A stretch of DNA of 63,950 bases, the filler included, from an uncultured Methanoregulaceae archaeon (GTDB taxonomy: Archaea > Halobacteriota > Methanomicrobia > Methanomicrobiales > Methanospirillaceae): assembly GCA_964530035.1 (NCBI GenBank). It is 3 parts of 3 records of this genome, joined end to end, with 100 filler letters (N's around TTAATTAATTAA, not from the genome) between each part and the next. Parts side by side here need not be neighbours in the genome. Positions count along the whole stretch, not along the records: positions 1 to 24,519 come from CAZGXZ010000012.1; 2 more parts are not named here. One strand, 5' to 3'. The notes under the pieces are model-generated. The model made no database searches, was not told the DNA's origin, and saw nothing but the letters and a program-made list of their open reading frames with translations. The stretch's first letter is position 1. The number at the start of each line of letters is the position of its first letter. Position numbers and translations under genes: made by a program. This document shows positions 1 to 63,950 of this stretch, piece by piece.

Positions 1-1056
1 ATAGTCGGCGATCTGCGAGGAGATGACATGACGCTCCTCGTGGTCCCAGTACCCGGTGACGGGGACATCGTACCGGGCTGCCGGGTAGCAGAGTTCAATG
101 TCCCGGGGGACGAGCCCCAGAGGGGACGTGAGGATAATCTCGTGGGCGCGCCTGTCCACGGCCTTTATAAACTTCTGGTGGCTTTTCGATAAGGAATAGG
201 GCTTTTTTGCAGAACAGGGAAGCAGGACAGCGACATCATTCCTCGGAGGGATATACCTTTGGACGACCCGTTCCATGAACCGGCGAACCTCAACCCGCGC
301 CAGCGAGTCTCCCGAGGTGAAACGCATCACCCCCTTTCTGGAAACCGGTACGGAGGTCTCAAGGGTCGAGTATTCCTGGTCCATGAGCCTGAATACTGAT
401 ACCTGCGAGGGGAAATACCGGGAGCGGGACTCGACGAGGTCCCGGAGCTGCTGCATAGCGATCGCATGGATGATGTGAGCGCATTCCTGGGTGAGTGCGG
501 CCCGGTTATGCATCCAAAGGTCGCCGTCCCTGCACCCCTCGCACCCGCACAGGCCCTCATCCATCGTTTCACGGGGAAAAATTCCTTCAGGAAGGCAGTA
601 TTCTTGCCGGGCCGTGCAGAGGTCGACCGCGGTCCAGTCAAAGAGGTCAAAACCACAGTAACTCAACAGGTGAAGGTTCGAGGGAAGGGCACATGCCGGA
701 GCATACCATGCCACATCTGGCGGATGAAGTGATTTCATCCGGTAGAGCGTTCTGACGAACCGGTGGGGGTCATCGAGGACCGTATGCCAGTTCGGGACGA
801 GCAGGACCCCGTCCCCCAGGGCAGCATTGAGATCGGCCGGATGGATGATGGCGGGACTTCCTGTACAGGCCGGGTCTTTCCCGGCAGCATACCCCGCCTT
901 CGCACTAAGGGGGATGTTTTGAGGCGGTGATGTGAAAATCCCCGGGAACTCATCCGCAGGGTCGATAATCCCGGGAAGACGGAGCCGCCTGCCATTCACC
1001 TCTATGGAACCGGTACGTGCAAAACCGTCACGCGACCTGAAGTCAGGCAGTTTCAT
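1..1056 (-). CDS. arcS: Archaeosine synthase subunit alpha (TgtA2), 3' end runs off the window
   Basis: Not in the ORF track because there is no stop in the window. ATG at 1056 overlaps the tgtA stop (ATGA). Reads [16 protein letters not shown]... and later [20 protein letters not shown]...[33 protein letters not shown], the ArcS signature. Confidence 0.9.
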
Positions 1057-2501
1057 GGATGTATCACCTTTACACCAGGACAAACGGCGGTGACCACACC
1101 ATCCCACAGGGGATCGCACCGGACCGTGATCCCGGAAGAGGGGTGCGATTTCATGAACTTTAAAATCCCAAGACACCCGGTTCGTACCATTTCCTCGTCC
1201 CAGTCAGGGATCTCACTCTGTCCAATAGGGAAGGTCTCGGACATCTCCTGCGGGTACGGGCCGAAGGGCGGTTTGAAAAAATACACCGCATCGAATCCTT
1301 TCTCCTCCGCACGGTCAAAACTGATAAGGACCCGGTTGTTTTCAGGGAGCCTGACGAGTGATTCATGGTACCGGATAACTTCGGTCCGGAGACAGCTCTC
1401 TGACCCCCGGTAGAAAAAGCGGCGTTTCGAAACCCTGTCCGAGGTCTCAAGGGTCTTGCCGTATTTCAGGAACCGCCGGTACCCCCTGAGCAGCATCGGG
1501 TGCGAACGACAACGCTCGTCCACGAGGTCATACAGGGTACCGTCAAGTATCGCCTGGTGGATCCGGTCAATCTCGGTAAAGGTGACATGGAGGTTGTGAA
1601 GGGCGAGAAGCCTCTCACGGTTCCCTGATTTCAGCATCTCGCCGGGGGACATCGAACGGCAGACCTCGCACGGGCAGGGAAACGTAGTCAGTTCGTGGAG
1701 GTGGTAGCTGCCATGGGCGGTAAGGTACCGTCCTTCCCGGGCATACAGGGCATAGGCAGCCGAGTCGAACACATCACACCCCATGGCAACCGCCAGGGCG
1801 AACATGGAGGGGTGCCCGGCACCGAAGAGATGTACACATGCGGCAGGAGACAGCCCTTTCCTTGCGGCCATCACCACGTCCACAAGGTCGGCGTACCGGT
1901 AGCTCTCCATGAGCGGGACAACCGCGCCAATAGGACAGAACGAAAATCCTGCATCAGAGACTGCTGAACCCGCCTGAGTCCTGAGATCCGGATACATCCC
2001 CCCCTGGACGGGACCCGCTATCGGGGCCTCGGCCCCGAAGATTTCCCTGGCCTCCCAAAGCCGTCCCATCGTAACGGCAAGTTCTGAACAAGCCCGTTCC
2101 CGGTCAGCATCCGGCGGCGTCGGGATGTCGAGTGGAACGAATATGTCCGAGCCGATAGCCTCCTGGAACTCCACTGTTTCCCGGTTCGTGATCCTGATAT
2201 CCCCGTACACCGAGAGCTGAAACGAGCCCGAATCGGTCATGATGACCCCGTCAAAATCATACAGGGAGTGAAGCCCCTCAGCAAGCGCCCTTTCCCTGAA
2301 CTCTGCGCTCCTGGAGATGATGTACGCGTTTGTAATGATGCCGCGTGCACCCATCCGGGTCATTTCTGCAGGTGTAACGAGGGGTACATGGGGGTTGATC
2401 ACCGGGAGGATGGCCGGTGTCGGCAGTACCCGGTTGCCGACTTTCAGTTTCCCGATACGGCCACCGATATCCTTGTCGGTGACCTCGAATGTAATTCCCA
2501 T
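1053..2501 (-). CDS. tgtA: tRNA-guanine(15) transglycosylase (ArcTGT), without a C-terminal PUA domain
   Basis: [42 protein letters not shown], zinc site CPCEVC...HNL. Start placed at MGITFEV. Confidence 0.95.
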
Positions 2502-2505
2502 GGCT

Positions 2506-3069
2506 TTAAACAGGTTCGTGAAAAATCTGGCCTTCAAAGGTCAAAAAACGAACCTCAGGGTCTTTCCAGCAGGTCCTGGAGAGTCCTGCCTTCATACAGG
2601 TGTGTTCCAGGAATTCCCTGCTTTCCCAGTTGTACTCTGTCGCAACTTGTGGCAGCAGGAGCCCGCTCCGGCCCCTGCCCCGTGCAATGAGGCCGTGTTT
2701 TCCGATCACGACCCGTGAAGGACGCTCGAGGGGGTCCCCTTCCAGCAGTTCCGGGACGGTGAGAACGGTTACCTCTACCATTATGGATGAAAGCTCATCC
2801 GGCCTGACCGGCATGAAGCGGGGGTCTTCCACCGCTGCTGCAGACGCAGCTTCCACAATTGCCTCATCAAGAGGCAGTACCGGCTCGGGAAAGCCTATGC
2901 AGCCACGGAGGGCGCCCCGGACACTGAGCGTAACAAACACACCGCGTTTCTCCTTGAAGACCGGGGATATGGCTGGAGACGGGACGTTGTCACCACGCAC
3001 GGTCCGTTCAAGCGATGTACGCGCGAGCTTGACGGCGAGTCCGCCTTCCTCCCGGGTTAGCAGCTCCAT
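2506..3069 (-). CDS. AMMECR1 / TIGR00296 family protein
   Basis: [36 protein letters not shown] motifs. Confidence 0.92.
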
Positions 3070-3101
3070 TAACAGTAAATAACCACGTCAGGAATAATAA
3101 T

Positions 3102-3416
3102 AGGAGAGGGAGAGGGCGGCTGACGGTGATACCGAGGGTATTGCTGAGGAAAGTCCCCCCACCCACCGGGCACGCAGCCGCACGCAAGTGCGGGTGGCGA
3201 GAGTCACGGCAATGACACAGAAACGGTACGGCCTTCCCCGGAGCCATGATGCGGGACCATCCGCTGACGCGCCTGAACGGGGTTGGAAGCGTTGAAACGG
3301 TGAACCCCTGCGGGTGCAAGCCAAAACGGGCACACGGGCCGGCCCGGTCCCTGCCCAGGTATGGCGCACAGCTGAATGCCGCCATGAACAGAAGGGGGCT
3401 TACTCCTCCCACTCCA
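3102..3416 (+). ncRNA. rnpB: RNase P RNA (archaeal)
   Basis: GAGGAAAGTCC (5' P4), ACAGAAA, TGAAACG and AACAGAAGGGGGCTTA (3' P4). The ends GGAGAGGGAG and CTCCTCCCACTCC pair as P1. Confidence 0.95.
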
Positions 3417-3486
3417 ATCCCTACCTTTTCAAGGTCCCTGGAACGGACCCCCGGTTACCCACAGATAAGGGTTAGCGAAGCGATCC

Positions 3487-4155
3487 TTACAGCAGCGAAA
3501 CGAGGTCGCGGAGTACTGCGGCCGGGTCTTTGGCCTTCACGACACTTGATGCGAGGAGGACCCCGTCAGTCCCGAGGTCAACAGCAATCCTGACGCACTC
3601 CCCCGACTGAATGCCGGCTCCGGTCAGGATTTTTACTTCCTGGTTCACGGCCCGCACGGCTTCAACCGACCCCCTGATGATATCAGGGTTGGCTTTTGAT
3701 ACGGATATGCCGCTTCCGATGAGTTCAGGTGGCTCGATTGCCACGTAGTCCGGCTTGAGGGCAGCAAGGGCGGCACTGGTCGCCTCGTTGTTCGAGCATG
3801 CCACGGTCCCAAGGCCGTTCCTGCTGCAGGACCCGATCGCGGCCTCTATAGCGGCTATTGTAAGCCTTCGCTCCGAGTGGTTTATGAGCGCCCCCTTTGC
3901 ACCCGCCTGTTTCAGTGCCTCGGCGGTTACGTGACCGGTAAAGGCCCCGGGTGCCACTCCGTCCACATGCTGGGAATAGACCGGGATGTCAAAATGGAAA
4001 CTCAGCGGGTGGATATCCATGAACATGGGGGCAACCCCGATGCTCACCCCGCTCTCTGCCGATACGTCCTGCGCTGCCGCCGCGATATGACGGGCACGGT
4101 TACCGGTGCTTTCGAGATAACACTTGAGGTTGACAAGGATGAAAGGACTGGCCAT
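3487..4155 (-). CDS. tpiA: Triosephosphate isomerase (archaeal type)
   Basis: [37 protein letters not shown]. Confidence 0.96.
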
Positions 4156-4215
4156 GGGACTGTTCTCTCCGAGAGATTATCTCGATCGGATGGCGTATGA
4201 ACATATGCAAGCGGG

Positions 4216-6843
4216 TTATTCCGCAGTCCCCCTGTCAGCCGGCGTCCTCATGAAAAGGTGGCCGATGGTCATTCCTCCCAGGGAAATTGCCTGCGCACGC
4301 TTCCTGAACCGCTGCAATCCTCCGGAAGACTGGGGAAGGCCGAATGCCATACACCGGAGCGCATCCCGGTAGATCTCTGTTGCAGCCTGTACATAACCCG
4401 GTGTGCGGCCGCGGGCATCGATCAGCAGCCCACGGACACCTGCGCCGGCAAGGTTCGGGAGGTAGTCAACCAGGCAGGTCTCAACGGCATTTCGTATCAC
4501 TACCCGCCCGGCAGGGTCGTATTGCAGGGTGAACAGTCTCCCGCTGCCATCCCTGATTCCGCACAGGCGACCACCTCCTCCTGAAACAAGGGTGTTACCG
4601 AATAGTTCGAAGAGCGGGTCTTCAGTTATCATGACCTCGCTTTGTCCCTGGACAAGGGTCATGACCCTCTTCCCTGAATACTGGGCAATATGGGCCATGT
4701 CAGATAGTGACGCCTCCGGGGAGGTTACGAGGGTCTTGAAAGCCGGGCCGAGGGCACGCCCTGAATAACCATTCACGATGTTGCACCCACTCCCGGCTGT
4801 CCATTCAATCCCTTCCAGGTCAGGAAATGCATGTGGCATCCACGGACTGTCTGTAACCACGTGGGTAATCCCGGTCTCGCCCAGTGAGGGGAGGATGGCC
4901 CGGATTAGGGTCATGGTCCCCTGGTCGATGATCCTGGGGAGTTTCCATGCGAGGACTTTTCCCTCCTCCATGCACCGGTGTGCCACCTCTCCCATATCAT
5001 CGAGGACGGCAGAGGCACTCCGTGTTTTTTTCTCATTATCAACCTGCATTCTCCCGTTTCCTTCCACCAGCCTGCACTCGTAGTGGACCTCGTGGCAGCC
5101 CCCGTTAAGGGCAGCAGGCACTGATTCAGGTGAATCAACCACGACAACCAGGTGTGCAGTGAGGGGGCCCGCTGCCGGTGAAAGTGCACCGGCTTCTCCG
5201 GAAAAAAAGGAGGTACATCGGTTACGGGACTCCTCTGACCGCTCCTTGCCAGGACGCGATCCCTGGACCAGGGAGTCCTCGACGCGCATAAAAACATCAC
5301 GCCTGATGCCATTCACGACGGAGGGGGGAGCAAAAAGCCCACCCGGGTACTCGAGGGCAAGAGACCTGATGTGTATAAGCGGGTGGGATGATTTCATGAA
5401 CTGCTCCCTGATCTGTCCTTCAGAGAGCGGCCGTGTCAGGGCTTTTTCAAACCCCAGGGGGCTTTCATATGAAAGGTGGACTATCCGCCCACCCGGGCCC
5501 TGTGCGGTTGCATCGATGAAGGGCGCTCCATCGGGTGTGATGATTACGGAGAGGTCAACTGGGATGCTCTTCCTGAAGCGTTCATCGGGGTCCCGCATGA
5601 GAGCGGCGTACCACAGGTTCCTGGCCTTCCTCGATGTGAGATAGACCTGGGCACCGGCACGGTGGGGGCGTCGCGAAGGGAGCCACAGTGTTTCACGGTC
5701 ACAACATGGAGGTTCATGGCACACGAGACCCTCTTCCGCCCCGTCATAATCACGGATGACAAGACCGTCTCCCCTCTCTATCCCCACCTGCCTGGAGGCA
5801 TGGACCCGTACGGTTCCCGGGAGCACCGGGCCTGGTTCTACCATCCCTACCAGGATACCCCGGTCATCAGGGTGGTCCCGCCCCATGAGGGCCTGGCCAC
5901 GTTCTCCGAAAAGGTACCCCCTGGTGAACCCCCGGGAGAAGGCAAGGGTAAGGTCGTCGATGTCATCCTGGGAGGGGACAAACGAACCTGCCGCCACGGC
6001 GTCCAGTGCTTTCCAGTATACCGACGTCACGGTTGCAGCATAGGCTGGTGAGCGCATCCTCCCTTCTATCTTTACCGCAGAAACTCCCGATAAGACAAGT
6101 TCCCTCAATCCGGGATACGAACAGAGGTCCCGGGTTGAGAGAAGATAGGGGTCACGACATGGGATGTGCTTGGGATGAACCGGCCGCCCATAGGGATCAC
6201 GGTCGGCACTGACAAGGTCGTACTTTTTCCTGCACGGTTGTGCGCACATTCCGCGGTTCCCGCTCCTTCCCCCGGCGAGAGCTGAAAAAAGGCACTGGCC
6301 GGAATAGGCATAGCACAGGGCCCCGTGGGCGAATGCCTCGATCCCGACTCCGCACTGGTTGCCGGCTTTGACCAGTTCTGATAATGACGGAAGTGAGAGT
6401 TCACGCGCGGCCACGACCCGGGTTATCCCCTGGGATGCAGCCCAGAACACCCCCTCTGCGTTGTGAATGGTCAACTGGGTGGATGCATGCAGCGCGAGGT
6501 CAGGGACTATTTCCCGGGCCAGGGAGAGCAAACCCAGGTCCTGGACAAGGACGGCGTCCACCCCGGTCTCGTCCAGAAAAACAAGGTAGTTGCATGCATC
6601 CTCCATTTCCCCGGGGAATATCAGGGTATTAACGGTTACGTAAACTTTCACGCCCCGTGCATGAGAATAGGCTGTTGCCCCTGCCAGGGCTTCGTCATCG
6701 AAGTTTTCTGAAAACTGACGTGCTCCGAACCGTCTGCCTCCAAGGTACACAGCATCGGCTCCCGCTGCGATCGCAGCGATGAGCATTTCCGAAGAACCTG
6801 CCGGTGCGAGCAGCTCAGGGACCTGTGCCGTTGAGGGGGTCAT
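4216..6843 (-). CDS. Peptidase U32 family protein, long RlhA-like form (probable Fe-S RNA hydroxylase)
   Basis: PELLAPAG, GADAVYLG, HASTQ, HGALCYAYSGQCLFS...SGNRGMCAQPCR (4-Cys cluster), KIEGRMRS; 875 aa with a DUF3656-like C-terminal part. Confidence 0.85.
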   Translation of the reverse strand: MTPSTAQVPELLAPAGSSEMLIAAIAAGADAVYLGGRRFGARQFSENFDDEALAGATAYSHARGVKVYVTVNTLIFPGEMEDACNYLVFLDETGVDAVLVQDLGLLSLAREIVPDLALHASTQLTIHNAEGVFWAASQGITRVVAARELSLPSLSELVKAGNQCGVGIEAFAHGALCYAYSGQCLFSALAGGRSGNRGMCAQPCRKKYDLVSADRDPYGRPVHPKHIPCRDPYLLSTRDLCSYPGLRELVLSGVSAVKIEGRMRSPAYAATVTSVYWKALDAVAAGSFVPSQDDIDDLTLAFSRGFTRGYLFGERGQALMGRDHPDDRGILVGMVEPGPVLPGTVRVHASRQVGIERGDGLVIRDYDGAEEGLVCHEPPCCDRETLWLPSRRPHRAGAQVYLTSRKARNLWYAALMRDPDERFRKSIPVDLSVIITPDGAPFIDATAQGPGGRIVHLSYESPLGFEKALTRPLSEGQIREQFMKSSHPLIHIRSLALEYPGGLFAPPSVVNGIRRDVFMRVEDSLVQGSRPGKERSEESRNRCTSFFSGEAGALSPAAGPLTAHLVVVVDSPESVPAALNGGCHEVHYECRLVEGNGRMQVDNEKKTRSASAVLDDMGEVAHRCMEEGKVLAWKLPRIIDQGTMTLIRAILPSLGETGITHVVTDSPWMPHAFPDLEGIEWTAGSGCNIVNGYSGRALGPAFKTLVTSPEASLSDMAHIAQYSGKRVMTLVQGQSEVMITEDPLFELFGNTLVSGGGGRLCGIRDGSGRLFTLQYDPAGRVVIRNAVETCLVDYLPNLAGAGVRGLLIDARGRTPGYVQAATEIYRDALRCMAFGLPQSSGGLQRFRKRAQAISLGGMTIGHLFMRTPADRGTAE

Positions 6844-6945
6844 CGAGGACCTCTCACCAGGACTGCGGGAATAGTGTTCCCTGCTGCCAGGGGTAATTGC
6901 TTCACGCGTTTAATGCTCCTGGCGGTTCAAACTGTACACCTTGGC

Positions 6946-7587
6946 ATGAAAATAGTATGCTCCTGTGCACATCCTGATGTCATTCAAAAGTCCTCGCTCA
7001 AGGGAGCGGACATCATCGAGCTCCGCCTCGATCTCATGACCGGCGTACCCCCGTCCCACCTGGAGATGGCGGTAAAAACCGTCGGTCTGCCCGTTATCCT
7101 GACAATCAGGAGCTCGGCTGAATTCGGAGCTTTTGAGGGGACCCCGTCTGAGTGGATGGACGAGGCCGGCAGGTTCCTTCACCTTGCAGACTATGTCGAT
7201 ATCGAGCGGGGTTACCGTGAATATGCGTCAGCCATCAAGGGATCCGGAAAAAAGGTGATCGCATCGTTTCACACTTCCCGGATGCCGGCCTCATCAGAAC
7301 TTGCCGGGATAGAACGTGACCTCCGCAGGTACGGGGACATCGTCAAGATCGCGGCGGCACCCGGGTCCCCTGAAGATTTGATACGGCTCTTTTCCTTTAC
7401 CACGAGAGCGGGAGGTCCGGTCGTGGTAAGCATCGTCGGAGAAACTCACCGCTGGGCACGTGCTGTCTTACCGCATTTCGGCTCGGAATTCGTCTATTGT
7501 TCGGCAGGTAGGCCGACGGCAGGGGGCCAGTACTCCCTTGCCGAGATGATGGAGCTTTCAAGTCTCCTGGGATATCCCCGGAAATAG
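6946..7587 (+). CDS. aroD: Type I 3-dehydroquinate dehydratase
   Basis: ADIIELRLD, ILTIRSSAEFG, YVDIE, IASFH, DIVKIA, AGGQ. Start placed at MKIVCS. Confidence 0.88.
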   Translation: MKIVCSCAHPDVIQKSSLKGADIIELRLDLMTGVPPSHLEMAVKTVGLPVILTIRSSAEFGAFEGTPSEWMDEAGRFLHLADYVDIERGYREYASAIKGSGKKVIASFHTSRMPASSELAGIERDLRRYGDIVKIAAAPGSPEDLIRLFSFTTRAGGPVVVSIVGETHRWARAVLPHFGSEFVYCSAGRPTAGGQYSLAEMMELSSLLGYPRK

Positions 7588-7590
7588 TAC

Positions 7591-8043
7591 TCAGCCTGCC
7601 GGGGTCAGCGACACCTTCGCCGCATAATCCCCGATACATTCCCCGTCAAGCAAGGCCGTGACCGGCATGGACTCTCCCCCTTTCAGGGGCCCGACAAAGA
7701 CCGTTTTCGAATCCCTGACAACGAGGTTCCTGGTATTGACCAGTTCCACCCTGACCATCTGACCTGCTGAAGTGGTATTCCCTGAATTGTAGACCTGATA
7801 CGTGACAGTCCAGTAGCACCCCTCCACAGGGCTCCAATGGGACTGCTGGGAGAGTAGGGTCGCTCCGACGCTTCCAACCCCGGACTGAACCGGCCCGGTG
7901 TCTGCGAGCCGGCTTATGCATCCGCAGGACAGGATTATACACACAAGGACACCTGCCAGGATTATACCGGTTGCAACTGTCCTTAGTTCCGGATCGTATC
8001 TATTATTCGCCAGATGGTCATCCGTACCTCTCTCTTTTCTCAT
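7591..8043 (-). CDS. Hypothetical secreted/lipoprotein-like protein
   Basis: Hydrophobic N-terminal segment ending ILSCGC, then a beta-rich Ig-like domain; starts 2 nt after the aroC stop. Confidence 0.65.
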   Translation of the reverse strand: MRKERGTDDHLANNRYDPELRTVATGIILAGVLVCIILSCGCISRLADTGPVQSGVGSVGATLLSQQSHWSPVEGCYWTVTYQVYNSGNTTSAGQMVRVELVNTRNLVVRDSKTVFVGPLKGGESMPVTALLDGECIGDYAAKVSLTPAG

Positions 8044-8045
8044 GG

Positions 8046-9065
8046 TCAGACCTCCCGGGGGAGGACATGTGAACGGTACCAGGTGTACATCCCCTGTTCC
8101 AGGAGCGCATCGAGTATGACCAGCGCGGCCATGGACTCGGCCACAGGAACGATGCGGGGGACGATACAGGGGTCATGGCGCCCCGATATCCTGACCTCCC
8201 GGGGCCTTTTCTCGTCATCAATGGTTTGTTGTGTACGGGAAATTGAAGGGGTTGGCTTGACGGCAATCCGGATGAACACGTGAGAGCCCGTAGATATTCC
8301 GCCGAGGACCCCCCCGCAGTTGTTCGTCACCAGCCCTCCGGGAACAAGGGGGTCGTTGTTTTCGGAGCCATAACGTCCTGCAGCTGAAAAACCGGAGCCA
8401 ATCTCGACTCCCTTGACCGCCCCTATCCCCATCATTGCGGACGCAAGGGCGGCGTCAAGCTTACTGAAAACGGGATCACCAAGACCGGGCGGGCATCCTG
8501 TTACCGTAATGACCACCGTGCCCCCGACCGAGTCCCCGGAGTCCCTCGCAGCCCTGATCTCTTGGGCCATCTCTTCACTGCCTGATACTCCATGGATTGT
8601 CTCGATACTCCCTGACACAAGCACACCTGCAAGGGAGAGGCATTTCATGGCCACCGCTCCCGCGGCGACACGGCCCACCGTCTCCCGGCCTGATGAACGC
8701 CCGCCACCCCGGTAGTCACGGTGGCGGTACTTTTCCTGCCAGGTCATGTCGGCATGGCCTGGACGGAAGATATGGGCGAGTGAGTCGTAGTCGGAAGAAT
8801 GGTGGCCGCTGTTCCGGACAAGAAGGGCAATAGGCGTCCCAAGGGTCAGGCCCTGCCATATACCGGAAAGGACCTCGACCTTGTCCTCCTCCTGCCGTGC
8901 TGAAACGAGGTCGCTGGTCCCTGGGCGACGCCTGTCCAGTACCTTCTGGATGTCGCCCGTTTCAAGAGGGATCCCTGGAGGACAGCCATCGACCACCGCC
9001 CCGACAGCAGGACCATGGCTCTCGCCGAACGTTGTAACCCTGAAGTTCCTCCCGAAGGTATTCAT
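8046..9065 (-). CDS. aroC: Chorismate synthase
   Basis: TTFGESHG, RPGHAD, RGGGRSSGRET, KPTPSI, GRHDPC. Confidence 0.97.
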   Translation of the reverse strand: MNTFGRNFRVTTFGESHGPAVGAVVDGCPPGIPLETGDIQKVLDRRRPGTSDLVSARQEEDKVEVLSGIWQGLTLGTPIALLVRNSGHHSSDYDSLAHIFRPGHADMTWQEKYRHRDYRGGGRSSGRETVGRVAAGAVAMKCLSLAGVLVSGSIETIHGVSGSEEMAQEIRAARDSGDSVGGTVVITVTGCPPGLGDPVFSKLDAALASAMMGIGAVKGVEIGSGFSAAGRYGSENNDPLVPGGLVTNNCGGVLGGISTGSHVFIRIAVKPTPSISRTQQTIDDEKRPREVRISGRHDPCIVPRIVPVAESMAALVILDALLEQGMYTWYRSHVLPREV

Positions 9066-10441
9066 AAAAGGATGCTCCTGATGCGGTCTGGATCAGTACG
9101 TATACCGGTGAAATGGAAAAACTGCGCGCACGCCTGGTTGATGAACATCTCGGTCCCGGGTATGGTAGCGCATCCCCGCTCCCTGGCTGCCTTGATCAGG
9201 GACGTTTCGGGAGGTGTGTATACAAGATCGAAAATGGTCGTACCAGGACGGAGGAGGTCTTCCGGAACGGAAAGGGGGTCACCCGGAGACATGCCGACAG
9301 GGGTCGTGTTGATGATCAGGTCCGGTTCCAGCCCATGCACCTGCGAAACAGGTACATGCCTGACATTAAACCGCTCGGCAAGCGCCATCGCCCGTTCTGG
9401 AGTTCTCCCTGCAATCGTCACAGAAAAGCCTGACCTTAATACGGCATACACCGCGGCGCGTGCAGCCCCCCCCGCTCCCACGACGAGGGCGTCCGTCCCG
9501 CTCACCCCCGACAGGGCGGTTGCAATGCCTTCCCAGTCGGTGTTCATACCATACGACCGGCCGCAAGAGAAGATGACGGTGTTCACTGCCCCTATCAGCG
9601 CTGCATCATCGGAAACACCGTCCAGGAGGGGAAGCACGGACTCCTTGAACGGGATGGTAACTGATATCCCCTTCATGCCCGAATCCAGGAGGTCGCCCCA
9701 GATATCGGCAATATGCACGGGTTCAAGGCCTATATAGGCAGCAGGGATCCCGTACTGGAAAAACAGGGCAGAAAAGAGGGCTGGGCTCCTGCTGTGCCCG
9801 CAGGGATTGCCTACGACTGCAAAAAGGGTCCTGGCTACATGCCCGTTCCCCTCCTGCATCAGGGGACGAAAAGATTGCCGGTTCAGAACGGTTAGATCAC
9901 CAAGGCGTTTTCGTGCCGGGATTGTTGCAGGAGAGGGTGGGATTCCCTGTATCCAGGATATGATTTCCCGGACGACCTTTTCAGGCTCACTCTTCCCTGT
10001 GTGGATACAGATATCGGACGCACGGCGATAGGCCGGTTTTCGCTGTTCCAAAAGGTGCCGGACCTCGTCGGCAGGCGACATGCCAGTAAGAGGGGGGCGG
10101 TCTGAACCTTCAAGGCGTTGTACAATGACATCGGCAGGTGCATCCAGGACGACCATGAGACTTCCTGCCCTGAGTTCTTTCACATTTTCAGGGTCAAGGA
10201 CAGCTCCCCCTCCGCAACTGATGACACAGTCCGTGACCGGAAGCGACATGATGATGTCATGTTCAACAGCCCTGAAAAATGCCTCTCCATGGACCTGAAA
10301 AATTTCCGGGATAGACATGCCGGTCTTTTCCCCGATGAGACGGTCGGTCTCGAACAGGGGGATTTCCAGCCGTTCGGAGAGTAAATTCCCAACCGTCGTT
10401 TTTCCTGTACCGCGAAAGCCCGCAAGGACGACACGGGTCAC
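9062..10441 (-). CDS. aroE: Fused shikimate kinase (P-loop, bacterial type) / shikimate dehydrogenase
   Basis: N-terminal GFRGTGKTTVG, SCGGG, RPPL; C-terminal GNPCGHSRSP, VTIPFK, GAVNT, NTD, GAGGAARA, INTTPVGM. GTG start overlaps the aroA stop. Confidence 0.93.
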   Translation of the reverse strand: MTRVVLAGFRGTGKTTVGNLLSERLEIPLFETDRLIGEKTGMSIPEIFQVHGEAFFRAVEHDIIMSLPVTDCVISCGGGAVLDPENVKELRAGSLMVVLDAPADVIVQRLEGSDRPPLTGMSPADEVRHLLEQRKPAYRRASDICIHTGKSEPEKVVREIISWIQGIPPSPATIPARKRLGDLTVLNRQSFRPLMQEGNGHVARTLFAVVGNPCGHSRSPALFSALFFQYGIPAAYIGLEPVHIADIWGDLLDSGMKGISVTIPFKESVLPLLDGVSDDAALIGAVNTVIFSCGRSYGMNTDWEGIATALSGVSGTDALVVGAGGAARAAVYAVLRSGFSVTIAGRTPERAMALAERFNVRHVPVSQVHGLEPDLIINTTPVGMSPGDPLSVPEDLLRPGTTIFDLVYTPPETSLIKAARERGCATIPGTEMFINQACAQFFHFTGIRTDPDRIRSILL

Positions 10442-11706
10442 CGGATCACCTTTGAAAAATCCGGAAAAAAACCGGGATAGGATTTTGAAACACAACCAGG
10501 GTCAAGGATTTTCATTCCTCCGGTTTTCAGGCCGAGGACTGCCGCACTCATCGCTATCCGGTGGTCATGCGCTGGGTCAACCGTCACCCCTTTGAGAGGA
10601 CCGGGGGTTATGGTTATGCTGTCTCCCTTATCCTCAAAACCCACTCCACAGGCTCTGAGGATCTCACCCATCTTGTGTACCCGGTCGCTTTCCTTGAATT
10701 TTAGATGGGCAACCCCTGATATGCGCGAAGGAGAAGAGGCGCACGCTGCAACGGCACAGAGTGTGGGAACGGTGTCGGGAGCGGAGCTCATATCGGCCTC
10801 GATCCCTTCGAGATTCCCATCAGATTCGACAATGGTCCGGTCTGGCTCTGCAATGACCGAGCACCCCATGTCATGGAGCCTGTCAAGGAAAGCCCTGTCC
10901 CCCTGGACTGAACCAGGATCAAGGTTGAAGCCTGTCACTTTACCTCCTGCCACTGCTGCCGCTGCAAACAGGTATGAAGCTGACGAGTAATCGCCTTCAA
11001 CATGATACGCTGCGGCCTTGTATCCATGCCCGGGATAAACACAGAATTCATGGTACCCCTGCCGCGAAACCGGGACTCCAAACCGTTTCATAACGTCGAG
11101 GGTGATATCAAGGTAACTGGCTGACACCGGTTCACCGGTCACCCTGACCACCGCCCCTGCATCCCAGCAGGGCGCGGTCATGAGGATGGACGAGATAAAC
11201 TGGCTGCTTGTCGTTCCCGCGATACATACCTCCCCTCCCTGCACAGGTCCTGAAACCGTGACCGGCGGACAGCCCTGCATTCCTGAATAACGAACCTTCG
11301 CACCGAGCGATTGAAGCGAGGCTGCCAGGTCCCCTACCGGACGTTGCCTCATCCTGGACCCCCCGGTCAGGGTGACCGGACAGGGGCAGAGGAGGGCAAC
11401 AGACATAAGGAGACGGAGGGATGTCCCTGATTCAACCATGTCAAGCACCGGTGGTTCCGGACAGAGGAGAGTGCCGTGGGTCCCCCGGATAATGAAACCG
11501 TCACCGTCGGATACGAACCTGGCCCCTATCGAAGACAGGGCAGACCTGGTAACATGGGTATCAGCTGATTCCAGGGGTCCGCTTATGTGGGACACCCCGT
11601 CAGCCAGTGCGCCTGCCAGAAACGCCCTGTGAGTGTAACTCTTGGACGGCGGTGCATGGAACTCCCCCCATACCTCCTTCGCCCTCCTGATAATCACCGG
11701 GTCCAT
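10438..11706 (-). CDS. aroA: 3-phosphoshikimate 1-carboxyvinyltransferase (EPSP synthase)
   Basis: PPSKSYTHR, ESGTSLR, SSQFISS, EGDYSSA, KESDR, DHRIAM, KSYPGF. Confidence 0.97.
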   Translation of the reverse strand: MDPVIIRRAKEVWGEFHAPPSKSYTHRAFLAGALADGVSHISGPLESADTHVTRSALSSIGARFVSDGDGFIIRGTHGTLLCPEPPVLDMVESGTSLRLLMSVALLCPCPVTLTGGSRMRQRPVGDLAASLQSLGAKVRYSGMQGCPPVTVSGPVQGGEVCIAGTTSSQFISSILMTAPCWDAGAVVRVTGEPVSASYLDITLDVMKRFGVPVSRQGYHEFCVYPGHGYKAAAYHVEGDYSSASYLFAAAAVAGGKVTGFNLDPGSVQGDRAFLDRLHDMGCSVIAEPDRTIVESDGNLEGIEADMSSAPDTVPTLCAVAACASSPSRISGVAHLKFKESDRVHKMGEILRACGVGFEDKGDSITITPGPLKGVTVDPAHDHRIAMSAAVLGLKTGGMKILDPGCVSKSYPGFFPDFSKVIR

Positions 11707-12489
11707 TCATATCTCCTTACGGTTGTAGCATCCGAGTTCCCGGACGCAGGCCATGGTCCTGATCTCTTCAAGGATGGCACCGACAGGCCCTACGGGTTCG
11801 AGGTCGATAAAGAAGACGTACTGGCCCATCTTCCGTTTCGACGGCCGGGACTCTATCCGGGTCAGGTTTACCCTGTTTCTCGCAAAAATACCGAGAATAT
11901 CATAGAGGAGGCCGGCCCGGTCCTCCTCAGGGTCGATAAGAAGACTGCACTTGGACGGTGCCGGTATGACCTCCGGAAAACGTTCAATGGTTACAAAACG
12001 GGTGGTGTTGTCTGCCTGGTTTTCAATGTCCTTCTGGAGCATTCGAAATCCGGAGACCTCCGAAAGGTGCACGGGGATAACCGCTGCTGAACCGTCCCTG
12101 CCGGCTGATGCCCGCGCACTTGCCGCGTTGCTCTCGGTGTACTCCACAGGCAGGCAGAGAGAGTCAAGGTATACGCTGCACTGTTCATAGGCCTGGGGGT
12201 GTGCGTACAGGAGGTGCACAGGCTCCGGTCCGGGTGTCGCAAGGACATACCGGACAGGGTAATAGTATTCACCCGTGATAAAGACCCTGTTCCTGAAAAA
12301 ACCGTCTAAAGTCTGGCCGACACCACCGGCCTCGCTGTTTTCAAGCGGTACCAGGCCTGTACCCTTGCCCTCCATGACACTTGAAAAGACACGACCTATG
12401 GTCGGGACGAGTTCAATAGATCCACCAAAGATGCGTGTTGCCAGCTCGTGGCTGAAGGTCCCTGACGGGCCCAGAGTATAACAGGTCAC
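11707..12489 (-). CDS. pheA: Prephenate dehydratase with ACT domain
   Basis: LGPSGTFS, VPLENS, HPQAYEQC, NTTRF, NLTRIESRP. GTG start overlaps the tyrA stop (alternative start 12504). Confidence 0.94.
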   Translation of the reverse strand: MTCYTLGPSGTFSHELATRIFGGSIELVPTIGRVFSSVMEGKGTGLVPLENSEAGGVGQTLDGFFRNRVFITGEYYYPVRYVLATPGPEPVHLLYAHPQAYEQCSVYLDSLCLPVEYTESNAASARASAGRDGSAAVIPVHLSEVSGFRMLQKDIENQADNTTRFVTIERFPEVIPAPSKCSLLIDPEEDRAGLLYDILGIFARNRVNLTRIESRPSKRKMGQYVFFIDLEPVGPVGAILEEIRTMACVRELGCYNRKEI

Positions 12490-13310
12490 TGTTCCACCAT
12501 CCACCGGATAATATTGTCCGTGAGGGTGCGCCCCTCCTCGCAGTATCCTCCAAAAAAAGCCGTATCTGATCTGAACAAGGCCTCGAAACCCACGCGGTCC
12601 TTCTCATGGACGCATGCTGCAAGACGGGACCATGCATCCTGTCCGGCCATGATGACGTCCCACACATACCGGTTCTCCATCATGATGTCCGCATACAATG
12701 ACGGGTCCTGGCTGAGGAGCCTCCCGACGATACCCATTTCCAGCCGGTAGACGGGGCTGGTAAAGGGAAGCGTCGAAAGCGGATTGATGCCGGCGCTACG
12801 GATTGTTTCTGCAACCATCAGTGAGACAAAATGGACAAGTCCCTGAACCACCGCCATCATGCGGTCATGTTCTTCGGGAGTCGTGGTCGTGACAGTGGCT
12901 CCTTCCTCCCGGAACAGGTCCTGGATCCATTGCACCTTGCTGGCATCGCACCGTGCGGGAGTGATGATGATGGTCTGGTCACGTAGCGAGGGAACGGAAG
13001 GCCCGAACATCGGATGCATGCCAAGGACGTGGGAGCGTGAGGCCAGCATAGCCTGTACCGGCCCCTCCTTGACCGAGGTAAAGTCCGCAAGGACCTGGTC
13101 CGCGTCCATGAGGGGCGCGACCTCGCTGATGACCTGCACCGTGTCCCTGATGGGAACGGAAACAATGACAAGGTCACAGGACCTGGCGATGTCCTTTCCG
13201 GTAACGGCAGTTGTACGGCCTGATATCATGACCTCGTGGCCGTGGCGTTCGAATACCGGGGCGAAGAAACCGCCCATCCTCCCTGTCCCGCCGATGATGC
13301 CAACCTTCAC
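12486..13310 (-). CDS. tyrA: Prephenate dehydrogenase
   Basis: GIIGGTGRMG, DFTSVK, HPMFGP, EHDRMMAVVQG. Confidence 0.94.
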   Translation of the reverse strand: MKVGIIGGTGRMGGFFAPVFERHGHEVMISGRTTAVTGKDIARSCDLVIVSVPIRDTVQVISEVAPLMDADQVLADFTSVKEGPVQAMLASRSHVLGMHPMFGPSVPSLRDQTIIITPARCDASKVQWIQDLFREEGATVTTTTPEEHDRMMAVVQGLVHFVSLMVAETIRSAGINPLSTLPFTSPVYRLEMGIVGRLLSQDPSLYADIMMENRYVWDVIMAGQDAWSRLAACVHEKDRVGFEALFRSDTAFFGGYCEEGRTLTDNIIRWMVEQ

Positions 13311-13316
13311 GACAGA

Positions 13317-14303
13317 TCACTTCTCACGGATGGTTTCTTTAACGGCCATGCCGAAATGACGTCCCCCTTCCTCAACAGAACCGAGGACCGTGTCACCCTC
13401 CCTGAGGGTTACGACTGAAACGGGAGATCCATCGGTCCCAACAAGCCTGATAGTCTCGGCGTTCTGCAGGACGAGACTCGCTTTTATGCCCTCGTACTCA
13501 GCCTCGACAAGGAGGAGGGGCCGTTTTTCCGATTTCGTCCTCCCAATGACCGCCTCCTCAGCTTCTCCCGATGACCGGACCAGCAACACCCGGTCACCGA
13601 TCCCAAGATCAGACAGGTACGCTGTCTTTCCGCCCGGGACCATCACGTAGGCATGCACCGCTCCGGCATTGACCCTGAACGGGCGTGGCGCAACGTAGGG
13701 ATTTTCAACGGTCTCTGCGTGTACCAGCAGGAATGCGGAGGAAGTATTCCCGACCAGCATCCCCTCCCCCTCCTTCATGAGAGTGCAGGTATCGATACAC
13801 ACACGGTCTCCCATCCCGAGCTGCCTGATGGAAGTGACGACAAAGGGGAAAAGATCAGCGTGTTCCATTCCGCCCCGTACCACCGCTCCCACCTGCCGGA
13901 CAATACCGGGTTCACGGGTTGAGAGCAGGATCCCTGCGACCCCTTTTTCGAGGACGGACAGGGCAACCGCCGCCTCTTCGGCATCCCTGACAACGGCTAT
14001 GATCCGGTCAGACTGTGCCACCAGGTTTTCAAGGGGGATGACAGTCCAGTCGTCGGCCTCTACGGCTGAATACCCATGAACCGAGAGCCGGAGTGCCTCC
14101 TGCTCGGAGTCCTTGTCCGTGATCCGGGTGAAAAAGACCTCCTCACCTTCATGGAGGTCTCCGTCAGGAGCAACGGTCCTGACCCGCGAAAGAACCGTGG
14201 CATCTGCCGCCCGGTCGAGTACCAGGGTGTCCGCACCGCTTTCAATCGCAGTAGTGGCAAGGTCCTTGTCCCAGGGACGGATATCTACCCAGAACTCTTT
14301 CAT
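13317..14303 (-). CDS. aroB': 3-dehydroquinate synthase II (archaeal, MJ1249 type)
   Basis: WTVIPLENL, GDRVCIDTC, RPFRVNAGAVH, LQNAETIRL, GRHFG. Confidence 0.95.
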   Translation of the reverse strand: MKEFWVDIRPWDKDLATTAIESGADTLVLDRAADATVLSRVRTVAPDGDLHEGEEVFFTRITDKDSEQEALRLSVHGYSAVEADDWTVIPLENLVAQSDRIIAVVRDAEEAAVALSVLEKGVAGILLSTREPGIVRQVGAVVRGGMEHADLFPFVVTSIRQLGMGDRVCIDTCTLMKEGEGMLVGNTSSAFLLVHAETVENPYVAPRPFRVNAGAVHAYVMVPGGKTAYLSDLGIGDRVLLVRSSGEAEEAVIGRTKSEKRPLLLVEAEYEGIKASLVLQNAETIRLVGTDGSPVSVVTLREGDTVLGSVEEGGRHFGMAVKETIREK

Positions 14304-15079
14304 TTCCCGGTCACGTCCCTGGGATCGGCGTTTTCATGGACCACCCGGCAGAGACGGCTGACGAACTGGGAGGTGTCCTTCCGCTGGAATGCATTTCTTC
14401 CAAGACAGACCCCTGCCCCGCCGGCACCCACGGCATCACGGACGATCATCAGAGTATCAAGGTCACCCGCCTTTTCCCCTCCGGCAATGAACACCGGGAC
14501 GGAACATGCCCTGACAATCCGGCTGAATGCGTCCGGGTTCCCGGGGTAATTGGTCTTTATCATATCAGCCCCGAGCTCTTCGGCCACCCTGACACAATGC
14601 CCTATCGTCTCCGGGGAAGCCGGGTCGATCCCTTTCCCCCTCGGGTAAATCATGACGAGGAGGGGCATCCCCCACCGGTTGCAGTCCCTGACGACATCAC
14701 CCGCTGATTCCAGCATCCGTGATTCGTTCGGGGCTCCTAGATTGATATGGATCGATACGGCATCCGCCCCCAGGGCGACTGCTTCCTCTACGGTACAGAC
14801 CAGGACCTTGTCATTCGGGTCGGGGTTCAGCTGGGTGCTTGCCGACAGGTGGACGATTAGGCCGATGTCCCTGCCTTTCCTGCGGTGGCCTGCCTTGACC
14901 ATCCCCTTGTGCAATACAATCGCATTGGCACCGCCTTCACTGATGGCCGAAATGGTGCTGGTCATGTCAAGCAGGCCGTCGATCTGGCCGAGGGTGAACC
15001 CGTGGTCGAGTGGAACTATGACAGCCCTCCCGGTATTCCTGTTGATAATACGTTCTATCCTGATACTTTTTCCAATCAT
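14300..15079 (-). CDS. aroA': 2-amino-3,7-dideoxy-D-threo-hept-6-ulosonate synthase / DhnA-family aldolase, copy 2
   Basis: VPLDHG, LSAST, GADAVSIHIN, YPRG, ADMIKTNY (Schiff-base Lys), GRNAFQ; SD GAGGTG upstream. Confidence 0.85.
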   Translation of the reverse strand: MIGKSIRIERIINRNTGRAVIVPLDHGFTLGQIDGLLDMTSTISAISEGGANAIVLHKGMVKAGHRRKGRDIGLIVHLSASTQLNPDPNDKVLVCTVEEAVALGADAVSIHINLGAPNESRMLESAGDVVRDCNRWGMPLLVMIYPRGKGIDPASPETIGHCVRVAEELGADMIKTNYPGNPDAFSRIVRACSVPVFIAGGEKAGDLDTLMIVRDAVGAGGAGVCLGRNAFQRKDTSQFVSRLCRVVHENADPRDVTGK

Positions 15080-15089
15080 TGCAACCACC

Positions 15090-15884
15090 TCATGCCAGGG
15101 TCAGAAGGGCCTCCTCTGCAGTCCGCCCTTCGTGGATAATCATCGCCGCTGCCTTGATGAACCGTGCAGGGTCCGCATGCTGGAACGCGTTCCTGCCGAT
15201 GGAAATACCCTTTGCTCCACCTTCCATCGCCCCTTCAATCAGCTCAAGGGTCGCACGGTCGTCGGTCTTTGACCCTCCCGCAACGACTACAGGGACCGGG
15301 CAGCCCCGGGTGACCTCCCTGAAACTGTCCGGGTCGCCGGTGTAGACCGTCTTGACCACATCGGCCCCGAGTTCCGCGGCTACCCTGGCGGCAAGACTCA
15401 CGTGGCCGACGTCATGCTCGTTCTGGATCTTCTTCCCCCTGGGGTACATCATCGCAAGGAGGGGCATCCCCCACTCCATGCACTCGACACCGGTCCGGCC
15501 CAGGTCCTCGAGCATCCTGGCCTCAGAGTCAGCCCCGATATTCACATGGATGGAAACGGCATCCGCTCCCATCTTCAGGGCATTTGTCACCGAGTTGACG
15601 ATGACCTTTTCATTCGGGTCAGGTCCTATCGATGTGCTTGCCGAGAGATGGAGGATAAGTCCAACATCCCTTCCACTCTGCCGGTGACCGTACAGGGCCA
15701 GCCCGATATGCCCGATAACCGCGTTCGCTCCTCCTTCCGCGACCCTGTCAACTGCGAGCGACAGGTCGGTCAGACCCGCTATGGGTCCGCTGCTCACACC
15801 ATGGTCCATCGGGACGATGATGGTTTTTCTCGTGTTCCGGTTTATAATTCGTTCAAGACGGATGGCTTTTCCTCTCATGGACAT
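15090..15884 (-). CDS. aroA': 2-amino-3,7-dideoxy-D-threo-hept-6-ulosonate synthase / DhnA-family aldolase, copy 1
   Basis: VPMDHG, LSAST, YPRG, ADVVKTVY, GRNAFQ; first gene of the aro operon, SD GGGGTG 6 nt before the ATG. Confidence 0.88.
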   Translation of the reverse strand: MSMRGKAIRLERIINRNTRKTIIVPMDHGVSSGPIAGLTDLSLAVDRVAEGGANAVIGHIGLALYGHRQSGRDVGLILHLSASTSIGPDPNEKVIVNSVTNALKMGADAVSIHVNIGADSEARMLEDLGRTGVECMEWGMPLLAMMYPRGKKIQNEHDVGHVSLAARVAAELGADVVKTVYTGDPDSFREVTRGCPVPVVVAGGSKTDDRATLELIEGAMEGGAKGISIGRNAFQHADPARFIKAAAMIIHEGRTAEEALLTLA

Positions 15885-15892
15885 CACAACCA

Positions 15893-15943
15893 CCCCTCTC
15901 CCGTGAGATCTCCCGCCTTTCCGGCAGGGGATCAGGAGAAGGG
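15893..15943 (-). promoter_or_regulatory. Leader hairpin that pairs with the Shine-Dalgarno region of the first aro gene
   Basis: Minus strand reads CCCTTCTCC-T-GATCCCCTGCC-GGAAA-GGCGGGAGATC-TCAC-GGGAGAGGGG: inner 11-nt arms with one mismatch and one G-U pair, outer arms pair the pyrimidine tract with the SD. Confidence 0.6.
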
Positions 15944-16069
15944 AAAACGATAATACCTAAAGGTAAAGGAACAAAAATCGAAAATGACCTTCGGTCCATG
16001 TCTTAGAACCTGGTCAGAATCGCTGTTCAGACGGCAGGGCGAGTACAACTCAGTGATAAAGACATTCAC
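15932..16069 (-). CDS. Putative Phe/Tyr-rich leader peptide (uORF, 45 aa)
   Basis: GTG-start ORF (M)NVFITELYSPCRLNSDSDQVLRHGPKVIFDFCSFTFRYYRFPFS*; 6 Phe and 2 Tyr in the last 16 codons, directly upstream of the Phe/Tyr biosynthesis operon. Confidence 0.45.
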   Translation of the reverse strand: MNVFITELYSPCRLNSDSDQVLRHGPKVIFDFCSFTFRYYRFPFS

Positions 16070-16096
16070 GAGCGAAAAAACACTCACCTTGCATAA

Positions 16097-16130
16097 ATGA
16101 TGGTTATCATAGAGTCTATAAAAAAATTGT
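16097..16130 (-). promoter_or_regulatory. Putative aro operon promoter (TATA box) with a downstream palindromic operator
   Basis: TTTTTATA on the minus strand at 16124-16117, followed by ATGAT-AACC-ATCAT (16110-16097). Confidence 0.55.
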
Positions 16131-16144
16131 GGCGAAGGGTCAGG

Positions 16145-16636
16145 TCACTTCGGTACCCGCTTGATTGAGATGACATCTCCGAGGGTTGGAACCACGGATT
16201 TATGAGAAGGTTTGGCCTCCTCCAGAGGCGGGGCATCAAGAAGGGATATCCCCAGGGCTTTTTCCAGTTTTTTCCTGACATCATCTTCAGGCAGCAGTTC
16301 CCCTTTTTCTATCTTCTTGATCAGCAGCTCCCGCTCCATTATCTCAAGGGCAAGCTCCTTCTGGCTCAGGCCCATTTCCATCCTTGCCTTCCTGACCCGC
16401 TCGGAATAGTCCTCGGCAATCTCTCCCTCCATGTAGTCAAAGACATCCCGCCTTTTCCGTACGGGGGCAGTACCAGGTTTTACAACCCCGCCCTTCTGGA
16501 CCAGATCCTGGCGTTTCGGCTGCTGTACTTCCACACCGTACCGGGCACACTGAACACACACGGATAACTCGGCGCCCTCCACCCGGACGGTCTTTGCAGG
16601 CCCTTTTATCGCTGCGCCACACATTTCGCAGTGCAT
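16145..16636 (-). CDS. mbf1: Archaeal multiprotein bridging factor 1 (Zn ribbon + HTH)
   Basis: CEMCG...VCVQCARYG zinc ribbon; ARMEMGLSQKELA...KIEKGELLP HTH; terminal TLGDV; divergent from pan. Confidence 0.93.
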   Translation of the reverse strand: MHCEMCGAAIKGPAKTVRVEGAELSVCVQCARYGVEVQQPKRQDLVQKGGVVKPGTAPVRKRRDVFDYMEGEIAEDYSERVRKARMEMGLSQKELALEIMERELLIKKIEKGELLPEDDVRKKLEKALGISLLDAPPLEEAKPSHKSVVPTLGDVISIKRVPK

Positions 16637-16692
16637 ACCATTCGCAAACATCTATATAGTCATTTTTCCCTATATACCTATTTGAAGCGCAT

Positions 16693-17931
16693 ATGGCAGA
16701 AATCGCCCGCCAACCGTCGGATCCTCAGTCCCCTGAAGAGCTGTACCGGTATCTCCTCGAACGGGTAACCGCGATGGAGACACGGAACCTGGAACTTCGG
16801 GAACAGCTCCGCCAGACCGAGTCCGACAAGCGCTATGTCGAGACCCAGAAGATACGATACGAACGTGAAGTCAGGAAGCTGAAAAGCGAGATAGAAGCCC
16901 TGCGAAGTCCGCCTTTGATTATTGGTACGATCACCGATGTCGTCGATGCCAACCGGGTCATCGTCAGAAGCAGTGCAGGTCCAAGGTTTCTCGTCCGGTG
17001 CTCCCTCTCCATAGACCAGGAACTGGTAAAGCCTGGTGCACGTTGCACGATGAACCAGCAGTCCCTTGCAATTATTGAAGTGCTGCCAGGGTCCTATGAC
17101 GCCGCGGTCTATGGCATGGAGGTTGTGGATTCGCCTATGGTGACGTATGCAGACATCGGCGGACTTGAAAAGGAGATCACCGAGGTCAGAGAAGCAGTCG
17201 AACTCCCCCTGAAACAGCCGGAATTGTTTGAAAAAATCGGGATTGTCCCGCCAAAAGGCGTTCTGCTGTTCGGACCCCCGGGAACGGGCAAGACTCTTCT
17301 TGCTAAGGCGGTGGCCCATGAAACGAAGGCATGCTTCCTCCACGTGGTCGGTTCCGAGCTCGTCCAGAAATACATCGGGGAAGGGGCCCGTCTTGTCAGG
17401 GAACTGTTCGAGCTCGCCAAGAAAAAAGCTCCCACCATCATATTCATCGATGAGATCGATGCAGTCGGTGCGTCACGCACCGAGGCCACGACCTCGGGAG
17501 ACCGCGAGGTCCAGAGGACCCTCATGCAGCTGCTCGCAGCCATGGACGGTTTTGAACCGAGAGGGGATGTAAAGATCATCGGTGCGACCAACAGGATAGA
17601 CATCCTTGACCGGGCAATCCTCCGTCCCGGGAGGTTCGACAGGATCATCGAGATCCCTCTCCCGGACTTCCAGGGAAGATCGGCAATCCTTGACGTCCAT
17701 ACAAGGATGATGACCCTTGACGAGAGCGTCGACCTCCCGGAGGTGGCCCGTCTCACCGAAGGTAAGAACGGAGCGGAGCTCATGGCCATCTGCATGGAGG
17801 CGGGAATGTTTGCCATCAGGGGGGAGCATGAGCGAATCCTGATGGAAGACTTCCTGATGGCCATCCAGAAACTCTCCGTTCCGGGCGGGGGGAAGGATTA
17901 CCGCCCCTCCTGCGGAGAAATGTTTGCATAA
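16693..17931 (+). CDS. pan: Proteasome-activating nucleotidase, copy 1
   Basis: N-terminal coiled coil, [36 protein letters not shown]-terminal MFA. Confidence 0.95.
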
Positions 17932-18008
17932 CATTTTTAGTGTCCTAAAACAAGGTTCCGTTGTCACAGGGTCGTGCGGTGGCCCCGACACCATAGGAAG
18001 TGTTTGAG

Positions 18009-18314
18009 ATGAGTATTGTCAAGGAATTCATGGATTTTCTGTACGAATACAAGATCATAGGACTTGCGATCGCGTTTATCATGGGTGTTGCAGCGACATC
18101 CCTCGTCCAGTCCTTCGTGGACAATATCATCATGCCCATCGTTACGGTGTTTCTCCCGGGAGGGGCCTGGAAAACCGCAACAATTCAACTCGGGCCGTTT
18201 GTATTCGGATGGGGGCCGTTCCTTGCCCAGATCATCAACTTCATTGTAATCGCGCTTGTCGTCTTCATCGTCGCGAAAAAGGTCCTGAAGGAAGACAAGG
18301 TCACAAAAAAATAA
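18009..18314 (+). CDS. mscL: Large-conductance mechanosensitive channel
   Basis: IVKEFMDFL, GLAIAFIMG, SFVDNIIMP, GPFLAQIINFIVIA. Confidence 0.9.
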   Translation: MSIVKEFMDFLYEYKIIGLAIAFIMGVAATSLVQSFVDNIIMPIVTVFLPGGAWKTATIQLGPFVFGWGPFLAQIINFIVIALVVFIVAKKVLKEDKVTKK

Positions 18315-18322
18315 GATTTCTT

Positions 18323-18802
18323 CTACTCCTCATTTTCTTTTTCTCCTGGCAGGGAACCGGGGGAGAGCAGTTCCTGTTCCTCTACCCAGACCTCCATGAT
18401 CCTGTCCCCATTCACTGATGCAGCCTCGAACTCATCCCGGCATTCCCCGGGTGAGGGAAGCGTTCTCCCCCGTATGACACCGCCGTTTATCCGGTAGAAT
18501 ATCCTCCACGGCCACGGTTCATCAGGAGAAACCGAGCGTTCATAATAGATGGACCGTGCGACGGCCAGGGAGCAGTACGTCATCTCATGGATTTCAAAGA
18601 GGGCATCACGCATGTACCGCCTGAGGTACCAGCGGAGTTCGGATGCAAGAGAGAGTCCGTTTCCAAGAGCACTCACCCGTACCGAGACACCGTATCCACA
18701 GTTCACCGGCTGGTAGAACCTGAGTACGTCACGGCTGGTCTCCGATGCCATGAGAGTCTCGTACAGCCTGATACCTGGCTTGGGTAAAAAAATGACCTCC
18801 AT
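18323..18802 (-). CDS. Conserved hypothetical protein (DUF5804-like)
   Basis: LYETLMASETSRDVLRFY...LSLASELRWYLRRYM; family assignment is from memory. Confidence 0.7.
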   Translation of the reverse strand: MEVIFLPKPGIRLYETLMASETSRDVLRFYQPVNCGYGVSVRVSALGNGLSLASELRWYLRRYMRDALFEIHEMTYCSLAVARSIYYERSVSPDEPWPWRIFYRINGGVIRGRTLPSPGECRDEFEAASVNGDRIMEVWVEEQELLSPGSLPGEKENEE

Positions 18803-18962
18803 CCTTGTGATAAGGTACCGTGGTTCAGGGCATAAACACTGGCGCTGGTGATTTCATGCCGATTTCACCATGAAGGTTGCTGCAACACCGCGTATTCCTG
18901 ATATTCACCCACCGAACGGTTACCTTCAGGGTCTACGTAGCGACCTCAAAAAAGTGGCAATT

Positions 18963-20129
18963 TCAGATATACATCCTGTTATCGGACGTGGTCTCGGTTG
19001 CAAGGACTTTGTGGACGGCCTCGAGGAAGTCGTCCTGGGAGATGACCGCTGCTTCCCTCCTGACCGCAATCATGCCTGCTTCCCGACAGATAGCCTGGAT
19101 TTCTGCTCCGGTAGTACCTTCGGACAGGGTGAGCAGGGATTCAGGGTTGACGTCGGCCCCGAGTTTCATCTTCCGGGTGTGGATCCTGAAGATCTCGCGC
19201 CTTCCATCGGCATCGGGCAACGGGATCTCTATGACACGGTCAAAGCGGCCTGGCCGGAGCAGGGCGGCATCCAGCATGTCCACGCGGTTCGTCGCTGCCA
19301 TGATCCTGACATCACCGCGGTTATCGAACCCGTCCATCTCGGCCAGGAGCTGCATCAGGGTCCGCTGCACTTCTGCGCTCCCTGACGTACCATCATTCGT
19401 CCGGGTACTCCCGATTGCATCGATTTCGTCGATGAATACAATGGACGGTGCCCGTTCCCGTGCAAGGGTGAAGAGCTCCCTGACCAGCTGAGCTCCCTCA
19501 CCAATATATTTATGGACGAGTTCCGACCCGGACATGCGGATGAATGTCGCCTTGGCCTGATGTGCGACGGCTTTTGCGATAAGGGTCTTGCCCGTGCCAG
19601 GGGGACCGTACAACAGGATCCCTTTCGGAGGCTCGACCCCGATCCTCTCGAAGACTTCCGGCCTCGTAAGCGGGTACTCAACGGCTTCGCGGACTTCCTC
19701 TATCTCTGTTTTAAGCCCGCCAATCTGTTCGAAGGTCGCTACAGGTGACTCTTCGAGTTCCATGACCCTGACACGGGCGTCGTAAATGTTCCCTATGATC
19801 TTCACGATGGAGAGGGCATTATTGACCGCGACCTTGGTACCGGGCTTGAGGAGGGTGTACATGTCCTCGCTTACAATGGTCAGGTATTCCTGGTTGTTAC
19901 CCTGCTGGCGGAGATAGACCTCGTTGTTGTCAAGGAGTTCGACGACGGCCGCCACGAACAGTGGCATACGCTTGAGCTGATTGTTTTCACGCTTGAGAAG
20001 CGCGTTTTCCTTCAGGAGTTCCTCGTACCTGACCTTGAGCTCAAGGGTCTGGGCCTCGAGCTCCTGCAGTTTAAGCTGAAATTTCAGCTCGTTATCGCTC
20101 CCGAAGGTATTGGTCAGTGACTCGTCCAT
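18963..20129 (-). CDS. pan: Proteasome-activating nucleotidase, copy 2
   Basis: Coiled coil, [25 protein letters not shown]-terminal HbYX motif MYI. Confidence 0.95.
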   Translation of the reverse strand: MDESLTNTFGSDNELKFQLKLQELEAQTLELKVRYEELLKENALLKRENNQLKRMPLFVAAVVELLDNNEVYLRQQGNNQEYLTIVSEDMYTLLKPGTKVAVNNALSIVKIIGNIYDARVRVMELEESPVATFEQIGGLKTEIEEVREAVEYPLTRPEVFERIGVEPPKGILLYGPPGTGKTLIAKAVAHQAKATFIRMSGSELVHKYIGEGAQLVRELFTLARERAPSIVFIDEIDAIGSTRTNDGTSGSAEVQRTLMQLLAEMDGFDNRGDVRIMAATNRVDMLDAALLRPGRFDRVIEIPLPDADGRREIFRIHTRKMKLGADVNPESLLTLSEGTTGAEIQAICREAGMIAVRREAAVISQDDFLEAVHKVLATETTSDNRMYI

Positions 20130-20174
20130 ACGCCTAATACGAATAGTGCCTCCATACATTTATGTGGTGCGATA

Positions 20175-20573
20175 GTGCTCATGAAAGCGCGGGCAATCTC
20201 CCGTGGAATGGGTGAAGGAGAACTGCTTGTCAGTCCTGAACCAATTTCATTCCTGTCCGGGGTTGACCCTGATACGGGGACAGTCATCGAAAAGGGTCAT
20301 CCACTCGAAGGGATGAACATCTCGGGAAAGGTCCTGGCCTTTCCCTACGGCAAGGGATCAACGGTCGGCAGTTATGTTATCTATGCACTCTCCCGGAACG
20401 GACACGCACCAAAAGCGATCATCAACACCGAGGCTGAACCCATTATTGCCGTCGGTGCGATTATAGGAGGGATTCCCATGGTGGACAGGACAGAGGTGCC
20501 TCTTTCTGAAATGAAATCCGGAAGAAGGGTGGTTGTGGACGGAACTTCAGGTACGGTTGAGTTCTGTTCCTGA
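20175..20573 (+). CDS. DUF126 / aconitase X small subunit (phosphomevalonate dehydratase small subunit-like)
   Basis: ISFLSGVDPDTG, GHPLEG, GKGSTVGSYV, IPMVD. Confidence 0.9.
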   Translation: MLMKARAISRGMGEGELLVSPEPISFLSGVDPDTGTVIEKGHPLEGMNISGKVLAFPYGKGSTVGSYVIYALSRNGHAPKAIINTEAEPIIAVGAIIGGIPMVDRTEVPLSEMKSGRRVVVDGTSGTVEFCS

Positions 20574-20631
20574 TGGTTCACCGGCACCCCTTTCCAGCAA
20601 GGTTATATAAGGCACAGACGATGTTGGATCG

Positions 20632-21087
20632 ATGAAAATTCACTACCTTGCCATCGTCCTTATGCTTGGAATGCTGCTTATCACCTCAGGCTGCACCTAT
20701 ACCGGAAAGCTGGGCCCGTCAGGATTTCCCGGGCTCGGCCCGGCTGATGAAACCACCCCGTCCCTTCAGCCATCCCCGACTGACCGGATGCCCACGGAGC
20801 AGGAGGTCCAGGTTCAGGTCAACCAGAAGGACTCGAGCTATGCCACGGTGACCACCATCTTTGCAGGGGGAAAGGGTCAGAACATGGTCAAGGATATTAC
20901 CGTGACCCTCACCTGCTCCGACGGGTCTGTACGGTCCGGTACCCTTGAACCGAGGAAGCTGTCCGAGCTGACCCTCCAGGGAACGAGGGGGACGGACAGG
21001 ATAACGGTCCGGGTGACATTGCTCGATGGAAAATCCTACAAAGTCGTAGACCAGGTCGTCCCGTTCAAGAACCTTGCAGGCCATTGA
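20632..21087 (+). CDS. Hypothetical lipoprotein
   Basis: Signal peptide with lipobox LITSGC, Pro/Thr linker, beta-rich domain (FAGGKGQ). Confidence 0.8.
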   Translation: MKIHYLAIVLMLGMLLITSGCTYTGKLGPSGFPGLGPADETTPSLQPSPTDRMPTEQEVQVQVNQKDSSYATVTTIFAGGKGQNMVKDITVTLTCSDGSVRSGTLEPRKLSELTLQGTRGTDRITVRVTLLDGKSYKVVDQVVPFKNLAGH

Positions 21088-21424
21088 ACAGGCCTCTACG
21101 GAATTCATCCCCCAATGAGGAGGAAGTCAGGAATAATCCCTTTTTACCGCCTTATTCCCTTCCCATCCATTTCCTGGCCTTTTTTCTTTCAGGTCGTAGT
21201 GAACAGCCCCACGGTTCAGGCATAATACCCGGCTGCACCATGTGTCAGGTATACGAAATTACCTGACAAGGACAGGGATTTACAGGTGAGACCTCGTCCC
21301 GGGAGAGGTTTTGTTCCTCGTGACGGATAATTAGGGATAAGTTCCTGCCCTTTTCCAGCCGGGGACCTGGGGCTGCCGGATGAACAATGAATATCACCGA
21401 CGGAGATATGTGAGAGGGGATGCC

Positions 21425-22549
21425 ATGAAGGTCCACTGGCGGAGGATTCAATCTCAGAAAAACACGTATGCCGTCCTTCTCGCCGCTTGTGAACAGGCGG
21501 GCTTCGATATGGACCAAGTGTCCACCCCTGAGAATGATGTCACCTGTTACAGCCTTAATTCCATTCAGGCGCCCGTCCTCATCCCGGAAATCCGGGAGGC
21601 CACATGCACCACGATAGTGGGAGGACCCCATGCAACCGCCTGCTGGAGGGACCTCGTACACATTGCCGACTACGTGGTCGTCGGGGAGGGAGAATGGTCT
21701 CTTCCTGCACTCCTCGGGCATATTGAATCCGGCAGGCACAGTTGTCCCCCGGGCGTAGCAACTGCCGGCGGGTTCTGCCCATCAGACAGGCAGGTGGTAC
21801 TGGATGCCTACCCGCCCTTTACCCGTGTGAGAGGCTATCTTGAAATTACCCGTGGATGTCCTCACCGGTGTACCTATTGCCAGACCCCGGGGATTTTTGG
21901 ACATTCGGTGAGGCACAGGGGCATAGACAATCTGGCAGCCAGCGCAAAGACACTCGCCCAGGTACGGTTCGTCACCCCGAACGCTTTTGCATACGGCTCA
22001 GACGGGGTTCATCCGCGCCTGGAAAAAATTGAACGGCTGCTGCGGTCATTCGGAAACAGGGAAGTCTATTTCGGTACCTTTCCCGGAGAGGTCAGGCCTG
22101 AATGGGTAGGTGACGCGGTCCTTGAACTGGTATCAAAGTACTGCGCCAACGGGAAGATCCACCTTGGGGCCCAGTCCGGAAGCGATGCAGTGCTCGAACG
22201 GATTATCCGCGGGCACTCCGTGGACGAAGTATACCGTGCTGTTGAGTGTTGCCGGGACCATGGATTCACGCCGGTTGTCGATGTAATCCTCGGCCTTCCG
22301 GGAGAAACGGCTGATGAGCAACGTGAGACACTTATGCTTGTCCGCTGGATTACAAAAAACGGGTTCATCCACGCGCATCGCTTCATGCCGCTGCCGGGGA
22401 CTCCTCTCTCGGGCTCCATGGCCGCCGATCTCATTCCGGAGGCGGAAAAACTGCTCGGTTCGCTGGCCCTCGAGGGAAAAGTGACCGGGGGCTGGGCTGT
22501 CCCGGCGTTAAGGTTTAAAACACTCCCTGCAAATAGGTATGAGCTATGA
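21425..22549 (+). CDS. B12-binding-like domain / radical SAM protein (TIGR04013-like)
   Basis: VGGPHAT, VGEGE, EITRGCPHRCTYC, TPNAFAYG, GTFPGEVRPE, GAQSGS. Confidence 0.88.
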   Translation: MKVHWRRIQSQKNTYAVLLAACEQAGFDMDQVSTPENDVTCYSLNSIQAPVLIPEIREATCTTIVGGPHATACWRDLVHIADYVVVGEGEWSLPALLGHIESGRHSCPPGVATAGGFCPSDRQVVLDAYPPFTRVRGYLEITRGCPHRCTYCQTPGIFGHSVRHRGIDNLAASAKTLAQVRFVTPNAFAYGSDGVHPRLEKIERLLRSFGNREVYFGTFPGEVRPEWVGDAVLELVSKYCANGKIHLGAQSGSDAVLERIIRGHSVDEVYRAVECCRDHGFTPVVDVILGLPGETADEQRETLMLVRWITKNGFIHAHRFMPLPGTPLSGSMAADLIPEAEKLLGSLALEGKVTGGWAVPALRFKTLPANRYEL

Positions 22550-23187
22550 TGAACGTGCTCCTGCTTGCAGATCTGCACGGCCAGTATGGACTCATGGACT
22601 CGTTCCTTGATTTACAGCCAGACGCCGTATTTATCGCAGGGGATATCACCAATATGGGGCCTGTCTCGGATGTCGAGACGCTCTTCCCCCGGATTGACGT
22701 ACCGTGTTTTGCGGTCCCCGGGAATTGTGACCCGAAGGAGATCCTCGATGCACTCGACCAGTCCGAGTGTGTGTCCCTCCACGGTTCACAGATGAACCTT
22801 GGAAAGATGACGCTCGTAGGTGTTGGAGGGTCAAACCCGACTCCTTTCAACACCCCGTTCGAACTCACTGACAAGCAGATTGATGACCTTCTGCATATTC
22901 CCATGAAGAAGATGGAGAAGGCAATCCATAATGTGCTGATCACGCACGCTCCTCCGCTCGGGGTCCTCGACTCGATCAACGGGAACAACACGGGCAGTGC
23001 AAGCATCAGGAGACACAGTTCCTCCTTCGATCTTGTATGCTGTGCCCATATCCATGAAAACCGGGGAGTCGTGGTCGAGGACGGGGTAACCTTCGTCAAC
23101 CCGGGTCCCGGCGCGATGGGCAACTGTGCAATGATCCACTTTGGCGATGAAGCCAAGGATATAAAGGTCGAGCTTCTCACCGTCTAG
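22546..23187 (+). CDS. Metallophosphoesterase (calcineurin-like)
   Basis: ADLHG, AGDIT, PGNCD, THAPP, AHIHE. Confidence 0.92.
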   Translation: MMNVLLLADLHGQYGLMDSFLDLQPDAVFIAGDITNMGPVSDVETLFPRIDVPCFAVPGNCDPKEILDALDQSECVSLHGSQMNLGKMTLVGVGGSNPTPFNTPFELTDKQIDDLLHIPMKKMEKAIHNVLITHAPPLGVLDSINGNNTGSASIRRHSSSFDLVCCAHIHENRGVVVEDGVTFVNPGPGAMGNCAMIHFGDEAKDIKVELLTV

Positions 23188-23704
23188 AAAGGACCTGCTC
23201 GAGGTAGGAGAGCATGATCCGCTCTCCCTCTATATCCAGTTCCTTTATACCATTTTCAACCTTGTGTGCGGCTTCTTCGAACGAAACCGCCGCCATCATC
23301 TCGACCTCGACGTAGGATCCGAGGCCTGAAACCTGGTCGAGGGATACGAGCAGGGGGCCGAATTCGAAGTATTCCCGCTCCTTTTCCACCTCCGCCGTCC
23401 GGGTAAAACCCAGTTTGGCGAGGATGGTCTCAACGGCCTCTCCTGACATGACGTCAACGGTTACCTCCTCCCTTACCTTGGAGCCGCTCCCTGGCAGTTT
23501 CGGGCCTTTATAGGTTACAGCGCAGGCATCATCGGAATACCGTACCCTGAGGGCCTCGTCGGTCACCCCGAAGTCGCGGTGAGGGGCATTGAAATACCTG
23601 TCATGTTCATGGACGGTACTGGTCTGCTTCGCCCCCTTCTCTATGAGCCGCTTTCGGATTGACGAGAGTTCTTTGACCTTTATTTTTACTTCAACCTCGA
23701 GCAT
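23177..23704 (-). CDS. cyaB: CYTH domain protein (class IV adenylate cyclase-like)
   Basis: EVEVK, DRYFN, ALRVR, TYKGPK, LGSYVEVE, SYLE. Confidence 0.92.
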   Translation of the reverse strand: MLEVEVKIKVKELSSIRKRLIEKGAKQTSTVHEHDRYFNAPHRDFGVTDEALRVRYSDDACAVTYKGPKLPGSGSKVREEVTVDVMSGEAVETILAKLGFTRTAEVEKEREYFEFGPLLVSLDQVSGLGSYVEVEMMAAVSFEEAAHKVENGIKELDIEGERIMLSYLEQVLSRR

Positions 23705-23752
23705 GTGCCAAACACAGGTTTATCTCTGTTCTTGCCTATTAATATAGGCAGG

Positions 23753-24451
23753 GTGATAGATCTGACCTTACAAAACGGAGATTTTGTTAAAATCAGTTAC
23801 ACTGGCAGCATTTCAGGCATGGTCTTTGATACGACTGATGAAGATACAGCAAAAGAAGCCGGGATCCATAATCCTTCCTCGACCTATGGTCCGATTACGG
23901 TAGGTATCGGGAAAAGGCATGTAATTTTAGGCCTTGACGATGAGATGGAGGGTAAGGAACCCGGGTATGAAACCGATCTCTCGGTGCCCCCCGAGAAAGC
24001 ATTCGGCGAGCATGACCCGAAAAAGGTTGAGGCATTCCAGAAAAACCAGTTCAAGGAGAAACTGGTAAAAGGCATGTCCATTCAGGTCCCTGAAAAAGGG
24101 GAGGGTACCGTGGTCGATATCATAGGCGGCCGTGCGCTTATCGATTTCAACCACCCGTTTGCGGGAAAAACCCTTGACTATCATCTCAGGATCGAGGAAA
24201 AGGTTGAATCGGCAGATGATATGGTGCGTGGCCTCGTCCAGCTGTACATCGGCAGGCAGATGGACCTCGCAATTGCCGACGGGAAGCTCACGATAACCCT
24301 TCCACCTGGCATCACCTTTGACCGCCGCTGGATGCTCTGGAGGAGCCGGGTAATTCACGAAACCTTTGAATCCATCCCTGATATCCAGGAGATTGTTCTC
24401 CTCGAGTCGTTCAGGAGACCGGAAAAAAGGGACTCACCTGAATCCACCTAA
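23753..24451 (+). CDS. slyD: FKBP-type peptidyl-prolyl isomerase (long archaeal SlyD type)
   Basis: GDFVKISYTG, FDTT, VPPEKAFG, DFNHPFAGKTL. Start uncertain (GTG 23753 or CTG 23762). Confidence 0.92.
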   Translation: MIDLTLQNGDFVKISYTGSISGMVFDTTDEDTAKEAGIHNPSSTYGPITVGIGKRHVILGLDDEMEGKEPGYETDLSVPPEKAFGEHDPKKVEAFQKNQFKEKLVKGMSIQVPEKGEGTVVDIIGGRALIDFNHPFAGKTLDYHLRIEEKVESADDMVRGLVQLYIGRQMDLAIADGKLTITLPPGITFDRRWMLWRSRVIHETFESIPDIQEIVLLESFRRPEKRDSPEST

Positions 24452-24519
24452 ATCATTTTTATTTCGTAACTGTTCAGGTTCAACCACAAGATCCTAGTAC
24501 AATGACGTCAAACTAACAA

Positions 24520-24619
24520 NNNNNNNNNNNNNNNNNNNNNNNNNNNNNNNNNNNNNNNNNNNNTTAATTAATTAANNNNNNNNNNNNNNNNNNNNNNNNN
24601 NNNNNNNNNNNNNNNNNNN
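24520..24619. other. Assembly spacer between contigs
   Basis: 100-nt block of Ns with central TTAATTAATTAA (stops in all six frames). Confidence 0.98.
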
Positions 24620-24895
24620 TATGTCGTTACCGTGCCGAACTACATGGATATACCTCTGAAATACTATTACTCCCCATCCAGTGACGGCACAGTCCTCAGG
24701 GGGGCAAGTTCTGTCAAGGAAATCCATGATATCCTGCAGGAGAGAGGGAATGCCTCGGTCTATATTGTCATGACAGGGGACATTATGGCAGTTGATCCGA
24801 CAGGTGGTGTCGTGGCAGCCCTTGAGCAGAGTTCTGTAATGCTCCAGCAGTACCCCGGGTCTACGGGGGGAATATATCTTTTAAAAGCCAACTAA
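24620..24895 (+). CDS. C-terminal fragment of a GT-C/PMT-like membrane glycosyltransferase (5' end lost at the gap)
   Basis: Open from the contig edge; aligns by eye to the C-terminus of 28691-30238. Confidence 0.7.
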   Translation, partial: YVVTVPNYMDIPLKYYYSPSSDGTVLRGASSVKEIHDILQERGNASVYIVMTGDIMAVDPTGGVVAALEQSSVMLQQYPGSTGGIYLLKAN

Positions 24896-24920
24896 TCTTT
24901 TCAGTTCCGGAAAAGCACCC

Positions 24921-26027
24921 ATGTTTGATCTCACGATTATCATACCTACCTTCAACGAAGCAGGCAATATCGGGAGCATCATTCGGGAAATAAATGATGT
25001 AACAAGGAAAAACGGGATATTCCCTGAGATCCTTGTCGTTGATGACAATTCGGGTGACGGAACCCCAAGGATCGTTCAGGACCTCCGGTTGTCAATGGAG
25101 AACGTGGTGCTGGTCTCCAGGACAAGGGACCCGGGCCTTTCTGCCTCTGTCATCGAAGGCTTCTCCCTGGCGAGTGCTGATATCATCCTTGTCATGGATG
25201 CGGATTATTCCCACCCTGTGGCGATGATCCCGGAGATGTACCGGAAAGCCGTTCTAGGATATGATATCGTGATAGCCAGCCGGTACATGAAAGGGGGGGG
25301 CATAGCGAACTGGCCCTTGAAGCGCCGGATTATATCACGCGGCGCTACGTCTCTTGGAAAAGTGCTTTTTCCTGCCATCAGCGACCCGGTAAGTGGTTTT
25401 TTCGCAGTCAGGAAGGCGGTTGTCGATGGTGCACCCCTGACCCCGAGGGGTTATAAAATCCTCCTTGAAGTCCTTGGAAAGGGAAACTGGCAGAGGGAAG
25501 CAGAGCTGCCGTATTTTTTCACTGACCGGACGACCGGAGAGAGCAAGCTGGCTGCCAGTACGATGGTGGCATTTTTTGTTCATATCTGTGAAATCCTGCT
25601 TTTTTCCCTTCTCCATAGGAACAATGCTGCATGGAAGGAAATTCAAAAACTTATCAGGTATGGTTTCGTCGGGCTGTCAGGATCACTTGAAAATATCCTT
25701 ATCCTGTATGCACTCACTGATGTCGTCGGGTTATTTTACATGGTATCGAGTGCGGTGGCCATCGAACTCTCCACTATCAACAACTTCATCCTGAACGATT
25801 TCTGGACCTTCCGGGAAGACCGCAGGCACCAGTTCACCAATCGCTGGCACCGGTTCATTTCGTACCATATCGTATCCCTTGGAGGGATGGCGGTTAACAT
25901 GGCAGTTCTCTTCGTCCTCACCGAGTTCGGGGGTATATGGTATATTTACTCGAATATTGCAGGGATAATCGTGGCCTTTGGCTGGAACTTCCTTGTCAAC
26001 AGGAAGACGACATGGAGGATCACCTGA
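24921..26027 (+). CDS. GT2 dolichol-phosphate glycosyltransferase fused to a GtrA-like domain
   Basis: IIPTFNE, VDDNSGDGT, MDADYSHP, DPVSGFF, GESK; C-terminal four-TM GtrA pattern (NFILNDFWTF, NFLVNRKTTW). Confidence 0.92.
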   Translation: MFDLTIIIPTFNEAGNIGSIIREINDVTRKNGIFPEILVVDDNSGDGTPRIVQDLRLSMENVVLVSRTRDPGLSASVIEGFSLASADIILVMDADYSHPVAMIPEMYRKAVLGYDIVIASRYMKGGGIANWPLKRRIISRGATSLGKVLFPAISDPVSGFFAVRKAVVDGAPLTPRGYKILLEVLGKGNWQREAELPYFFTDRTTGESKLAASTMVAFFVHICEILLFSLLHRNNAAWKEIQKLIRYGFVGLSGSLENILILYALTDVVGLFYMVSSAVAIELSTINNFILNDFWTFREDRRHQFTNRWHRFISYHIVSLGGMAVNMAVLFVLTEFGGIWYIYSNIAGIIVAFGWNFLVNRKTTWRIT

Positions 26028-26095
26028 CCCGCAGTATCCTTTCTGGTTTCAAGGCCGACAGGCTTCATTATCATCCATAAACTGAAACATTACAG

Positions 26096-27037
26096 GTGAG
26101 TATGGAGAAAAAAAAGATATTTTTTTATATTTTACTCATCACCGGGGTCCTCCTCCTAGCCGGACTTATCTTTTATTCCGGGATTCTTGATAACCTGGAA
26201 ATATTCAGGGAATTAAATATTGCGTTGCTGGCATCCGCAATTCTCCTTACCGTGCTGAATGTTGTCGTGAAGATTTACCGGTGGAAATACCTGATGAAAG
26301 CCTATGGCATTGACATACCTTTCAGCGAAGCGGGAAAAACCGTCATGGGTAGTTTCTTTGTTTCGGGATTGACCCCGGCAAAAATTGGAGACGTTATTAA
26401 AGCATACATCATGAAAAGAAGGTATTCCCTGGCATTCATGGACGGGGTAACAGGGATCCTCTATGAAAGGGTTTTTGAACTTCTTCTCCTGTTCTTCGTG
26501 TCCCTCGGGGTTTTTTACGTCGGACTGTCCGCGAAGAACTATATCGTCATCCAGTTGACGTCTTTTATCATCATCTTCCTCATCATCGCCTATATCTTCT
26601 CTGACAAGCTCCTGGTATGGGCGCAAAAGCTTCTTTCAAAGACCAGGATCTTTAAGAGTTATGGCAACAATCTCCGGTTACAAAAGGTAAGGCCTCTCGA
26701 GGCATTTTATGTATTTACCCTTACAGGCCTCGCCCTGTGCCTAGAATTCATCCGTCTCTGGATCGTCGCCCTCGCATTCGGATTTCAGATGAACATCATC
26801 CATTTATCCATTTTTTTCTGTCTTTCTGTCCTTATAGGCCTCCTTTCTCAGATCCCGCTTGGTATTGGCATTGTCGAGGGATCTCTTGCGGTATTTCTTA
26901 CGGACTCGGGCCTGCCATCGTATTACGCATTCGGCATCGTCCTTGTGGACCGCTTCATCTCCATGTATTTTGTCATGGCTCTGGGCCTTGTTTATTATAA
27001 ATGGGCACTAAAATCAGCTATGGAAGACGCCGGATGA
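26096..27037 (+). CDS. Flippase-like membrane protein (LPG synthase TM / UPF0104)
   Basis: RWKYL, TPAKIGDVIK, ERVFE, PLGIGIVEG, DRFIS; multiple TM segments. Confidence 0.88.
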   Translation: MSMEKKKIFFYILLITGVLLLAGLIFYSGILDNLEIFRELNIALLASAILLTVLNVVVKIYRWKYLMKAYGIDIPFSEAGKTVMGSFFVSGLTPAKIGDVIKAYIMKRRYSLAFMDGVTGILYERVFELLLLFFVSLGVFYVGLSAKNYIVIQLTSFIIIFLIIAYIFSDKLLVWAQKLLSKTRIFKSYGNNLRLQKVRPLEAFYVFTLTGLALCLEFIRLWIVALAFGFQMNIIHLSIFFCLSVLIGLLSQIPLGIGIVEGSLAVFLTDSGLPSYYAFGIVLVDRFISMYFVMALGLVYYKWALKSAMEDAG

Positions 27038-27765
27038 TTTCTATCATTATTCCCATTTACAACGAACAGGAGATGCTTAAACAGTATAATAATGATTTCT
27101 TTCCCGTTGTTGAGGCATTGAGCACGAGGGGGTACGGTGATTTTGAGATAGTCTTCGTCGATGATCGCAGCTCCGATGCAAGCTGGCAGTCCATCAGCGA
27201 CATTATCAATACGAGAAAAGATTGTTCCGGGATACGTCACGAGAGAAACCGCGGTATGGGCGGGGCGTTGAAGACAGGACTCCAAAACAGCCATGGCGAC
27301 ATGCTCGTTTTCCTCGATGCCGACCTTACCTTCAGGCCAGGGGATATCAGTATTCTCCTGGATGAGTACAAACGGTCACCAGTTGACTGTGTTTCAGGGT
27401 CTCCCTATCTGAGGCCCGAACTGATGGAAGATGTCCAGAAAAGCAGGATGATCCTGAGCAAATGCGTGAATATACTCTATCGGGCCCTTCTTGGAAGACA
27501 GGTCACGAGTATCAGCCCGATTTTTCGTCTGTACAGGAAGTCGGTATTTGACCAGATTACCATTTCAAGTGAGAATTTCGAGATAAATGCTGAAATCCTT
27601 TCCAAGATGATATTTAAAGGGATGAAGATCAGCGAAGTCCCGGTTGCCCTTCATGAGAGAAGATTTGGAGAATCAAAGGCAAGGCTTGCCAAGAGCATTA
27701 AAAACCACATCACGATTCTCTACCGGATTTTCATCGTGAAATATCTTGGCAGGGAGTGGTCCTGA
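27034..27765 (+). CDS. GT2 family glycosyltransferase (polyprenol-phosphate type)
   Basis: IIPIYNE, VDDRSSD, NRGMGGA, LDADL, RRFGESK. Confidence 0.9.
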   Translation: MISIIIPIYNEQEMLKQYNNDFFPVVEALSTRGYGDFEIVFVDDRSSDASWQSISDIINTRKDCSGIRHERNRGMGGALKTGLQNSHGDMLVFLDADLTFRPGDISILLDEYKRSPVDCVSGSPYLRPELMEDVQKSRMILSKCVNILYRALLGRQVTSISPIFRLYRKSVFDQITISSENFEINAEILSKMIFKGMKISEVPVALHERRFGESKARLAKSIKNHITILYRIFIVKYLGREWS

Positions 27766-27833
27766 TCTCATGGGACAAAGGGCGAGCCCAATCATGAAAA
27801 ATAAGGTTATTACAGTGGAATGGGTGTGAGATA

Positions 27834-28622
27834 GTGAAAGCAGGTCTGGCAGACCCGGCAAAGATGACTGAGGACGAGCTCTACCGCCTCAACGTGTATC
27901 ATTCAACCGATGAGGACTTCAGCCACCATCAGTTGCACTCCCTGTATGGAAGAGTGAATGAAGACCAGGATCGGTTTATCATCCAGGCCATTCATGGACG
28001 GCGGGTTCTTGATGTCGGTGCAGGGTTCGGGTCGATGTCGAGGCGGATCAGGGATGCCGGTCTTGATGTCACCGCCATCGAACCAAATCCTCATACCAGG
28101 GAAATTGCAAAAAAATGGTATGATATTGAGGAGTTGCCGTACGGTATCTATGACACCCCGTTCGAGGACAATTCCTTCGAGACGGTCCTCCTCAGGGAAT
28201 GTGTCGAGCACCTTGATTTTCCTGAAGCATTAAAGGAAATTAACCGGATATGCAGCAGGCGTGTCCTCGTCTTCCAGACAAACCTCAATCCCATTATCGA
28301 GGCCGCCCGCACCAGGATTGGTCACGAAGAATTCAATCCGCAGAAACTACAGTATTATCAAAAATGCCTGGACCAGTCGGGTTTCACCAGACAATCTACG
28401 TTGTTCCGGGATCCTTTTGCATTTCCGTTGTCCGGTGGATACCATGCCCGGCAACTGGTACCGAGAAATGATTTGGTTGAACAGGCGGTCATCAGGGTAG
28501 ACAGGGCACTCACTGTTCTCCTGGATGCATGTGGCATGTCTTCCCATTTCTGCTGGAGATATCTTTTGATTTCGGACAAGGAATCATATATGGGCGATAA
28601 AGCCCGGGCACTCCCCAGGTGA
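27834..28622 (+). CDS. Class I SAM-dependent methyltransferase
   Basis: VLDVGAGFG, AIEP, PFEDNSFETV, VEHL. Confidence 0.88.
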   Translation: MKAGLADPAKMTEDELYRLNVYHSTDEDFSHHQLHSLYGRVNEDQDRFIIQAIHGRRVLDVGAGFGSMSRRIRDAGLDVTAIEPNPHTREIAKKWYDIEELPYGIYDTPFEDNSFETVLLRECVEHLDFPEALKEINRICSRRVLVFQTNLNPIIEAARTRIGHEEFNPQKLQYYQKCLDQSGFTRQSTLFRDPFAFPLSGGYHARQLVPRNDLVEQAVIRVDRALTVLLDACGMSSHFCWRYLLISDKESYMGDKARALPR

Positions 28623-28690
28623 ACACGGGGGAGCCGTGCGAGGGATGGTGCTATATGTACCAGATGAGCATCTGAGAGAAGGGGTTCACC

Positions 28691-30238
28691 GTGAGCAACG
28701 ACAAGCCTTCAACACGTGAAGGAAAACGCGGAAAGGGGGTGTTTGCCTCCGGAAAAAGAAACCAGGACTCAAAGATAAATCCTACCGGGACAGCTCAGTC
28801 CATGTGGAAGGCCGGTTCCGTTGCAGACCTCCTGTCAGACCGCTGTTTCCAGGGGATCATCCTCCTCACCATCATAGCTCTCGTGTTGCGACTGTACCGG
28901 CTTGATTTCAACTCCCTCTGGCTGGATGAAGCGGTCACCCTCAGATTTGCCCGGCTCCCCATGCCAGCGGTTTTCGATGTTATGGTACATGGCGAATACA
29001 ACCCCCCTCTGTTTTTCTGGGTCGAGCATATCGCCATCATGTTTGGAGATTCCGAGTGGATGCTCCGGATAGTACCCGCAGTTGTAGGAACCCTCACCGT
29101 TCCTGCCTTTTTCATCCTTGGGAGGATGTTTCTCGGACGTCCTGAAGGGCTCCTTGCCGCAGCACTCCTGACGTTTTCTCCTTTTCATATCTATTACTCC
29201 CAGGAAGCACGTCCCTATGTACTCGCCCTGTTTCTCATCACCGTATCGCTCATCTTTCTCCTGAAAGGGTGTGAATCAGGAAAGATGACCGAATGGATAG
29301 CCGGAGGGCTCCTTGCCGCAGCTGCATTGTGGTGTCATTTCTACGTAGCCGTCCTTATCATCCCTCTTTTTGCCTACCTCTTTCTTAAAACCTATTTCCG
29401 CACGAAAACAATGCTTTTACCGTGTATTTCAGGAATTGCGGTTTTTCTCGCCGCCTGTCTCCCGCTCTTTTACCAGGGGCTCAGGCTTGCTGGCATGAGG
29501 GTTGCAGGAGGTGCCGTTTTCGGGTCCCGGGGGCTTACCTTTATATCATCGGTTATGACAGAGTTTTCCTGGTATAACGTAGCCGCAGTACTCGTTTTTG
29601 TATTTCTCCTTGTGCTCGGGCTCTGGTCACTTTTCCGGCAATCCAAGGAGAAGGCTTTTTTCATCCTCTGCTGCGTCCTGGTCCCTGTCCTTGTAAGCAT
29701 TCCCCTTTCCTATATGATCCCGATGACCCCCCGGTACCTCATCATCCTCCTTCCGTTCCTGGCTCTGGGGATTTCGGCCTCTCTTAGCATGATTCAGACA
29801 ATTACCCGTAAGAAAACGGCATTTGTCCTCCTCCTCGCCATAATCGTGGTCATCAACATTCCCGCCCTCACTGGGTATTACACCGAAAACCAGAAAGAGA
29901 CCTGGAGGGAGTTTTCAGGATCCTTTTCACAGCTGACCGGACCTGGTGACCAGGTCGTCCTTATTCCTGGCTACATCGGCGAACCCTTTGAATATTATTA
30001 TGATTCGGATCGTGACGGCACGAGCATGAATGGGATATCCACGTACAATGACCTGATCAGGGTCAATGACCAGAACGGACGGACCTGGTTCATCACTACG
30101 ACCGACCTCGGTTCAATAGATGCTGAAGGCACCATGTCGGCATGGCTTCAGCATAATACAACCCGCGTCAGTCTTCCTGCCAATGGGATCTACCTCTCCT
30201 ACCGGGGTGGTCCCCCGGTAAACCTCCCTGCCCGATAA
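28691..30238 (+). CDS. GT-C (GT39/PMT_2-like) membrane glycosyltransferase
   Basis: LRLYRL...SLWLDE, NPPLF, FHIYYSQEARPY, PRY; many TM segments. Confidence 0.88.
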   Translation: MSNDKPSTREGKRGKGVFASGKRNQDSKINPTGTAQSMWKAGSVADLLSDRCFQGIILLTIIALVLRLYRLDFNSLWLDEAVTLRFARLPMPAVFDVMVHGEYNPPLFFWVEHIAIMFGDSEWMLRIVPAVVGTLTVPAFFILGRMFLGRPEGLLAAALLTFSPFHIYYSQEARPYVLALFLITVSLIFLLKGCESGKMTEWIAGGLLAAAALWCHFYVAVLIIPLFAYLFLKTYFRTKTMLLPCISGIAVFLAACLPLFYQGLRLAGMRVAGGAVFGSRGLTFISSVMTEFSWYNVAAVLVFVFLLVLGLWSLFRQSKEKAFFILCCVLVPVLVSIPLSYMIPMTPRYLIILLPFLALGISASLSMIQTITRKKTAFVLLLAIIVVINIPALTGYYTENQKETWREFSGSFSQLTGPGDQVVLIPGYIGEPFEYYYDSDRDGTSMNGISTYNDLIRVNDQNGRTWFITTTDLGSIDAEGTMSAWLQHNTTRVSLPANGIYLSYRGGPPVNLPAR

Positions 30239-30306
30239 ACAGGTATGTGGTATTCGATCACCCGCGGCGTAGTGAAGACGGTGGGGTTCAAATCTTTTCA
30301 TAAAGG

Positions 30307-30319
30307 TTTTTTTGTTTTT
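30307..30319 (+). terminator. Putative oligo-T terminator
   Basis: TTTTTTTGTTTTT about 70 nt after the GT-C stop. Confidence 0.4.
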
Positions 30320-30347
30320 ACACTGAATCTGGTACAATAGGCAGTAT

Positions 30348-32630
30348 ATGGCAGGGATGCTCCCGGAATTTCATCTGCCCGAAAGGGAACGACTTGGCGT
30401 GGCTTTCATAGCATACGCCCTTCCCCTGGTCCTCATCGCGATAGTCTATACGGTACCACTTCTTCTCCAGGGAATGGCTTCAGACTCGCATGACCTCATT
30501 ACCTACAGCCTCCGGTACGTGTCCTGGTCACAACACCCGTTTTCCAGCTGGAACAGTATATGGAGCGGGGGTATGCCCGTTGTGGCGAGTCCCCACGATG
30601 ACCGTTATTATCCGTTCAGCTTTCCATTCTACCTCATCTTTCAGAACCTTCAGGTCATGAACCTCATCCTCCTCGGGCATGTGTATGTCGCGTACCTTAC
30701 CATGAGGAGGCTGGCAGGTCTTGCAACAAGGGACAACCTCCTGCTGCTCCTTGCCGGCTTATCCTATGCCTTTTCAGGGATGATCCTGGCACGCATTGAT
30801 ATCGGTCATACTATCCTTGTATTTGCCCTTGCATGGCTGCCCCTCGTGTATGATTCGTTCCTGCGGGTCCTTGAACAGAAAGCTGGACCCACTGCAGGTG
30901 CACTCCTCCTGGCAATTTCATTCACGCTCCTGTTTTTTACGGGCGGACTTTATTACGTCGTTTATGCCTGCATTTTCATGGGCATCATCCTCCTCTGCTA
31001 TGCAGCGACCCGGTCTTTACCTCGTGGAGCGGCCATCAGCATGGTTGCGGGCGGCTCCCTGGCGTTCCTGCTCACGGCAGTCAAGGCAGTCCCTGACATC
31101 ATGATCTCCTCGTACCTGGAACGGATTGACCCCATCAACCCGCTGGCCGGAGGGGGGTCTCTCGAGGCAGCCCTGGCCTCTTTCGTCTCAGGGGCCTCCA
31201 TCAATCCGGTTTTCGGTCACTGGGAGAGTGCTGTCCTGGTGGGTGCGGTCCCTCTTATTTTTGCTTCGGTGACGCTGCTTTTCGGAAAACGGAAGGTCGC
31301 CCTTGCTGGTTTTGCCTGTATCCTCTTCGCGGTTGCATGGGCAGACGGAGGGAGGTCCGCCCTGTCATTCATTCATCTCATCCCGGTGGTTTCGGATTTC
31401 AGAGCCCCGGGAAGAATATTCGGGGCTGTCCTTCCGCTTGTCCTTCTCATGGCCGTGTACGGTGTGATGATCGTCGCGGACAGGGTCAGGAGAGGTGAGG
31501 GACTGACCCTTGACCACGGCGGGAAAAAACGTCTGATGTGGGGGGTGGGCCTCCTCCTGGCGGTCAAGATCCTGGAGGTACCCTGGCAAAAACCTCCCGG
31601 CATAGCCGAGGTTGGGGCAGTCGTGATCATCCTCGGGTTCCTGGCACTGGTTGCATCAGGGCGTGCAGATTGTAAGGCAATCCCGGCCTACACCGGCGTG
31701 GCGGTGGTTGTCCAGATTCTCATCCTTGCCGTTTCGCCCCCTGGTGCCCACCCCCCCGACCTTACCGGCGCGGTGCTCATTGCGGTTGTCATAACCGCGG
31801 GTTGTTATGCACTCCTGCAGTGGCGCCCACTCCCGGCCTCGATGAACTGGCTTTGCATAATCCTTGTCGCCAGTCTTATCATTTCAATCATCGGGGCCAC
31901 CTCCTTTGTTTCAGTCCATGATCCGGTGGTCAGCGGGAGCCCCATGAAAGCGGTGGTTGAGGAAATCACCCGGCAGGGCTCGGTAAATCCGCTGATCACC
32001 ATCATGGAGACCGGAAGAAAGTTCGAACACGGGGATCTTGCCTACTGGGCCGCTGTTGCCGGAATTCAGCATACCGATGCATACTATCCCTATTTCCTTG
32101 TCAATGCCCCGGATAACGTGTATCTCATCGATGGCACGAACTATTACCTTGCAGACTACCTCGTCGACACGGCAGCACTTGAAAAAGGGGGTGTACCCAT
32201 GGATAATGCGACGTTCCATACCGGGGGAGTTGCCGTGAGGCGGCTTTCTCCCCCCCTTCCATCGGCATTTGTCATGCGTGGAGGGTCGCTCGTACCATCG
32301 GAACTGAGCATTTTCACTCCTGACACGGTAGTTCTCTCTGGTTCATTTCTTGAAGGGGATACCGCGGTGTTGAAGTATGCCTTTGCGCCCGGCTGGACAA
32401 TAAACGGTATCGCCGCGACCAGGCTCAACAACCTGACCGCAGCCGCGCTCCCCGCGGACAGTTCATCCGTCACCTTCAGGTTTGATCCGCCCTATTTCCG
32501 GTTGGGAGCTGTCCTTTCGCTTGCCGGAGCCGCCTGTGCGGTCCTCCTGTTCATATTCCGGCGACGGTTCGACCGGTTCTGCGGAGTGATGGAAAACCCA
32601 AAAGACCCTGTGACTCCCTCACCCTCATGA
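30348..32630 (+). CDS. YfhO-like multi-pass membrane protein (GT-C fold)
   Basis: WNSIWSGGMPV, YAFSG, AWLPL, FRAPGR, C-terminal PGWTING...VTFRFDP plus TM helix. Confidence 0.75.
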   Translation: MAGMLPEFHLPERERLGVAFIAYALPLVLIAIVYTVPLLLQGMASDSHDLITYSLRYVSWSQHPFSSWNSIWSGGMPVVASPHDDRYYPFSFPFYLIFQNLQVMNLILLGHVYVAYLTMRRLAGLATRDNLLLLLAGLSYAFSGMILARIDIGHTILVFALAWLPLVYDSFLRVLEQKAGPTAGALLLAISFTLLFFTGGLYYVVYACIFMGIILLCYAATRSLPRGAAISMVAGGSLAFLLTAVKAVPDIMISSYLERIDPINPLAGGGSLEAALASFVSGASINPVFGHWESAVLVGAVPLIFASVTLLFGKRKVALAGFACILFAVAWADGGRSALSFIHLIPVVSDFRAPGRIFGAVLPLVLLMAVYGVMIVADRVRRGEGLTLDHGGKKRLMWGVGLLLAVKILEVPWQKPPGIAEVGAVVIILGFLALVASGRADCKAIPAYTGVAVVVQILILAVSPPGAHPPDLTGAVLIAVVITAGCYALLQWRPLPASMNWLCIILVASLIISIIGATSFVSVHDPVVSGSPMKAVVEEITRQGSVNPLITIMETGRKFEHGDLAYWAAVAGIQHTDAYYPYFLVNAPDNVYLIDGTNYYLADYLVDTAALEKGGVPMDNATFHTGGVAVRRLSPPLPSAFVMRGGSLVPSELSIFTPDTVVLSGSFLEGDTAVLKYAFAPGWTINGIAATRLNNLTAAALPADSSSVTFRFDPPYFRLGAVLSLAGAACAVLLFIFRRRFDRFCGVMENPKDPVTPSPS

Positions 32631-32655
32631 CGGTGGAGTGCACTATTCTTAACTG

Positions 32656-33612
32656 ATGAAAAATCTCACCGTCGCGGTACTCGGGTCCCCGGATTTCTCC
32701 CGTGATATCGGAAAAAAGGGTACGAGCTCTGATATAACCTTCTACAACCTGAAAAAAGGCCAGACCACGGTTACCCTGATTGAGCCTTCCCGGTACCCCG
32801 AACGGATTGCATCGCTGTTCTATGCAGTCTCGCTCGCTGACAAGGTTATCCTTGTTGTTGACGAAGTGAATGCGGCCCTTGGAGAAACCGTGGTCATGCT
32901 GGACACGGCCGGTATCCGGAACGGGGTCATCATACCGAGGAACTACCTCGCCCCGGAACAACTGGCACCCGTTTTCAAGGGAACGGTGTGTGAACACTAT
33001 TCTTTTTCCGGGGCTGATACCGCCGCCATGAGGGAGGATCTGCTCAGTGAAGCAGAGGCAACCGTACAGGCCGGGGAAGGTGAGAAGGGTATCGTCCCAG
33101 TGGACCATTTCTTCCCTGTGAAAGGTATCGGGACGGTTATCCTCGGGTGCGTTGAACGCGGATCGATACGGCGGCATGATACCCTTTCAGTTGTCCCCCT
33201 GGGAAAAACGGTCCAGATACGTTCCATCCAGGAGCATGATGACGAAGTCGAAGTGGCGTTTACCGGTGACAGGGTTGGTCTGGCACTGAAGGGGATTGAA
33301 CCGTCAGAAATTGACCGTGGTTTTGTCCTTTCATCGAACCCCCTGTTAAAAACCGCTCTCAACATCAGCTCGACCGCTGTCCTTGGAAGGTTCTGGCACA
33401 GCCCCCTTCGGGAGGGAATGGTCCTCTCTATCGGCCACTGGATGCAATTCCTCCCATGCCGTATCACCCAGGTATCGGGACCGGATCAGAGAAACCCCGA
33501 TATATCCCTCCAGCTTGAAAAAGACCTTGTTTTTGTCCAGGGAGACCGTGCCGTGCTCCATTACCTTGAAGGCGGGAAACTGAGGGTTATCGGCTCCGTC
33601 ACCCTTTCCTGA
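32656..33612 (+). CDS. EF-Tu/SelB-like protein (aSelBL type) with a degenerate G domain
   Basis: GKKGTSSDITFYN, VDHFFPVKGIGTVILG, IRSIQ, GDRVGLALKG, RGFVL; no GxxxxGKS/T. Confidence 0.85.
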   Translation: MKNLTVAVLGSPDFSRDIGKKGTSSDITFYNLKKGQTTVTLIEPSRYPERIASLFYAVSLADKVILVVDEVNAALGETVVMLDTAGIRNGVIIPRNYLAPEQLAPVFKGTVCEHYSFSGADTAAMREDLLSEAEATVQAGEGEKGIVPVDHFFPVKGIGTVILGCVERGSIRRHDTLSVVPLGKTVQIRSIQEHDDEVEVAFTGDRVGLALKGIEPSEIDRGFVLSSNPLLKTALNISSTAVLGRFWHSPLREGMVLSIGHWMQFLPCRITQVSGPDQRNPDISLQLEKDLVFVQGDRAVLHYLEGGKLRVIGSVTLS

Positions 33613-33682
33613 ACGGAAACGACCTGCACCGTATCCGGACACCTTAATTACCGGAACCCTCAATCATTTTGTGAAGATACGC

Positions 33683-34249
33683 ATGTCTGACATCATCCTG
33701 TGGATCATTATCGGAGTCGTTGTCATCGTTATCGCCGGCTTTGTCCTGTACGCGATAGGGATGTACAACCGGTTCTTCACCCTGAAGAATTCCGCTGACG
33801 CGACGCTCGGCCAGATCAAGGTCGCCATGAAGAAGCGTCTGGACCTTATCGAACAGCTCCTCGGTGCCGTGAAAAGCTATGCGGCATTTGAAAAGGACAC
33901 CCTTGAAAAGGTCACGAAGATGCGGACCTCAGTCGGGGCAGCAGGGGCGGGGGACCTCAACGAGATCGAGCGACAGTCGAAGGATATCCTCGGCCGTCTT
34001 TTTGCCGTCTTCGAGGCATACCCGGACCTCAAGACAAATACCACCGTAATGAGCCTCATGGATGCCTCAAAAAATGTGGAGGACGAGATTGCCAGGCAGA
34101 GGTATACGTACAACAATATCGTGCAGCAGTTCAATACCTTGTGTGACACCATCCCATCGAATATCATCGCCAGGCTCATCGGGATGATCAAGCTCCCGTA
34201 CCTCGAGTTTGAGAAGGAAATCGAAAAACCGCCCCAGATAGCCTTCTGA
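33683..34249 (+). CDS. lemA: LemA family protein
   Basis: N-terminal TM, YNRF, KKRLDLI, EAYPDLK, RYTYNNIV, PSNIIA. Confidence 0.93.
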   Translation: MSDIILWIIIGVVVIVIAGFVLYAIGMYNRFFTLKNSADATLGQIKVAMKKRLDLIEQLLGAVKSYAAFEKDTLEKVTKMRTSVGAAGAGDLNEIERQSKDILGRLFAVFEAYPDLKTNTTVMSLMDASKNVEDEIARQRYTYNNIVQQFNTLCDTIPSNIIARLIGMIKLPYLEFEKEIEKPPQIAF

Positions 34250-34262
34250 TGGAGGTACATTC

Positions 34263-36089
34263 GTGAGCGAACAGGGCAGGCTCGCGATACTGGTCATTGC
34301 GGCGGCTTTCATAGCGGTCGCCGCAATCTTCCTTGCCTTAGTCATTCCCGGTCTCATGGAGGGCGACCCGGTTGTCGTCTCCTACGATGCGGTTTATGGT
34401 ACGGATGGAAACCTGACCGAGCATTATACCTACCTTGTGAAAGAGGACCACCGTTTCAGGATGTTGTACAGGACCTGGAATGCGCCGCTTTCAGTAAAAC
34501 CCCTCCAGTACCCGTCAATAACCTTCAACTCCATGAAAGTACCTGACGGGACCATCGGGTATGTGAAGGACTCATCAGGTACTGTCACGCTTCCAGGTGG
34601 TTCTGACGGGAGTTCAACAGGCTTCATCAGCACCATGGCAGAGCTCAACGAGGCAGGGGTTTACAACCCTGCCTATTTCCCAGCAGGAACCTATGAGGTT
34701 ACCTACCGGTTTACCCTGCGGCCACCTGTTGAGTATGATGCAGCCTCGGGACATGTGAACATACGGCTCGCCGGGAACCACGTGCCTTACAAGGTCGTAT
34801 CAGTCACCCTCCCCTACATCGCCACCGAGGTGTATGCATACCCATCGACCCTCGCGGTGACCCGCCTTGGTGACGGCTCATGGAAAATAACCGGGACGGT
34901 GGAAGGTGACGAGGTGTTCGGGTTTGAAATGCTGACCTCGCGTGATGACGCACTCAGGCTCCCTGGTTTTGCGAATGCTGTTGAGGATGTGGCCGGGAAA
35001 ACCCGTGGGGCAAACCCGTGGTGGAGTTTCATACCGGCGGCACTCGCAGGGCTGCTTGAACTGGCAGGCGGGATCATGGTTGCCGCGGTCCCGGTCCTCT
35101 TCATCTGGACATACCGGAAATATGGGAGGGAAAAGGAGTTTACCGTGCCTGAATATCTCTCGTTCACGCCTGATACCACCCTGAAGCCCTGGATAGTGAA
35201 CCTCCTGTTCAAGGGGGATGCGGTCAGCTTCGACCAGGACGGTCTGTATGCAACCCTCCTTGACCTGCACCGCAGAAAAATAATCAGGATATCGGAATCA
35301 GATACGAAATCGTTGAGGATCGAGGTCCTTCTGCCGAAAGGAGGAGAGGACCCGTATGAAGACCGCGTGATCCGGTTCCTGTCCGATGTCGGCGGAGGGG
35401 GGGTTGTCGATACCAGGGAGATTTCTGCCATGGCAAGCGCAGCAAAAACCAACACCGCGGTCAGGTCCAGGGTCCTGGGTTTCCAGCAGGCCCTCACCCA
35501 GGTCACCTCGGTGAGCAACCCCCGCCTTGTCAACGAGTATATCGTCGATGGCAGGGACCATGTCACGCCCTACTTCCTCCTGGGGATCGCGATGGTTTCG
35601 GTTTCAATCCTGGCTGCCGTCCTGCTCCCCGTCCTTGCAGCGCGTCTGGTCCCGGCCGTCTTCCTGTGGGGAGGTGTTGCACTGTCATCGCTCGTGGCCT
35701 ACGCCATGCCGGCCACGTTCTTCGGGCACTGGAAGGGCGACCACTACCGGGAAAAACTCCAATGGGATGCCTTTACCAGGTTCCTCTCTGACATGGCGCT
35801 CATACGTCAGTACGAGCCTGCGGACATCGCCATGTGGGGGGAGTGGCTTGTATACGGAACAGCCCTTGGCGTCGGTGATAAGGTCGAGAAAGCCATGAAA
35901 GACCTGGATATCCATGTCCCCCAGGAAGTTGTCGCACCCGTCGGTTTTTACTCCGGGATCCAGGGGGCCTTTCTCCCGATCGCCAGCTTCGCTGTTCCCT
36001 CCTCCGGCAGCGGGGGAGGCGGTTTTGGTGGAGGAGGAGGGTTCGGCGGCGGCGGCGGCTTTGGCGGCGGCGGGGCGGGAGGTCGCTGA
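34263..36089 (+). CDS. DUF2207 family membrane protein
   Basis: Follows lemA; WDAFTRFL, WLVYGTALGV, Gly-rich C-terminus. Confidence 0.88.
   Translation: MSEQGRLAILVIAAAFIAVAAIFLALVIPGLMEGDPVVVSYDAVYGTDGNLTEHYTYLVKEDHRFRMLYRTWNAPLSVKPLQYPSITFNSMKVPDGTIGYVKDSSGTVTLPGGSDGSSTGFISTMAELNEAGVYNPAYFPAGTYEVTYRFTLRPPVEYDAASGHVNIRLAGNHVPYKVVSVTLPYIATEVYAYPSTLAVTRLGDGSWKITGTVEGDEVFGFEMLTSRDDALRLPGFANAVEDVAGKTRGANPWWSFIPAALAGLLELAGGIMVAAVPVLFIWTYRKYGREKEFTVPEYLSFTPDTTLKPWIVNLLFKGDAVSFDQDGLYATLLDLHRRKIIRISESDTKSLRIEVLLPKGGEDPYEDRVIRFLSDVGGGGVVDTREISAMASAAKTNTAVRSRVLGFQQALTQVTSVSNPRLVNEYIVDGRDHVTPYFLLGIAMVSVSILAAVLLPVLAARLVPAVFLWGGVALSSLVAYAMPATFFGHWKGDHYREKLQWDAFTRFLSDMALIRQYEPADIAMWGEWLVYGTALGVGDKVEKAMKDLDIHVPQEVVAPVGFYSGIQGAFLPIASFAVPSSGSGGGGFGGGGGFGGGGGFGGGGAGGR
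36013..36086 (+). repeat. Coding low-complexity Gly-rich repeat (GGGG[G]F x3)
   Basis: GGGGFGGGGGFGGGGGFGGGGAGGR at the end of the DUF2207 protein. Confidence 0.8.
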
Positions 36090-36092
36090 GCC

Positions 36093-36557
36093 ATGGAATA
36101 CAGTGAAGGAAGACCCGGCAGGATTTTTTTCTCCAGGTTCGAACATGGTGAAGATTTATTGTCGGGAATCAGGAGCCTGTGCCGCAAGGAAGCAATCCGG
36201 TTCGGGACGGTCCAGGTCATTGGAGCCCTGCTGAACGGGACGATGGTCTGTGGGCCAAGAGAACCGGTCCTTCCCCCCGTCCAGGTTTCACGCCCCTTTT
36301 CAGCGGGATGGGAGGTTATCGGCTTCGGGGTCATCCTGCCGGGGGCTGATGGACCGCGTGTTCACCTGCATGCTTCTGTGGGCCGGGGAGGGGAGGTCAT
36401 CACGGGCTGTTTGAGGGCTTCACCTGCCATTTACCTTACCATAGAAGCGGTGATTACCGAGGTTGAGGGTATCGGCGGTACCCTCTTACCTGACAGCCGG
36501 TCGGGACAGGTCCTCCCGCATTACGACTGCCGCCTTGAGACTGACAGCCATCCCTAG
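36093..36557 (+). CDS. PPC / DUF296 domain protein
   Basis: GEDLL, IGAL, VHLHASVG, GCL, EAVITE. Confidence 0.88.
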   Translation: MEYSEGRPGRIFFSRFEHGEDLLSGIRSLCRKEAIRFGTVQVIGALLNGTMVCGPREPVLPPVQVSRPFSAGWEVIGFGVILPGADGPRVHLHASVGRGGEVITGCLRASPAIYLTIEAVITEVEGIGGTLLPDSRSGQVLPHYDCRLETDSHP

Positions 36558-36563
36558 CTGCTG

Positions 36564-38390
36564 ATGACGCATAACCAGCCCCAATACCTCCCCATGTCGA
36601 TGGAGGAAGCAGAAAAACAAGACATAGACCAGTTTGATAGTATCCTCGTCACCGGGGACGCCTATGTCGACCACCCTTCGTTCGGGACGGCCGTTATCGG
36701 CAGAGTGCTGTGGGACGCAGGGTATACCGTCGGCATTATTGCCCAGCCTGACTGGAAAGACCCGGGATGCATCATGCAACTCGGAAAACCAAGGCTTTTT
36801 TTTGGGATCTCGGCAGGAAATGTCGACTCGATGGTCGCCCGTTATGCCCCGTCGGGACGGGCGCGGGCTCTTGATTCGTATTCTCCTGCAGGAGTAATCA
36901 GGAGGCCTGACCGGGCATCCCTCGTATATGCTGACCTTGTTCATGCCAGGTTTCCGAAAACACCCATTGTGCTTGGCGGTCTCGAGGCAAGCCTCCGAAG
37001 GTTTGCCCATTATGATGCGTGGGATGGCCGTGTACGCCAGTCAATCCTTGCCGATGCGCCGGCCGACATGATCGTGTTTGGCATGGCAGAACGCCAGGTG
37101 GTCACCATTGCGGAGCGCCTCCGGTCAGGGACCCCGATAGGAGAGATACGTGACATCCCGGGCACAGTCTGGAAGCAGGCCCCGAAATCATGGCGTCTCG
37201 ACCCTCTCCCGGGCTCCGTCCTGCTCCCTTCGTTCGACGAAGTTTCTTCGGACCCCTGGGCGTATGCCAGGGCGTTCAGCCTCCACCATGCAGAGCAGGA
37301 CCCGTTCCACGGGAGGTGCGTTGTCCAGCCGCATAAGAAAACGGTTATCATCCAGAACCCGCCGGCGCACCCTCTTGCCACGGACGAGCTTGACCATGTG
37401 TACGAACTTCCCTACACGCGCAGGGCGCACCCCTCCTACCGGGAACCCATTCCCGCACTGGAAACAGTACGCTTTTCCATAACCTCCCACAGAGGTTGTT
37501 TCGGGGGGTGTTCCTTCTGTTCGCTCACCCACCACCAGGGCAAGATCATCCAGAGCAGGAGCCCGGGCTCAATCGAACGTGAAGCACGGGCGATTGCTGC
37601 CATGCCAGGGTTCACCGGGACGATAACCGATGTTGGCGGCCCCTCGGCAAACATGTACGGCATGTCATGCAGCAGGTGGTACTCGCAGGGGACCTGCCCT
37701 GATCGGGACTGCCTTTCCTGTGCGTCCAGGGGTGACGGACATGGAACATGGCTTTCCCTGCTCCAAAGAATTCAGGAGATCCCGAAGGTCAGGCATGTGT
37801 TTGTTTCATCCGGGATCCGCTATGACCTCATCCCGTCCATACCTGTCCTTCAGCAGATTTGCGACCGGCATGTATCAGGCCACCTCAAGGTCGCACCCGA
37901 GCACATTGCGGATGAGGTCCTGGTATTGATGAGAAAGCCCCGTGCCGCTGCTTTTCTCTCATTTCTGAAGGAGTTTGAAAAAATTCAGCATGGCAGGAAA
38001 AAACGTCAGTATATTGTCCCTTACCTCATGTCAGGGCATCCGGGCTGCACTATACGGCACATGATCACTCTTGTCGAGTTTCTCATGGCGAACCATGTAT
38101 CCGTCGAACAGGTCCAGGATTTCACACCTACTCCCATGACTGCATCCACCTGCATGTTTCATACCGGGATCAACCCGTTTACCCTGGAGAAGGTCCATGT
38201 GCCAAAAGGTCGCGAAAAGAAGATACAAAGGGCTTTCCTGGGGTACCGGGACCCTGCCAACTCAGGGCTCATCCGTGAAGGACTGATTGAGGCAGGGCGG
38301 ACGGACCTCATAGGCAATGGGCCCTGCTGTCTAGTCCCCTCCCCGAGGGCGGGAGAGCTGTCCGGAACGATGAGACGGTGGGACCGTTGA
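36564..38390 (+). CDS. ygiQ: YgiQ family radical SAM protein
   Basis: GDAYVDHPSFG, EASLRRFAHYD, RGCFGGCSFC, DVGGPSANMY, LKVAPEH, QVQDFTPTPMT. Confidence 0.93.
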   Translation: MTHNQPQYLPMSMEEAEKQDIDQFDSILVTGDAYVDHPSFGTAVIGRVLWDAGYTVGIIAQPDWKDPGCIMQLGKPRLFFGISAGNVDSMVARYAPSGRARALDSYSPAGVIRRPDRASLVYADLVHARFPKTPIVLGGLEASLRRFAHYDAWDGRVRQSILADAPADMIVFGMAERQVVTIAERLRSGTPIGEIRDIPGTVWKQAPKSWRLDPLPGSVLLPSFDEVSSDPWAYARAFSLHHAEQDPFHGRCVVQPHKKTVIIQNPPAHPLATDELDHVYELPYTRRAHPSYREPIPALETVRFSITSHRGCFGGCSFCSLTHHQGKIIQSRSPGSIEREARAIAAMPGFTGTITDVGGPSANMYGMSCSRWYSQGTCPDRDCLSCASRGDGHGTWLSLLQRIQEIPKVRHVFVSSGIRYDLIPSIPVLQQICDRHVSGHLKVAPEHIADEVLVLMRKPRAAAFLSFLKEFEKIQHGRKKRQYIVPYLMSGHPGCTIRHMITLVEFLMANHVSVEQVQDFTPTPMTASTCMFHTGINPFTLEKVHVPKGREKKIQRAFLGYRDPANSGLIREGLIEAGRTDLIGNGPCCLVPSPRAGELSGTMRRWDR

Positions 38391-38395
38391 AGGGG

Positions 38396-38842
38396 TTACT
38401 CCTGGCAGGTGGGCTCCTCTACACCATCATTGTCGCACGAGACGCATTGGGCGAGTTTTTCATCCATGATCCGGTATGAGTTCGCCAGGACCGACGAGTT
38501 CGAAATCAGACCTGCAAGCAGGATAACTTCAAGGATCTCCTCCCTGGAAGCCCCCTTTTTCAATGCTGCCTGCATGTGATACCCGGTGCAGTGCTGGCAC
38601 CGGAGTGCCGCTCCGACGGCGAGGCTGATCAGTTCAACATACTTTGGGTCGAGGGATGACATCTTGGCAACACTGGTTTTATACAGGAGGTGAGAGATGA
38701 GCGCTTCGGGGTGTTCCGCCATCCGCCTGAAAATCAGCGGTGTCTTGCCGTACTCCTCCTCGATATTGTCCATCCATTCCTCGCTGGTCTTTTCAACCCC
38801 TTTGTCGGCTATGGTATGCAACAGGTCTTCAAAATGGGCCAT
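38396..38842 (-). CDS. Carboxymuconolactone decarboxylase / AhpD-like protein
   Basis: LDPKYVELISLAVGAALRCQHCTGYH...GASREEILE. Confidence 0.88.
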   Translation of the reverse strand: MAHFEDLLHTIADKGVEKTSEEWMDNIEEEYGKTPLIFRRMAEHPEALISHLLYKTSVAKMSSLDPKYVELISLAVGAALRCQHCTGYHMQAALKKGASREEILEVILLAGLISNSSVLANSYRIMDEKLAQCVSCDNDGVEEPTCQE

Positions 38843-39043
38843 GAGGGAATGGTAGGTGCTATGACTACCTAAAGATGGGTTTCCTGGAAAAACAGGAATT
38901 CGCCGGTCTTCTGGAAACCAAGGCCCGGCGTTGAGATATTCCATCCCCCGTTGAAATCTTCAGGAGAGGACGGCCCCGACCGTGAAGTCCATACCGATCA
39001 TGCAACGCTCATGGTTGATGAAGAGACGAGGTCTGAAAAAAGA

Positions 39044-39928
39044 TTATTTCCTTTTTATTGCGGAATAGCCCAGGAAGGAACCACACACGGCCAGTATTGC
39101 CAGGGCTGGTGAAACGGGAGTCTTTGTCGTGGCTGGTTTTGTGGTGGGGGGCGGGACTGCTGTCAGCGATACCGAGACCGGTGTCGACTGCCCGGAGATG
39201 ACGGTTACCATGACCGTCATGTCCTGGTACCCTGGCGCTTTTACCGTCATCCGGTGTTCTCCCGCTGCAACGTCGGTAATGGTGAGGGGTGCGACACCCT
39301 TGTATACATCGTCGAGATAGATGTTGGCGCCAGCCGGGGTTGAAGTGACCGCCACCGACCCGGTGGTAACCTGCTTCAGGGTGAATGAAACCTTGATGAT
39401 CGTGTCCGCAGGGATTGTCACCGTCTTTGTCTCTGTCCCGTATCCCGTTTTCCTGACTTCGACAGTGTACGTCGCCGGTATTACGTTTGTCCTGACATAT
39501 ACGCCGGACTCATCGGTTTTTCCTGAAAGGACCCCGTTGATGTAAATATCACAGAGCGGCGGGGCCGTGAGGATGTTCAGGCCGCCCGGGGTCTGCGTGG
39601 GGATGACCTCAAGGGTTGAGTACAGGTCGATGGTGCTTCCCGCCGCAGGAACGGACAGCACCGGGCCATTATACGTAGAATAGCCCTCCTTGCTGACCGA
39701 ATAGCTCTTATACGGGGTGCCGGTCGTGTATACCGGTACATAACATATGCCCTGTGCAATAGTGCCCTTGAAAGCCCCGTCGAACGCGACAGAAGCCCCG
39801 TCAACATTACAATGGACGATGTATGCTCCCATGTCTCCACCAATGAGCTGGTCTGAAGCGGCATGAGTCGGGCCGGCAAGGATGCATGCCATGCAGACCG
39901 CTGCAAGAATCACGTTCATGAATCGCAT
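39044..39928 (-). CDS. PEGA-domain surface protein
   Basis: Signal peptide, IGGDMG, VTSTPAGANIYLDD...PGY PEGA repeats, Thr-rich linker, C-terminal TM plus KRK. Confidence 0.88.
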   Translation of the reverse strand: MRFMNVILAAVCMACILAGPTHAASDQLIGGDMGAYIVHCNVDGASVAFDGAFKGTIAQGICYVPVYTTGTPYKSYSVSKEGYSTYNGPVLSVPAAGSTIDLYSTLEVIPTQTPGGLNILTAPPLCDIYINGVLSGKTDESGVYVRTNVIPATYTVEVRKTGYGTETKTVTIPADTIIKVSFTLKQVTTGSVAVTSTPAGANIYLDDVYKGVAPLTITDVAAGEHRMTVKAPGYQDMTVMVTVISGQSTPVSVSLTAVPPPTTKPATTKTPVSPALAILAVCGSFLGYSAIKRK

Positions 39929-40290
39929 GTGATGGTCACCAACGGTAAAAAACATCTCGTTCTCAAGAGTATTTATCCCTATCCTGTTCGACACGGGAGC
40001 AGGCGCAACCATGTCCGCCTGAAGGACACCCCCCTTGGTTGTCGTGTCCGGCACCTATTTGCCCCTGTAATGCCTGGGACCGGTCATACCTGTAAAGCAG
40101 GGGAAAATGCCCTGACGAATGGACAGGTACTCCCTGCAGGTGGTGGTTCAGTGACATATACCACGGGCTAAGGTTCACATTCCCCGGACCCTGTCTGCTG
40201 CCGGGTGGCAGGGGATACGCCGGGGTGAAGATTGCCCGGGACACGAAAAGGAAGTTGCCTGACCAGAGCCTTACGGTCCCTGGAAGTAAT

Positions 40291-40950
40291 TCATGGGCAC
40301 TCCTCGTACTCCAGCGGGTCATGTATCCCCATTTCCCTGAACGCTTCAAGCCGTTCCACACATGAACCGCATTTCCCGCAGGAACGGGGGGAACCCCTGT
40401 AGCAGGTCCAGGTGAGGGAATAGTCAACGCCGAGTTCAAGACCACGCCTGAGGATGCCGGTCTTGGTGTGATGGAGATAGGGGACTTCAAGACTCAGGGG
40501 GTGCCAGTCGCAGCGGCTGAAGGCCTCCTTCATTGCTGAAACGAACGCCGGCCTGCAGTCCGGATAGATCGTATGGTCTCCGGAATGTGCACCGTAATAC
40601 AGTTTTTCCGCCTTCATTTCGATGGCATATGCCCCGGCAAGGGAGAGCATCACCATGTTCCGGTTCGGGACGACGGTTACCTTCATGGTGTCATCGGTGT
40701 AGTTTCCCTCCGGCACCGGGATGTTTTCACGGGTAAGCGCTGATGAAACGAGGGCTCCAAGCAGGCCCAGGTCAATGACGCGGTGGGGTACCGCGAGTTT
40801 CTCACAGGTCGCCCGGGCGCATCCTATCTCGCGCCGGTGACGCTGGCCGTAATCGAAGGTAAGGCCAAAGGCATGTTCGCCCGATGCCACGACATCGTAG
40901 AGCAGCGTGGTCGAGTCCATGCCCCCGGAGATGATGACCACCGAACGCAT
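40291..40950 (-). CDS. queC: 7-cyano-7-deazaguanine (preQ0) synthase
   Basis: SGGMDST, YGQRH, VPNRN, YPDCR, TWTCY...CGKCGSC. Confidence 0.96.
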   Translation of the reverse strand: MRSVVIISGGMDSTTLLYDVVASGEHAFGLTFDYGQRHRREIGCARATCEKLAVPHRVIDLGLLGALVSSALTRENIPVPEGNYTDDTMKVTVVPNRNMVMLSLAGAYAIEMKAEKLYYGAHSGDHTIYPDCRPAFVSAMKEAFSRCDWHPLSLEVPYLHHTKTGILRRGLELGVDYSLTWTCYRGSPRSCGKCGSCVERLEAFREMGIHDPLEYEECP

Positions 40951-41145
40951 TTGGATGATTATTCGTTGGCGCCCCTTATCCGGGTTTCGAAGAAGGCAGA
41001 CTGAGGAAACCGGTTGCCGTCATGGCCACCCGGGTGTCTGAAAAAGAGCCCCTGATGATAATGCCCATTCTTCAGGGAACCGCCCGCAACCATGCTGATG
41101 GCCGCTCCACGAGGTAATGACCGGGTCGCCGGTGTCGCGATCCCT

Positions 41146-42306
41146 TCAACGCCTTACTCCGGCAAGGTATGCGCAGAGCAGGAGAATGGCAAGAAAGACA
41201 GGGATGAAGGAGAGTGGCGTGCTTCTTGTTTCAGCATGTCCCGGGGCTGATGTCGTTGCCGCAGGCAGGGTTGCTGGTGTCTTGCTATCTGAATCGAGCG
41301 AACTCCCGCCCTTGCCAACAAGGAACCCGGCCCTGGAATAGATGTCGTTGATAGACGGATCATTGAAGGCCGTGGTGAGGAACTCGGCTGCAGACATCCC
41401 GATGATCCTGCCATCTCCCCTGGAGTTGAAGAGGACCTTGTTGTTTGAGGAACGGACGACCGCACCTGTCCCTGCGTCATACAGGATATCCGGGCGCCTG
41501 TCAGTACCATGGTCTATCACGATTACCGAATACTCGCCGGCGTCCATGTGAGAGGTCTTGCCCGAGGGTATCACCAAGGAGTAGGTGCTGTCCTGCCTTA
41601 CAGGGGCTGTGGAGACTTCGATTGAGTCAGGCCCTATTACCCAGACCGTAACCTCACCGGTGCTCCCCGGGGCAGTCCCTGATATGGTTACATCCTGACC
41701 CGTGACAATGTGGGCGGACGAAACCGTTGCCGTCACGGTCCCGGGCGCCGGTCCTTGCACCACTGAACCTCCAGCCGTCCCATAGACACCTATCAGTGTT
41801 GAAGCCGTGGCAACCTGGTCGTCAACAACATGTGATGCGATAGCCCTGCCGAGTGCGGCAGCGGTGTCTGGTCCGAACACGGTCCCTGACCCGGCAAGTG
41901 GGAAGAGGTGCTCCCTGGTCCTGGTCTTCTGGACCATTCCTGTCGTGTTATCGTACCCGACATCGAACCGGCTGTCCCCACCCTGGTCTTCCACGTAAAC
42001 AGTGTAGGTCCCGGGAGTCATGGTGGAGATGCCGAGTTGCGCGGTACTTGTAATGAAGCGTCCGTCTTCCCTGACAGGTACGAGGTGCATCCCCCGGTAT
42101 CCAGGGCCCACTATCCACACTGCGACCTCGGAGGACAGGTTTCCGTTGACCTGTCCTGATATGGTTAGGGATCCATCATTGAGCGGAGTTACCAGGACTG
42201 ATACGGCGGAAGCGGCCCCGGCAAGGAATGCTGCAAGGAGTATCATGGTCCCTGCAGTGCGGGCATAGTGCATGAGCATGAAAAGAAATGGGAGTTCCCG
42301 GGGCAT
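41146..42306 (-). CDS. Surface protein with two tandem S-layer-like domains
   Basis: Signal peptide, internal duplication (TISG...VWIVGP...DG/DS...G.Y.V), Thr/Ala linker, C-terminal TM plus RR. Confidence 0.75.
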   Translation of the reverse strand: MPRELPFLFMLMHYARTAGTMILLAAFLAGAASAVSVLVTPLNDGSLTISGQVNGNLSSEVAVWIVGPGYRGMHLVPVREDGRFITSTAQLGISTMTPGTYTVYVEDQGGDSRFDVGYDNTTGMVQKTRTREHLFPLAGSGTVFGPDTAAALGRAIASHVVDDQVATASTLIGVYGTAGGSVVQGPAPGTVTATVSSAHIVTGQDVTISGTAPGSTGEVTVWVIGPDSIEVSTAPVRQDSTYSLVIPSGKTSHMDAGEYSVIVIDHGTDRRPDILYDAGTGAVVRSSNNKVLFNSRGDGRIIGMSAAEFLTTAFNDPSINDIYSRAGFLVGKGGSSLDSDSKTPATLPAATTSAPGHAETRSTPLSFIPVFLAILLLCAYLAGVRR

Positions 42307-42327
42307 AAATCTCCCCGGGACAGGAAT

Positions 42328-43266
42328 TCAGACGACGATGTTCGTTTCTGAGAAGCGTTTGATGCGGACGAGGATGTAGTCACGTATCCTGGACGGGGTA
42401 ACCTTGGCAACATCGCCCATTGTGACACCCTCCTCGATTTCAAGGCCCCGGATCGTTTTCGCAAAGGTATCGTACGGAAGCTTGACACGGAGGCCCTGCA
42501 TCTGGACGGTGAGGGGCGTGGGCGATAGTACCTCATGGATGGCCGGAACCTGCTCACTGATGATATCTTTCAGTCTGGCCGGGTTCACCGAGAGCGGGTC
42601 TTTCGATATATCCACCCGCTGTACGTCAAGGACCCGGCTGATTTCACTGACTATCTCGTCCATCTTGACGAATTCCTCAGATTCCTTCGTCCTGTGCATG
42701 AACCGCCCGAGTTCTCCGACATACCCGTCAACCGGAGGATCGATGATCCGTTCCAGTGTTTCCTTTGCAGGACCGCCTGCAACAACGATAGGGACATCGA
42801 TCCCACGCCTGAGGACCGGGAACTTCTTTTGAATGCAGGTCTCGAAATTGCCGAAGAGGTAGATTGCAAGGTCGTGCTCGTTGATGACATCCCGCTCCTC
42901 GTCGTTCATCATCGCGATCCTCTTTCCAAATCCCCGTGCGAGCCCGATCATGTTGGTTTTTGCTCCGAACCTCCGGAGGTATTCCGCCACGTCGCATGAG
43001 GCATGGGGCAGGTGATGGATCTCGAGGCTCATCGAGACCACTGCGATCTCGGTGCCAACCAGCGGTGATGGCGTGACTTCGCCGGTGAGGGGTTTTCCAA
43101 CAGCCATTATCAGTTCTATGTCGTCCTTCGGGACAAAGGCCTGGAGGACCACCTCCTGGGCGATGGCGTGCTTCTGGACGATATATCCTCCCAGGTCCTC
43201 AATCAGGTCGATGATCTCGTCATGGCGGTATATCCCGCCCTTATAGGTGATCGGGACAAGGATCAC
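42328..43266 (-). CDS. mmp7: Methanogenesis marker protein 7
   Basis: YKGGIYRHDE...EDLGG, HHLPHASCDVAEYLRR, GNFETCI; cluster context. Confidence 0.9.
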   Translation of the reverse strand: MILVPITYKGGIYRHDEIIDLIEDLGGYIVQKHAIAQEVVLQAFVPKDDIELIMAVGKPLTGEVTPSPLVGTEIAVVSMSLEIHHLPHASCDVAEYLRRFGAKTNMIGLARGFGKRIAMMNDEERDVINEHDLAIYLFGNFETCIQKKFPVLRRGIDVPIVVAGGPAKETLERIIDPPVDGYVGELGRFMHRTKESEEFVKMDEIVSEISRVLDVQRVDISKDPLSVNPARLKDIISEQVPAIHEVLSPTPLTVQMQGLRVKLPYDTFAKTIRGLEIEEGVTMGDVAKVTPSRIRDYILVRIKRFSETNIVV

Positions 43267-43847
43267 AGTGATTCCCCCATCTTTTGGAAACTGTCAGCGA
43301 CCATGGTCCTGACGATGTCCTCGGCAAGGGTATTCTCGCTCGCGACATACCAGAACACCCCCTTGCCGTAAAACTGACGCCGCACCTTGAACCCCTCGGG
43401 GGCGATGCATTGGAGGGCGTAGATGAGGTCCCTGTAGAGCGCCTCTCCCGGGTCGAGCACGACCATGTCCTCAAGCATTCCTGACTCGGAAGGGTCGAGA
43501 TCCATGGTGATGGTGAACCGGTCGGGCTGGTCGACCCTGTCCTTGCCGAACCTCTCCCAGAGGATCTTCAGGAGCGGGGCGAGGTAATTCTCGCTTGCAA
43601 GGGCGAGGATGACCTGCCGGTTCTGGATGTTGACATTTGCGAAATCCCTGACCCTCACCAGTGCAGGGACTTTTTTTGCGATGCCCGTGGCGATGAAGAC
43701 CGGGACCTCAGGGTCGATGAAGGCACGGAACTTCGAGACGACCTTGAGGAGGTCATGGTCGAGGAGAACCACCTCGGCGATCCTCCTGTACATCTCTCCC
43801 CCTGCCGGCTCGGTACTTTCGACCTCGAAGTACTCAAGCGCCTGCAT
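43263..43847 (-). CDS. mmp17: Methanogenesis marker protein 17
   Basis: VESTEPAGGEMY, ENYLAPLL...QPDRF, PEGFKVR; position between markers 15 and 7. Confidence 0.88.
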   Translation of the reverse strand: MQALEYFEVESTEPAGGEMYRRIAEVVLLDHDLLKVVSKFRAFIDPEVPVFIATGIAKKVPALVRVRDFANVNIQNRQVILALASENYLAPLLKILWERFGKDRVDQPDRFTITMDLDPSESGMLEDMVVLDPGEALYRDLIYALQCIAPEGFKVRRQFYGKGVFWYVASENTLAEDIVRTMVADSFQKMGESL

Positions 43848-45092
43848 TCATCCCCCGCTCTGGAACTTCTTGTATCCTGATGCCAGGAGTGCCGCTCCGA
43901 CCGCCCCGATGTATTGCGAATACTGCGGGACAACGATCTGTGTCTGCAGGAGGTCACCCATTGCCTTGACCAGGCCACCGATGAGCGAGGAACCACCCAC
44001 CATGATTACCGGCTCCTTGATGTCCACTTCCTGGAGCTGCTGTTCGAAGACCTGCTCGGCCACGCTGTGACAGGCGGCAGCAGCGACATCCTCCCGCGAA
44101 TTGCCTGCTGCAAGGGCGTTTACCAGGCTCTGGGTCCCGAAGACGATGCAGTAGCTGTTCATGGGCACATTCCGGCTCATCCCTCTCAGGGCAAGCGGAC
44201 CGAGCTCGGTGATATCGACACCGAGCCTCTTCGAGGTCATCTCGAGGAAGCGCCCGCTTGCACCGGCACAGATACCACCCATCGTGAAGGTCCCGGGGAT
44301 GCCGTCCTGGACGGAGATGGCCTTGTTGTCCATCCCGCCGATATCTATGACGGTTGCCGGGCCCTTCTGGCAGTCGGCAAGGAAGACGGCCCCTTTCGAG
44401 TTGACGGTGAGCTCCTCCTGGATAAGGTCGGCCTTGATCTTTTCACCGACCAGGAACCTGCCATATCCTGTTGTGCCCACCGCTTCGATATCTTCACGAC
44501 TGACGCCTGCCTCTTCGAGGGCGGTTGCCATTACCGCTTCGGCAGATCCGATGACCTCGGTCGTCGGCAGCCACCCTGTGCCGATGATCCTGTTGTCCCG
44601 CATGACGATTGCCTTGGTCGTGGAAGAACCCGAATCGACGCCCATGGTGAGCCCCTCCTGTTTCTCCCGGGCAAGGAGCGCCCTTCTCCTGGCGATCGTG
44701 GTCAGCGCCTCCATGCGCGTGAGGAGGGTTCCTGATGTCGTCCTCTCGGTGAAGGAGTAGGAAACGACGGGAAGGGTCGAGTTCTCGTGGATGTACCGCC
44801 TTAATTCATTCCTGACAATGGCAGCCTCGGCACACCTGAAGCAGGTGGCGATAAAAACTGCGTCTGCCTCGAGTGCTCCTTCGACCAGTCCCTTTGCCCG
44901 GGCAATAGCCAGCTTGAGGTCCGGACTCCTGACATTCAGGCCGAATGAGCCGAAATTCCGCCGGACATCTGCAAGCCGGATGTCGGGAAAAAAGATCTCG
45001 GCATCGACCGCGGCTGCAGCATCGTTTATCTCCTTCTGAACCCCGCTATATTCCGGCCCACAGGAAAGCTGGGCGATCCTGACCCGGCTCAT
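43848..45092 (-). CDS. mmp15: Methanogenesis marker protein 15 (BadF/BadG-type ASKHA ATPase)
   Basis: [46 protein letters not shown]. Confidence 0.92.
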
Positions 45093-45535
45093 TCCGCCCC
45101 TCCAAGGGTGTCAAGGAATGACTTTATCGCTGCCACGAACTCCTCTCCTTCCTTTTCATCCGAGGGGTAGTTCAGGTCGAGGACGGGGATCCCGCGCTGC
45201 CGCACGAGAAACATGATGAGCTCGTTGGTCCTAGCGCAGCCCATGCAGCCGAATGCATAATCTGCATCGTTCACGATGATCGCACCTTCTGCAGCCTCGA
45301 TAAGGGGGCCGTAGAGTGACATCCTGCCCCGGACACCCGAAGGGACCTCGACAGCCGCGTACTTGAGCCCTTTCTTCGCGTCCTCAGGGGTGATCTGGAG
45401 CGGAGGGGAGTCGAAACCGGCGGTCTGGATATGCTCACGGACCGAAAGTGCGGACCCAAGTGGTTTGTGGCCGAAACGTGCGACGAGGTCTGAAAGGATC
45501 AGGCTGGTTGCAGGATAAATGAAAACGTTCGCCAT
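45089..45535 (-). CDS. mmp5: Methanogenesis marker protein 5
   Basis: [34 protein letters not shown]. Confidence 0.92.
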
Positions 45536-45536
45536 T

Positions 45537-45998
45537 TCAGGGCTCCGTCTTGTCTATGATCTTTTTGAGGGACGTGGTGTCGAGATAGGTCTTTTTTACA
45601 GGCGAGGGGGGATCGGCCTCCGTTCCCGGCGCCCTGGACTTCAGGGCGGCTAGCCCGTGCGAGACGGACCTGAGGACAAAGTTCACCTCGTATTCATGGC
45701 CAAAGTATCCGGGGCGGGCGCCGCCAAGGTTCGCACGGCACCTCCTCTCGTCACCCGGTGGAAACCCCCTGTCCTTCACGAAAACGTGTTCAGGGTCGAA
45801 TGATCTAAGGCGTTCGAGGACCCTGTCAACCTCTTCCGGCAGGCCGGTTATCTGCAGGCCGAAACAGGTCTCCTTGATCATCACCCCTTCAGAGACCTCG
45901 TAGGCCTTGATGGCAAAATCGGTCGGAGTCATCTCGGGGGACTCGATAAAAACGTACTTGGTCACGGTCCCGACGTATTTCGGCTTATACTCCTTCAC
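45537..45998 (-). CDS. mmp6: Methanogenesis marker protein 6
   Basis: IKETCFG, FVKDRGFPPGDERRCRA...GARPG. Confidence 0.9.
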   Translation of the reverse strand: MKEYKPKYVGTVTKYVFIESPEMTPTDFAIKAYEVSEGVMIKETCFGLQITGLPEEVDRVLERLRSFDPEHVFVKDRGFPPGDERRCRANLGGARPGYFGHEYEVNFVLRSVSHGLAALKSRAPGTEADPPSPVKKTYLDTTSLKKIIDKTEP

Positions 45999-47527
45999 CT
46001 GTTCACCTCCCGAATAAACACGGTTTCACCTTCTTTCCTCTCTTTCAGCCGTTTCATATCCACTACCCGGCCGATGATGTTCGTCCCGTCGAAGGGCTCC
46101 GAGGTCGGCCCGAACTCGGCGTTTTCCGTACCCCGTACACCTACCATCCCGGTCCCCTTCCGCGAGTCATTGGTCATGCCAAGGACCCCCGCCGGTACCG
46201 GACCTCCCGGTGTGTTTTCAGGGTCAATCCTGACCCCGGCAGGTACCTTAGGTTTGAAGAGGAACACGTCGTCAAAGCTGAAGAAGAAGGGGATCCTCCC
46301 TACGTTGTGCTGTGCAAGTCCTGTGATGCGCCTGAAGATGTCACAGGTAACGGGGGCGTTCCGGTCATCCAGGTCAATGTCGATAACGTCCGCAAAGGGG
46401 ACCGTTTCGAGCTCCACCTCGCCCCTAAAAAGGGCTTCAAGTGTCGTCCCCGGGTTCTGGCGGATGATGACGCACTCGCCTCTCACGGCAGTGCAGTCAG
46501 AAATGAGCTTTATCCCTCGTTTTTCAGCTGATTCTATCGCAACGGGCTTAGGGAGGCCGACCAGGTCGAACCTCCGGGGCTCTGCCGTTACAGAAAGCGT
46601 TTCACCCTCCTTTGCGAGCATTGCCAGTTCAATACCATTGGTGACCTGGCCGACGACCGTATGGGCGGGCGAAGAGGGGAGGTCCTCAGTATAAATGTAG
46701 ACCGCTCCACGTGACTTTCCCCGCGTCCGGACGGTAACCGTCCCCTGCCTGCGCCCGGCTGGTAACTCCTGGACCACGTCGGTACCGGTAAAACGTTCAT
46801 CCCGGATATGGGTGCTGGTAGAGCGGCCGATCTGAAACACGCCCTTCTCGAGGGCAACCAGGAGGTGTTCGACCGAGGCGGCGACAGCCGGGTCTACCCG
46901 CTCCCTGGCACAACCCTGGGATCTGATGGTCATCCGCGATATGACCTGCATACCTTCCTCAAGGACGATGCCGGTATCGCTGGTCGTGAAGGAGGTGCTG
47001 GTCTCAGAGAAGCTGATGACCGGTTCTATCCGTTCCACGCGGTCACCATGGGACAACCGGTCGAGGACACCGCGGCCTGAGACTACCCTGCCGATAACAC
47101 CGCCGTCATCTCTCGCCCCATGGTCTGCGACATGACGCATCCTTGACAGTACGAGATATGCCTGCCCGGGGTCATAGCCCCCGCATCCGATGATAACGTC
47201 CCCCCGCTCGTACCGGGAGGCCCTCCTGGAAGGCTTGAAATCAGATGAAAAAGGACCGAAAGCCGCGGTATACCGGTCAGTCCACTTTATCCCGAGGGAA
47301 GGTAACAAGGCAGGATGGTTGGAAAAAAGCCCGTCCTTGTCGCTAAATTCTATGATGACCTCCCCGGCACCGGTGGTAAGTTTCAGGTTCCTTGTAGCCT
47401 GGGACTCCCGTGCTCCGGGCAGGATGACCGCTACGGAACGACCCGGGACATGGTCGGGAAGGACAGAGGAAAGAGGAGTGCCGGGGTCAACCTCCCGTTT
47501 CACCCCGTCGATTATGACGGCGGGCAT
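45995..47527 (-). CDS. mmp3: Methanogenesis marker protein 3 (cyclophilin-like domains)
   Basis: HTVVGQVTNGIEL, PENTP, GMTNDSRKGTGMVGVR, FGPTSEPFDGTNIIG. Confidence 0.92.
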   Translation of the reverse strand: MPAVIIDGVKREVDPGTPLSSVLPDHVPGRSVAVILPGARESQATRNLKLTTGAGEVIIEFSDKDGLFSNHPALLPSLGIKWTDRYTAAFGPFSSDFKPSRRASRYERGDVIIGCGGYDPGQAYLVLSRMRHVADHGARDDGGVIGRVVSGRGVLDRLSHGDRVERIEPVISFSETSTSFTTSDTGIVLEEGMQVISRMTIRSQGCARERVDPAVAASVEHLLVALEKGVFQIGRSTSTHIRDERFTGTDVVQELPAGRRQGTVTVRTRGKSRGAVYIYTEDLPSSPAHTVVGQVTNGIELAMLAKEGETLSVTAEPRRFDLVGLPKPVAIESAEKRGIKLISDCTAVRGECVIIRQNPGTTLEALFRGEVELETVPFADVIDIDLDDRNAPVTCDIFRRITGLAQHNVGRIPFFFSFDDVFLFKPKVPAGVRIDPENTPGGPVPAGVLGMTNDSRKGTGMVGVRGTENAEFGPTSEPFDGTNIIGRVVDMKRLKERKEGETVFIREVNR

Positions 47528-47530
47528 GGT

Positions 47531-48760
47531 CTATCCCGCAGGAGCAGACTGCGGTTTGCCCATCACTTCCCGTTCGTCCTCGGTAAGACTTGCAAGGACC
47601 TCTGCGGTCTTCCCTATGGTGACGATCTTTCCCCCCCGCATCAGTGCGCAGCGGTCGCAGATGTCCCTGACGAACTCCATGTCATGGGATACGACGATGA
47701 AGGTCTCGTCCATCTCCTCGCGTGCATGCATTATCGAGTGCTTGACATCGATCTTGGTGATGGGGTCCATGGTCCCGGTGGGCTCGTCAAGGACCACTAT
47801 CCTCGGTTCACGGATGAGGACCTGCGCCAGTGCGACCCGGTGCCGCTCCCCCTCGGAGAGCTGCGACGGGTAGCGTTCAAGGATGTCCTTGCTCTTTTCG
47901 GCAGTAAAACCGGCCATTTTCAGGGTGATGATTGCCTTCCGCATGGCGAGTTCCTTCGGGAACTCGAGACCGATGGCATCTGTCAGGTTATCGAGTACGT
48001 TCCGGTGGGGAAACAGGTCGTACTCCTGGTGGAGGAGGCCGATATAACTCTTTGCCCTCCCCCGGTTTTCTATGCCCGGTTTGGTCATATCGACCCACTG
48101 TTCGCCGATCCTGATATTCATCTCGCCCGAGGTCGGTTCAACAAGACCGGAAATAATCCGGGAGAGGGTGGTCTTTCCTGCGCCGGATTTCCCGATGATG
48201 CCAAAGATCTCCTTTTCGCCCACTTCAAACGAAACCCCGTTCACCGCCCGGACGAGGCCGCGGTCGACGGATATGAACCGCTTCACAACGTCACGTGCGA
48301 CAAGCAGTTTCTCGCCAATCTCCGTTGTTTCATACTGCTCGGTGTCCGACCGCTGGAGCATGAAGCGGCTGATGACGTCGTGGGGGGAGCCGATGACTTC
48401 TATCGAACCATCCACGAGGAGGATTGCCCGGTTTGCGACGTCCTCGATGACCTGGGAGAAGTGCGACGTGACGACCATGCCCATGTTGTTTGTCCGGGCG
48501 GCGTCCTTGAGCATCCCGTGGACGACCTTGGCCGTACCCGGGTCAAGAGTCCCGGTGGGCTCATCGGCAAAGAGCATGAAGGGGTCCTTTGCCAGCTGAC
48601 GTGCAAGCACGACCCGCTGTTTCTCCCCGCCCGAGAGGTCCCGGGCGATATGCATCATGCGGTGGGAGAGCTTGACCTGGTCGACGAGGTCTGCAGCCCG
48701 CCCGATCGCCTTTTCAGCGGGAAAGCCAACTTCGTCCAGGGCTTTTAAGACGTTTTCGAT
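47531..48760 (-). CDS. atwA: Methyl-coenzyme M reductase system component A2 (5' end lost at the gap)
   Basis: MHIARDLSGGEKQRVVLARQL, ADEPTGTLD, GKSGAGKTT, LSEGERHRVA; open to the contig edge. Confidence 0.93.
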   Translation of the reverse strand: MENVLKALDEVGFPAEKAIGRAADLVDQVKLSHRMMHIARDLSGGEKQRVVLARQLAKDPFMLFADEPTGTLDPGTAKVVHGMLKDAARTNNMGMVVTSHFSQVIEDVANRAILLVDGSIEVIGSPHDVISRFMLQRSDTEQYETTEIGEKLLVARDVVKRFISVDRGLVRAVNGVSFEVGEKEIFGIIGKSGAGKTTLSRIISGLVEPTSGEMNIRIGEQWVDMTKPGIENRGRAKSYIGLLHQEYDLFPHRNVLDNLTDAIGLEFPKELAMRKAIITLKMAGFTAEKSKDILERYPSQLSEGERHRVALAQVLIREPRIVVLDEPTGTMDPITKIDVKHSIMHAREEMDETFIVVSHDMEFVRDICDRCALMRGGKIVTIGKTAEVLASLTEDEREVMGKPQSAPAG

Positions 48761-48860
48761 NNNNNNNNNNNNNNNNNNNNNNNNNNNNNNNNNNNNNNNN
48801 NNNNTTAATTAATTAANNNNNNNNNNNNNNNNNNNNNNNNNNNNNNNNNNNNNNNNNNNN
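48761..48860. other. Assembly spacer between contigs
   Basis: 100-nt block of Ns with central TTAATTAATTAA. Confidence 0.98.
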
Positions 48861-49293
48861 GTATCCCGAGATCTCCAAAGAGCCCTATGCGGTCGAGTTC
48901 CCCGAGAGCTGCCGAAAGCGACGGTCTCGGGGGCATGACATCGTAGACGTGCACGGTCTGTATCACCGACGGGTCAGGGTCACAGATGAAGAGCAGGTGT
49001 TCGTCATGTCCCTGGAAAATGGTGCATCGGGTTTCTGACAGGCTCGCCAGCTCGATCAGCCGCGTGCGGTCTGCCAGTTCCACCTTTCCGGGGTAGAGCG
49101 TCACTTCTTCAGGCCGGGCAATGACGCGGGACGACCTGACCGGCCTCATGAGCCCCTCTCCCTCACCCGGTTCGACTTCGATGATTTCGGGTCCTTTCAC
49201 CGTTTCCCGGATGATATAGCGGGTGAGGAAATACACCCGGTCACCGCAGGGGGTACCGCACGAGTGCCCGACCTGCTTGTACGGGAAGATCAT
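48861..49293 (-). CDS. Hypothetical protein (3' end lost at the gap)
   Basis: ATGA overlap with aksE; MIFPYKQVG...RVYFLTRY...CTIFQGHDEHLLF. Confidence 0.75.
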
Positions 49294-49760
49294 TTCCTCT
49301 CCTTCATGTAGGGGACCATCCCGCCTGATGCCAGGATCTGCCGCATCTTCCCCGAAAGTGGGCGGAACGTATACTGTTTTCCATCCAGGGTAATGACGGC
49401 TTTTTCCATGTCGATCACGACCCCGCTCCCTGCAGAACAGGGCAGATCACATTCAATGACGGGAAGCCCAAGGTTGATGGCATTCCTGAAGAATATCCGG
49501 GCCACGGTCGGAGCCACCACGGCCCGTACACCTGCGTCTCTCAGGGCTACGGCCGCCTGTTCACGCGAGGACCCGCAGCCGAAGTTTTTCCCCGCGATAA
49601 TGACCGCCCCGCCGATACGGGTGGCCAGCCCCGGGTCAAGGTCCTCAAAGACGTGCCTGGCCCAGGACGACCGGTCCTTCGTCCTGAGATACCGGCCGGC
49701 GACGATGAGGTCGGTATCGATATCGGCACCGAGGCAGACCGCAGGGCCCCTGATGATCAT
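49290..49760 (-). CDS. aksE: Homoaconitase small subunit
   Basis: DIDTDLIVAGRYLRT (YLRT loop of methanogen homoaconitase), NFGCGSSREQA, RIFFRNAIN. Confidence 0.88.
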   Translation of the reverse strand: MIIRGPAVCLGADIDTDLIVAGRYLRTKDRSSWARHVFEDLDPGLATRIGGAVIIAGKNFGCGSSREQAAVALRDAGVRAVVAPTVARIFFRNAINLGLPVIECDLPCSAGSGVVIDMEKAVITLDGKQYTFRPLSGKMRQILASGGMVPYMKERK

Positions 49761-50968
49761 CCTGCTCCCTCCGGAGATGTTATTTCGCCACGGATGGCGC
49801 TTGCGGCCGCCGTCCCGACAGAGGCGAGATAGATCTCCCCGCCTATCCCCATCCGGTTCTTGAAGTTCCTGTTCGCGGTCGAGAGGCAGACCTCGCCTTC
49901 GCCCAGGACCCCGGAATGGACTCCGAGGCATGGCCCGCAGCCTGGTGGTGCGACCATGCAGCCCGCGGCGATGATGTCCGCGATGTGGCCTGCGGCAAGC
50001 GCCTCAAGATAGACCCGCCTTGACGCAGGGACGACGATAGTCCTGACCGCCACCTTCCTCCCCTTCACGGCCCTGGCGAACCGTGCGATATCCGAGGCCC
50101 TCCCGTTCGTGCAGGTGCCGACAAAGACCTGGTCCAGGGCGATCCCCTCGCACTCCCCGACCGGTTTGATGGTATCCACCCGTGGCGGAATGGCAACCAC
50201 AGGCACTACATCTACGAGGTCGATGGTCGTTTCCGACGCATAGTCTGCTGGTTCCAGACGTTGCTCCCCGGTATGCACTCCATACCCACGGAGGTACTCG
50301 CAGGTCGTCCTGTCGGCGTAACACAGGCCTGCCTTGGCACCGGTTTCCACGGCAAGGTTGCACAGCGTCAGCCGGTCGTCCATGCAGAGATGGGGCATTG
50401 CTCCTCCGACAAATTCAAGCGCCATGTATGACCCTCCGTCCATTCCGAGTTTCGCGACGTAGGTGAGGGCAATATCCTTGGCCTCGGAGGCATTGCTTAA
50501 ACGCCCATCAATACTGACCCGTATTGTCTCCGGTACCCTGAGCCAGGTCTCTCCCGAGGACCAGACCGCTGCGAGGTCGGTCGCGCCGACACCGGTGGCA
50601 AATGCTCCAAAAGCACCGAGGGTACAGGTATGGGAGTCGGCCCCTACGACGACCTCTCCCGGGACAACGAGGCCCTCGGCCATAAACTGGTGGCTGATCC
50701 CGCCCCCGCAGTCGGAAAACCTGATGCCGTGCTCGCCAGCGAACTTCCGGAGGTCTGCATGGAGTTCGGCCGTCGTGCTGTTGTTCGCAGGGACAATATG
50801 GTCGAATATGATTGATATGGTCCTGGGAGCAGCCAGGAACGATCCCATTTCCTTCCAGGAATGGTGGGCGAGGACTCCCGTCCCGTCATGGGCATAGGCA
50901 TGGTCCACGCGGCAGTCGACATAACTCCCGGCATCCGCCCCGAGGATCCGCTCGGCCAGCGTCCCCAT
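49757..50968 (-). CDS. aksD: Homoaconitase large subunit
   Basis: FDHIVP, GADSHTCT, GTCTNGR, GCGPCLG, STANRNFKNRMG; next to aksA and aksE. Confidence 0.87.
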   Translation of the reverse strand: MGTLAERILGADAGSYVDCRVDHAYAHDGTGVLAHHSWKEMGSFLAAPRTISIIFDHIVPANNSTTAELHADLRKFAGEHGIRFSDCGGGISHQFMAEGLVVPGEVVVGADSHTCTLGAFGAFATGVGATDLAAVWSSGETWLRVPETIRVSIDGRLSNASEAKDIALTYVAKLGMDGGSYMALEFVGGAMPHLCMDDRLTLCNLAVETGAKAGLCYADRTTCEYLRGYGVHTGEQRLEPADYASETTIDLVDVVPVVAIPPRVDTIKPVGECEGIALDQVFVGTCTNGRASDIARFARAVKGRKVAVRTIVVPASRRVYLEALAAGHIADIIAAGCMVAPPGCGPCLGVHSGVLGEGEVCLSTANRNFKNRMGIGGEIYLASVGTAAASAIRGEITSPEGAG

Positions 50969-52096
50969 TTACGCTGTCTCCTCCTGGGCTTTCTGTATCA
51001 GGCAGAGGAGGAAGTCCCTGTCCACGCTCCCTTTCTGCTCCCCGCGTTCCTTGACCTTCTCGAGGATCCAGCAGATCTTCTTCTCACTGACCGGGGCCCC
51101 GAGGGACGTGAGGACATGTTCCAGTGCTTTTTTCCCGGTGTGCTTCCCCAGGATGAAGTGCCGTTCCCCGCCGACGAGTTCCGGCGGCACGTACTCGTAG
51201 GTCGACGGGTCTTCGATGATCGCGGCGATATGTATCCCGCTTTCATGCGAAAAGGCATTTTCTCCGACGACCGGCTGGGTCTTACCTACCGGGATGCCGG
51301 AGTAGCGTGACACGATCTGGGATATTTCGTGGAGGTGGGAGAGGTCATACCTGTTGACGCCGCCCTTCAGGCGGAGAGCAACGAGGACCGCCTCGAGGGG
51401 CGCGTTTCCCGCCCGTTCTCCGATGCCGTTGACGGTCGTATGGAGCTGGAACGCACCTGCTTCGGCAGCGGTTATGGTGTTGGCCGCGGCGAACCCGAGG
51501 TCATTATGGCAGTGGGCACAGAGGGGGATACCGACCGACGACACGAGATCGGTCATGATATGGTACATCTCGAGGGGGGTCAGGAACCCCACCGTATCGG
51601 CGAAGCTGACAAGGGATGCCCCCCGTTCCTCACCCTGCCGGTAGACCTCCTTCAGGAACGAGAGGTCAGTCCTTGACGCGTCCTCAGCCGCAAAACGAAC
51701 CGCCATTCCGTGGTCGCGGGCGAACTCGACCATGTCGAGGGCAGACGCCAGGACCTGTTCACGGGGTTTTTTGTACTTGTGACGGATATGGAGGTCGGAC
51801 GTGGCAATGAACAGGCTCACCATGTCGACGTCGCAGTCTATCGCGGTCTCCACGTCCGCTTTTACAGCCCGTGCGAGGCAGCATATCCGGGCGTCCAGGG
51901 AGAGACCGGCGATGCGTTTCACACACATTTTTTCATTCGCCGATACCGCAGGGAACCCGGCCTCGATGACCTCGACACCAATCTGGTCGAGCAGCCGGGC
52001 GATCACCTCCTTCTCCTCGCAGCTGAACGAGACCCCGGGGCTCTGTTCGCCATCGCGGAGGGTTACATCGCAGATCTCAACATTCCACGGTTTCAT
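50969..52096 (-). CDS. aksA: Homocitrate synthase (2-oxoacid chain elongation)
   Basis: DVTLRDGEQ, AEDASRT, HCHNDLG, GERAGN, HESGIH, LGKHTG; short form with no LeuA regulatory domain. Confidence 0.88.
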   Translation of the reverse strand: MKPWNVEICDVTLRDGEQSPGVSFSCEEKEVIARLLDQIGVEVIEAGFPAVSANEKMCVKRIAGLSLDARICCLARAVKADVETAIDCDVDMVSLFIATSDLHIRHKYKKPREQVLASALDMVEFARDHGMAVRFAAEDASRTDLSFLKEVYRQGEERGASLVSFADTVGFLTPLEMYHIMTDLVSSVGIPLCAHCHNDLGFAAANTITAAEAGAFQLHTTVNGIGERAGNAPLEAVLVALRLKGGVNRYDLSHLHEISQIVSRYSGIPVGKTQPVVGENAFSHESGIHIAAIIEDPSTYEYVPPELVGGERHFILGKHTGKKALEHVLTSLGAPVSEKKICWILEKVKERGEQKGSVDRDFLLCLIQKAQEETA

Positions 52097-53345
52097 GGTG
52101 CCTCCCCTCGGGACAACGCCCGGTGACCACGACAGTGACCGGCCGGTCCGGAAGGACGATATACTGACTGAGTTTTCCTTCATCCGTTGCTTCGCACACG
52201 ACAGGCTGTGCGAAATCAAGGTATCTCCCGATGGGTGGTGCCGCCTGACCGCCGGTCATCGCCATGCTCCCGTTATCCATGACCACCGTCAGGAGGGGGA
52301 TCCCTTTCTGATACACGTCGATAAGGCTGACAATCCCTGAATGGAGCATCCCGAAATCACCGATAAGGGCGACGCGGGTCGACCGTGCGGCGACCCCCAC
52401 GGATGATCCAAGGCCGTAGGTGGAGATACCATTCTCCCATGGCGGGTTCATCAGCAGGAGCGAGCAGCCCGCGTCGCACACGGCGACAAGCCCCCGTTCT
52501 GCGAGGAGCCTGAAAACAGTGACAAACGGGCACGCGGCACAGAAGGTCCGCGAGTACCCGCGTGAGGCGGTTGTTTCAGGGGTGCCAGGGCACGGCCCCG
52601 GGAAAAATTCCCGGTGTCCTGCCAGGAACGGCCGCCCTGTTTCATGGATCTCAATGCCCGGCGGGAGCGGCGGCGGCGGGTAGACCGTGACAACACGCAT
52701 CTCCCCGGGGGCTGCCCCGGTACCGGCGGTACCGTCCCCCGGCACGTTGAGGGGCGAGGACGCGGACCACCCGGATGCCCCCTCGAAAAGACAGCGGGCA
52801 GCGGTGCTCCTCCCCGCCATCGTCAGCCCCTTTCCTGCAAGGGAACCCATCCCTTTTTTTCCTGCCAGACGGGCATTTGCCGAATGGGCGAGGAGGACCT
52901 CAGGGGTGACCCTGACGATGGCAACCCGGGAGAACCGTTCCGATGCAAGGAACGCCTCCTCCACCGCCTGCATACAGGTGTCCGGGCCTGGCTCAAGGAC
53001 AGGGACTTCGAGGATCTCGCCGTAATAGCGCGAGTCCTGGGCATTCTGGGAGAATGCAGCCTTTGTATCATCCCCGACGATGACCACCACCCCGCCACGG
53101 AGGCCCTGGACCGTCGCGTGGGCAATGACATCCGAGGCAACGTTCAGGCCCGGGTGTTTCATGATGACGGCCGCCCGTTCCCCGGAAAGGGACTTTCCCA
53201 GGGCGTACTCGACCCCGGTTTTCTCGCTTGTCACCAGTTCCGCCCGGCAGGTGTCCATCAGGCCCGTGACGGGAAAACCCGGCACTCCAAAGGCAACTGC
53301 TCCACACCGTGCTATCCCGATGCCTATCGCTTCCTCGCCGTTCAT
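52077..53345 (-). CDS. Thiamine pyrophosphate-dependent enzyme, shortened IorA-like
   Basis: GVPGFP, MKHPGLN, SQNAQDSR, FCAACP, DAGC, IGDFGMLHSG...DNGSMAMTGGQ; no ferredoxin domain, no iorB nearby. Confidence 0.85.
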   Translation of the reverse strand: MNGEEAIGIGIARCGAVAFGVPGFPVTGLMDTCRAELVTSEKTGVEYALGKSLSGERAAVIMKHPGLNVASDVIAHATVQGLRGGVVVIVGDDTKAAFSQNAQDSRYYGEILEVPVLEPGPDTCMQAVEEAFLASERFSRVAIVRVTPEVLLAHSANARLAGKKGMGSLAGKGLTMAGRSTAARCLFEGASGWSASSPLNVPGDGTAGTGAAPGEMRVVTVYPPPPLPPGIEIHETGRPFLAGHREFFPGPCPGTPETTASRGYSRTFCAACPFVTVFRLLAERGLVAVCDAGCSLLLMNPPWENGISTYGLGSSVGVAARSTRVALIGDFGMLHSGIVSLIDVYQKGIPLLTVVMDNGSMAMTGGQAAPPIGRYLDFAQPVVCEATDEGKLSQYIVLPDRPVTVVVTGRCPEGRHHETVEC

Positions 53346-54310
53346 GAATCCCTCCCCGGCACAAGGTCGCACCCGGTGCATGCCGTGCACATGGTCACGG
53401 CTGCCCGGGGATCAAGACCGGCTGACGAGAGGGCCCTCGTGAGGACGGTGTTGAGGTGCAGCAGACGTCCGGCAGACGGACGTCCGTATCCCGGGATACC
53501 GTCATTCGGCGACAACGGCCTGATCACGGGGATGACGCCCATGCCGGTGAGCATCGCGATGCATTCCTCCATCTCGCCATCGGTCTCCCCAAGTCCGGCT
53601 ATCACATTTGAAAAAACGTGGTTTTTGCCAAAGAGCGGTATTGACTGTTCAAGGGCGTGGAGGACCGCGTCACGGTCCAGCCCGGGACACATCGCTGCAA
53701 ATATGGCAGGGGTGGCGGCTTCGAGGTTCCACTTGACCTCGACGACACCGAGCCCAGCCAGCTTTTGCGGCGTATCTGGTCCGGGAAAGATGGAAACCCC
53801 TATCGGGATGCCAAACGGCAGCAGTTCCCTGACCACTTCAAGAACATAGGCCTCCTCTTCCCCGATTGATCCAAGGATTCCGCTTGTCAGGGAGACAGCG
53901 TCGATGCGGTCATGCACCCGGCGGACCATTTCCTTGATCTCTTCGACTGTTTTCCGCCTCCGGGCCTCCCCGGGAACCCTGCAGTACAGGCACCCCTGCA
54001 CGCAGCCCTCGCTCACGGTGATGAATGCCTGCCTGGGGCAGTGAAACCCGACCTCGAGGATACGTCCCGAAACGATCTCGTCACCGAGGCGGAGTTCTGC
54101 CCTTCCCCCGCCGAGGTGATGTATCTCCACAGCGGCGTTTTCATCGAGTGAAAGCCTGACCCGGTGGCCGTCGCAGCCGAAAAAAACCGATCCCCTGCCA
54201 CCGGCAGACGGCCCGGCCGTGGATGTCCCGAGGTATTCCCCGGCCGGTTCGCCGGTAAGCCTTGCGCCCCCGGCTTCAAGGAGGCGTGCCTTCAGGGTCA
54301 GCCACTGCAT
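53342..54310 (-). CDS. Radical SAM protein (biotin synthase-like fold)
   Basis: CVQGCLYC motif, SLTSG, NLEAA, IAGLGE, extra C-terminal MCTACTGCD. Confidence 0.88.
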   Translation of the reverse strand: MQWLTLKARLLEAGGARLTGEPAGEYLGTSTAGPSAGGRGSVFFGCDGHRVRLSLDENAAVEIHHLGGGRAELRLGDEIVSGRILEVGFHCPRQAFITVSEGCVQGCLYCRVPGEARRRKTVEEIKEMVRRVHDRIDAVSLTSGILGSIGEEEAYVLEVVRELLPFGIPIGVSIFPGPDTPQKLAGLGVVEVKWNLEAATPAIFAAMCPGLDRDAVLHALEQSIPLFGKNHVFSNVIAGLGETDGEMEECIAMLTGMGVIPVIRPLSPNDGIPGYGRPSAGRLLHLNTVLTRALSSAGLDPRAAVTMCTACTGCDLVPGRDS

Positions 54311-55185
54311 AGGAGAAGTGCCTCGTCGAAATGGGTCGCAAACGGTATCGCAGCCACGGCACCGGTGATCCCCCGTCCCTTCAGGACCAGGGTGAGTTCA
54401 GCGAACGGAAGCCCGGAAACTGCTGACGGCTCGACTTCGCCACGTTTGACCGCCCAGCCGAATGGAAGGAGGACTGACGGGTCGAAACCTGAGAATGCCG
54501 CCATGCCGGTCTCTTTCGAGAGCGTATACTGTTCCAGGAGGGCCTTGAACCGCGCGATCAGGTCGCCGGGGCGGTCGGTCGCGAACTCGCAGGCTATCGA
54601 GACGCAGTTCTTGGTCCTGAATGCCACGGGAAAGAGCTGGACGATGGTGTGGGACAGGTATACCGCGTGTTCATCCTCAATGGCACGGCAGATATTGTGG
54701 GCAAGGGTCCAGGTCGCTCCCGCTTCGGGCGTATCGGTGTCGTCCACCCCGATGATCACTCTATTCATGCGGGGGAGGACGATCGTCGAACCGGCCCGCT
54801 TACCCCCCCCGGATGGATCGGCATCGGCTGAAATGACACCCCCGGCGGTCGATCGGGCGGCTGCCGCCCCGACACCCCCGCCACCGAGGCCTTCATACGA
54901 CACCTTAACCTTGTCCTCCGTCACCATGACCTGCGAGATGCCGGCCGGAAACTTCGAGCCCTGGAGGTCCAGGTCGGCTGAACCGGTCCGTATCATGTAC
55001 CGGTTTGATGACCCAACAGTCCGTACACTCTGGACGACCGGGCTGTTCCGGTAGTGCTTTTTCACCCACATCGCACCGCCGATGCAGTCAAAGAACTCCA
55101 CAAGCTCCACGAGTTCCCCTGATTCGTCAGCAAGGGCACAGATCCTGGGGTAGACTATCGTGTAAGGGTCAGAGATGTTCTCCAT
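54298..55185 (-). CDS. mmp11: Methanogenesis marker protein 11
   Basis: DPYTIVYP, EFFDCIGGAMW, GLGGGGVGA, IGVDDTDTPEAGATW, VQLFP...TKNC. Confidence 0.82.
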   Translation of the reverse strand: MENISDPYTIVYPRICALADESGELVELVEFFDCIGGAMWVKKHYRNSPVVQSVRTVGSSNRYMIRTGSADLDLQGSKFPAGISQVMVTEDKVKVSYEGLGGGGVGAAAARSTAGGVISADADPSGGGKRAGSTIVLPRMNRVIIGVDDTDTPEAGATWTLAHNICRAIEDEHAVYLSHTIVQLFPVAFRTKNCVSIACEFATDRPGDLIARFKALLEQYTLSKETGMAAFSGFDPSVLLPFGWAVKRGEVEPSAVSGLPFAELTLVLKGRGITGAVAAIPFATHFDEALLLCSG

Positions 55186-56122
55186 ACAGTCCTGCTGCCT
55201 CGGTGCCGTCATGGGCCCAGAGGAGGGCCCCGAGTGCACCTATTCGGCCTTTTTTCTCGTTCCTATCAACAAATTCCGCCCCTATTTCCGCCGCAGCGGC
55301 CAGGGCCTCCCCGTAGGTGACGATTTCCGTTTTGACGCGTCGCTTGAGGGGGTGGTCAGGAACTGCCAGCCCCCGCATCACCACGATACCCGTATCGCCG
55401 GATACGCTGGCAGACTGGACACCTTCACGGACCGCCTCCACGAGGGGGAGGACGGCTGATGGCCTGGCTGCAAAGGAAAGCACGGTCCCGACGCAGTTTG
55501 TCGTTTTCTTGGGGACGGCAGGGTTCAGCTGGACAAGCCGCATCGACAGAAACTCCGTGCCCGGCACGGTGCATGACTCGGCACAGCGGAGGGCGGTCAC
55601 CCAGGTCGCCCCGGTTTCCTTCGTGTCGGTGTCATCGACCCCGATCGTGACCTTTTCAAAAACTGGGGAGACGATCCTCACCCTGTTTGTCCGTGCCCCT
55701 CCCGTAACGAGGTCCTCTTCCGAGGGGTACTCAGCCCGGATAACTCCCGGCGCCTGCGCGAGGCAGGCTGCCACGCCTACCCCGGCCCCGGCTATTCCCT
55801 TCCAGGTAGTGATCACCTCGTCTCCCCTGATTTCAACGCCTTCAAGCGCCTGGCCCCCGATCTCGGCGTCCGAGGGTCCGAACTGGACGGGATATGTCCC
55901 GATACGGGCTTTCAGCGTGAGGGTCGAGCCTTCAACAGAACAGGCGGTCGTTGCCCCCCCCGCACGTCGCCGGTTCATCGCGTCCCATTCAACCGGGCCC
56001 CTGGCCCGGCACTGCTCGATGATCTCAGCCGTTCCAAGGGCTGGATCGACCATGACAAGGAACTTTTTGGAGAAAAGCTGCCCAAACCTCTCTTTTATCT
56101 CTGCGGGAGTCCTGGTTATCAC
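55169..56122 (-). CDS. Mmp11 paralogue (TiaS-like C-terminal domain)
   Basis: GIAGAGVGVA, IGVDDTDTKETGATW, VQLNPAVPKKTTNC, GRIGALGA. Confidence 0.78.
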   Translation of the reverse strand: MITRTPAEIKERFGQLFSKKFLVMVDPALGTAEIIEQCRARGPVEWDAMNRRRAGGATTACSVEGSTLTLKARIGTYPVQFGPSDAEIGGQALEGVEIRGDEVITTWKGIAGAGVGVAACLAQAPGVIRAEYPSEEDLVTGGARTNRVRIVSPVFEKVTIGVDDTDTKETGATWVTALRCAESCTVPGTEFLSMRLVQLNPAVPKKTTNCVGTVLSFAARPSAVLPLVEAVREGVQSASVSGDTGIVVMRGLAVPDHPLKRRVKTEIVTYGEALAAAAEIGAEFVDRNEKKGRIGALGALLWAHDGTEAAGLYGEHL

Positions 56123-56254
56123 TCGTTGTCACCGAAATTTTCGTTAACAGAATAATCGGCGCCGAAGATATAAATGTCACGGAATGGTGTCAGGGGCAGC
56201 CCCCACCCGGGCCCCTTTCCAGGGCCTCGCAGGACCGGGAAGCGCCTTCCGGCT

Positions 56255-56297
56255 AAAGAAAAGGAATACGGGAGGAAATGCCAGGTGAGCATTTCCT
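56255..56297 (-). terminator. Putative terminator of ftr
   Basis: AGGAAATGC/GCATTTCCT 9-bp inverted repeat (56273-56297) followed on the minus strand by TTCCTTTTCTTT. Confidence 0.5.
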
Positions 56298-56305
56298 GGC
56301 CGGGC

Positions 56306-57193
56306 TTATGAAAACAGGCTGTGTAGTTCTATCTTGAATGGCCCGAGACTTCCGCCGAAGTTGCCGGCAGTGATGAACTTCACACCAGGGACCATGACCG
56401 CTGCACGGATGCCCTCTGCCATCGCATCGGCAACCGACTCTTCGTCGATCCCATCAATGACAATCTCGTATGCCGCTGTCACTCCTGCCGGGATCTTGGA
56501 GTCCGCCACCTTCTCCCTGATCGTGGGGCAGTATTTTTCATTCGTGCTTGCAGGCATGAACTTGTACTTGTTCGAACCTACTTTTGAACCGCTTGCCACG
56601 ATCCCGCCCGGGAAGCTCGTGATGACGCCACAGACCCCGCCAATCGCGTCAACCGCGGCCTGGGCGCCCATGAGGGCAGCCATCTGGTTCTCGCCCATGA
56701 CAAAGAAGTTGCCCCCGGCGACTCCCTTGACAATCCCGAAGTCCTCCTCGCCGACGTATTCTCCTTCCATGATCGGGATGACCCAGCACTTCCGTCCGCC
56801 GACCTCCCTCTGGTACTCGTAGCCGTCGCCGAAGAAGTGCAGCTTGATCGGAATCCGTTCCTCTGCATCGGGAAGTCCGTCAAAGACCGCGGTCGTCGGG
56901 GCGGTCAGGACGCACTCCGCGACCCGCTCCAGGACCTGTTCCTTGACCTTCTTCTTGCTTGCGCAGAAGAGAACGGCACAGCCCGGCCTCCCGTCAGGGG
57001 TCTCGTCCCCGGTGAGCATGCCCTCGATTCCAGCCTCGCACGGGCACCCGATCGCAGACGTTGCAAACCCGGTGGCCTCGAGGGCCGCCTTGTATGCCCA
57101 TTCCTCGGTGACAGCCGTGATAATTACCCTGCATACCCAGGTCGGGAATGCCTCGGCATAGGTATTGTCGATCGTAACTCCGTTGATCTCCAT
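56306..57193 (-). CDS. ftr: Formylmethanofuran:tetrahydromethanopterin formyltransferase
   Basis: MEINGVTIDNTYAEAF, TPDGRPG, LTAPTT, GVAGGNF, SGSKVGS, AGNFGGSLG. Confidence 0.96.
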   Translation of the reverse strand: MEINGVTIDNTYAEAFPTWVCRVIITAVTEEWAYKAALEATGFATSAIGCPCEAGIEGMLTGDETPDGRPGCAVLFCASKKKVKEQVLERVAECVLTAPTTAVFDGLPDAEERIPIKLHFFGDGYEYQREVGGRKCWVIPIMEGEYVGEEDFGIVKGVAGGNFFVMGENQMAALMGAQAAVDAIGGVCGVITSFPGGIVASGSKVGSNKYKFMPASTNEKYCPTIREKVADSKIPAGVTAAYEIVIDGIDEESVADAMAEGIRAAVMVPGVKFITAGNFGGSLGPFKIELHSLFS

Positions 57194-57540
57194 AACCTTC
57201 CTCTTACCATGTAGAATTGCCACGTAGGATACAATAACCTTATGAAATCCCGCCCGGGGGACTATATCCCCTGACACCCGGAGATTCTTATTTCGCAGAA
57301 AAGCTTCTTTTTCACCGATACAAGCGTGTTTCCAGCCACGTCGGAAAAAAAGGGCATCTCTGCCTTAATACATGGATAAACCGCATAATGCTATATGTAA
57401 GGAGCGCACCTAGGCTCCCATTGATAGATCGATACCCATGGCTGCAGAATATGAGTTGTATCAGGGCCAGGGGGGTGCAGGACATGGTACATGTCTCCAT
57501 ACCTTCATCGGGCTTGAGAAAGGAGGGCCCGATGGGATTA

Positions 57541-60093
57541 TTATATGCCTGCTTTTTTCCTTCGGCGGCGTCTTTTCTTTCTGAAAACCGGACCGCTGTC
57601 CCTGACCGATACGGTGACCAGGGAATGTTTGCGAACTACCGCTGCCTCCTCCCGGGTCAGGCCGTACAGCCTGAGGAAATGGTCATCCGGCCCGCAAGGG
57701 AGCTGCCTGTTTCCGCAGTCTCCGCCGACTTCCTCCGTTTCAGGTCCACAGGGGGCAGGAGTCACCCGTTTCCGGGATGCCAGGACTGCATCATACAAGG
57801 CCCTCTCAGAAGGGTCGAACAGGTCCGGTACTCTGACAGGAACACCAGCTATCACCCCGGCGAGGTCTCTATGGAGGAGCGGATGGGTTGAGATATAAAA
57901 AGAGGCAAGGGATGATTCGAGAAAACGGATGAGATAACGGTCCCTCCCCGGTATCCTGACGGTCATCCGCAGGTCTCTTCCGTGAGAACCGTGCAGGCCG
58001 TGGATATCTGCCAGGGTGAACGGGTCGGGACTGTGGTGCCTTGCAGGGACCCGGATAGCTGGCGCAGCCGTCGGTTCTCTTCCGGAAGTTCGGGCCTCAT
58101 CATCAGGACGTGTACAGGGAGGACGGCCGTTCCCGGTCATTCCCTGAGTGGTGCAAACGATGACCTCGCCCATGCAGTACTCGCCGAGGGGTGTTCCTGC
58201 CTCCTCCATTCTTCTTCTCAGGTGGGACACACTGCGGTCTTCGAAATTCCAGTATGCGGCTTCACGACCGGGATGAGCGGATACGCCTTCATGCACTTTC
58301 ACCCAGGAATCCTTACGGTACCGGTAACGGGAATGCCGAATATACGCACCGGGTGGCCCTTTATGAAGGACCATGCCCACGGTGTCTCCCTGTACCCCTG
58401 GAGCGTGCCCGGATTCAAACGAATCCAGCCTCATGACGTTGAACCGTGAAAACAGGGACCTGATTTGCCTGCCATATGCTGAAAAAAGCCAGCCAGCGGG
58501 AGAAAGTGAATAGAGGTGTCCACCCGGGGCGGTTTTTTCCAGGGCCTCCTCGGCAAGGTACTGGAAAAACCCCGCTCCCTTCTGATAGACAGCCGAGTTT
58601 TCCTCGAGGAACGCACGGTCCCGACCTTTCATGTGTGACCGTCCGGCACCAGAAGTGACGAGGACCGATGAAAATCCTTCCGCGGTTTCCGGTTGAACAA
58701 ACAGTTCGGATATCGAAGGTGGAGGAGTTTCGTGGGATTCTCCCGGAAACGAAGCCCAATGCCGGTCCCACCAGGAACGGGTGACAAATGGGGAACTGAG
58801 CCTCATGGTGCCGGCACCCCCGGCTCCAGCCTCGTTCCCGGGTATTGATTGATCCCCATACGCCATTTCGAGGGTTGCAAGGAAGGCCCGGCATGCGAGC
58901 ACCGTGCACAGGTCAGGCGATGCCAGGAAGATACGGCCCAGGGAGGACCTGATAACGGTTTCCAATGTATCTGATGATGGAGGTTTCCGGGGGCCGGGCA
59001 GCCCCCCGGTCCCGGAGAAGCCGTGCGTGGCTGCCAGACGATCCTGTGCCACCAGGCACCAGGCTATCAGTGGCGCCAGCGTTCCCGGGCCCTCTGCTAT
59101 CTCCAGGAACCTTGATCTGCGGTCTGAAGCAAGATGCCGGACTATCTCACGGACGTAGTCATCGACAACCGGTACATCCAGGACCGATCGGCGGATATTT
59201 CCAGCATCAGCCGGTAACTGGAAATAACCCGGTCCTCCCCTGAGCCCTGTGCAGAACCAGTTGAGCGCCCGGAAAACGGTGAACTGGGGCAGGGGATGCA
59301 GGACGAAGGTACCCGCCTGGTCCAGGGCCGCCACCTCCTCCCAAAAGGTCCTTTCCGGAAGACAAAGTGTGCTGATATCACAGTACCAGGGGTCCGTTTC
59401 TTCCAGAAATTTTCTCATATACCAGGAGGGACCTGTTTCGACTCCGTTTCGCTCCGCGCCCGGACATGATGCCGTCCTCATCAGGAGGGCCAGGGTCATG
59501 CACATGGACGCCACAGAGAGCCGCAGATCGGTCTCACCAGGATTTTCTGCCAGTATTGCCCTTCGGAATGTTTTTTCAGCCAGGACAAGCCGTTCTGCCA
59601 GCTTTATTGCCGGTGCTTCTTCTGAACCCCTGTCACCGGCGGGGTGCTGCACGAGAGCTCTCAATGGTTCCGGGACACCCAGACGGCCCTGGAAAGACCT
59701 GTCGAAGGGATGCCCTTCCATTATGACATCCTTCCACCCGCACCCGATCACTCCGGGGCTGCCCACGGCACCAGCATCCCCCGGGACATTTCCTGTGCGG
59801 ACCACCAGGGCCCGGGAGGGATAGACGAGGTACACTCCGGGAACTCCATAACTCCACCCCGTCCTGCTGGCATCAGTACACTCCCGGCCTGTGCCCGGGC
59901 TTCCGGTATCCTCAGCCGCCATATATAGGACGACCCCGGGGTGTACCGGGCATATGTCGCTAAAACCGGTCACAATAAGGTTATCCCCGGAACGTCCCGC
60001 CCCAGGCGGACCTGCTACCGGCATGGCGTCCATGTAGGAAAAGCCGCTTGAGGCAAGGACCCTCGCCGCCCGGGTGTACAGGGTGGTATTCAT
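57541..60093 (-). CDS. Degenerate type IIG (Eco57I/TaqI-like) restriction-modification-related protein
   Basis: Strong SD GGAGGTGA before ATG 60093. Residual N6-MTase/TRD pattern: YLAEEALEKTAPGGHLYSLSPAGWLFSAYGRQIR, YLIRFLESSL, LYGLTREE. Motifs I and IV are altered. Confidence 0.65.
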   Translation of the reverse strand: MNTTLYTRAARVLASSGFSYMDAMPVAGPPGAGRSGDNLIVTGFSDICPVHPGVVLYMAAEDTGSPGTGRECTDASRTGWSYGVPGVYLVYPSRALVVRTGNVPGDAGAVGSPGVIGCGWKDVIMEGHPFDRSFQGRLGVPEPLRALVQHPAGDRGSEEAPAIKLAERLVLAEKTFRRAILAENPGETDLRLSVASMCMTLALLMRTASCPGAERNGVETGPSWYMRKFLEETDPWYCDISTLCLPERTFWEEVAALDQAGTFVLHPLPQFTVFRALNWFCTGLRGGPGYFQLPADAGNIRRSVLDVPVVDDYVREIVRHLASDRRSRFLEIAEGPGTLAPLIAWCLVAQDRLAATHGFSGTGGLPGPRKPPSSDTLETVIRSSLGRIFLASPDLCTVLACRAFLATLEMAYGDQSIPGNEAGAGGAGTMRLSSPFVTRSWWDRHWASFPGESHETPPPSISELFVQPETAEGFSSVLVTSGAGRSHMKGRDRAFLEENSAVYQKGAGFFQYLAEEALEKTAPGGHLYSLSPAGWLFSAYGRQIRSLFSRFNVMRLDSFESGHAPGVQGDTVGMVLHKGPPGAYIRHSRYRYRKDSWVKVHEGVSAHPGREAAYWNFEDRSVSHLRRRMEEAGTPLGEYCMGEVIVCTTQGMTGNGRPPCTRPDDEARTSGREPTAAPAIRVPARHHSPDPFTLADIHGLHGSHGRDLRMTVRIPGRDRYLIRFLESSLASFYISTHPLLHRDLAGVIAGVPVRVPDLFDPSERALYDAVLASRKRVTPAPCGPETEEVGGDCGNRQLPCGPDDHFLRLYGLTREEAAVVRKHSLVTVSVRDSGPVFRKKRRRRRKKAGI

Positions 60094-60768
60094 GGAGGCG
60101 TCACCTCCCCTTTCAGGCCTCTTGATATCGGCCCGGTTGGCCAGGTCATCGTTTTCGCCACGTGACTCCATGGAGTATGCAAAGATCCGTAGGCAATCAC
60201 GCCACAAAAACCTTTAACCAGGCAACCCGGGGTGAAAGCAGATAATTGGTTGGTTGCCATGGTTTGCTCCTTATCGCCGGTTCCTAAGTATGTACCGGTG
60301 ACATCGCCACCAGGGGAAAGATGACGCTGTAGGGATAGTCCTGTACTGATGATTCTTAAAACACCCTCCCCTCCACAAAGTTAAGCTATTCTGTTGATCT
60401 TTCCAGATACAATCCCGCCTCACAGGGATGGTACCGTGACTTTCAGGACGGGCAATAATCTTGTAAATACCTGGAATTTTTAAAAAATAATGATATTACA
60501 GGAATAAATAGCTCTTTTTTCAGGAGAGCCCCCCCTCAATGAATCACTGGAGAAGTGATATCCCAAATCGGCAATGATCGCAGGTTTTTTGCCACGGTTA
60601 AAATACATCTGTGCTTAACTTTTTCTTCTTTCTGGTACTTGTGCTTACCCCATCCCGGCAGGACAGCTACGCCCGGTGAAAGTAAATCAGAAGAGTTTAT
60701 CTACGTTTGTAATCTATTTTCTTTTAGTCGATTTTCGAATCGATAGACGCTGGTGCGTGATTAAAAAG

Positions 60769-61032
60769 ATGGCATTTGCAGTGCATGTAAACATGGAACA
60801 CTGTACCGGATGCAACAATTGTGTGGTCGCATGCCCGGTTGATGCACTCGAGCTCTACACGGTGGACCCGGCAACCAATGAGAAGATTTACAAGGTCCGT
60901 GCTGGGAAGTCCATTGTCCTCGATTTTAAGCAGGAGCTCTGTGCAGGGTGCGGGGTGTGTGTCGAAGCCTGTCCACACGGTGTTATCAGACTGTCCGGCA
61001 AGGGTGTGGCTGCTCCGCAGGCAAAGGTATGA
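60769..61032 (+). CDS. fwdG: 2[4Fe-4S] ferredoxin-like subunit (FwdG/FmdG-like)
   Basis: CTGCNNCVVACP and CAGCGVCVEACP; directly upstream of the polyferredoxin. Confidence 0.8.
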   Translation: MAFAVHVNMEHCTGCNNCVVACPVDALELYTVDPATNEKIYKVRAGKSIVLDFKQELCAGCGVCVEACPHGVIRLSGKGVAAPQAKV

Positions 61033-61075
61033 GCATGAGGTTTTGCGGAAAATAGGTGAGATGTGAGGATACTGC

Positions 61076-62239
61076 ATGACAACACTGTTTCCAAAATTTT
61101 CAAAGAAGCGTGATGGCGTCAACGTCATCATGGAACAGCGGCTCCTTCAACAGGTAAACAACCTTATCCTGAACTCTGAAACCTGTACAGGGTGCGGGAT
61201 CTGCGTTGATGCCTGTCCTGAAGAAGCTATTTCACTGGGTCTCGTGGGTGCAATCCGCAGGGGTGCTCTCAAGGAGACGGCGCCGATCGACATTGACGAG
61301 CAGAAGTGCAGCTACTGTGGTGTCTGTGTCATCATGTGCCCCTTCAACGCCCTGTCCCTCAAGGTCGACGGCGAAGAGCGGCTCCCCATCCTCGAAAAGG
61401 AAGGATTCCCCCAGTATGACATGATAGCGGACATCGACGATGAAAAGTGCACCCGCTGCACCATATGCGAGGAGGTCTGCCCAAGGGACGCAATAGACAG
61501 GGATGTCCCCGCGTTCGAGGGAGCGGTTGAGGATGGCAAGGAACGCCAGCTCGCCCTGAAGAGCAAGACCACCTTCAAGGTCGACGATGAAAAGTGCACC
61601 CTCTGTGGACTCTGCGGTGCCATCTGCCCGGCTATCGAGGTCAGGCACAAGGCATTCACCGCGGAAACCGGCAAGGTTGAAGGCGAGGTCATCTGGGATG
61701 AAACGAAATGCGATGCCTGCAAGGTCTGTGTCGAGGTGTGTCCCGTCGAGTGCATAACCGTCGAAAGGGAGATCGTCTCCGACAAGATGGACGGGTGCGT
61801 CGATATCGACCAGAAGACCTGCTGCACCTGCACGTGGTGCTCCAGGAACTGTCCGTCCGAGGCTATCACCGTCGAGAAGATCTTCGAAGGCGACATCGAG
61901 TTCCACTCTGAAAAGTGCCCCGGCGGATGTTCCACCTGTGCGGATATCTGTCCCTGCAATGCAATTTACCTGCCGACCCCGAAGCCCGCCCATGATATGA
62001 AGGGTGTGGTGGAGCCGACCATCGCGGTAAACAAGGACTACTGCATGCTCTGTGGTGCCTGCGTGAACGCCTGCCCCGGAGAGGACATCATCGTGCTCAG
62101 GAGGACGGGTGTCAGGGTCAAGGGGACCGAGACCGACCTCTTCAAGAAGATCAAGGAAAAGCTCTGCACTCCAAGGACTTCCAAGGTCAAGGAAGAGGTC
62201 AAGGGTGAAGTGAACATCAAGCTGCTCGGTAACGCGTGA
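61076..62239 (+). CDS. fwdF: Polyferredoxin (FwdF/FmdF)
   Basis: Eight CxxCxxCxxxCP-type motifs; precedes hdrCBA. Confidence 0.85.
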   Translation: MTTLFPKFSKKRDGVNVIMEQRLLQQVNNLILNSETCTGCGICVDACPEEAISLGLVGAIRRGALKETAPIDIDEQKCSYCGVCVIMCPFNALSLKVDGEERLPILEKEGFPQYDMIADIDDEKCTRCTICEEVCPRDAIDRDVPAFEGAVEDGKERQLALKSKTTFKVDDEKCTLCGLCGAICPAIEVRHKAFTAETGKVEGEVIWDETKCDACKVCVEVCPVECITVEREIVSDKMDGCVDIDQKTCCTCTWCSRNCPSEAITVEKIFEGDIEFHSEKCPGGCSTCADICPCNAIYLPTPKPAHDMKGVVEPTIAVNKDYCMLCGACVNACPGEDIIVLRRTGVRVKGTETDLFKKIKEKLCTPRTSKVKEEVKGEVNIKLLGNA

Positions 62240-62252
62240 GGGCTGAAGAACC

Positions 62253-62834
62253 ATGCCACGAGTAAAAGGATACCCGGAAGCACTCGAACAGAAACTCAAG
62301 GATCGGTACTACTACCCGAACGAGTCAAACCCTGATTTCACCAAGACCGTTCGGGAAATATCAAGGACCATCGCCCACATGTGCTATCAGTGTGGGACAT
62401 GCACCGCATCGTGCCCGTCTGCACCACGGAGCTCCTACCGGATACGAAAATTTGTCCGAAGGGGGGTCCTCGGGCTTGAAGAAGAAGCCCTGACTGACCC
62501 CGACCTCTGGCTCTGCACAACCTGCTACAGCTGCACGGACAGGTGCCCCCGTGACATCGCACCAACGGATATCATCATGGCGATGCGAAACCTCGCATTC
62601 AAGCGCGATATTATCCCTGTCAATTTCCTCAAGACAGTCCAGGCGATCTACAAGACCGGCCACGGTGTACCAAACAACGATGTAAACGCCGCGGCACGTG
62701 TCAAACTCGGGATGACGGCCCAGCCGCCGACGACCCATATGTACCCCGAGTACATTCCAGGCATTCAGAAGATCCTCGACTATTACAAGTTGAAGGAGAA
62801 CGCCGATCGAATCGTGAAACAGGCTGAGGGGTGA
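62253..62834 (+). CDS. hdrC: Heterodisulfide reductase subunit C
   Basis: CYQCGTCTASCPS, LWLCTTCYSCTDRCPR, TGHGVP. Confidence 0.95.
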   Translation: MPRVKGYPEALEQKLKDRYYYPNESNPDFTKTVREISRTIAHMCYQCGTCTASCPSAPRSSYRIRKFVRRGVLGLEEEALTDPDLWLCTTCYSCTDRCPRDIAPTDIIMAMRNLAFKRDIIPVNFLKTVQAIYKTGHGVPNNDVNAAARVKLGMTAQPPTTHMYPEYIPGIQKILDYYKLKENADRIVKQAEG

Positions 62835-62843
62835 ATACTATCC

Positions 62844-63743
62844 ATGGAATCTAAGCACGAATACGCATTTTATCTCGGGTGCATCGCACCGAACCGGTAC
62901 CCCGGCTGCGAAGCGGCATCGATACGGACGGCGAAAAAACTGGGAATAGATCTCCTGCCCCTCAAGGGTGCAAGCTGCTGTCCGGCTCCCGGTGCCTTCG
63001 GGTCAATCGACCTGAATGTCTGGTATGCCATGGCCGCAAGGAACCTCGTCCTTGCGGAGCAGATGGGCAAGGACATCGCCCTCATCTGCAACGGCTGCTA
63101 CAAGTCGATCTGGGAGGTCAACCACAAGTTAAAGCATGATGAAAAGCTCCGGAGCCAGGTCAATACGGTCCTCAAAGAGATCGACATGGAGTACAAGGGT
63201 TCCATAGAGGTCTACCACCTTGCAGAACTCCTCTATGACCCTGAGATCTGTGGGATTGATAAGATCAGGGAGAGCGTGACCAACCCCCTCACGGGTGCCC
63301 GCATAGCGGTCCACTACGGCTGCCACCTCATGAAGCCCAGGAAGGAACGCCACTTCGGCACGACCGAGGACCCCCATTGGATTGAAGAAATGGTCGAGGC
63401 CCTTGGCGCTGAACCCGTCGAGTACAGGAATAAGATGCTGTGCTGCGGCGCAGGCGGAGGTGTGCGGGGATATGACCTTGTCCACTCGCTTGATATCACC
63501 AACGAGAAGCTGATCAACCTCCAGGAAGTCAAGGTGGATGCCCTTACCGATGTCTGCCCCTTCTGCCAGCTGCAGTTCGACCGCGGTCAGATCGAAATCG
63601 AGGAGAAGTTCGGTGTGAAATACAACCTGCCCGTGCTGCATTACTGCGAGCTGCTTGGCCTTGCACAGGGGATGAGCCCACAGGAACTGGCGCTCGACCT
63701 GCATGGCATCAGCTGTGAACCATTCCTCGAGAAGGTCCTGTAA
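62844..63743 (+). CDS. hdrB: Heterodisulfide reductase subunit B
   Basis: SCCPAPG, CNGC, HYGCH, CCGAGGG, CPFCQLQFD. Confidence 0.96.
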   Translation: MESKHEYAFYLGCIAPNRYPGCEAASIRTAKKLGIDLLPLKGASCCPAPGAFGSIDLNVWYAMAARNLVLAEQMGKDIALICNGCYKSIWEVNHKLKHDEKLRSQVNTVLKEIDMEYKGSIEVYHLAELLYDPEICGIDKIRESVTNPLTGARIAVHYGCHLMKPRKERHFGTTEDPHWIEEMVEALGAEPVEYRNKMLCCGAGGGVRGYDLVHSLDITNEKLINLQEVKVDALTDVCPFCQLQFDRGQIEIEEKFGVKYNLPVLHYCELLGLAQGMSPQELALDLHGISCEPFLEKVL

Positions 63744-63761
63744 TACTGATGGAGGATAACC

Positions 63762-63950
63762 ATGGCTGAATCCAAGAAGACTGAAGCTAAGAAAGAAGCC
63801 CGTGTTGGTGTGTTTATCTGCCACTGCGGTACGAACATCGCTGGTTCCATGAGCATCGAGGAGGTCCAGAAATACGCTGGCGAACTTCCGGATGTTGCCT
63901 ATGTCGATAACTACCAGTACATGTGCTCCACCCCGGGCCAGAAGAAGATA
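63762..63950 (+). CDS. hdrA: Heterodisulfide reductase subunit A (5' part only)
   Basis: SD GGAGG; MAESKK...RVGVFICHCGTNIAG...YQYMCSTPGQKKI, open to the window end. Confidence 0.93.
   Translation, partial: MAESKKTEAKKEARVGVFICHCGTNIAGSMSIEEVQKYAGELPDVAYVDNYQYMCSTPGQKKI

Follow-up and report, generated by a model that had tools for sequence, protein, structure and literature searches.

Leader-peptide attenuators such as trpL, hisL and thrL are known from bacteria. In the E. coli pheL-pheA type, an upstream ORF (uORF) rich in end-product codons stands ahead of a biosynthetic operon and is followed by a stem, and the aro leader described here shows the same order of parts. At the end of E. coli pheL, +1 frameshifting was reported as incidental (PMC3082878). 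In the ermC leader (ermCL), a ketolide induces a shift into a new frame, the mRNA is unfolded and downstream initiation is permitted, while among +1 sites the yeast Ty1 element uses CUU_AGG_C and Ty3 exemplifies +1 shifts without re-pairing (all from passages of PMC5009743). The prfB site reads YTT_TRA_C (PMC3711429, in extract). For Archaea, the available passages of a 2021 review (PMC8211752) mention frameshifts in fucA1 (-1), magnesium chelatase (-1, proposed) and haloviruses; a +1 case in a cellular gene is not among them, nor is any linked to the supply of amino acids. A 2016 review of frameshifting (PMC5009743) describes, in the passages to hand, the natural role of hungry-codon shifting as unclear. 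The words "attenuation" and "leader" are absent from the available text of PMC6737238 on archaeal control of aromatic genes. TrpY of Methanothermobacter and Tar/TK0271 of Thermococcus serve the same pathways and respond to amino acids; unlike the aro leader, they are DNA-binding regulators of transcription initiation and involve no leader peptide.

We analysed the leader of an aro operon within a 63,950-nt stretch of DNA, filler included (hereafter the window), from an uncultured Methanoregulaceae archaeon (GCA_964530035.1). It is very probably a translated leader that senses aromatic amino acids, and entry of ribosomes into its aromatic tail is likely to occur by frameshift. The full reading, in which hungry-codon +1 frameshifting gates a leader-peptide attenuator ahead of the aro operon and a freed Shine-Dalgarno sequence (SD) is the output, is the one that we favour, with some reserve, from the sequence comparisons below. 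The features of the locus are as follows.

16115..16122 (-): TATA-like box TTTATAGA, 28 nt ahead of the leader ATG 16094
16050..16094 (-): frame-0 uORF of 14 codons, MQGECFFARECLYH and a stop; ATG 16094, stop 16052-16050
16074..16088 (-): site 1, GGT GAG TGT, then TTT (P site) and TTC (A site, Phe); a +1 shift that senses Phe is predicted here
16056..16070 (-): site 2, CGT GAA TGT, then CTT (P site) and TAT (A site, Tyr); a +1 shift that senses Tyr is predicted here
15932..16078 (-): +1 frame, stop-free for 48 codons, from site 1 up to its TGA
15935..15982 (-): aromatic tail, U-rich, 8 Phe/Tyr in the final 16 codons
15943-15893 (-): hairpin; 5' arm formed by the last codons and stop, 3' arm by the purine-rich SD region 15902-15893
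15090..15884 (-): aroA', with which the operon begins, encoding ADH synthase; scores for TIGR01949 and NF005556 exceed the cut-offs
15884 or 15878 (-): start options of aroA', ATG 15884 or the conserved ATG 15878, the latter kept in relatives
8046..15088 (-): remainder of the operon, namely second aroA', aroB', tyrA-like, pheA-like, aroA, aroK-aroE and aroC

Compared with the pheL type, the aro leader is archaeal and apparently leaderless, has 23-73 extra codons and carries its sensing codons at the very end. A continuous ORF from the start to the control codons is absent in the window leader and in 48 of 58 complete leaders picked by protein (it is present in 10); the shift of pheL is incidental, but here no route other than the +1 change was found by which the ATG could feed the tail. 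With ermC the leader shares a stem that sequesters a downstream SD; ermCL differs in having an antibiotic trigger, in a bacterium, and a shift site without an end-product codon. With prfB and Ty1 it shares a YUU in the P site, a slow A-site codon, the +1 direction and a frame 0 that ends soon after the site while the +1 frame stays open and conserved; unlike in either, the A site holds a sense codon for Phe or Tyr, matching the pathway, the sites are in tandem and the product is a leader peptide. The aro leader works like a pheL-type leader with a Ty1/prfB-like shift site and an ermC-like output, and belongs to none of these classes. Our literature search found no description of such a device (most subscription papers lay outside its reach, and the supplements of PMC3711429 may list these genes), and the device is unnamed in the available passages of PMC8211752, PMC5009743, PMC3711429, PMC7261190, PMC6737238, PMC13681488 and PMC11616081. 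If the reading is true, it would provide a ribosome-based amino acid sensor in archaea, where we found only DNA-binding regulators described, the first cellular +1 programmed frameshifts in this domain and a natural use of hungry-codon shifting.

Leader frames across Methanomicrobiales

The leader sits between aMBF1 and the aro operon, whose order, aroA'-aroA'-aroB'-tyrA-pheA-aroA-aroK/E-aroC, comes from an NCBIfam search in which tyrA and pheA scored below the curated cut-offs. A first-pass annotation of this DNA had proposed a 45-codon leader ORF running from GTG 16069, or from an in-frame TTG 16048, to TGA 15934-15932, with 8 aromatic codons in its final 16. All of these elements are indeed present in the sequence (6 Phe and 2 Tyr were counted), and the ORF is contained in the +1 frame, which extends upstream past GTG 16069 and is open at GTG 16087. 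As starts, however, neither codon is supported: GTG 16069 is lost in 5 of 47 leaders and TTG 16048 is not conserved in relatives, while ATG 16094 is conserved instead, in another frame. The key element absent from that annotation is a conserved +1 frame change at the Phe and Tyr codons.

A search of 61 Methanomicrobiales genomes with AroA' provided 59 first-aroA' leaders, chosen by protein, which were read. Among these, 48 possess the shift sites and have the tail in the +1 frame (cassette leaders), 10 lack the sites and form one frame from ATG to tail (continuous leaders), and 1 is cut off. In a frame-blind test, where the best aromatic window was located without regard to frame, this window fell in +1 in all 48 cassette leaders and in frame 0 in 9 of 9 site-less leaders, plus L055. 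The 48 cassette leaders have 22 distinct ATG-to-stop distances, all equal to 1 mod 3. The same test placed the best aromatic window in +1 in 83 of 83 pattern-picked leaders after removal of duplicates; such picking fixes the motif letters and leaves frame and tail free. Left out were 7 of 170 loci (4 second paralogues and 3 without a gene start), 21 duplicates, and L002, which lies at a contig end. Since kin genomes share descent and are not independent, counts are given without P values.

A GTDB pattern scan returned 107 loci, and among the matches listed all but two were titled Methanomicrobiales or Methanobacteriota. L077 and L100, with the motif and aroA' downstream in contigs labelled Bacillota and Bacteroidales, are probably mis-binned methanogen contigs. 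The continuous leaders span 5 genera of 3 families and the motif is found in all 6 families, from which it appears that the motif was probably lost more than once. Half of the continuous leaders (5 of 10) keep the first codons of the cassette (ATG NNN GGT) and run in frame to the tail, which argues that the leader ATG feeds the tail.

The start of translation is most likely ATG 16094, used without a 5' leader and in a frame differing from that of the ORF proposed before. Of the 48 protein-picked cassette leaders, 46 have a TATA-like word 24-35 nt ahead of the ATG, as do 8 of 9 continuous ones, the ATG typically lying about 28-32 nt past the start of the word; the position of the box in the window suggests a leaderless or nearly leaderless transcript. 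With this, the missing SD of the uORF, raised as a worry by the first-pass annotation, ceases to be one, because the likely true start looks leaderless. In L046 the ATG is preceded by an SD of its own. All 130 unique cassette leaders have an in-frame ATG 15 or 33 nt before site 1, a frame-0 stop 9-21 codons past this site and a +1 frame open for 23-73 codons. In the 48 protein-picked cassette leaders, at least one frame-0 stop precedes the tail in every case, and no stop codon was found within the +1 frame ahead of it. Searched against the covariance models of Rfam (T-box, riboswitches and leader families included), the leader matched no family: the 6 hits with E no higher than 10 each scored well short of the gathering score.

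Predicted shift sites and aromatic tail

Sites 1 and 2 form a tandem 18-nt repeat with the patterns YTT-TTY (Phe) and YTT-TAY (Tyr), each joining both frames. In 47 protein-picked leaders, the P codon of site 1 is TTT (42) or CTT (5) and its A codon TTC (42) or TTT (5); at site 2 the P codon is TTT (32) or CTT (15), the A codon TAT (38) or TAC (9) and the next +1 codon ATC (38) or ACC (9). Read in frame 0, the A-site codons of these leaders vary by synonymous changes alone. A P-site YTT followed by T, such that its tRNA could re-pair on UUU after a +1 move, occurs at both sites in 47 of 47 leaders and, by eye, in L014. The prfB internal SD has a spacer of 3 nt. Unlike prfB, the aro leader has no stop codon in the A site, and its SD-like GGUGA, which precedes each site, has an aligned spacing of 6, within the ordinary initiation range of this genome (about 4-9); because the spacing is ordinary, a prfB-like push by a compressed SD is not claimed, and the working would be Ty1-like. 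A third, decayed 18-nt unit stands ahead of both sites in L070, L071, L080, L090, L108, L127, L021, L044 and L063; in leaders with this unit the ATG stays in frame 0, and the ATG lies 33 nt before site 1 in 14 of 130 leaders. The 16S 3' end, tRNA-Phe and tRNA-Tyr were not found in this assembly, which is 86% complete.

At each of the final 12 positions of the tail, the aromatic share is 0.40-0.81, compared with 0.04 in the linker. In 43 of 47 leaders an aromatic codon stands last or next to last, which fits a ribosome dwelling right at the stem. Taken alone, the tail is only moderately above chance: among 2102 crudely called genes of this genome, 8 have a comparable upstream stop-ending frame, with 6 or more of its final 12 codons aromatic. 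It is conservation that carries the case: the last 12 positions of 48 leaders hold 141 Tyr codons in the +1 frame versus 8 and 0 in the other frames, and U-richness fails to explain this imbalance. Comparison of aroA' leaders across Methanomicrobiales, for which the first-pass annotation had advised an alignment, revealed conservation of a translated Phe/Tyr/Trp-rich leader together with an SD-covering hairpin. Among best matches only of aroA' in 12 other families, none of 20 loci had at least 6 aromatic codons in the terminal 12.

Related sites in other biosynthetic genes

Sites of the same design were found elsewhere in these genomes. For a cimA-like gene, 20 loci from Methanomicrobiales were compared, and in 18 a matching site carries an Ile codon, the exceptions being L201, with Leu in place of Ile, and L213, without a site. 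Its enzyme frame has no ATG, GTG or TTG before the conserved domain in 7 of the 20, this genome included, where the uORF reads M-T-D-R-F-I-L-stop and the enzyme, without a start codon, lies in +1 (G000:C169:1641-1664, +). The locus heads the ilvB operon (comparison loci L201-L220 and L287-L306). The name cimA rests on JGI/UniRef names of close matches and on the place ahead of ilvB; NCBI names for close matches are mostly isopropylmalate synthase, and NCBIfam and PDB searches did not separate cimA from leuA. In other families the site was present in 14 of 20 loci, 11 of them without ATG, GTG or TTG in the enzyme frame, extending the cimA-like device to six further families of the phylum. Five distant sites have ATT in the P site, where re-pairing is poor and which simple slippage fits poorly.

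At the leuA-like gene, all 9 loci compared (9 of 9) have a Leu codon at the site, as does this genome, where a leaderless uORF ends YGY-YTT-CTT and the enzyme lies in +1 (G000:C33:716-763, +; L222-L230). The enzyme frame is without a start in 3 of the 9 loci and in this genome, and an in-frame ATG or GTG stands upstream of the site in 5 of the 9. A second ilvB, which stands alone, has a leader with a Val codon at the site in 4 of 4 genomes, M-T-(D/E)-(C/S)-F-V (G000:C127:4760, -; L236, L258, L259, L260), whose 68-75-codon +1 frame ends on or just inside the ilvB start, with an ATGA overlap in three. At trpE a Trp device with a -1 offset was found in 24 of 31 loci: an SD, M-P-(V/L)-(E/D)-W and a nearby stop (G000:C82, about 2500-2550, +; L171-L200), with the enzyme in the -1 frame via an ATG (14) or CTG (9) that overlaps the Trp codon. 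It is a candidate for a -1 shift or for a restart triggered by stalling. On the promoter side of L171-L200, TGTACA/TGTATA repeats that resemble the TRP box bound by TrpY surround the TATA box of trpE.

Inspection by eye in five genomes found no shift site at hisG (8 loci), ask (5), argC (5) or the operonic ilvB (4), all of which have ordinary starts. Genome-wide site scans were noisy (at least 557 raw rows, later 66), the loose motif alone being common by chance, and the rows tied to conserved sites belong to aro, cimA, leuA and ilvB only. On balance, we think it probable that these sites make up a general recoding-based amino acid regulon, in which YTT plus an end-product codon in a short uORF gates either a leader peptide, at the aro operon (Phe, Tyr) and the second ilvB (Val), or an enzyme, at cimA (Ile) and leuA (Leu), with a -1 counterpart at the Trp codon of trpE. 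As five genes have an A-site codon that matches their own pathway, the question of a natural role for hungry-codon shifting becomes testable with short reporters. Furthermore, if this is true, start annotations of cimA, leuA and trpE would be wrong or missing in many methanogen genomes.

Hairpin, mechanism and alternative readings

The final codons and stop of the ORF pair with GGGAGAGGGG at 15902-15893, confirming the hairpin over the aroA' SD that the first-pass annotation had described. This hairpin folds at -33.9 kcal/mol, and the 241-nt leader has a fold z of -3.2. Across relatives, the stem z averages -2.16 in 56 leaders versus -0.11 in 47 linker controls, and the unpaired probability of the SD is below 0.35 in 45 of the 56, indicating that the stem takes up the aroA' SD. 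The hairpin sequence differs from clade to clade. The stem covariation for which the annotation had advised a test did not appear in the one clade aligned (26 leaders, gappy alignment), which gave 3 consensus pairs and no two-sided change. Between the window leader and a same-genus leader, L002, the loop and bulge differ, with one pair-keeping change. A run of at least 4 T in the final 22 nt before the gene occurs in 4 of 47 leaders, and, unlike in the pheL type, no intrinsic terminator (hairpin and U run) with an alternative antiterminator was found in the aro leader.

The effect of a ribosome on the stem was modelled by masking the mRNA from 15 nt ahead of the A site to 12 nt past it, a span that matches Haloferax ribosome footprints (PMC7261190, passages available). 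Mean SD accessibility in the model rises from 0.19 in the free leader to 0.22-0.32 with a ribosome on the tail codons (0.32 at the last aromatic codon) and is highest, at 0.39, with a ribosome on the stop; for the window leader it goes from 0.28 to 0.49 (last aromatic codon) or 0.58 (stop). A gain above 0.3 was obtained in 4, 8 and 13 of 56 leaders for the first, middle and last aromatic codon, respectively, and in 14 of 56 at the stop. The model suggests, weakly, that a stalled ribosome melts the stem and frees the SD, as the first-pass annotation had proposed.

In the mechanism that we propose, ribosomes would initiate at the leaderless ATG 16094, as its conservation suggests. With Phe-tRNA and Tyr-tRNA plentiful, they would exit at the frame-0 stop after 14 codons, leaving the uORF peptide as the presumed default product; the tail would never be reached, the hairpin would hold the aroA' SD closed and the operon would stay low. 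With Phe or Tyr short, the ribosome would wait on an unfilled UUY or UAY in the A site, and the P-site tRNA on YUU would move +1 to UUU. Both sites enter one +1 frame, so that a shortage of either end product would suffice, as in an OR gate. In the least certain steps, the shifted ribosome would crawl through the Phe/Tyr/Trp tail to the stop, cover the 5' arm of the hairpin and free the SD, and may also mask U-tracts from aCPSF1. As the modelled opening is greatest at the stop, it would run in the wrong direction for the continuous leaders, unless dwell time decides.

The main rival to entry by frameshift is a restart at GTG, which we hold to be unlikely overall. Here the +1 frame would start on its own GTG or ATG, located 8 nt upstream of the site, either by direct initiation or when a ribosome that has stalled at a hungry codon drops its short peptide and re-initiates, and the frame-0 uORF would be a sensor or damper. 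Such an RTG is indeed present ahead of site 1 in 47 of 47 leaders (44 GTG, 3 ATG, the only change being GTG to ATG, probably in 1-2 events), and a GTG precedes site 2 in 42 of 47; yet the 5 leaders without this GTG retain site 2, the invariant YTT-then-T is left unexplained, and upon decay of the sites it is the leader ATG, not the GTG, that comes into frame with the tail. The cimA sites always come with GTG or ATY in the enzyme frame, the codon overlapping the Trp codon at trpE resembles an ATGA junction, and 5 of 9 leuA loci have the upstream in-frame start mentioned above, whereas leuA of this genome and L224 have no canonical start or ATY at the site. That RNA polymerase slips on the T run, so that a transcript one base shorter joins the frames without ribosomal recoding, seems very improbable: the run at site 1 is 6 T in most leaders, but falls to 4 T in the 5 of 47 with CTT TTC, to 3-4 T at site 2 and to 3 T at many cimA sites. 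Slippage of this type would not track the amino acid of the pathway. Nine public RNA runs, all consisting of contigs, contained at most 0.18 of the sequence words, and the four that were aligned revealed no transcript starts or ends and no base deletions (a weak point, contigs dropping rare variants). We give equally little credence to the motif being an element that binds a protein as DNA or RNA (either a TTCRC-N2-GTGAA palindrome or a GTGAR/TTYRC hairpin), with nothing translated to effect and a tail that is a plain terminator or a chance Phe run. Every change at the four pairs of the site-1 hairpin keeps pairing, a count biased by pattern-picked loci, but an element of this kind cannot explain why all 22 distances equal 1 mod 3, why the +1 frame is free of stops or why Tyr codons are so unevenly spread over the frames. 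The site-1 structure may add to the shift without replacing translation.

The frameshift sensor that we favour could also act through another output, a less likely reading that overlaps with ours in its first steps. In this case aCPSF1/FttA would bind the bare U-rich tail and end transcription before aroA', a slow shifted ribosome would mask the tail, and the hairpin would be a pause site or a second, translational layer. Binding of aCPSF1 to U-tracts, with an affinity related to tract number, is described in PMC8716108, and exclusion between ribosome and FttA was proposed as a hypothesis in the accessible part of PMC11616081. Of 47 tails, 36 have at least two U4 tracts within their final 45 nt, versus 0 of 47 linkers. 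Attenuation of this sort would control the whole 8-gene operon and would explain how continuous leaders work by stalling, and the modelled opening of the SD is weak. Against it, the aromatic codons create U-tracts by themselves, and 45 of 56 leaders have the SD bound up in the hairpin.

Several minor observations concern the surroundings of the leader. A palindrome of the GTGCTA-N-TAGCAC type, which looks like a putative operator of some regulator, occurs at aroA' promoters, including those of families that lack the leader; the loci are L032, L038, L040, L043, L044, L046, L051, L059-L061 and L063, and further ones are L310, L314, L316-L318, L320, L321, L323, L324 and L326. The window has a weaker palindrome, ATGAT-N4-ATCAT, at 16110-16097. 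A TGTACT at about 16046, which is like a TRP box, was considered as such an element and rejected, there being none at that place in relatives. Finally, two proteasome-activating nucleotidase-like genes lie close together in the window (16693-17931 and 18963-20159, +; only the first was scanned) and adjoin aMBF1 (16145-16651, -), a gene that stands ahead of the aro operon in many relatives.

Follow-up and report, generated by a model that had tools for sequence, protein, structure and literature searches.

A candidate operon for coenzyme B synthesis in an uncultured Methanoregulaceae archaeon, combining Aks genes with four kinds of uncharacterized enzyme

Each turnover of methyl-coenzyme M reductase (MCR) needs coenzyme B (CoB), a cofactor of methane formation. 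In the described pathway, AksA/D/E/F elongate 2-oxoglutarate to 2-oxosuberate (KEGG module M00608, cited in PMC10384328), 7-oxo- and 7-mercaptoheptanoate are the accepted later intermediates (PMC10384328), and papers from 2023 and 2025 state that the enzymes acting after 2-oxosuberate are unknown (PMC10384328, PMC12068725). Published candidates for the sulfur step are MMP16 and L-ASST (COG1900), aldehyde sulfurtransferases with the same net chemistry from aldehyde to thiol (PMC12068725). Related reactions are carried out by XcbA, a [2Fe-2S] enzyme of bacteria that reduces sulfoethanethioaldehyde to coenzyme M (CoM; PMC9457059), and by LipS2, a biotin-synthase-related radical SAM protein that attaches sulfur to the terminal carbon of an acyl chain (PMC9585515).

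The window analyzed here is a DNA stretch of 63,950 nucleotides composed of three contigs joined by N-linkers. Eight minus-strand genes span positions 56122-48861 (Table 1) with gaps of -17, -13, -4, -20, 0, -4 and -4 nt, and all seven gene junctions therefore overlap or abut. Gene 8 is truncated by the end of contig C46. Its C-terminal part, with an aksF-like gene after it, sits at the end of another contig of this genome, C82, and the operon is therefore nine genes long; no sequence overlap was found between C46 and C82. The initial annotation was accurate in its description of an uninterrupted eight-gene run, a YLRT motif in aksE, extra cysteines in the radical SAM protein, and an aksF gene lying outside the window. 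A link to the atwA/mmp3-6-5-15-17-7 cluster was dropped, as that cluster belongs to another contig and its proximity is an artefact of contig joining. By sequence, the operon appears to encode the known first enzymes of CoB synthesis together with four kinds of uncharacterized enzyme that would fit the steps lacking genes, unlike the known Aks set.

Table 1. Operon genes located in the window, in order of transcription.
Gene product	Position	Strand	Family evidence
Mmp11b, Mmp11 paralogue, 317 aa, GTG start	55169..56122	-	TIGR03280 183.7 bits, below cut-off
Mmp11 (methanogenesis marker 11), 295 aa	54298..55185	-	TIGR03280 323.6 bits, above cut-off
Radical SAM protein, 322 aa, biotin-synthase-related	53342..54310	-	CX3CX2C; TIGR04043/LipS2 neighbourhood
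Short IorA-like ThDP (TPP) enzyme, 422 aa	52077..53345	-	TIGR03336 150.8 bits vs cut-off 650.9
aksA, (homo)n-citrate synthase, 375 aa	50969..52096	-	LEU1_arch/homocitrate synthase family, short form
aksD (hacA), homoaconitase large subunit, 403 aa	49757..50968	-	hacA_fam above cut-off
aksE (hacB), homoaconitase small subunit, 156 aa, YLRT loop	49290..49760	-	YLR(T/S/R) clade
DUF7714 / XcbA homologue, first 144 of ~267 aa	48861..49293	-	PF24830; continues on C82

The order Mmp11-radical SAM-TPP-aksADE-DUF7714-aksF was kept in all 20 loci of the same order. Among 66 additional loci having 8 kb or more downstream, 64 carried the full set of eight genes running from Mmp11 to aksF. These loci are kin picked by Mmp11 similarity and are therefore not independent; all genome counts given here are likewise among kin. 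Pieces of the operon recur in four other families. For example, TPP-aksADEF-DUF7714 was found in 4/4 f10 and 5/5 f14 loci, four of the latter also carrying Mmp11. The Mmp11 and radical SAM genes are adjacent in 8/9 Mmp11 loci of f8, f16 and f17. Pfam scans of candidate neighboring ORFs took in 73/104, 42/96 and 65/128 in three sets, and the list of mcrA genomes stands at 92 after G168 (E 2e-4) was dropped from 93. When a diverse Mmp11 alignment was used as query, all loci recovered were close ones, most of them labelled Methanomicrobiales, and none came from distant phyla. The ESM Atlas offered nothing further than Pfam, and the genes are not mentioned in the consulted portions of PMC11619418 and PMC10332631.

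All four Aks types are represented in the operon by family, with none of the genes reaching the NCBIfam equivalog cut-offs HacA_Meth, HacB_Meth or AksF_Meth; assigned by family and clade, they would perform the known elongation of 2-oxoglutarate to 2-oxosuberate. The genome contains two other aksA paralogues (45-46% identity) and a second aksD paralogue on contig C151. In a small-subunit tree built from 73 of the listed rows, aksE belongs to a clade with YLR(T/S/R) loops (34 rows, support 100/99) that excludes the C151 small-subunit paralogue, and we take the YLRT loop to mark a homoaconitase. PMC7308503 confirms that the small-subunit loop sets specificity. NF040626 was rejected as an aksF profile because it fails to tell AksF and LeuB apart in this phylum (146/151 genomes and all 14 controls match).

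The TPP protein scores above the PF02775 cut-off and has the ThDP motifs of IorA (conserved Glu plus GD...N; E41, G329, D330 and N358 invariant among 17 sequences) as well as four conserved cysteines (C269, C272, C294 and C411, also invariant) that are putative cluster ligands. Canonical IorA, on the other hand, forms its own clade (support 100, branch of 1.49) and coexists with the short form in the same genomes; a ferredoxin motif was found in 18/19 and a downstream IorB in 14/19 of the canonical forms, but each was found in 0/24 of the short forms (370-550 aa). The protein thus belongs to a separate IorA-like subfamily that lacks the ferredoxin domain and IorB. A PDB sequence search gave two weak matches only. 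Since the gene has been co-transferred and co-lost with the aks genes, its annotation as the decarboxylase is well supported by these events and by synteny, and the enzyme very probably acts on 2-oxosuberate. It would take C1 off this substrate to yield a C7 unit, most simply 7-oxoheptanoate; with its four putative cluster cysteines kept, the reaction may be oxidative.

Natural experiments divide the operon into two modules, TPP plus aksADEF and Mmp11b-Mmp11-radical SAM-DUF7714. Biotin requires the same C7 unit, and the mcrA-less genome G066 carries the gene order bioB-bioW-bioU-like-bioF-bioD-aksADEF-TPP; it has a true BioB, and no match to the operon radical SAM family, Mmp11 or DUF7714 was found in it. 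In genus g86, two genomes (G177 and G181) carry TPP-aksADEF as a unit of its own. Three others that are 95-99% complete (G180, G183 and G186) retain Mmp11b-Mmp11-radical SAM-DUF7714, but no orthologues of TPP, aksD, aksE and aksF were found in them. Retention of these four genes after aks/TPP loss fits salvage and fits a CoB-unrelated job equally well.

Gene 8, left as unknown by the initial annotation, is a DUF7714 (PF24830) protein and a full-length, distant homologue of XcbA outside NF052538, the XcbA family: three full-length orthologues score 38-69 bits against its cut-off of 150. The profile gave 175 matches among 1.84 billion representatives, and all 60 that were scanned of the 150 listed fit the XcbA family only, 39 of them above cut-off. 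Five cysteines (C166, C189, C210, C224 and C225) and one histidine are invariant with XcbA-family proteins across 18 aligned sequences and could bind a predicted Fe-S cluster. DUF7714 differs from XcbA in its low identity (~25%), its archaeal origin and its location among aks genes rather than xcbB-E. In a fold search nothing matched clearly, the top score being Z 8.0 over 82 residues. Once the C7 aldehyde has taken up sulfur, DUF7714 would reduce the thioaldehyde to 7-mercaptoheptanoate, and we give slightly better than even chances to its being the thioaldehyde reductase that forms the C7 thiol. A genome of the order without DUF7714 was sought and none was found among 155, but the gene is present in only 64/92 mcrA genomes. 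Neither DUF7714 nor TIGR04043 (radical SAM) was found in the M. jannaschii control, and Class I methanogens therefore need other enzymes.

In addition to the canonical CX3CX2C motif, the radical SAM protein has five invariant cysteines (C91, C208, C308, C311 and C314), the last three forming a C-terminal CxxCxxC. LipS2 and TIGR04043 (MSMEG_0568/Nit1C-type) proteins are also biotin-synthase-related and have extra conserved cysteines that include a C-terminal group. However, the operon protein is far under both cut-offs (41.3 bits against 270 for LipS2), has more extra cysteines than LipS2, and lies in an operon without nitrilase-cluster genes. A LipS2-type reaction requires a methyl end, and 7-oxoheptanoate lacks one. 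The family is present in 92/92 mcrA genomes, and in several lineages its gene lies beside those for L-ASST/MMP16, ThiS/ThiF/ThiI, TtuA-like proteins or Thi4; the close-type radical SAM gene has no steady sulfur neighbor in eight loci of f7, f10, f15 and f23. MMP16/L-ASST is encoded outside the operon, yet in the genome, and adjoins the radical SAM gene in f15 and f27. The protein may supply or insert sulfur via an auxiliary cluster, and we suggest only tentatively that its role is specific to CoB. The initial annotation had given it the sulfur step. A part as sulfur-handling partner still seems the more likely one for it, but the best candidate for forming the thiol is now DUF7714.

At the TIGR03280 cut-off of 255.8 bits, Mmp11 is a family member and Mmp11b is not, although Mmp11b matches the Mmp11 profile over its full length (hhalign 100%) and likewise combines an N-terminal domain with a TiaS-type kinase domain. 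Mmp11b is present in 15/20 operons, absent from the other five and from families f7, f10 and f23, and adjoins mtxX in f14 and G128; it is a dispensable copy. TiaS, the tRNA(Ile2) agmatinylcytidine synthetase, phosphorylates a carbonyl, which is then attacked by an amine. Residues 138-293 of the Mmp11 model match the TiaS structure 3amt (Z 19.0, rmsd 2.2 over 152 residues), and GxDDTD and T156, the equivalent of TiaS Thr18, are kept. Mmp11 nevertheless stops ~170 residues before TiaS in the alignment and lacks its C-terminal tRNA-binding part, scores 34.6 bits against 600 with the TiaS profile NF040849, and has an N-terminal domain of ~137 residues that TiaS does not, a domain barely covered by the fold searches; true TiaS is encoded by a separate gene. 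By analogy, Mmp11 may resemble TiaS in its working only, without being a TiaS.

The phosphotransacylase-like MtxX is unlinked to the operon, but MtxX and Mmp11 A/B co-occur in 74 of the 77 genomes that have either, and the mtxX and Mmp11 genes are adjacent in f14, G128 and G087. The TiaS-type kinase domain would make an acyl phosphate for threonine attack and/or phosphorylate the threonine hydroxyl, with MtxX probably working together with Mmp11; we see an even chance that Mmp11, probably with MtxX, is the ATP-dependent 7-mercaptoheptanoate:threonine ligase or threonine kinase. The initial proposal of two TiaS-like enzymes for amide formation and phosphorylation thus keeps both roles as candidates, but the absence of Mmp11b from five operons and three families means that a fixed split between the paralogues is not general. 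The initial annotation had also counted absence of the genes from CoB prototrophs against the assignment, and such absence was found in part: in addition to the M. jannaschii result, Mmp11 is below cut-off in 24/92 mcrA genomes (f12, f15, f20 and f27). Mmp11 is also present in five genomes without mcrA, and named matches include Geoglobus and Ferroglobus. In Methanobacteriaceae-type metagenome loci, Mmp11 follows a leuCDB-like cluster, sufS and ribH instead of aks genes. At first sight these clusters resemble 'aksDEF' and would lend support, and their large subunit does pass HacA_Meth. Their small subunits, however, have a YLVL loop and fall outside the YLRT clade, and these loci are therefore not counted. 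A third, HTH-fused paralogue, Mmp11c, lies by a homoserine dehydrogenase gene in 3/5 loci; the model does not include it.

We consider it probable that the operon encodes CoB synthesis as an upstream and a downstream module; its initial assignment to CoB is well supported by synteny, co-transfer and co-loss. It is unlikely, but deserves serious consideration, that the upstream module alone serves CoB and that Mmp11/Mmp11b, the radical SAM protein and DUF7714 are merely co-transcribed. Their work would then be in general sulfur metabolism or otherwise tied to MCR (forming the thiol of CoM or homocysteine, or maturing MCR), the CoB thiol would come from MMP16/L-ASST, and the ligase and kinase would be encoded elsewhere. 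The survival of the downstream four genes after aks/TPP loss speaks for such an arrangement, as do Mmp11 genes found elsewhere beside mcrB, ycaO/tfuA, cysteate synthase and comDE, the radical SAM genes that adjoin L-ASST, TtuA-like and Thi4 genes, and the occurrence of Mmp11, radical SAM protein and MtxX in five mcrA-less genomes. XcbA itself, moreover, makes CoM (PMC9457059), and a double MMP16/L-ASST mutant was not obtainable (PMC12068725). However, DUF7714 lies between aksE and aksF in 9/9 f7/f23 loci and beside aksF in 9/9 f10/f14 loci, and Mmp11 abuts the TPP gene in 8/8 f7/f23 loci in which the operon is otherwise scattered. Cross-module links that outlast rearrangement in this way would not be expected if the genes were unrelated.

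In a rival radical route, Mmp11 and MtxX would first build a C7 N-acyl-threonine (phosphate). The radical SAM enzyme would then insert sulfur at C7, much as C8 of octanoyl-lysine is sulfurated by LipS2, with DUF7714 as reductant or disulfide reductase and an oxidative TPP enzyme working through an Fe-S cluster. The invariant cysteines of the TPP protein would suit this route, as would the Mmp11-radical SAM pair being the most widely kept and the f16 and f8 mcrA genomes having Mmp11, radical SAM protein and MtxX but no YLRT-type AksE, short TPP enzyme or DUF7714. The C-terminal Cys cluster and a mid-barrel Cys of the radical SAM protein may also resemble the LipS2 auxiliary-cluster ligands C85/C276/C279 (PMC9585515). 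We nonetheless regard it as improbable: C7 from the Aks route is oxidized and not a methyl, the accepted intermediates are 7-oxo- and 7-mercaptoheptanoate (PMC10384328), the LipS2 score is low, and the radical SAM protein was not found in M. jannaschii. Least probable is that the C7 product feeds biotin or lipoate and that the radical SAM protein is biotin- or lipoyl-synthase-like. Its nearest solved structures are indeed LipA and BioB, and the upstream module does sit inside a biotin operon in G066, but that genome uses its true BioB. Furthermore, bioD occurs in 6/151 genomes, none carrying the module, and was not found in any of the 65 DUF7714 genomes, nor in G000 (86% complete). Biotin is therefore not the product here, and as a product in methanogens it was ruled out; the biotin version of this alternative, which the initial annotation had named as evidence against its proposal, is largely refuted, and the CoB reading survives.

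Four named candidates that could be purified, and whose chemistry fits, come from this operon. If the two-module reading is true, a methanogenic cofactor pathway would be closed, with functions for methanogenesis markers 11 and 4, methanogen-restricted targets for methane mitigation, and genes for heterologous MCR work. That the operon plus mtxX is the complete CoB gene set in Class II methanogens is a more doubtful proposition, somewhat less likely than not. On that view the set would comprise a 2-oxosuberate decarboxylase of a new ThDP/Fe-S kind, a C7 thiol synthase resembling XcbA that works with the radical SAM sulfur enzyme present in all mcrA genomes sampled in the phylum, and a small-molecule ligase/kinase derived from TiaS, which would account for both markers. 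Some small-genome Methanomicrobiales would then be predicted to salvage a C7 precursor, and family f15 to make or obtain CoB via another route. All four candidate types have orthologues in the family holding most Methanosarcinaceae-type matches, and Mmp11, DUF7714, MtxX and the radical SAM family were found in the genetically tractable M. acetivorans control.

The operon occupies the left end of contig C46, where eight minus-strand genes run from position 56122 to the contig end with junction gaps of -17, -13, -4, -20, 0, -4 and -4 nt. The initial annotation had described at least eight genes with every junction overlapping or abutting, and gaps of -20 to 0 nt bear this out. The source genome is 86% complete, and the window joins three of its contigs through N-linkers. 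At the end of contig C82 lie the C-terminal part of gene 8 and two more genes, one aksF-like and one endonuclease IV-like, an arrangement also seen in relatives. Because C82 holds the rest of gene 8 together with the aksF-like gene, the operon comprises nine genes, the ninth being the aksF correctly said to lie outside the window. The ftr gene is located 183 nt upstream. Beyond it, an 888-aa ORF with no match in Pfam or NCBIfam separates ftr from an hdr run, while the two abut in most relatives. The atwA-to-mmp7 run of contig C13 was rejected as an operon neighbor, its adjacency being an artefact of contig joining.

Coordinates of the operon and of other loci discussed in the text
Feature	Sequence	Position	Strand	Content
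Operon	window, contig C46	56122 to 48861 (contig end)	minus	Mmp11 paralogue (Mmp11b), Mmp11, radical SAM, IorA-like ThDP protein, aksA, aksD, aksE, cut gene (gene 8)
atwA-to-mmp7 run	window, contig C13	42328-48760		atwA-mmp3-mmp6-mmp5-mmp15-mmp17-mmp7
ftr/hdr region	window	56306-63950		ftr, then divergent ferredoxin/polyferredoxin-hdrC-hdrB run
888-aa ORF	window	57541-60207	minus	
Biotin run	L201, mcrA-less genome G066	8803-18728		bioB-bioW-bioU-like-bioF-bioD-aksA-aksD-aksE-aksF-short TPP
Sulfur cluster	L225, genome G174	900-6229		MMP16-like, L-ASST, ferredoxin, TIGR04043 radical SAM, ThiS, DUF2099
Coenzyme M genes	L205, mcrA-less genome G092	23-5675		Mmp11-radical SAM, then cysteate synthase-like, fused comDE-like, sulfonate-binding genes

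Methanomicrobiales labels predominate among the 80 closest Mmp11 loci. The order Mmp11-radical SAM-TPP-aksA-aksD-aksE-gene 8-aksF was found in 20/20 loci of the same order, with Mmp11b leading in 15. From 80 further loci, 66 had at least 8 kb of downstream sequence, and 64 of these contained all eight genes from Mmp11 to aksF, the exceptions being one without a radical SAM match and one ending at aksE; the 20-locus and 80-locus sets overlap in part and all members are kin. Outside the order the cluster is fragmented, yet gene links recur. Gene 8, which encodes a DUF7714 protein, sits between aksE and aksF in 7/7 loci of family f7 and 2/2 of f23, and Mmp11 adjoins the TPP gene in 6/6 and 2/2 loci of these families, respectively. 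The combination TPP-aksADEF-DUF7714 occurs in 4/4 f10 and 5/5 f14 loci, joined by Mmp11 in four of the latter, and Mmp11 adjoins a related radical SAM gene in eight of nine loci from f8, f16 and f17, lying immediately upstream of mcrB in the ninth. Operon neighbors were missing from two Mmp11 loci of f10 and from two DUF7714 loci, one of these on a short contig and the other a second copy.

PMC3087415 (section 14.5) and PMC10384328 describe how 2-oxosuberate and intermediates of the suberate/7-oxoheptanoate type are reached. The enzymes after 2-oxosuberate are listed as unknown in PMC10384328 and, in 2025, PMC12068725, in agreement with the earlier statement that late coenzyme B (CoB) enzymes are not firmly assigned. 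We infer that the operon probably covers late CoB steps beyond decarboxylation, which renders this long-open pathway directly testable. No publication linking Mmp11, DUF7714, this TPP subfamily or the radical SAM protein to CoB was found in a search that lay mostly outside subscription journals and supplements; marker-gene tables in supplements may be where earlier hints reside. The operon's small subunit carries YLRT and falls in a clade of 34 rows (support 100/99) that includes the operon copies from the same order, f7, f10, f14 and f23 plus G066, with the genome's second small subunit outside it. YLRT is reportedly the mark of homoaconitase, as Jeyakanthan is said to have found in 2010. The small-subunit loop determines specificity, according to PMC7308503.

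The strongest assignment is that of the short TPP protein, which is likely to be the CoB-pathway decarboxylase. It retains the ThDP motifs and four invariant Cys and forms a clade separate from canonical IorA, with which it coexists in the same genomes. Canonical IorA has a ferredoxin motif in 18/19 cases and a downstream iorB in 14/19, whereas the short forms have neither (0/24 for either). In the 151-genome phylum sample, matches above 570 bits were found in f7 (18/18), f10 (5/5), f14 (10/10) and f23 (5/6, the sixth having a split match confirmed from its locus); none was seen in f8, f9, f12, f15 or f27. Three observations tie the protein to the Aks product and back its earlier designation as a decarboxylase. 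In G066 the TPP gene ends a single run of biotin and aks genes. In genomes G177 and G181 the operon is divided into TPP-aksADEF and Mmp11b-Mmp11-radical SAM-DUF7714. Finally, short TPP, aksD, aksE and aksF were not found in G180, G183 and G186 (99, 95 and 97% complete), small genomes of one genus with only leu-type paralogues (37-44% identity) in place of aksD/E/F; these retain Mmp11b-Mmp11-radical SAM-DUF7714 (L324, L323 and L342) and are predicted to obtain CoB or a C7 precursor by salvage. Two of the three still have a lone aksA-like gene, which in one case adjoins nitrogenase-like genes. Screening of 20 small-genome loci gave 11 full operons, five local inversions and four reduced forms. 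The G066 protein has lost the Cys motifs, which favors decarboxylation without need for a cluster. G066 has an acidic proteome and an apparent biotin route with pimelate from 2-oxoacid elongation; biotin requires a C7 pimeloyl unit. Biotin, the alternative product named in the initial annotation, was ruled out for the methanogens: bioD occurs in 6/151 genomes and in 0/65 with DUF7714.

DUF7714 is a plausible, slightly favored candidate for a CoB-pathway enzyme. It is present in 155/155 genomes of the order, and its profile matched 175 proteins among 1.84 billion representatives. All 60 matches scanned had the XcbA family as sole match, 39 of them above cut-off, and the two groups share five invariant Cys and one invariant His. 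XcbA, a [2Fe-2S] protein, forms coenzyme M by reducing sulfoethanethioaldehyde (PMC9457059). DUF7714 would catalyze the CoB counterpart, from thioaldehyde to 7-mercaptoheptanoate. Its retention after TPP gene loss argues against an obligate TPP partner, so it would act downstream or elsewhere.

For Mmp11 and MtxX (methanogenesis marker 4), the chances of a CoB role appear evenly balanced. The C-terminal half of the Mmp11 model matches TiaS (Z 19.0), with GxDDTD and the Thr18 equivalent retained and the tRNA-binding part absent. TiaS reportedly phosphorylates two targets, a threonine and a carbonyl oxygen that an amine then attacks (Terasaka, 2011), and formation of the CoB amide is reported to pass through an acyl phosphate (Solow and White, 1997); the two CoB steps that remain are of the same two kinds. 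The suggestion of two TiaS-like enzymes, for amide formation and phosphorylation, holds for the TiaS match but cannot be general. Mmp11b is confined to part of the order, f14 and G128, plus a divergent copy in G122, so a single Mmp11 copy is enough elsewhere. MtxX is phosphate acyltransferase-like and a candidate partner encoded outside the operon (contig C122): 74 of 77 genomes have both proteins, two MtxX alone and one Mmp11 alone, and mtxX adjoins Mmp11 or Mmp11b in f14, G128 and G087 (L206, L207, L110, L105). Markers retained in Methanomassiliicoccales include MtxX and a protein bearing the name of some Mmp11 matches (PMC4153887, section 10), which we infer to be Mmp11. A third paralogue (~375 aa; L209, L210, L211, L212, L214), extended at its N-terminus by an HTH-like stretch and found beside homoserine dehydrogenase in 3/5 loci, is possibly a regulator.

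Profiling against mcrA, as had been advised, gave a mixed outcome. The wider radical SAM family, TIGR04043, was found in 101/151 genomes including 92/92 with mcrA, while Mmp11 fell short of the cut-off in 24/92 (f12, f15, f20, f27) and DUF7714 was present in only 64/92, plus one further genome from an mcrA-bearing family. Neither the DUF7714 nor the TIGR04043 profile matched the M. jannaschii control. YLRT-type AksE was not found in 20 genomes from f8, f9, f12, f15, f16, f17, f20 and f27, so those lineages seem to lack the known part of the CoB route too. Mmp11 or MtxX was not found in 18/19 f15 genomes. The f15 mcrA genomes G049, G095, G105, G128 and G141 are without YLRT-type AksE, short TPP and DUF7714. 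Conversely, Mmp11, radical SAM and MtxX occur together in five mcrA-less genomes, and named Mmp11 matches include Geoglobus and Ferroglobus; such cases may be relics or may point to a different function. On Methanobacteriaceae-type contigs, leuCDB-like genes, sufS and ribH precede Mmp11.

A CoB-specific role for the radical SAM protein is more tentative. It has the canonical motif and five further invariant Cys, with weak matches to LipS2, LipA and BioB. LipS2 uses a second cluster, with one internal Cys ligand and two C-terminal ones, to put sulfur on the terminal octanoyl carbon (PMC9585515). MMP16 or L-ASST has also been suggested for CoB (PMC12068725), and that family is present in this genome. 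In f15/f27, the TIGR04043 gene adjoins L-ASST in five scanned loci, with MMP16 and ThiS also in one and ThiF and ThiI in another; two more loci have an ORF of L-ASST length at the equivalent position. It lies upstream of a TtuA-like gene in f20, with Thi4 instead in one f16 genome, and its neighbors in G092 are cysteate synthase and comDE. A steady sulfur neighbor was not found in two TIGR04043-type loci and eight close-type loci outside the operon. Bacterial relatives belong to a nitrilase cluster whose function is unknown (PMC1199592). The protein is read as a sulfur-handling enzyme, perhaps common to several thiol pathways. TIGR04043, which tracks mcrA across the genomes sampled, is possibly a marker that has been overlooked. 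The sulfur cluster of L225 recurs in L219 and L216, and L205 represents coenzyme M genes without MCR.
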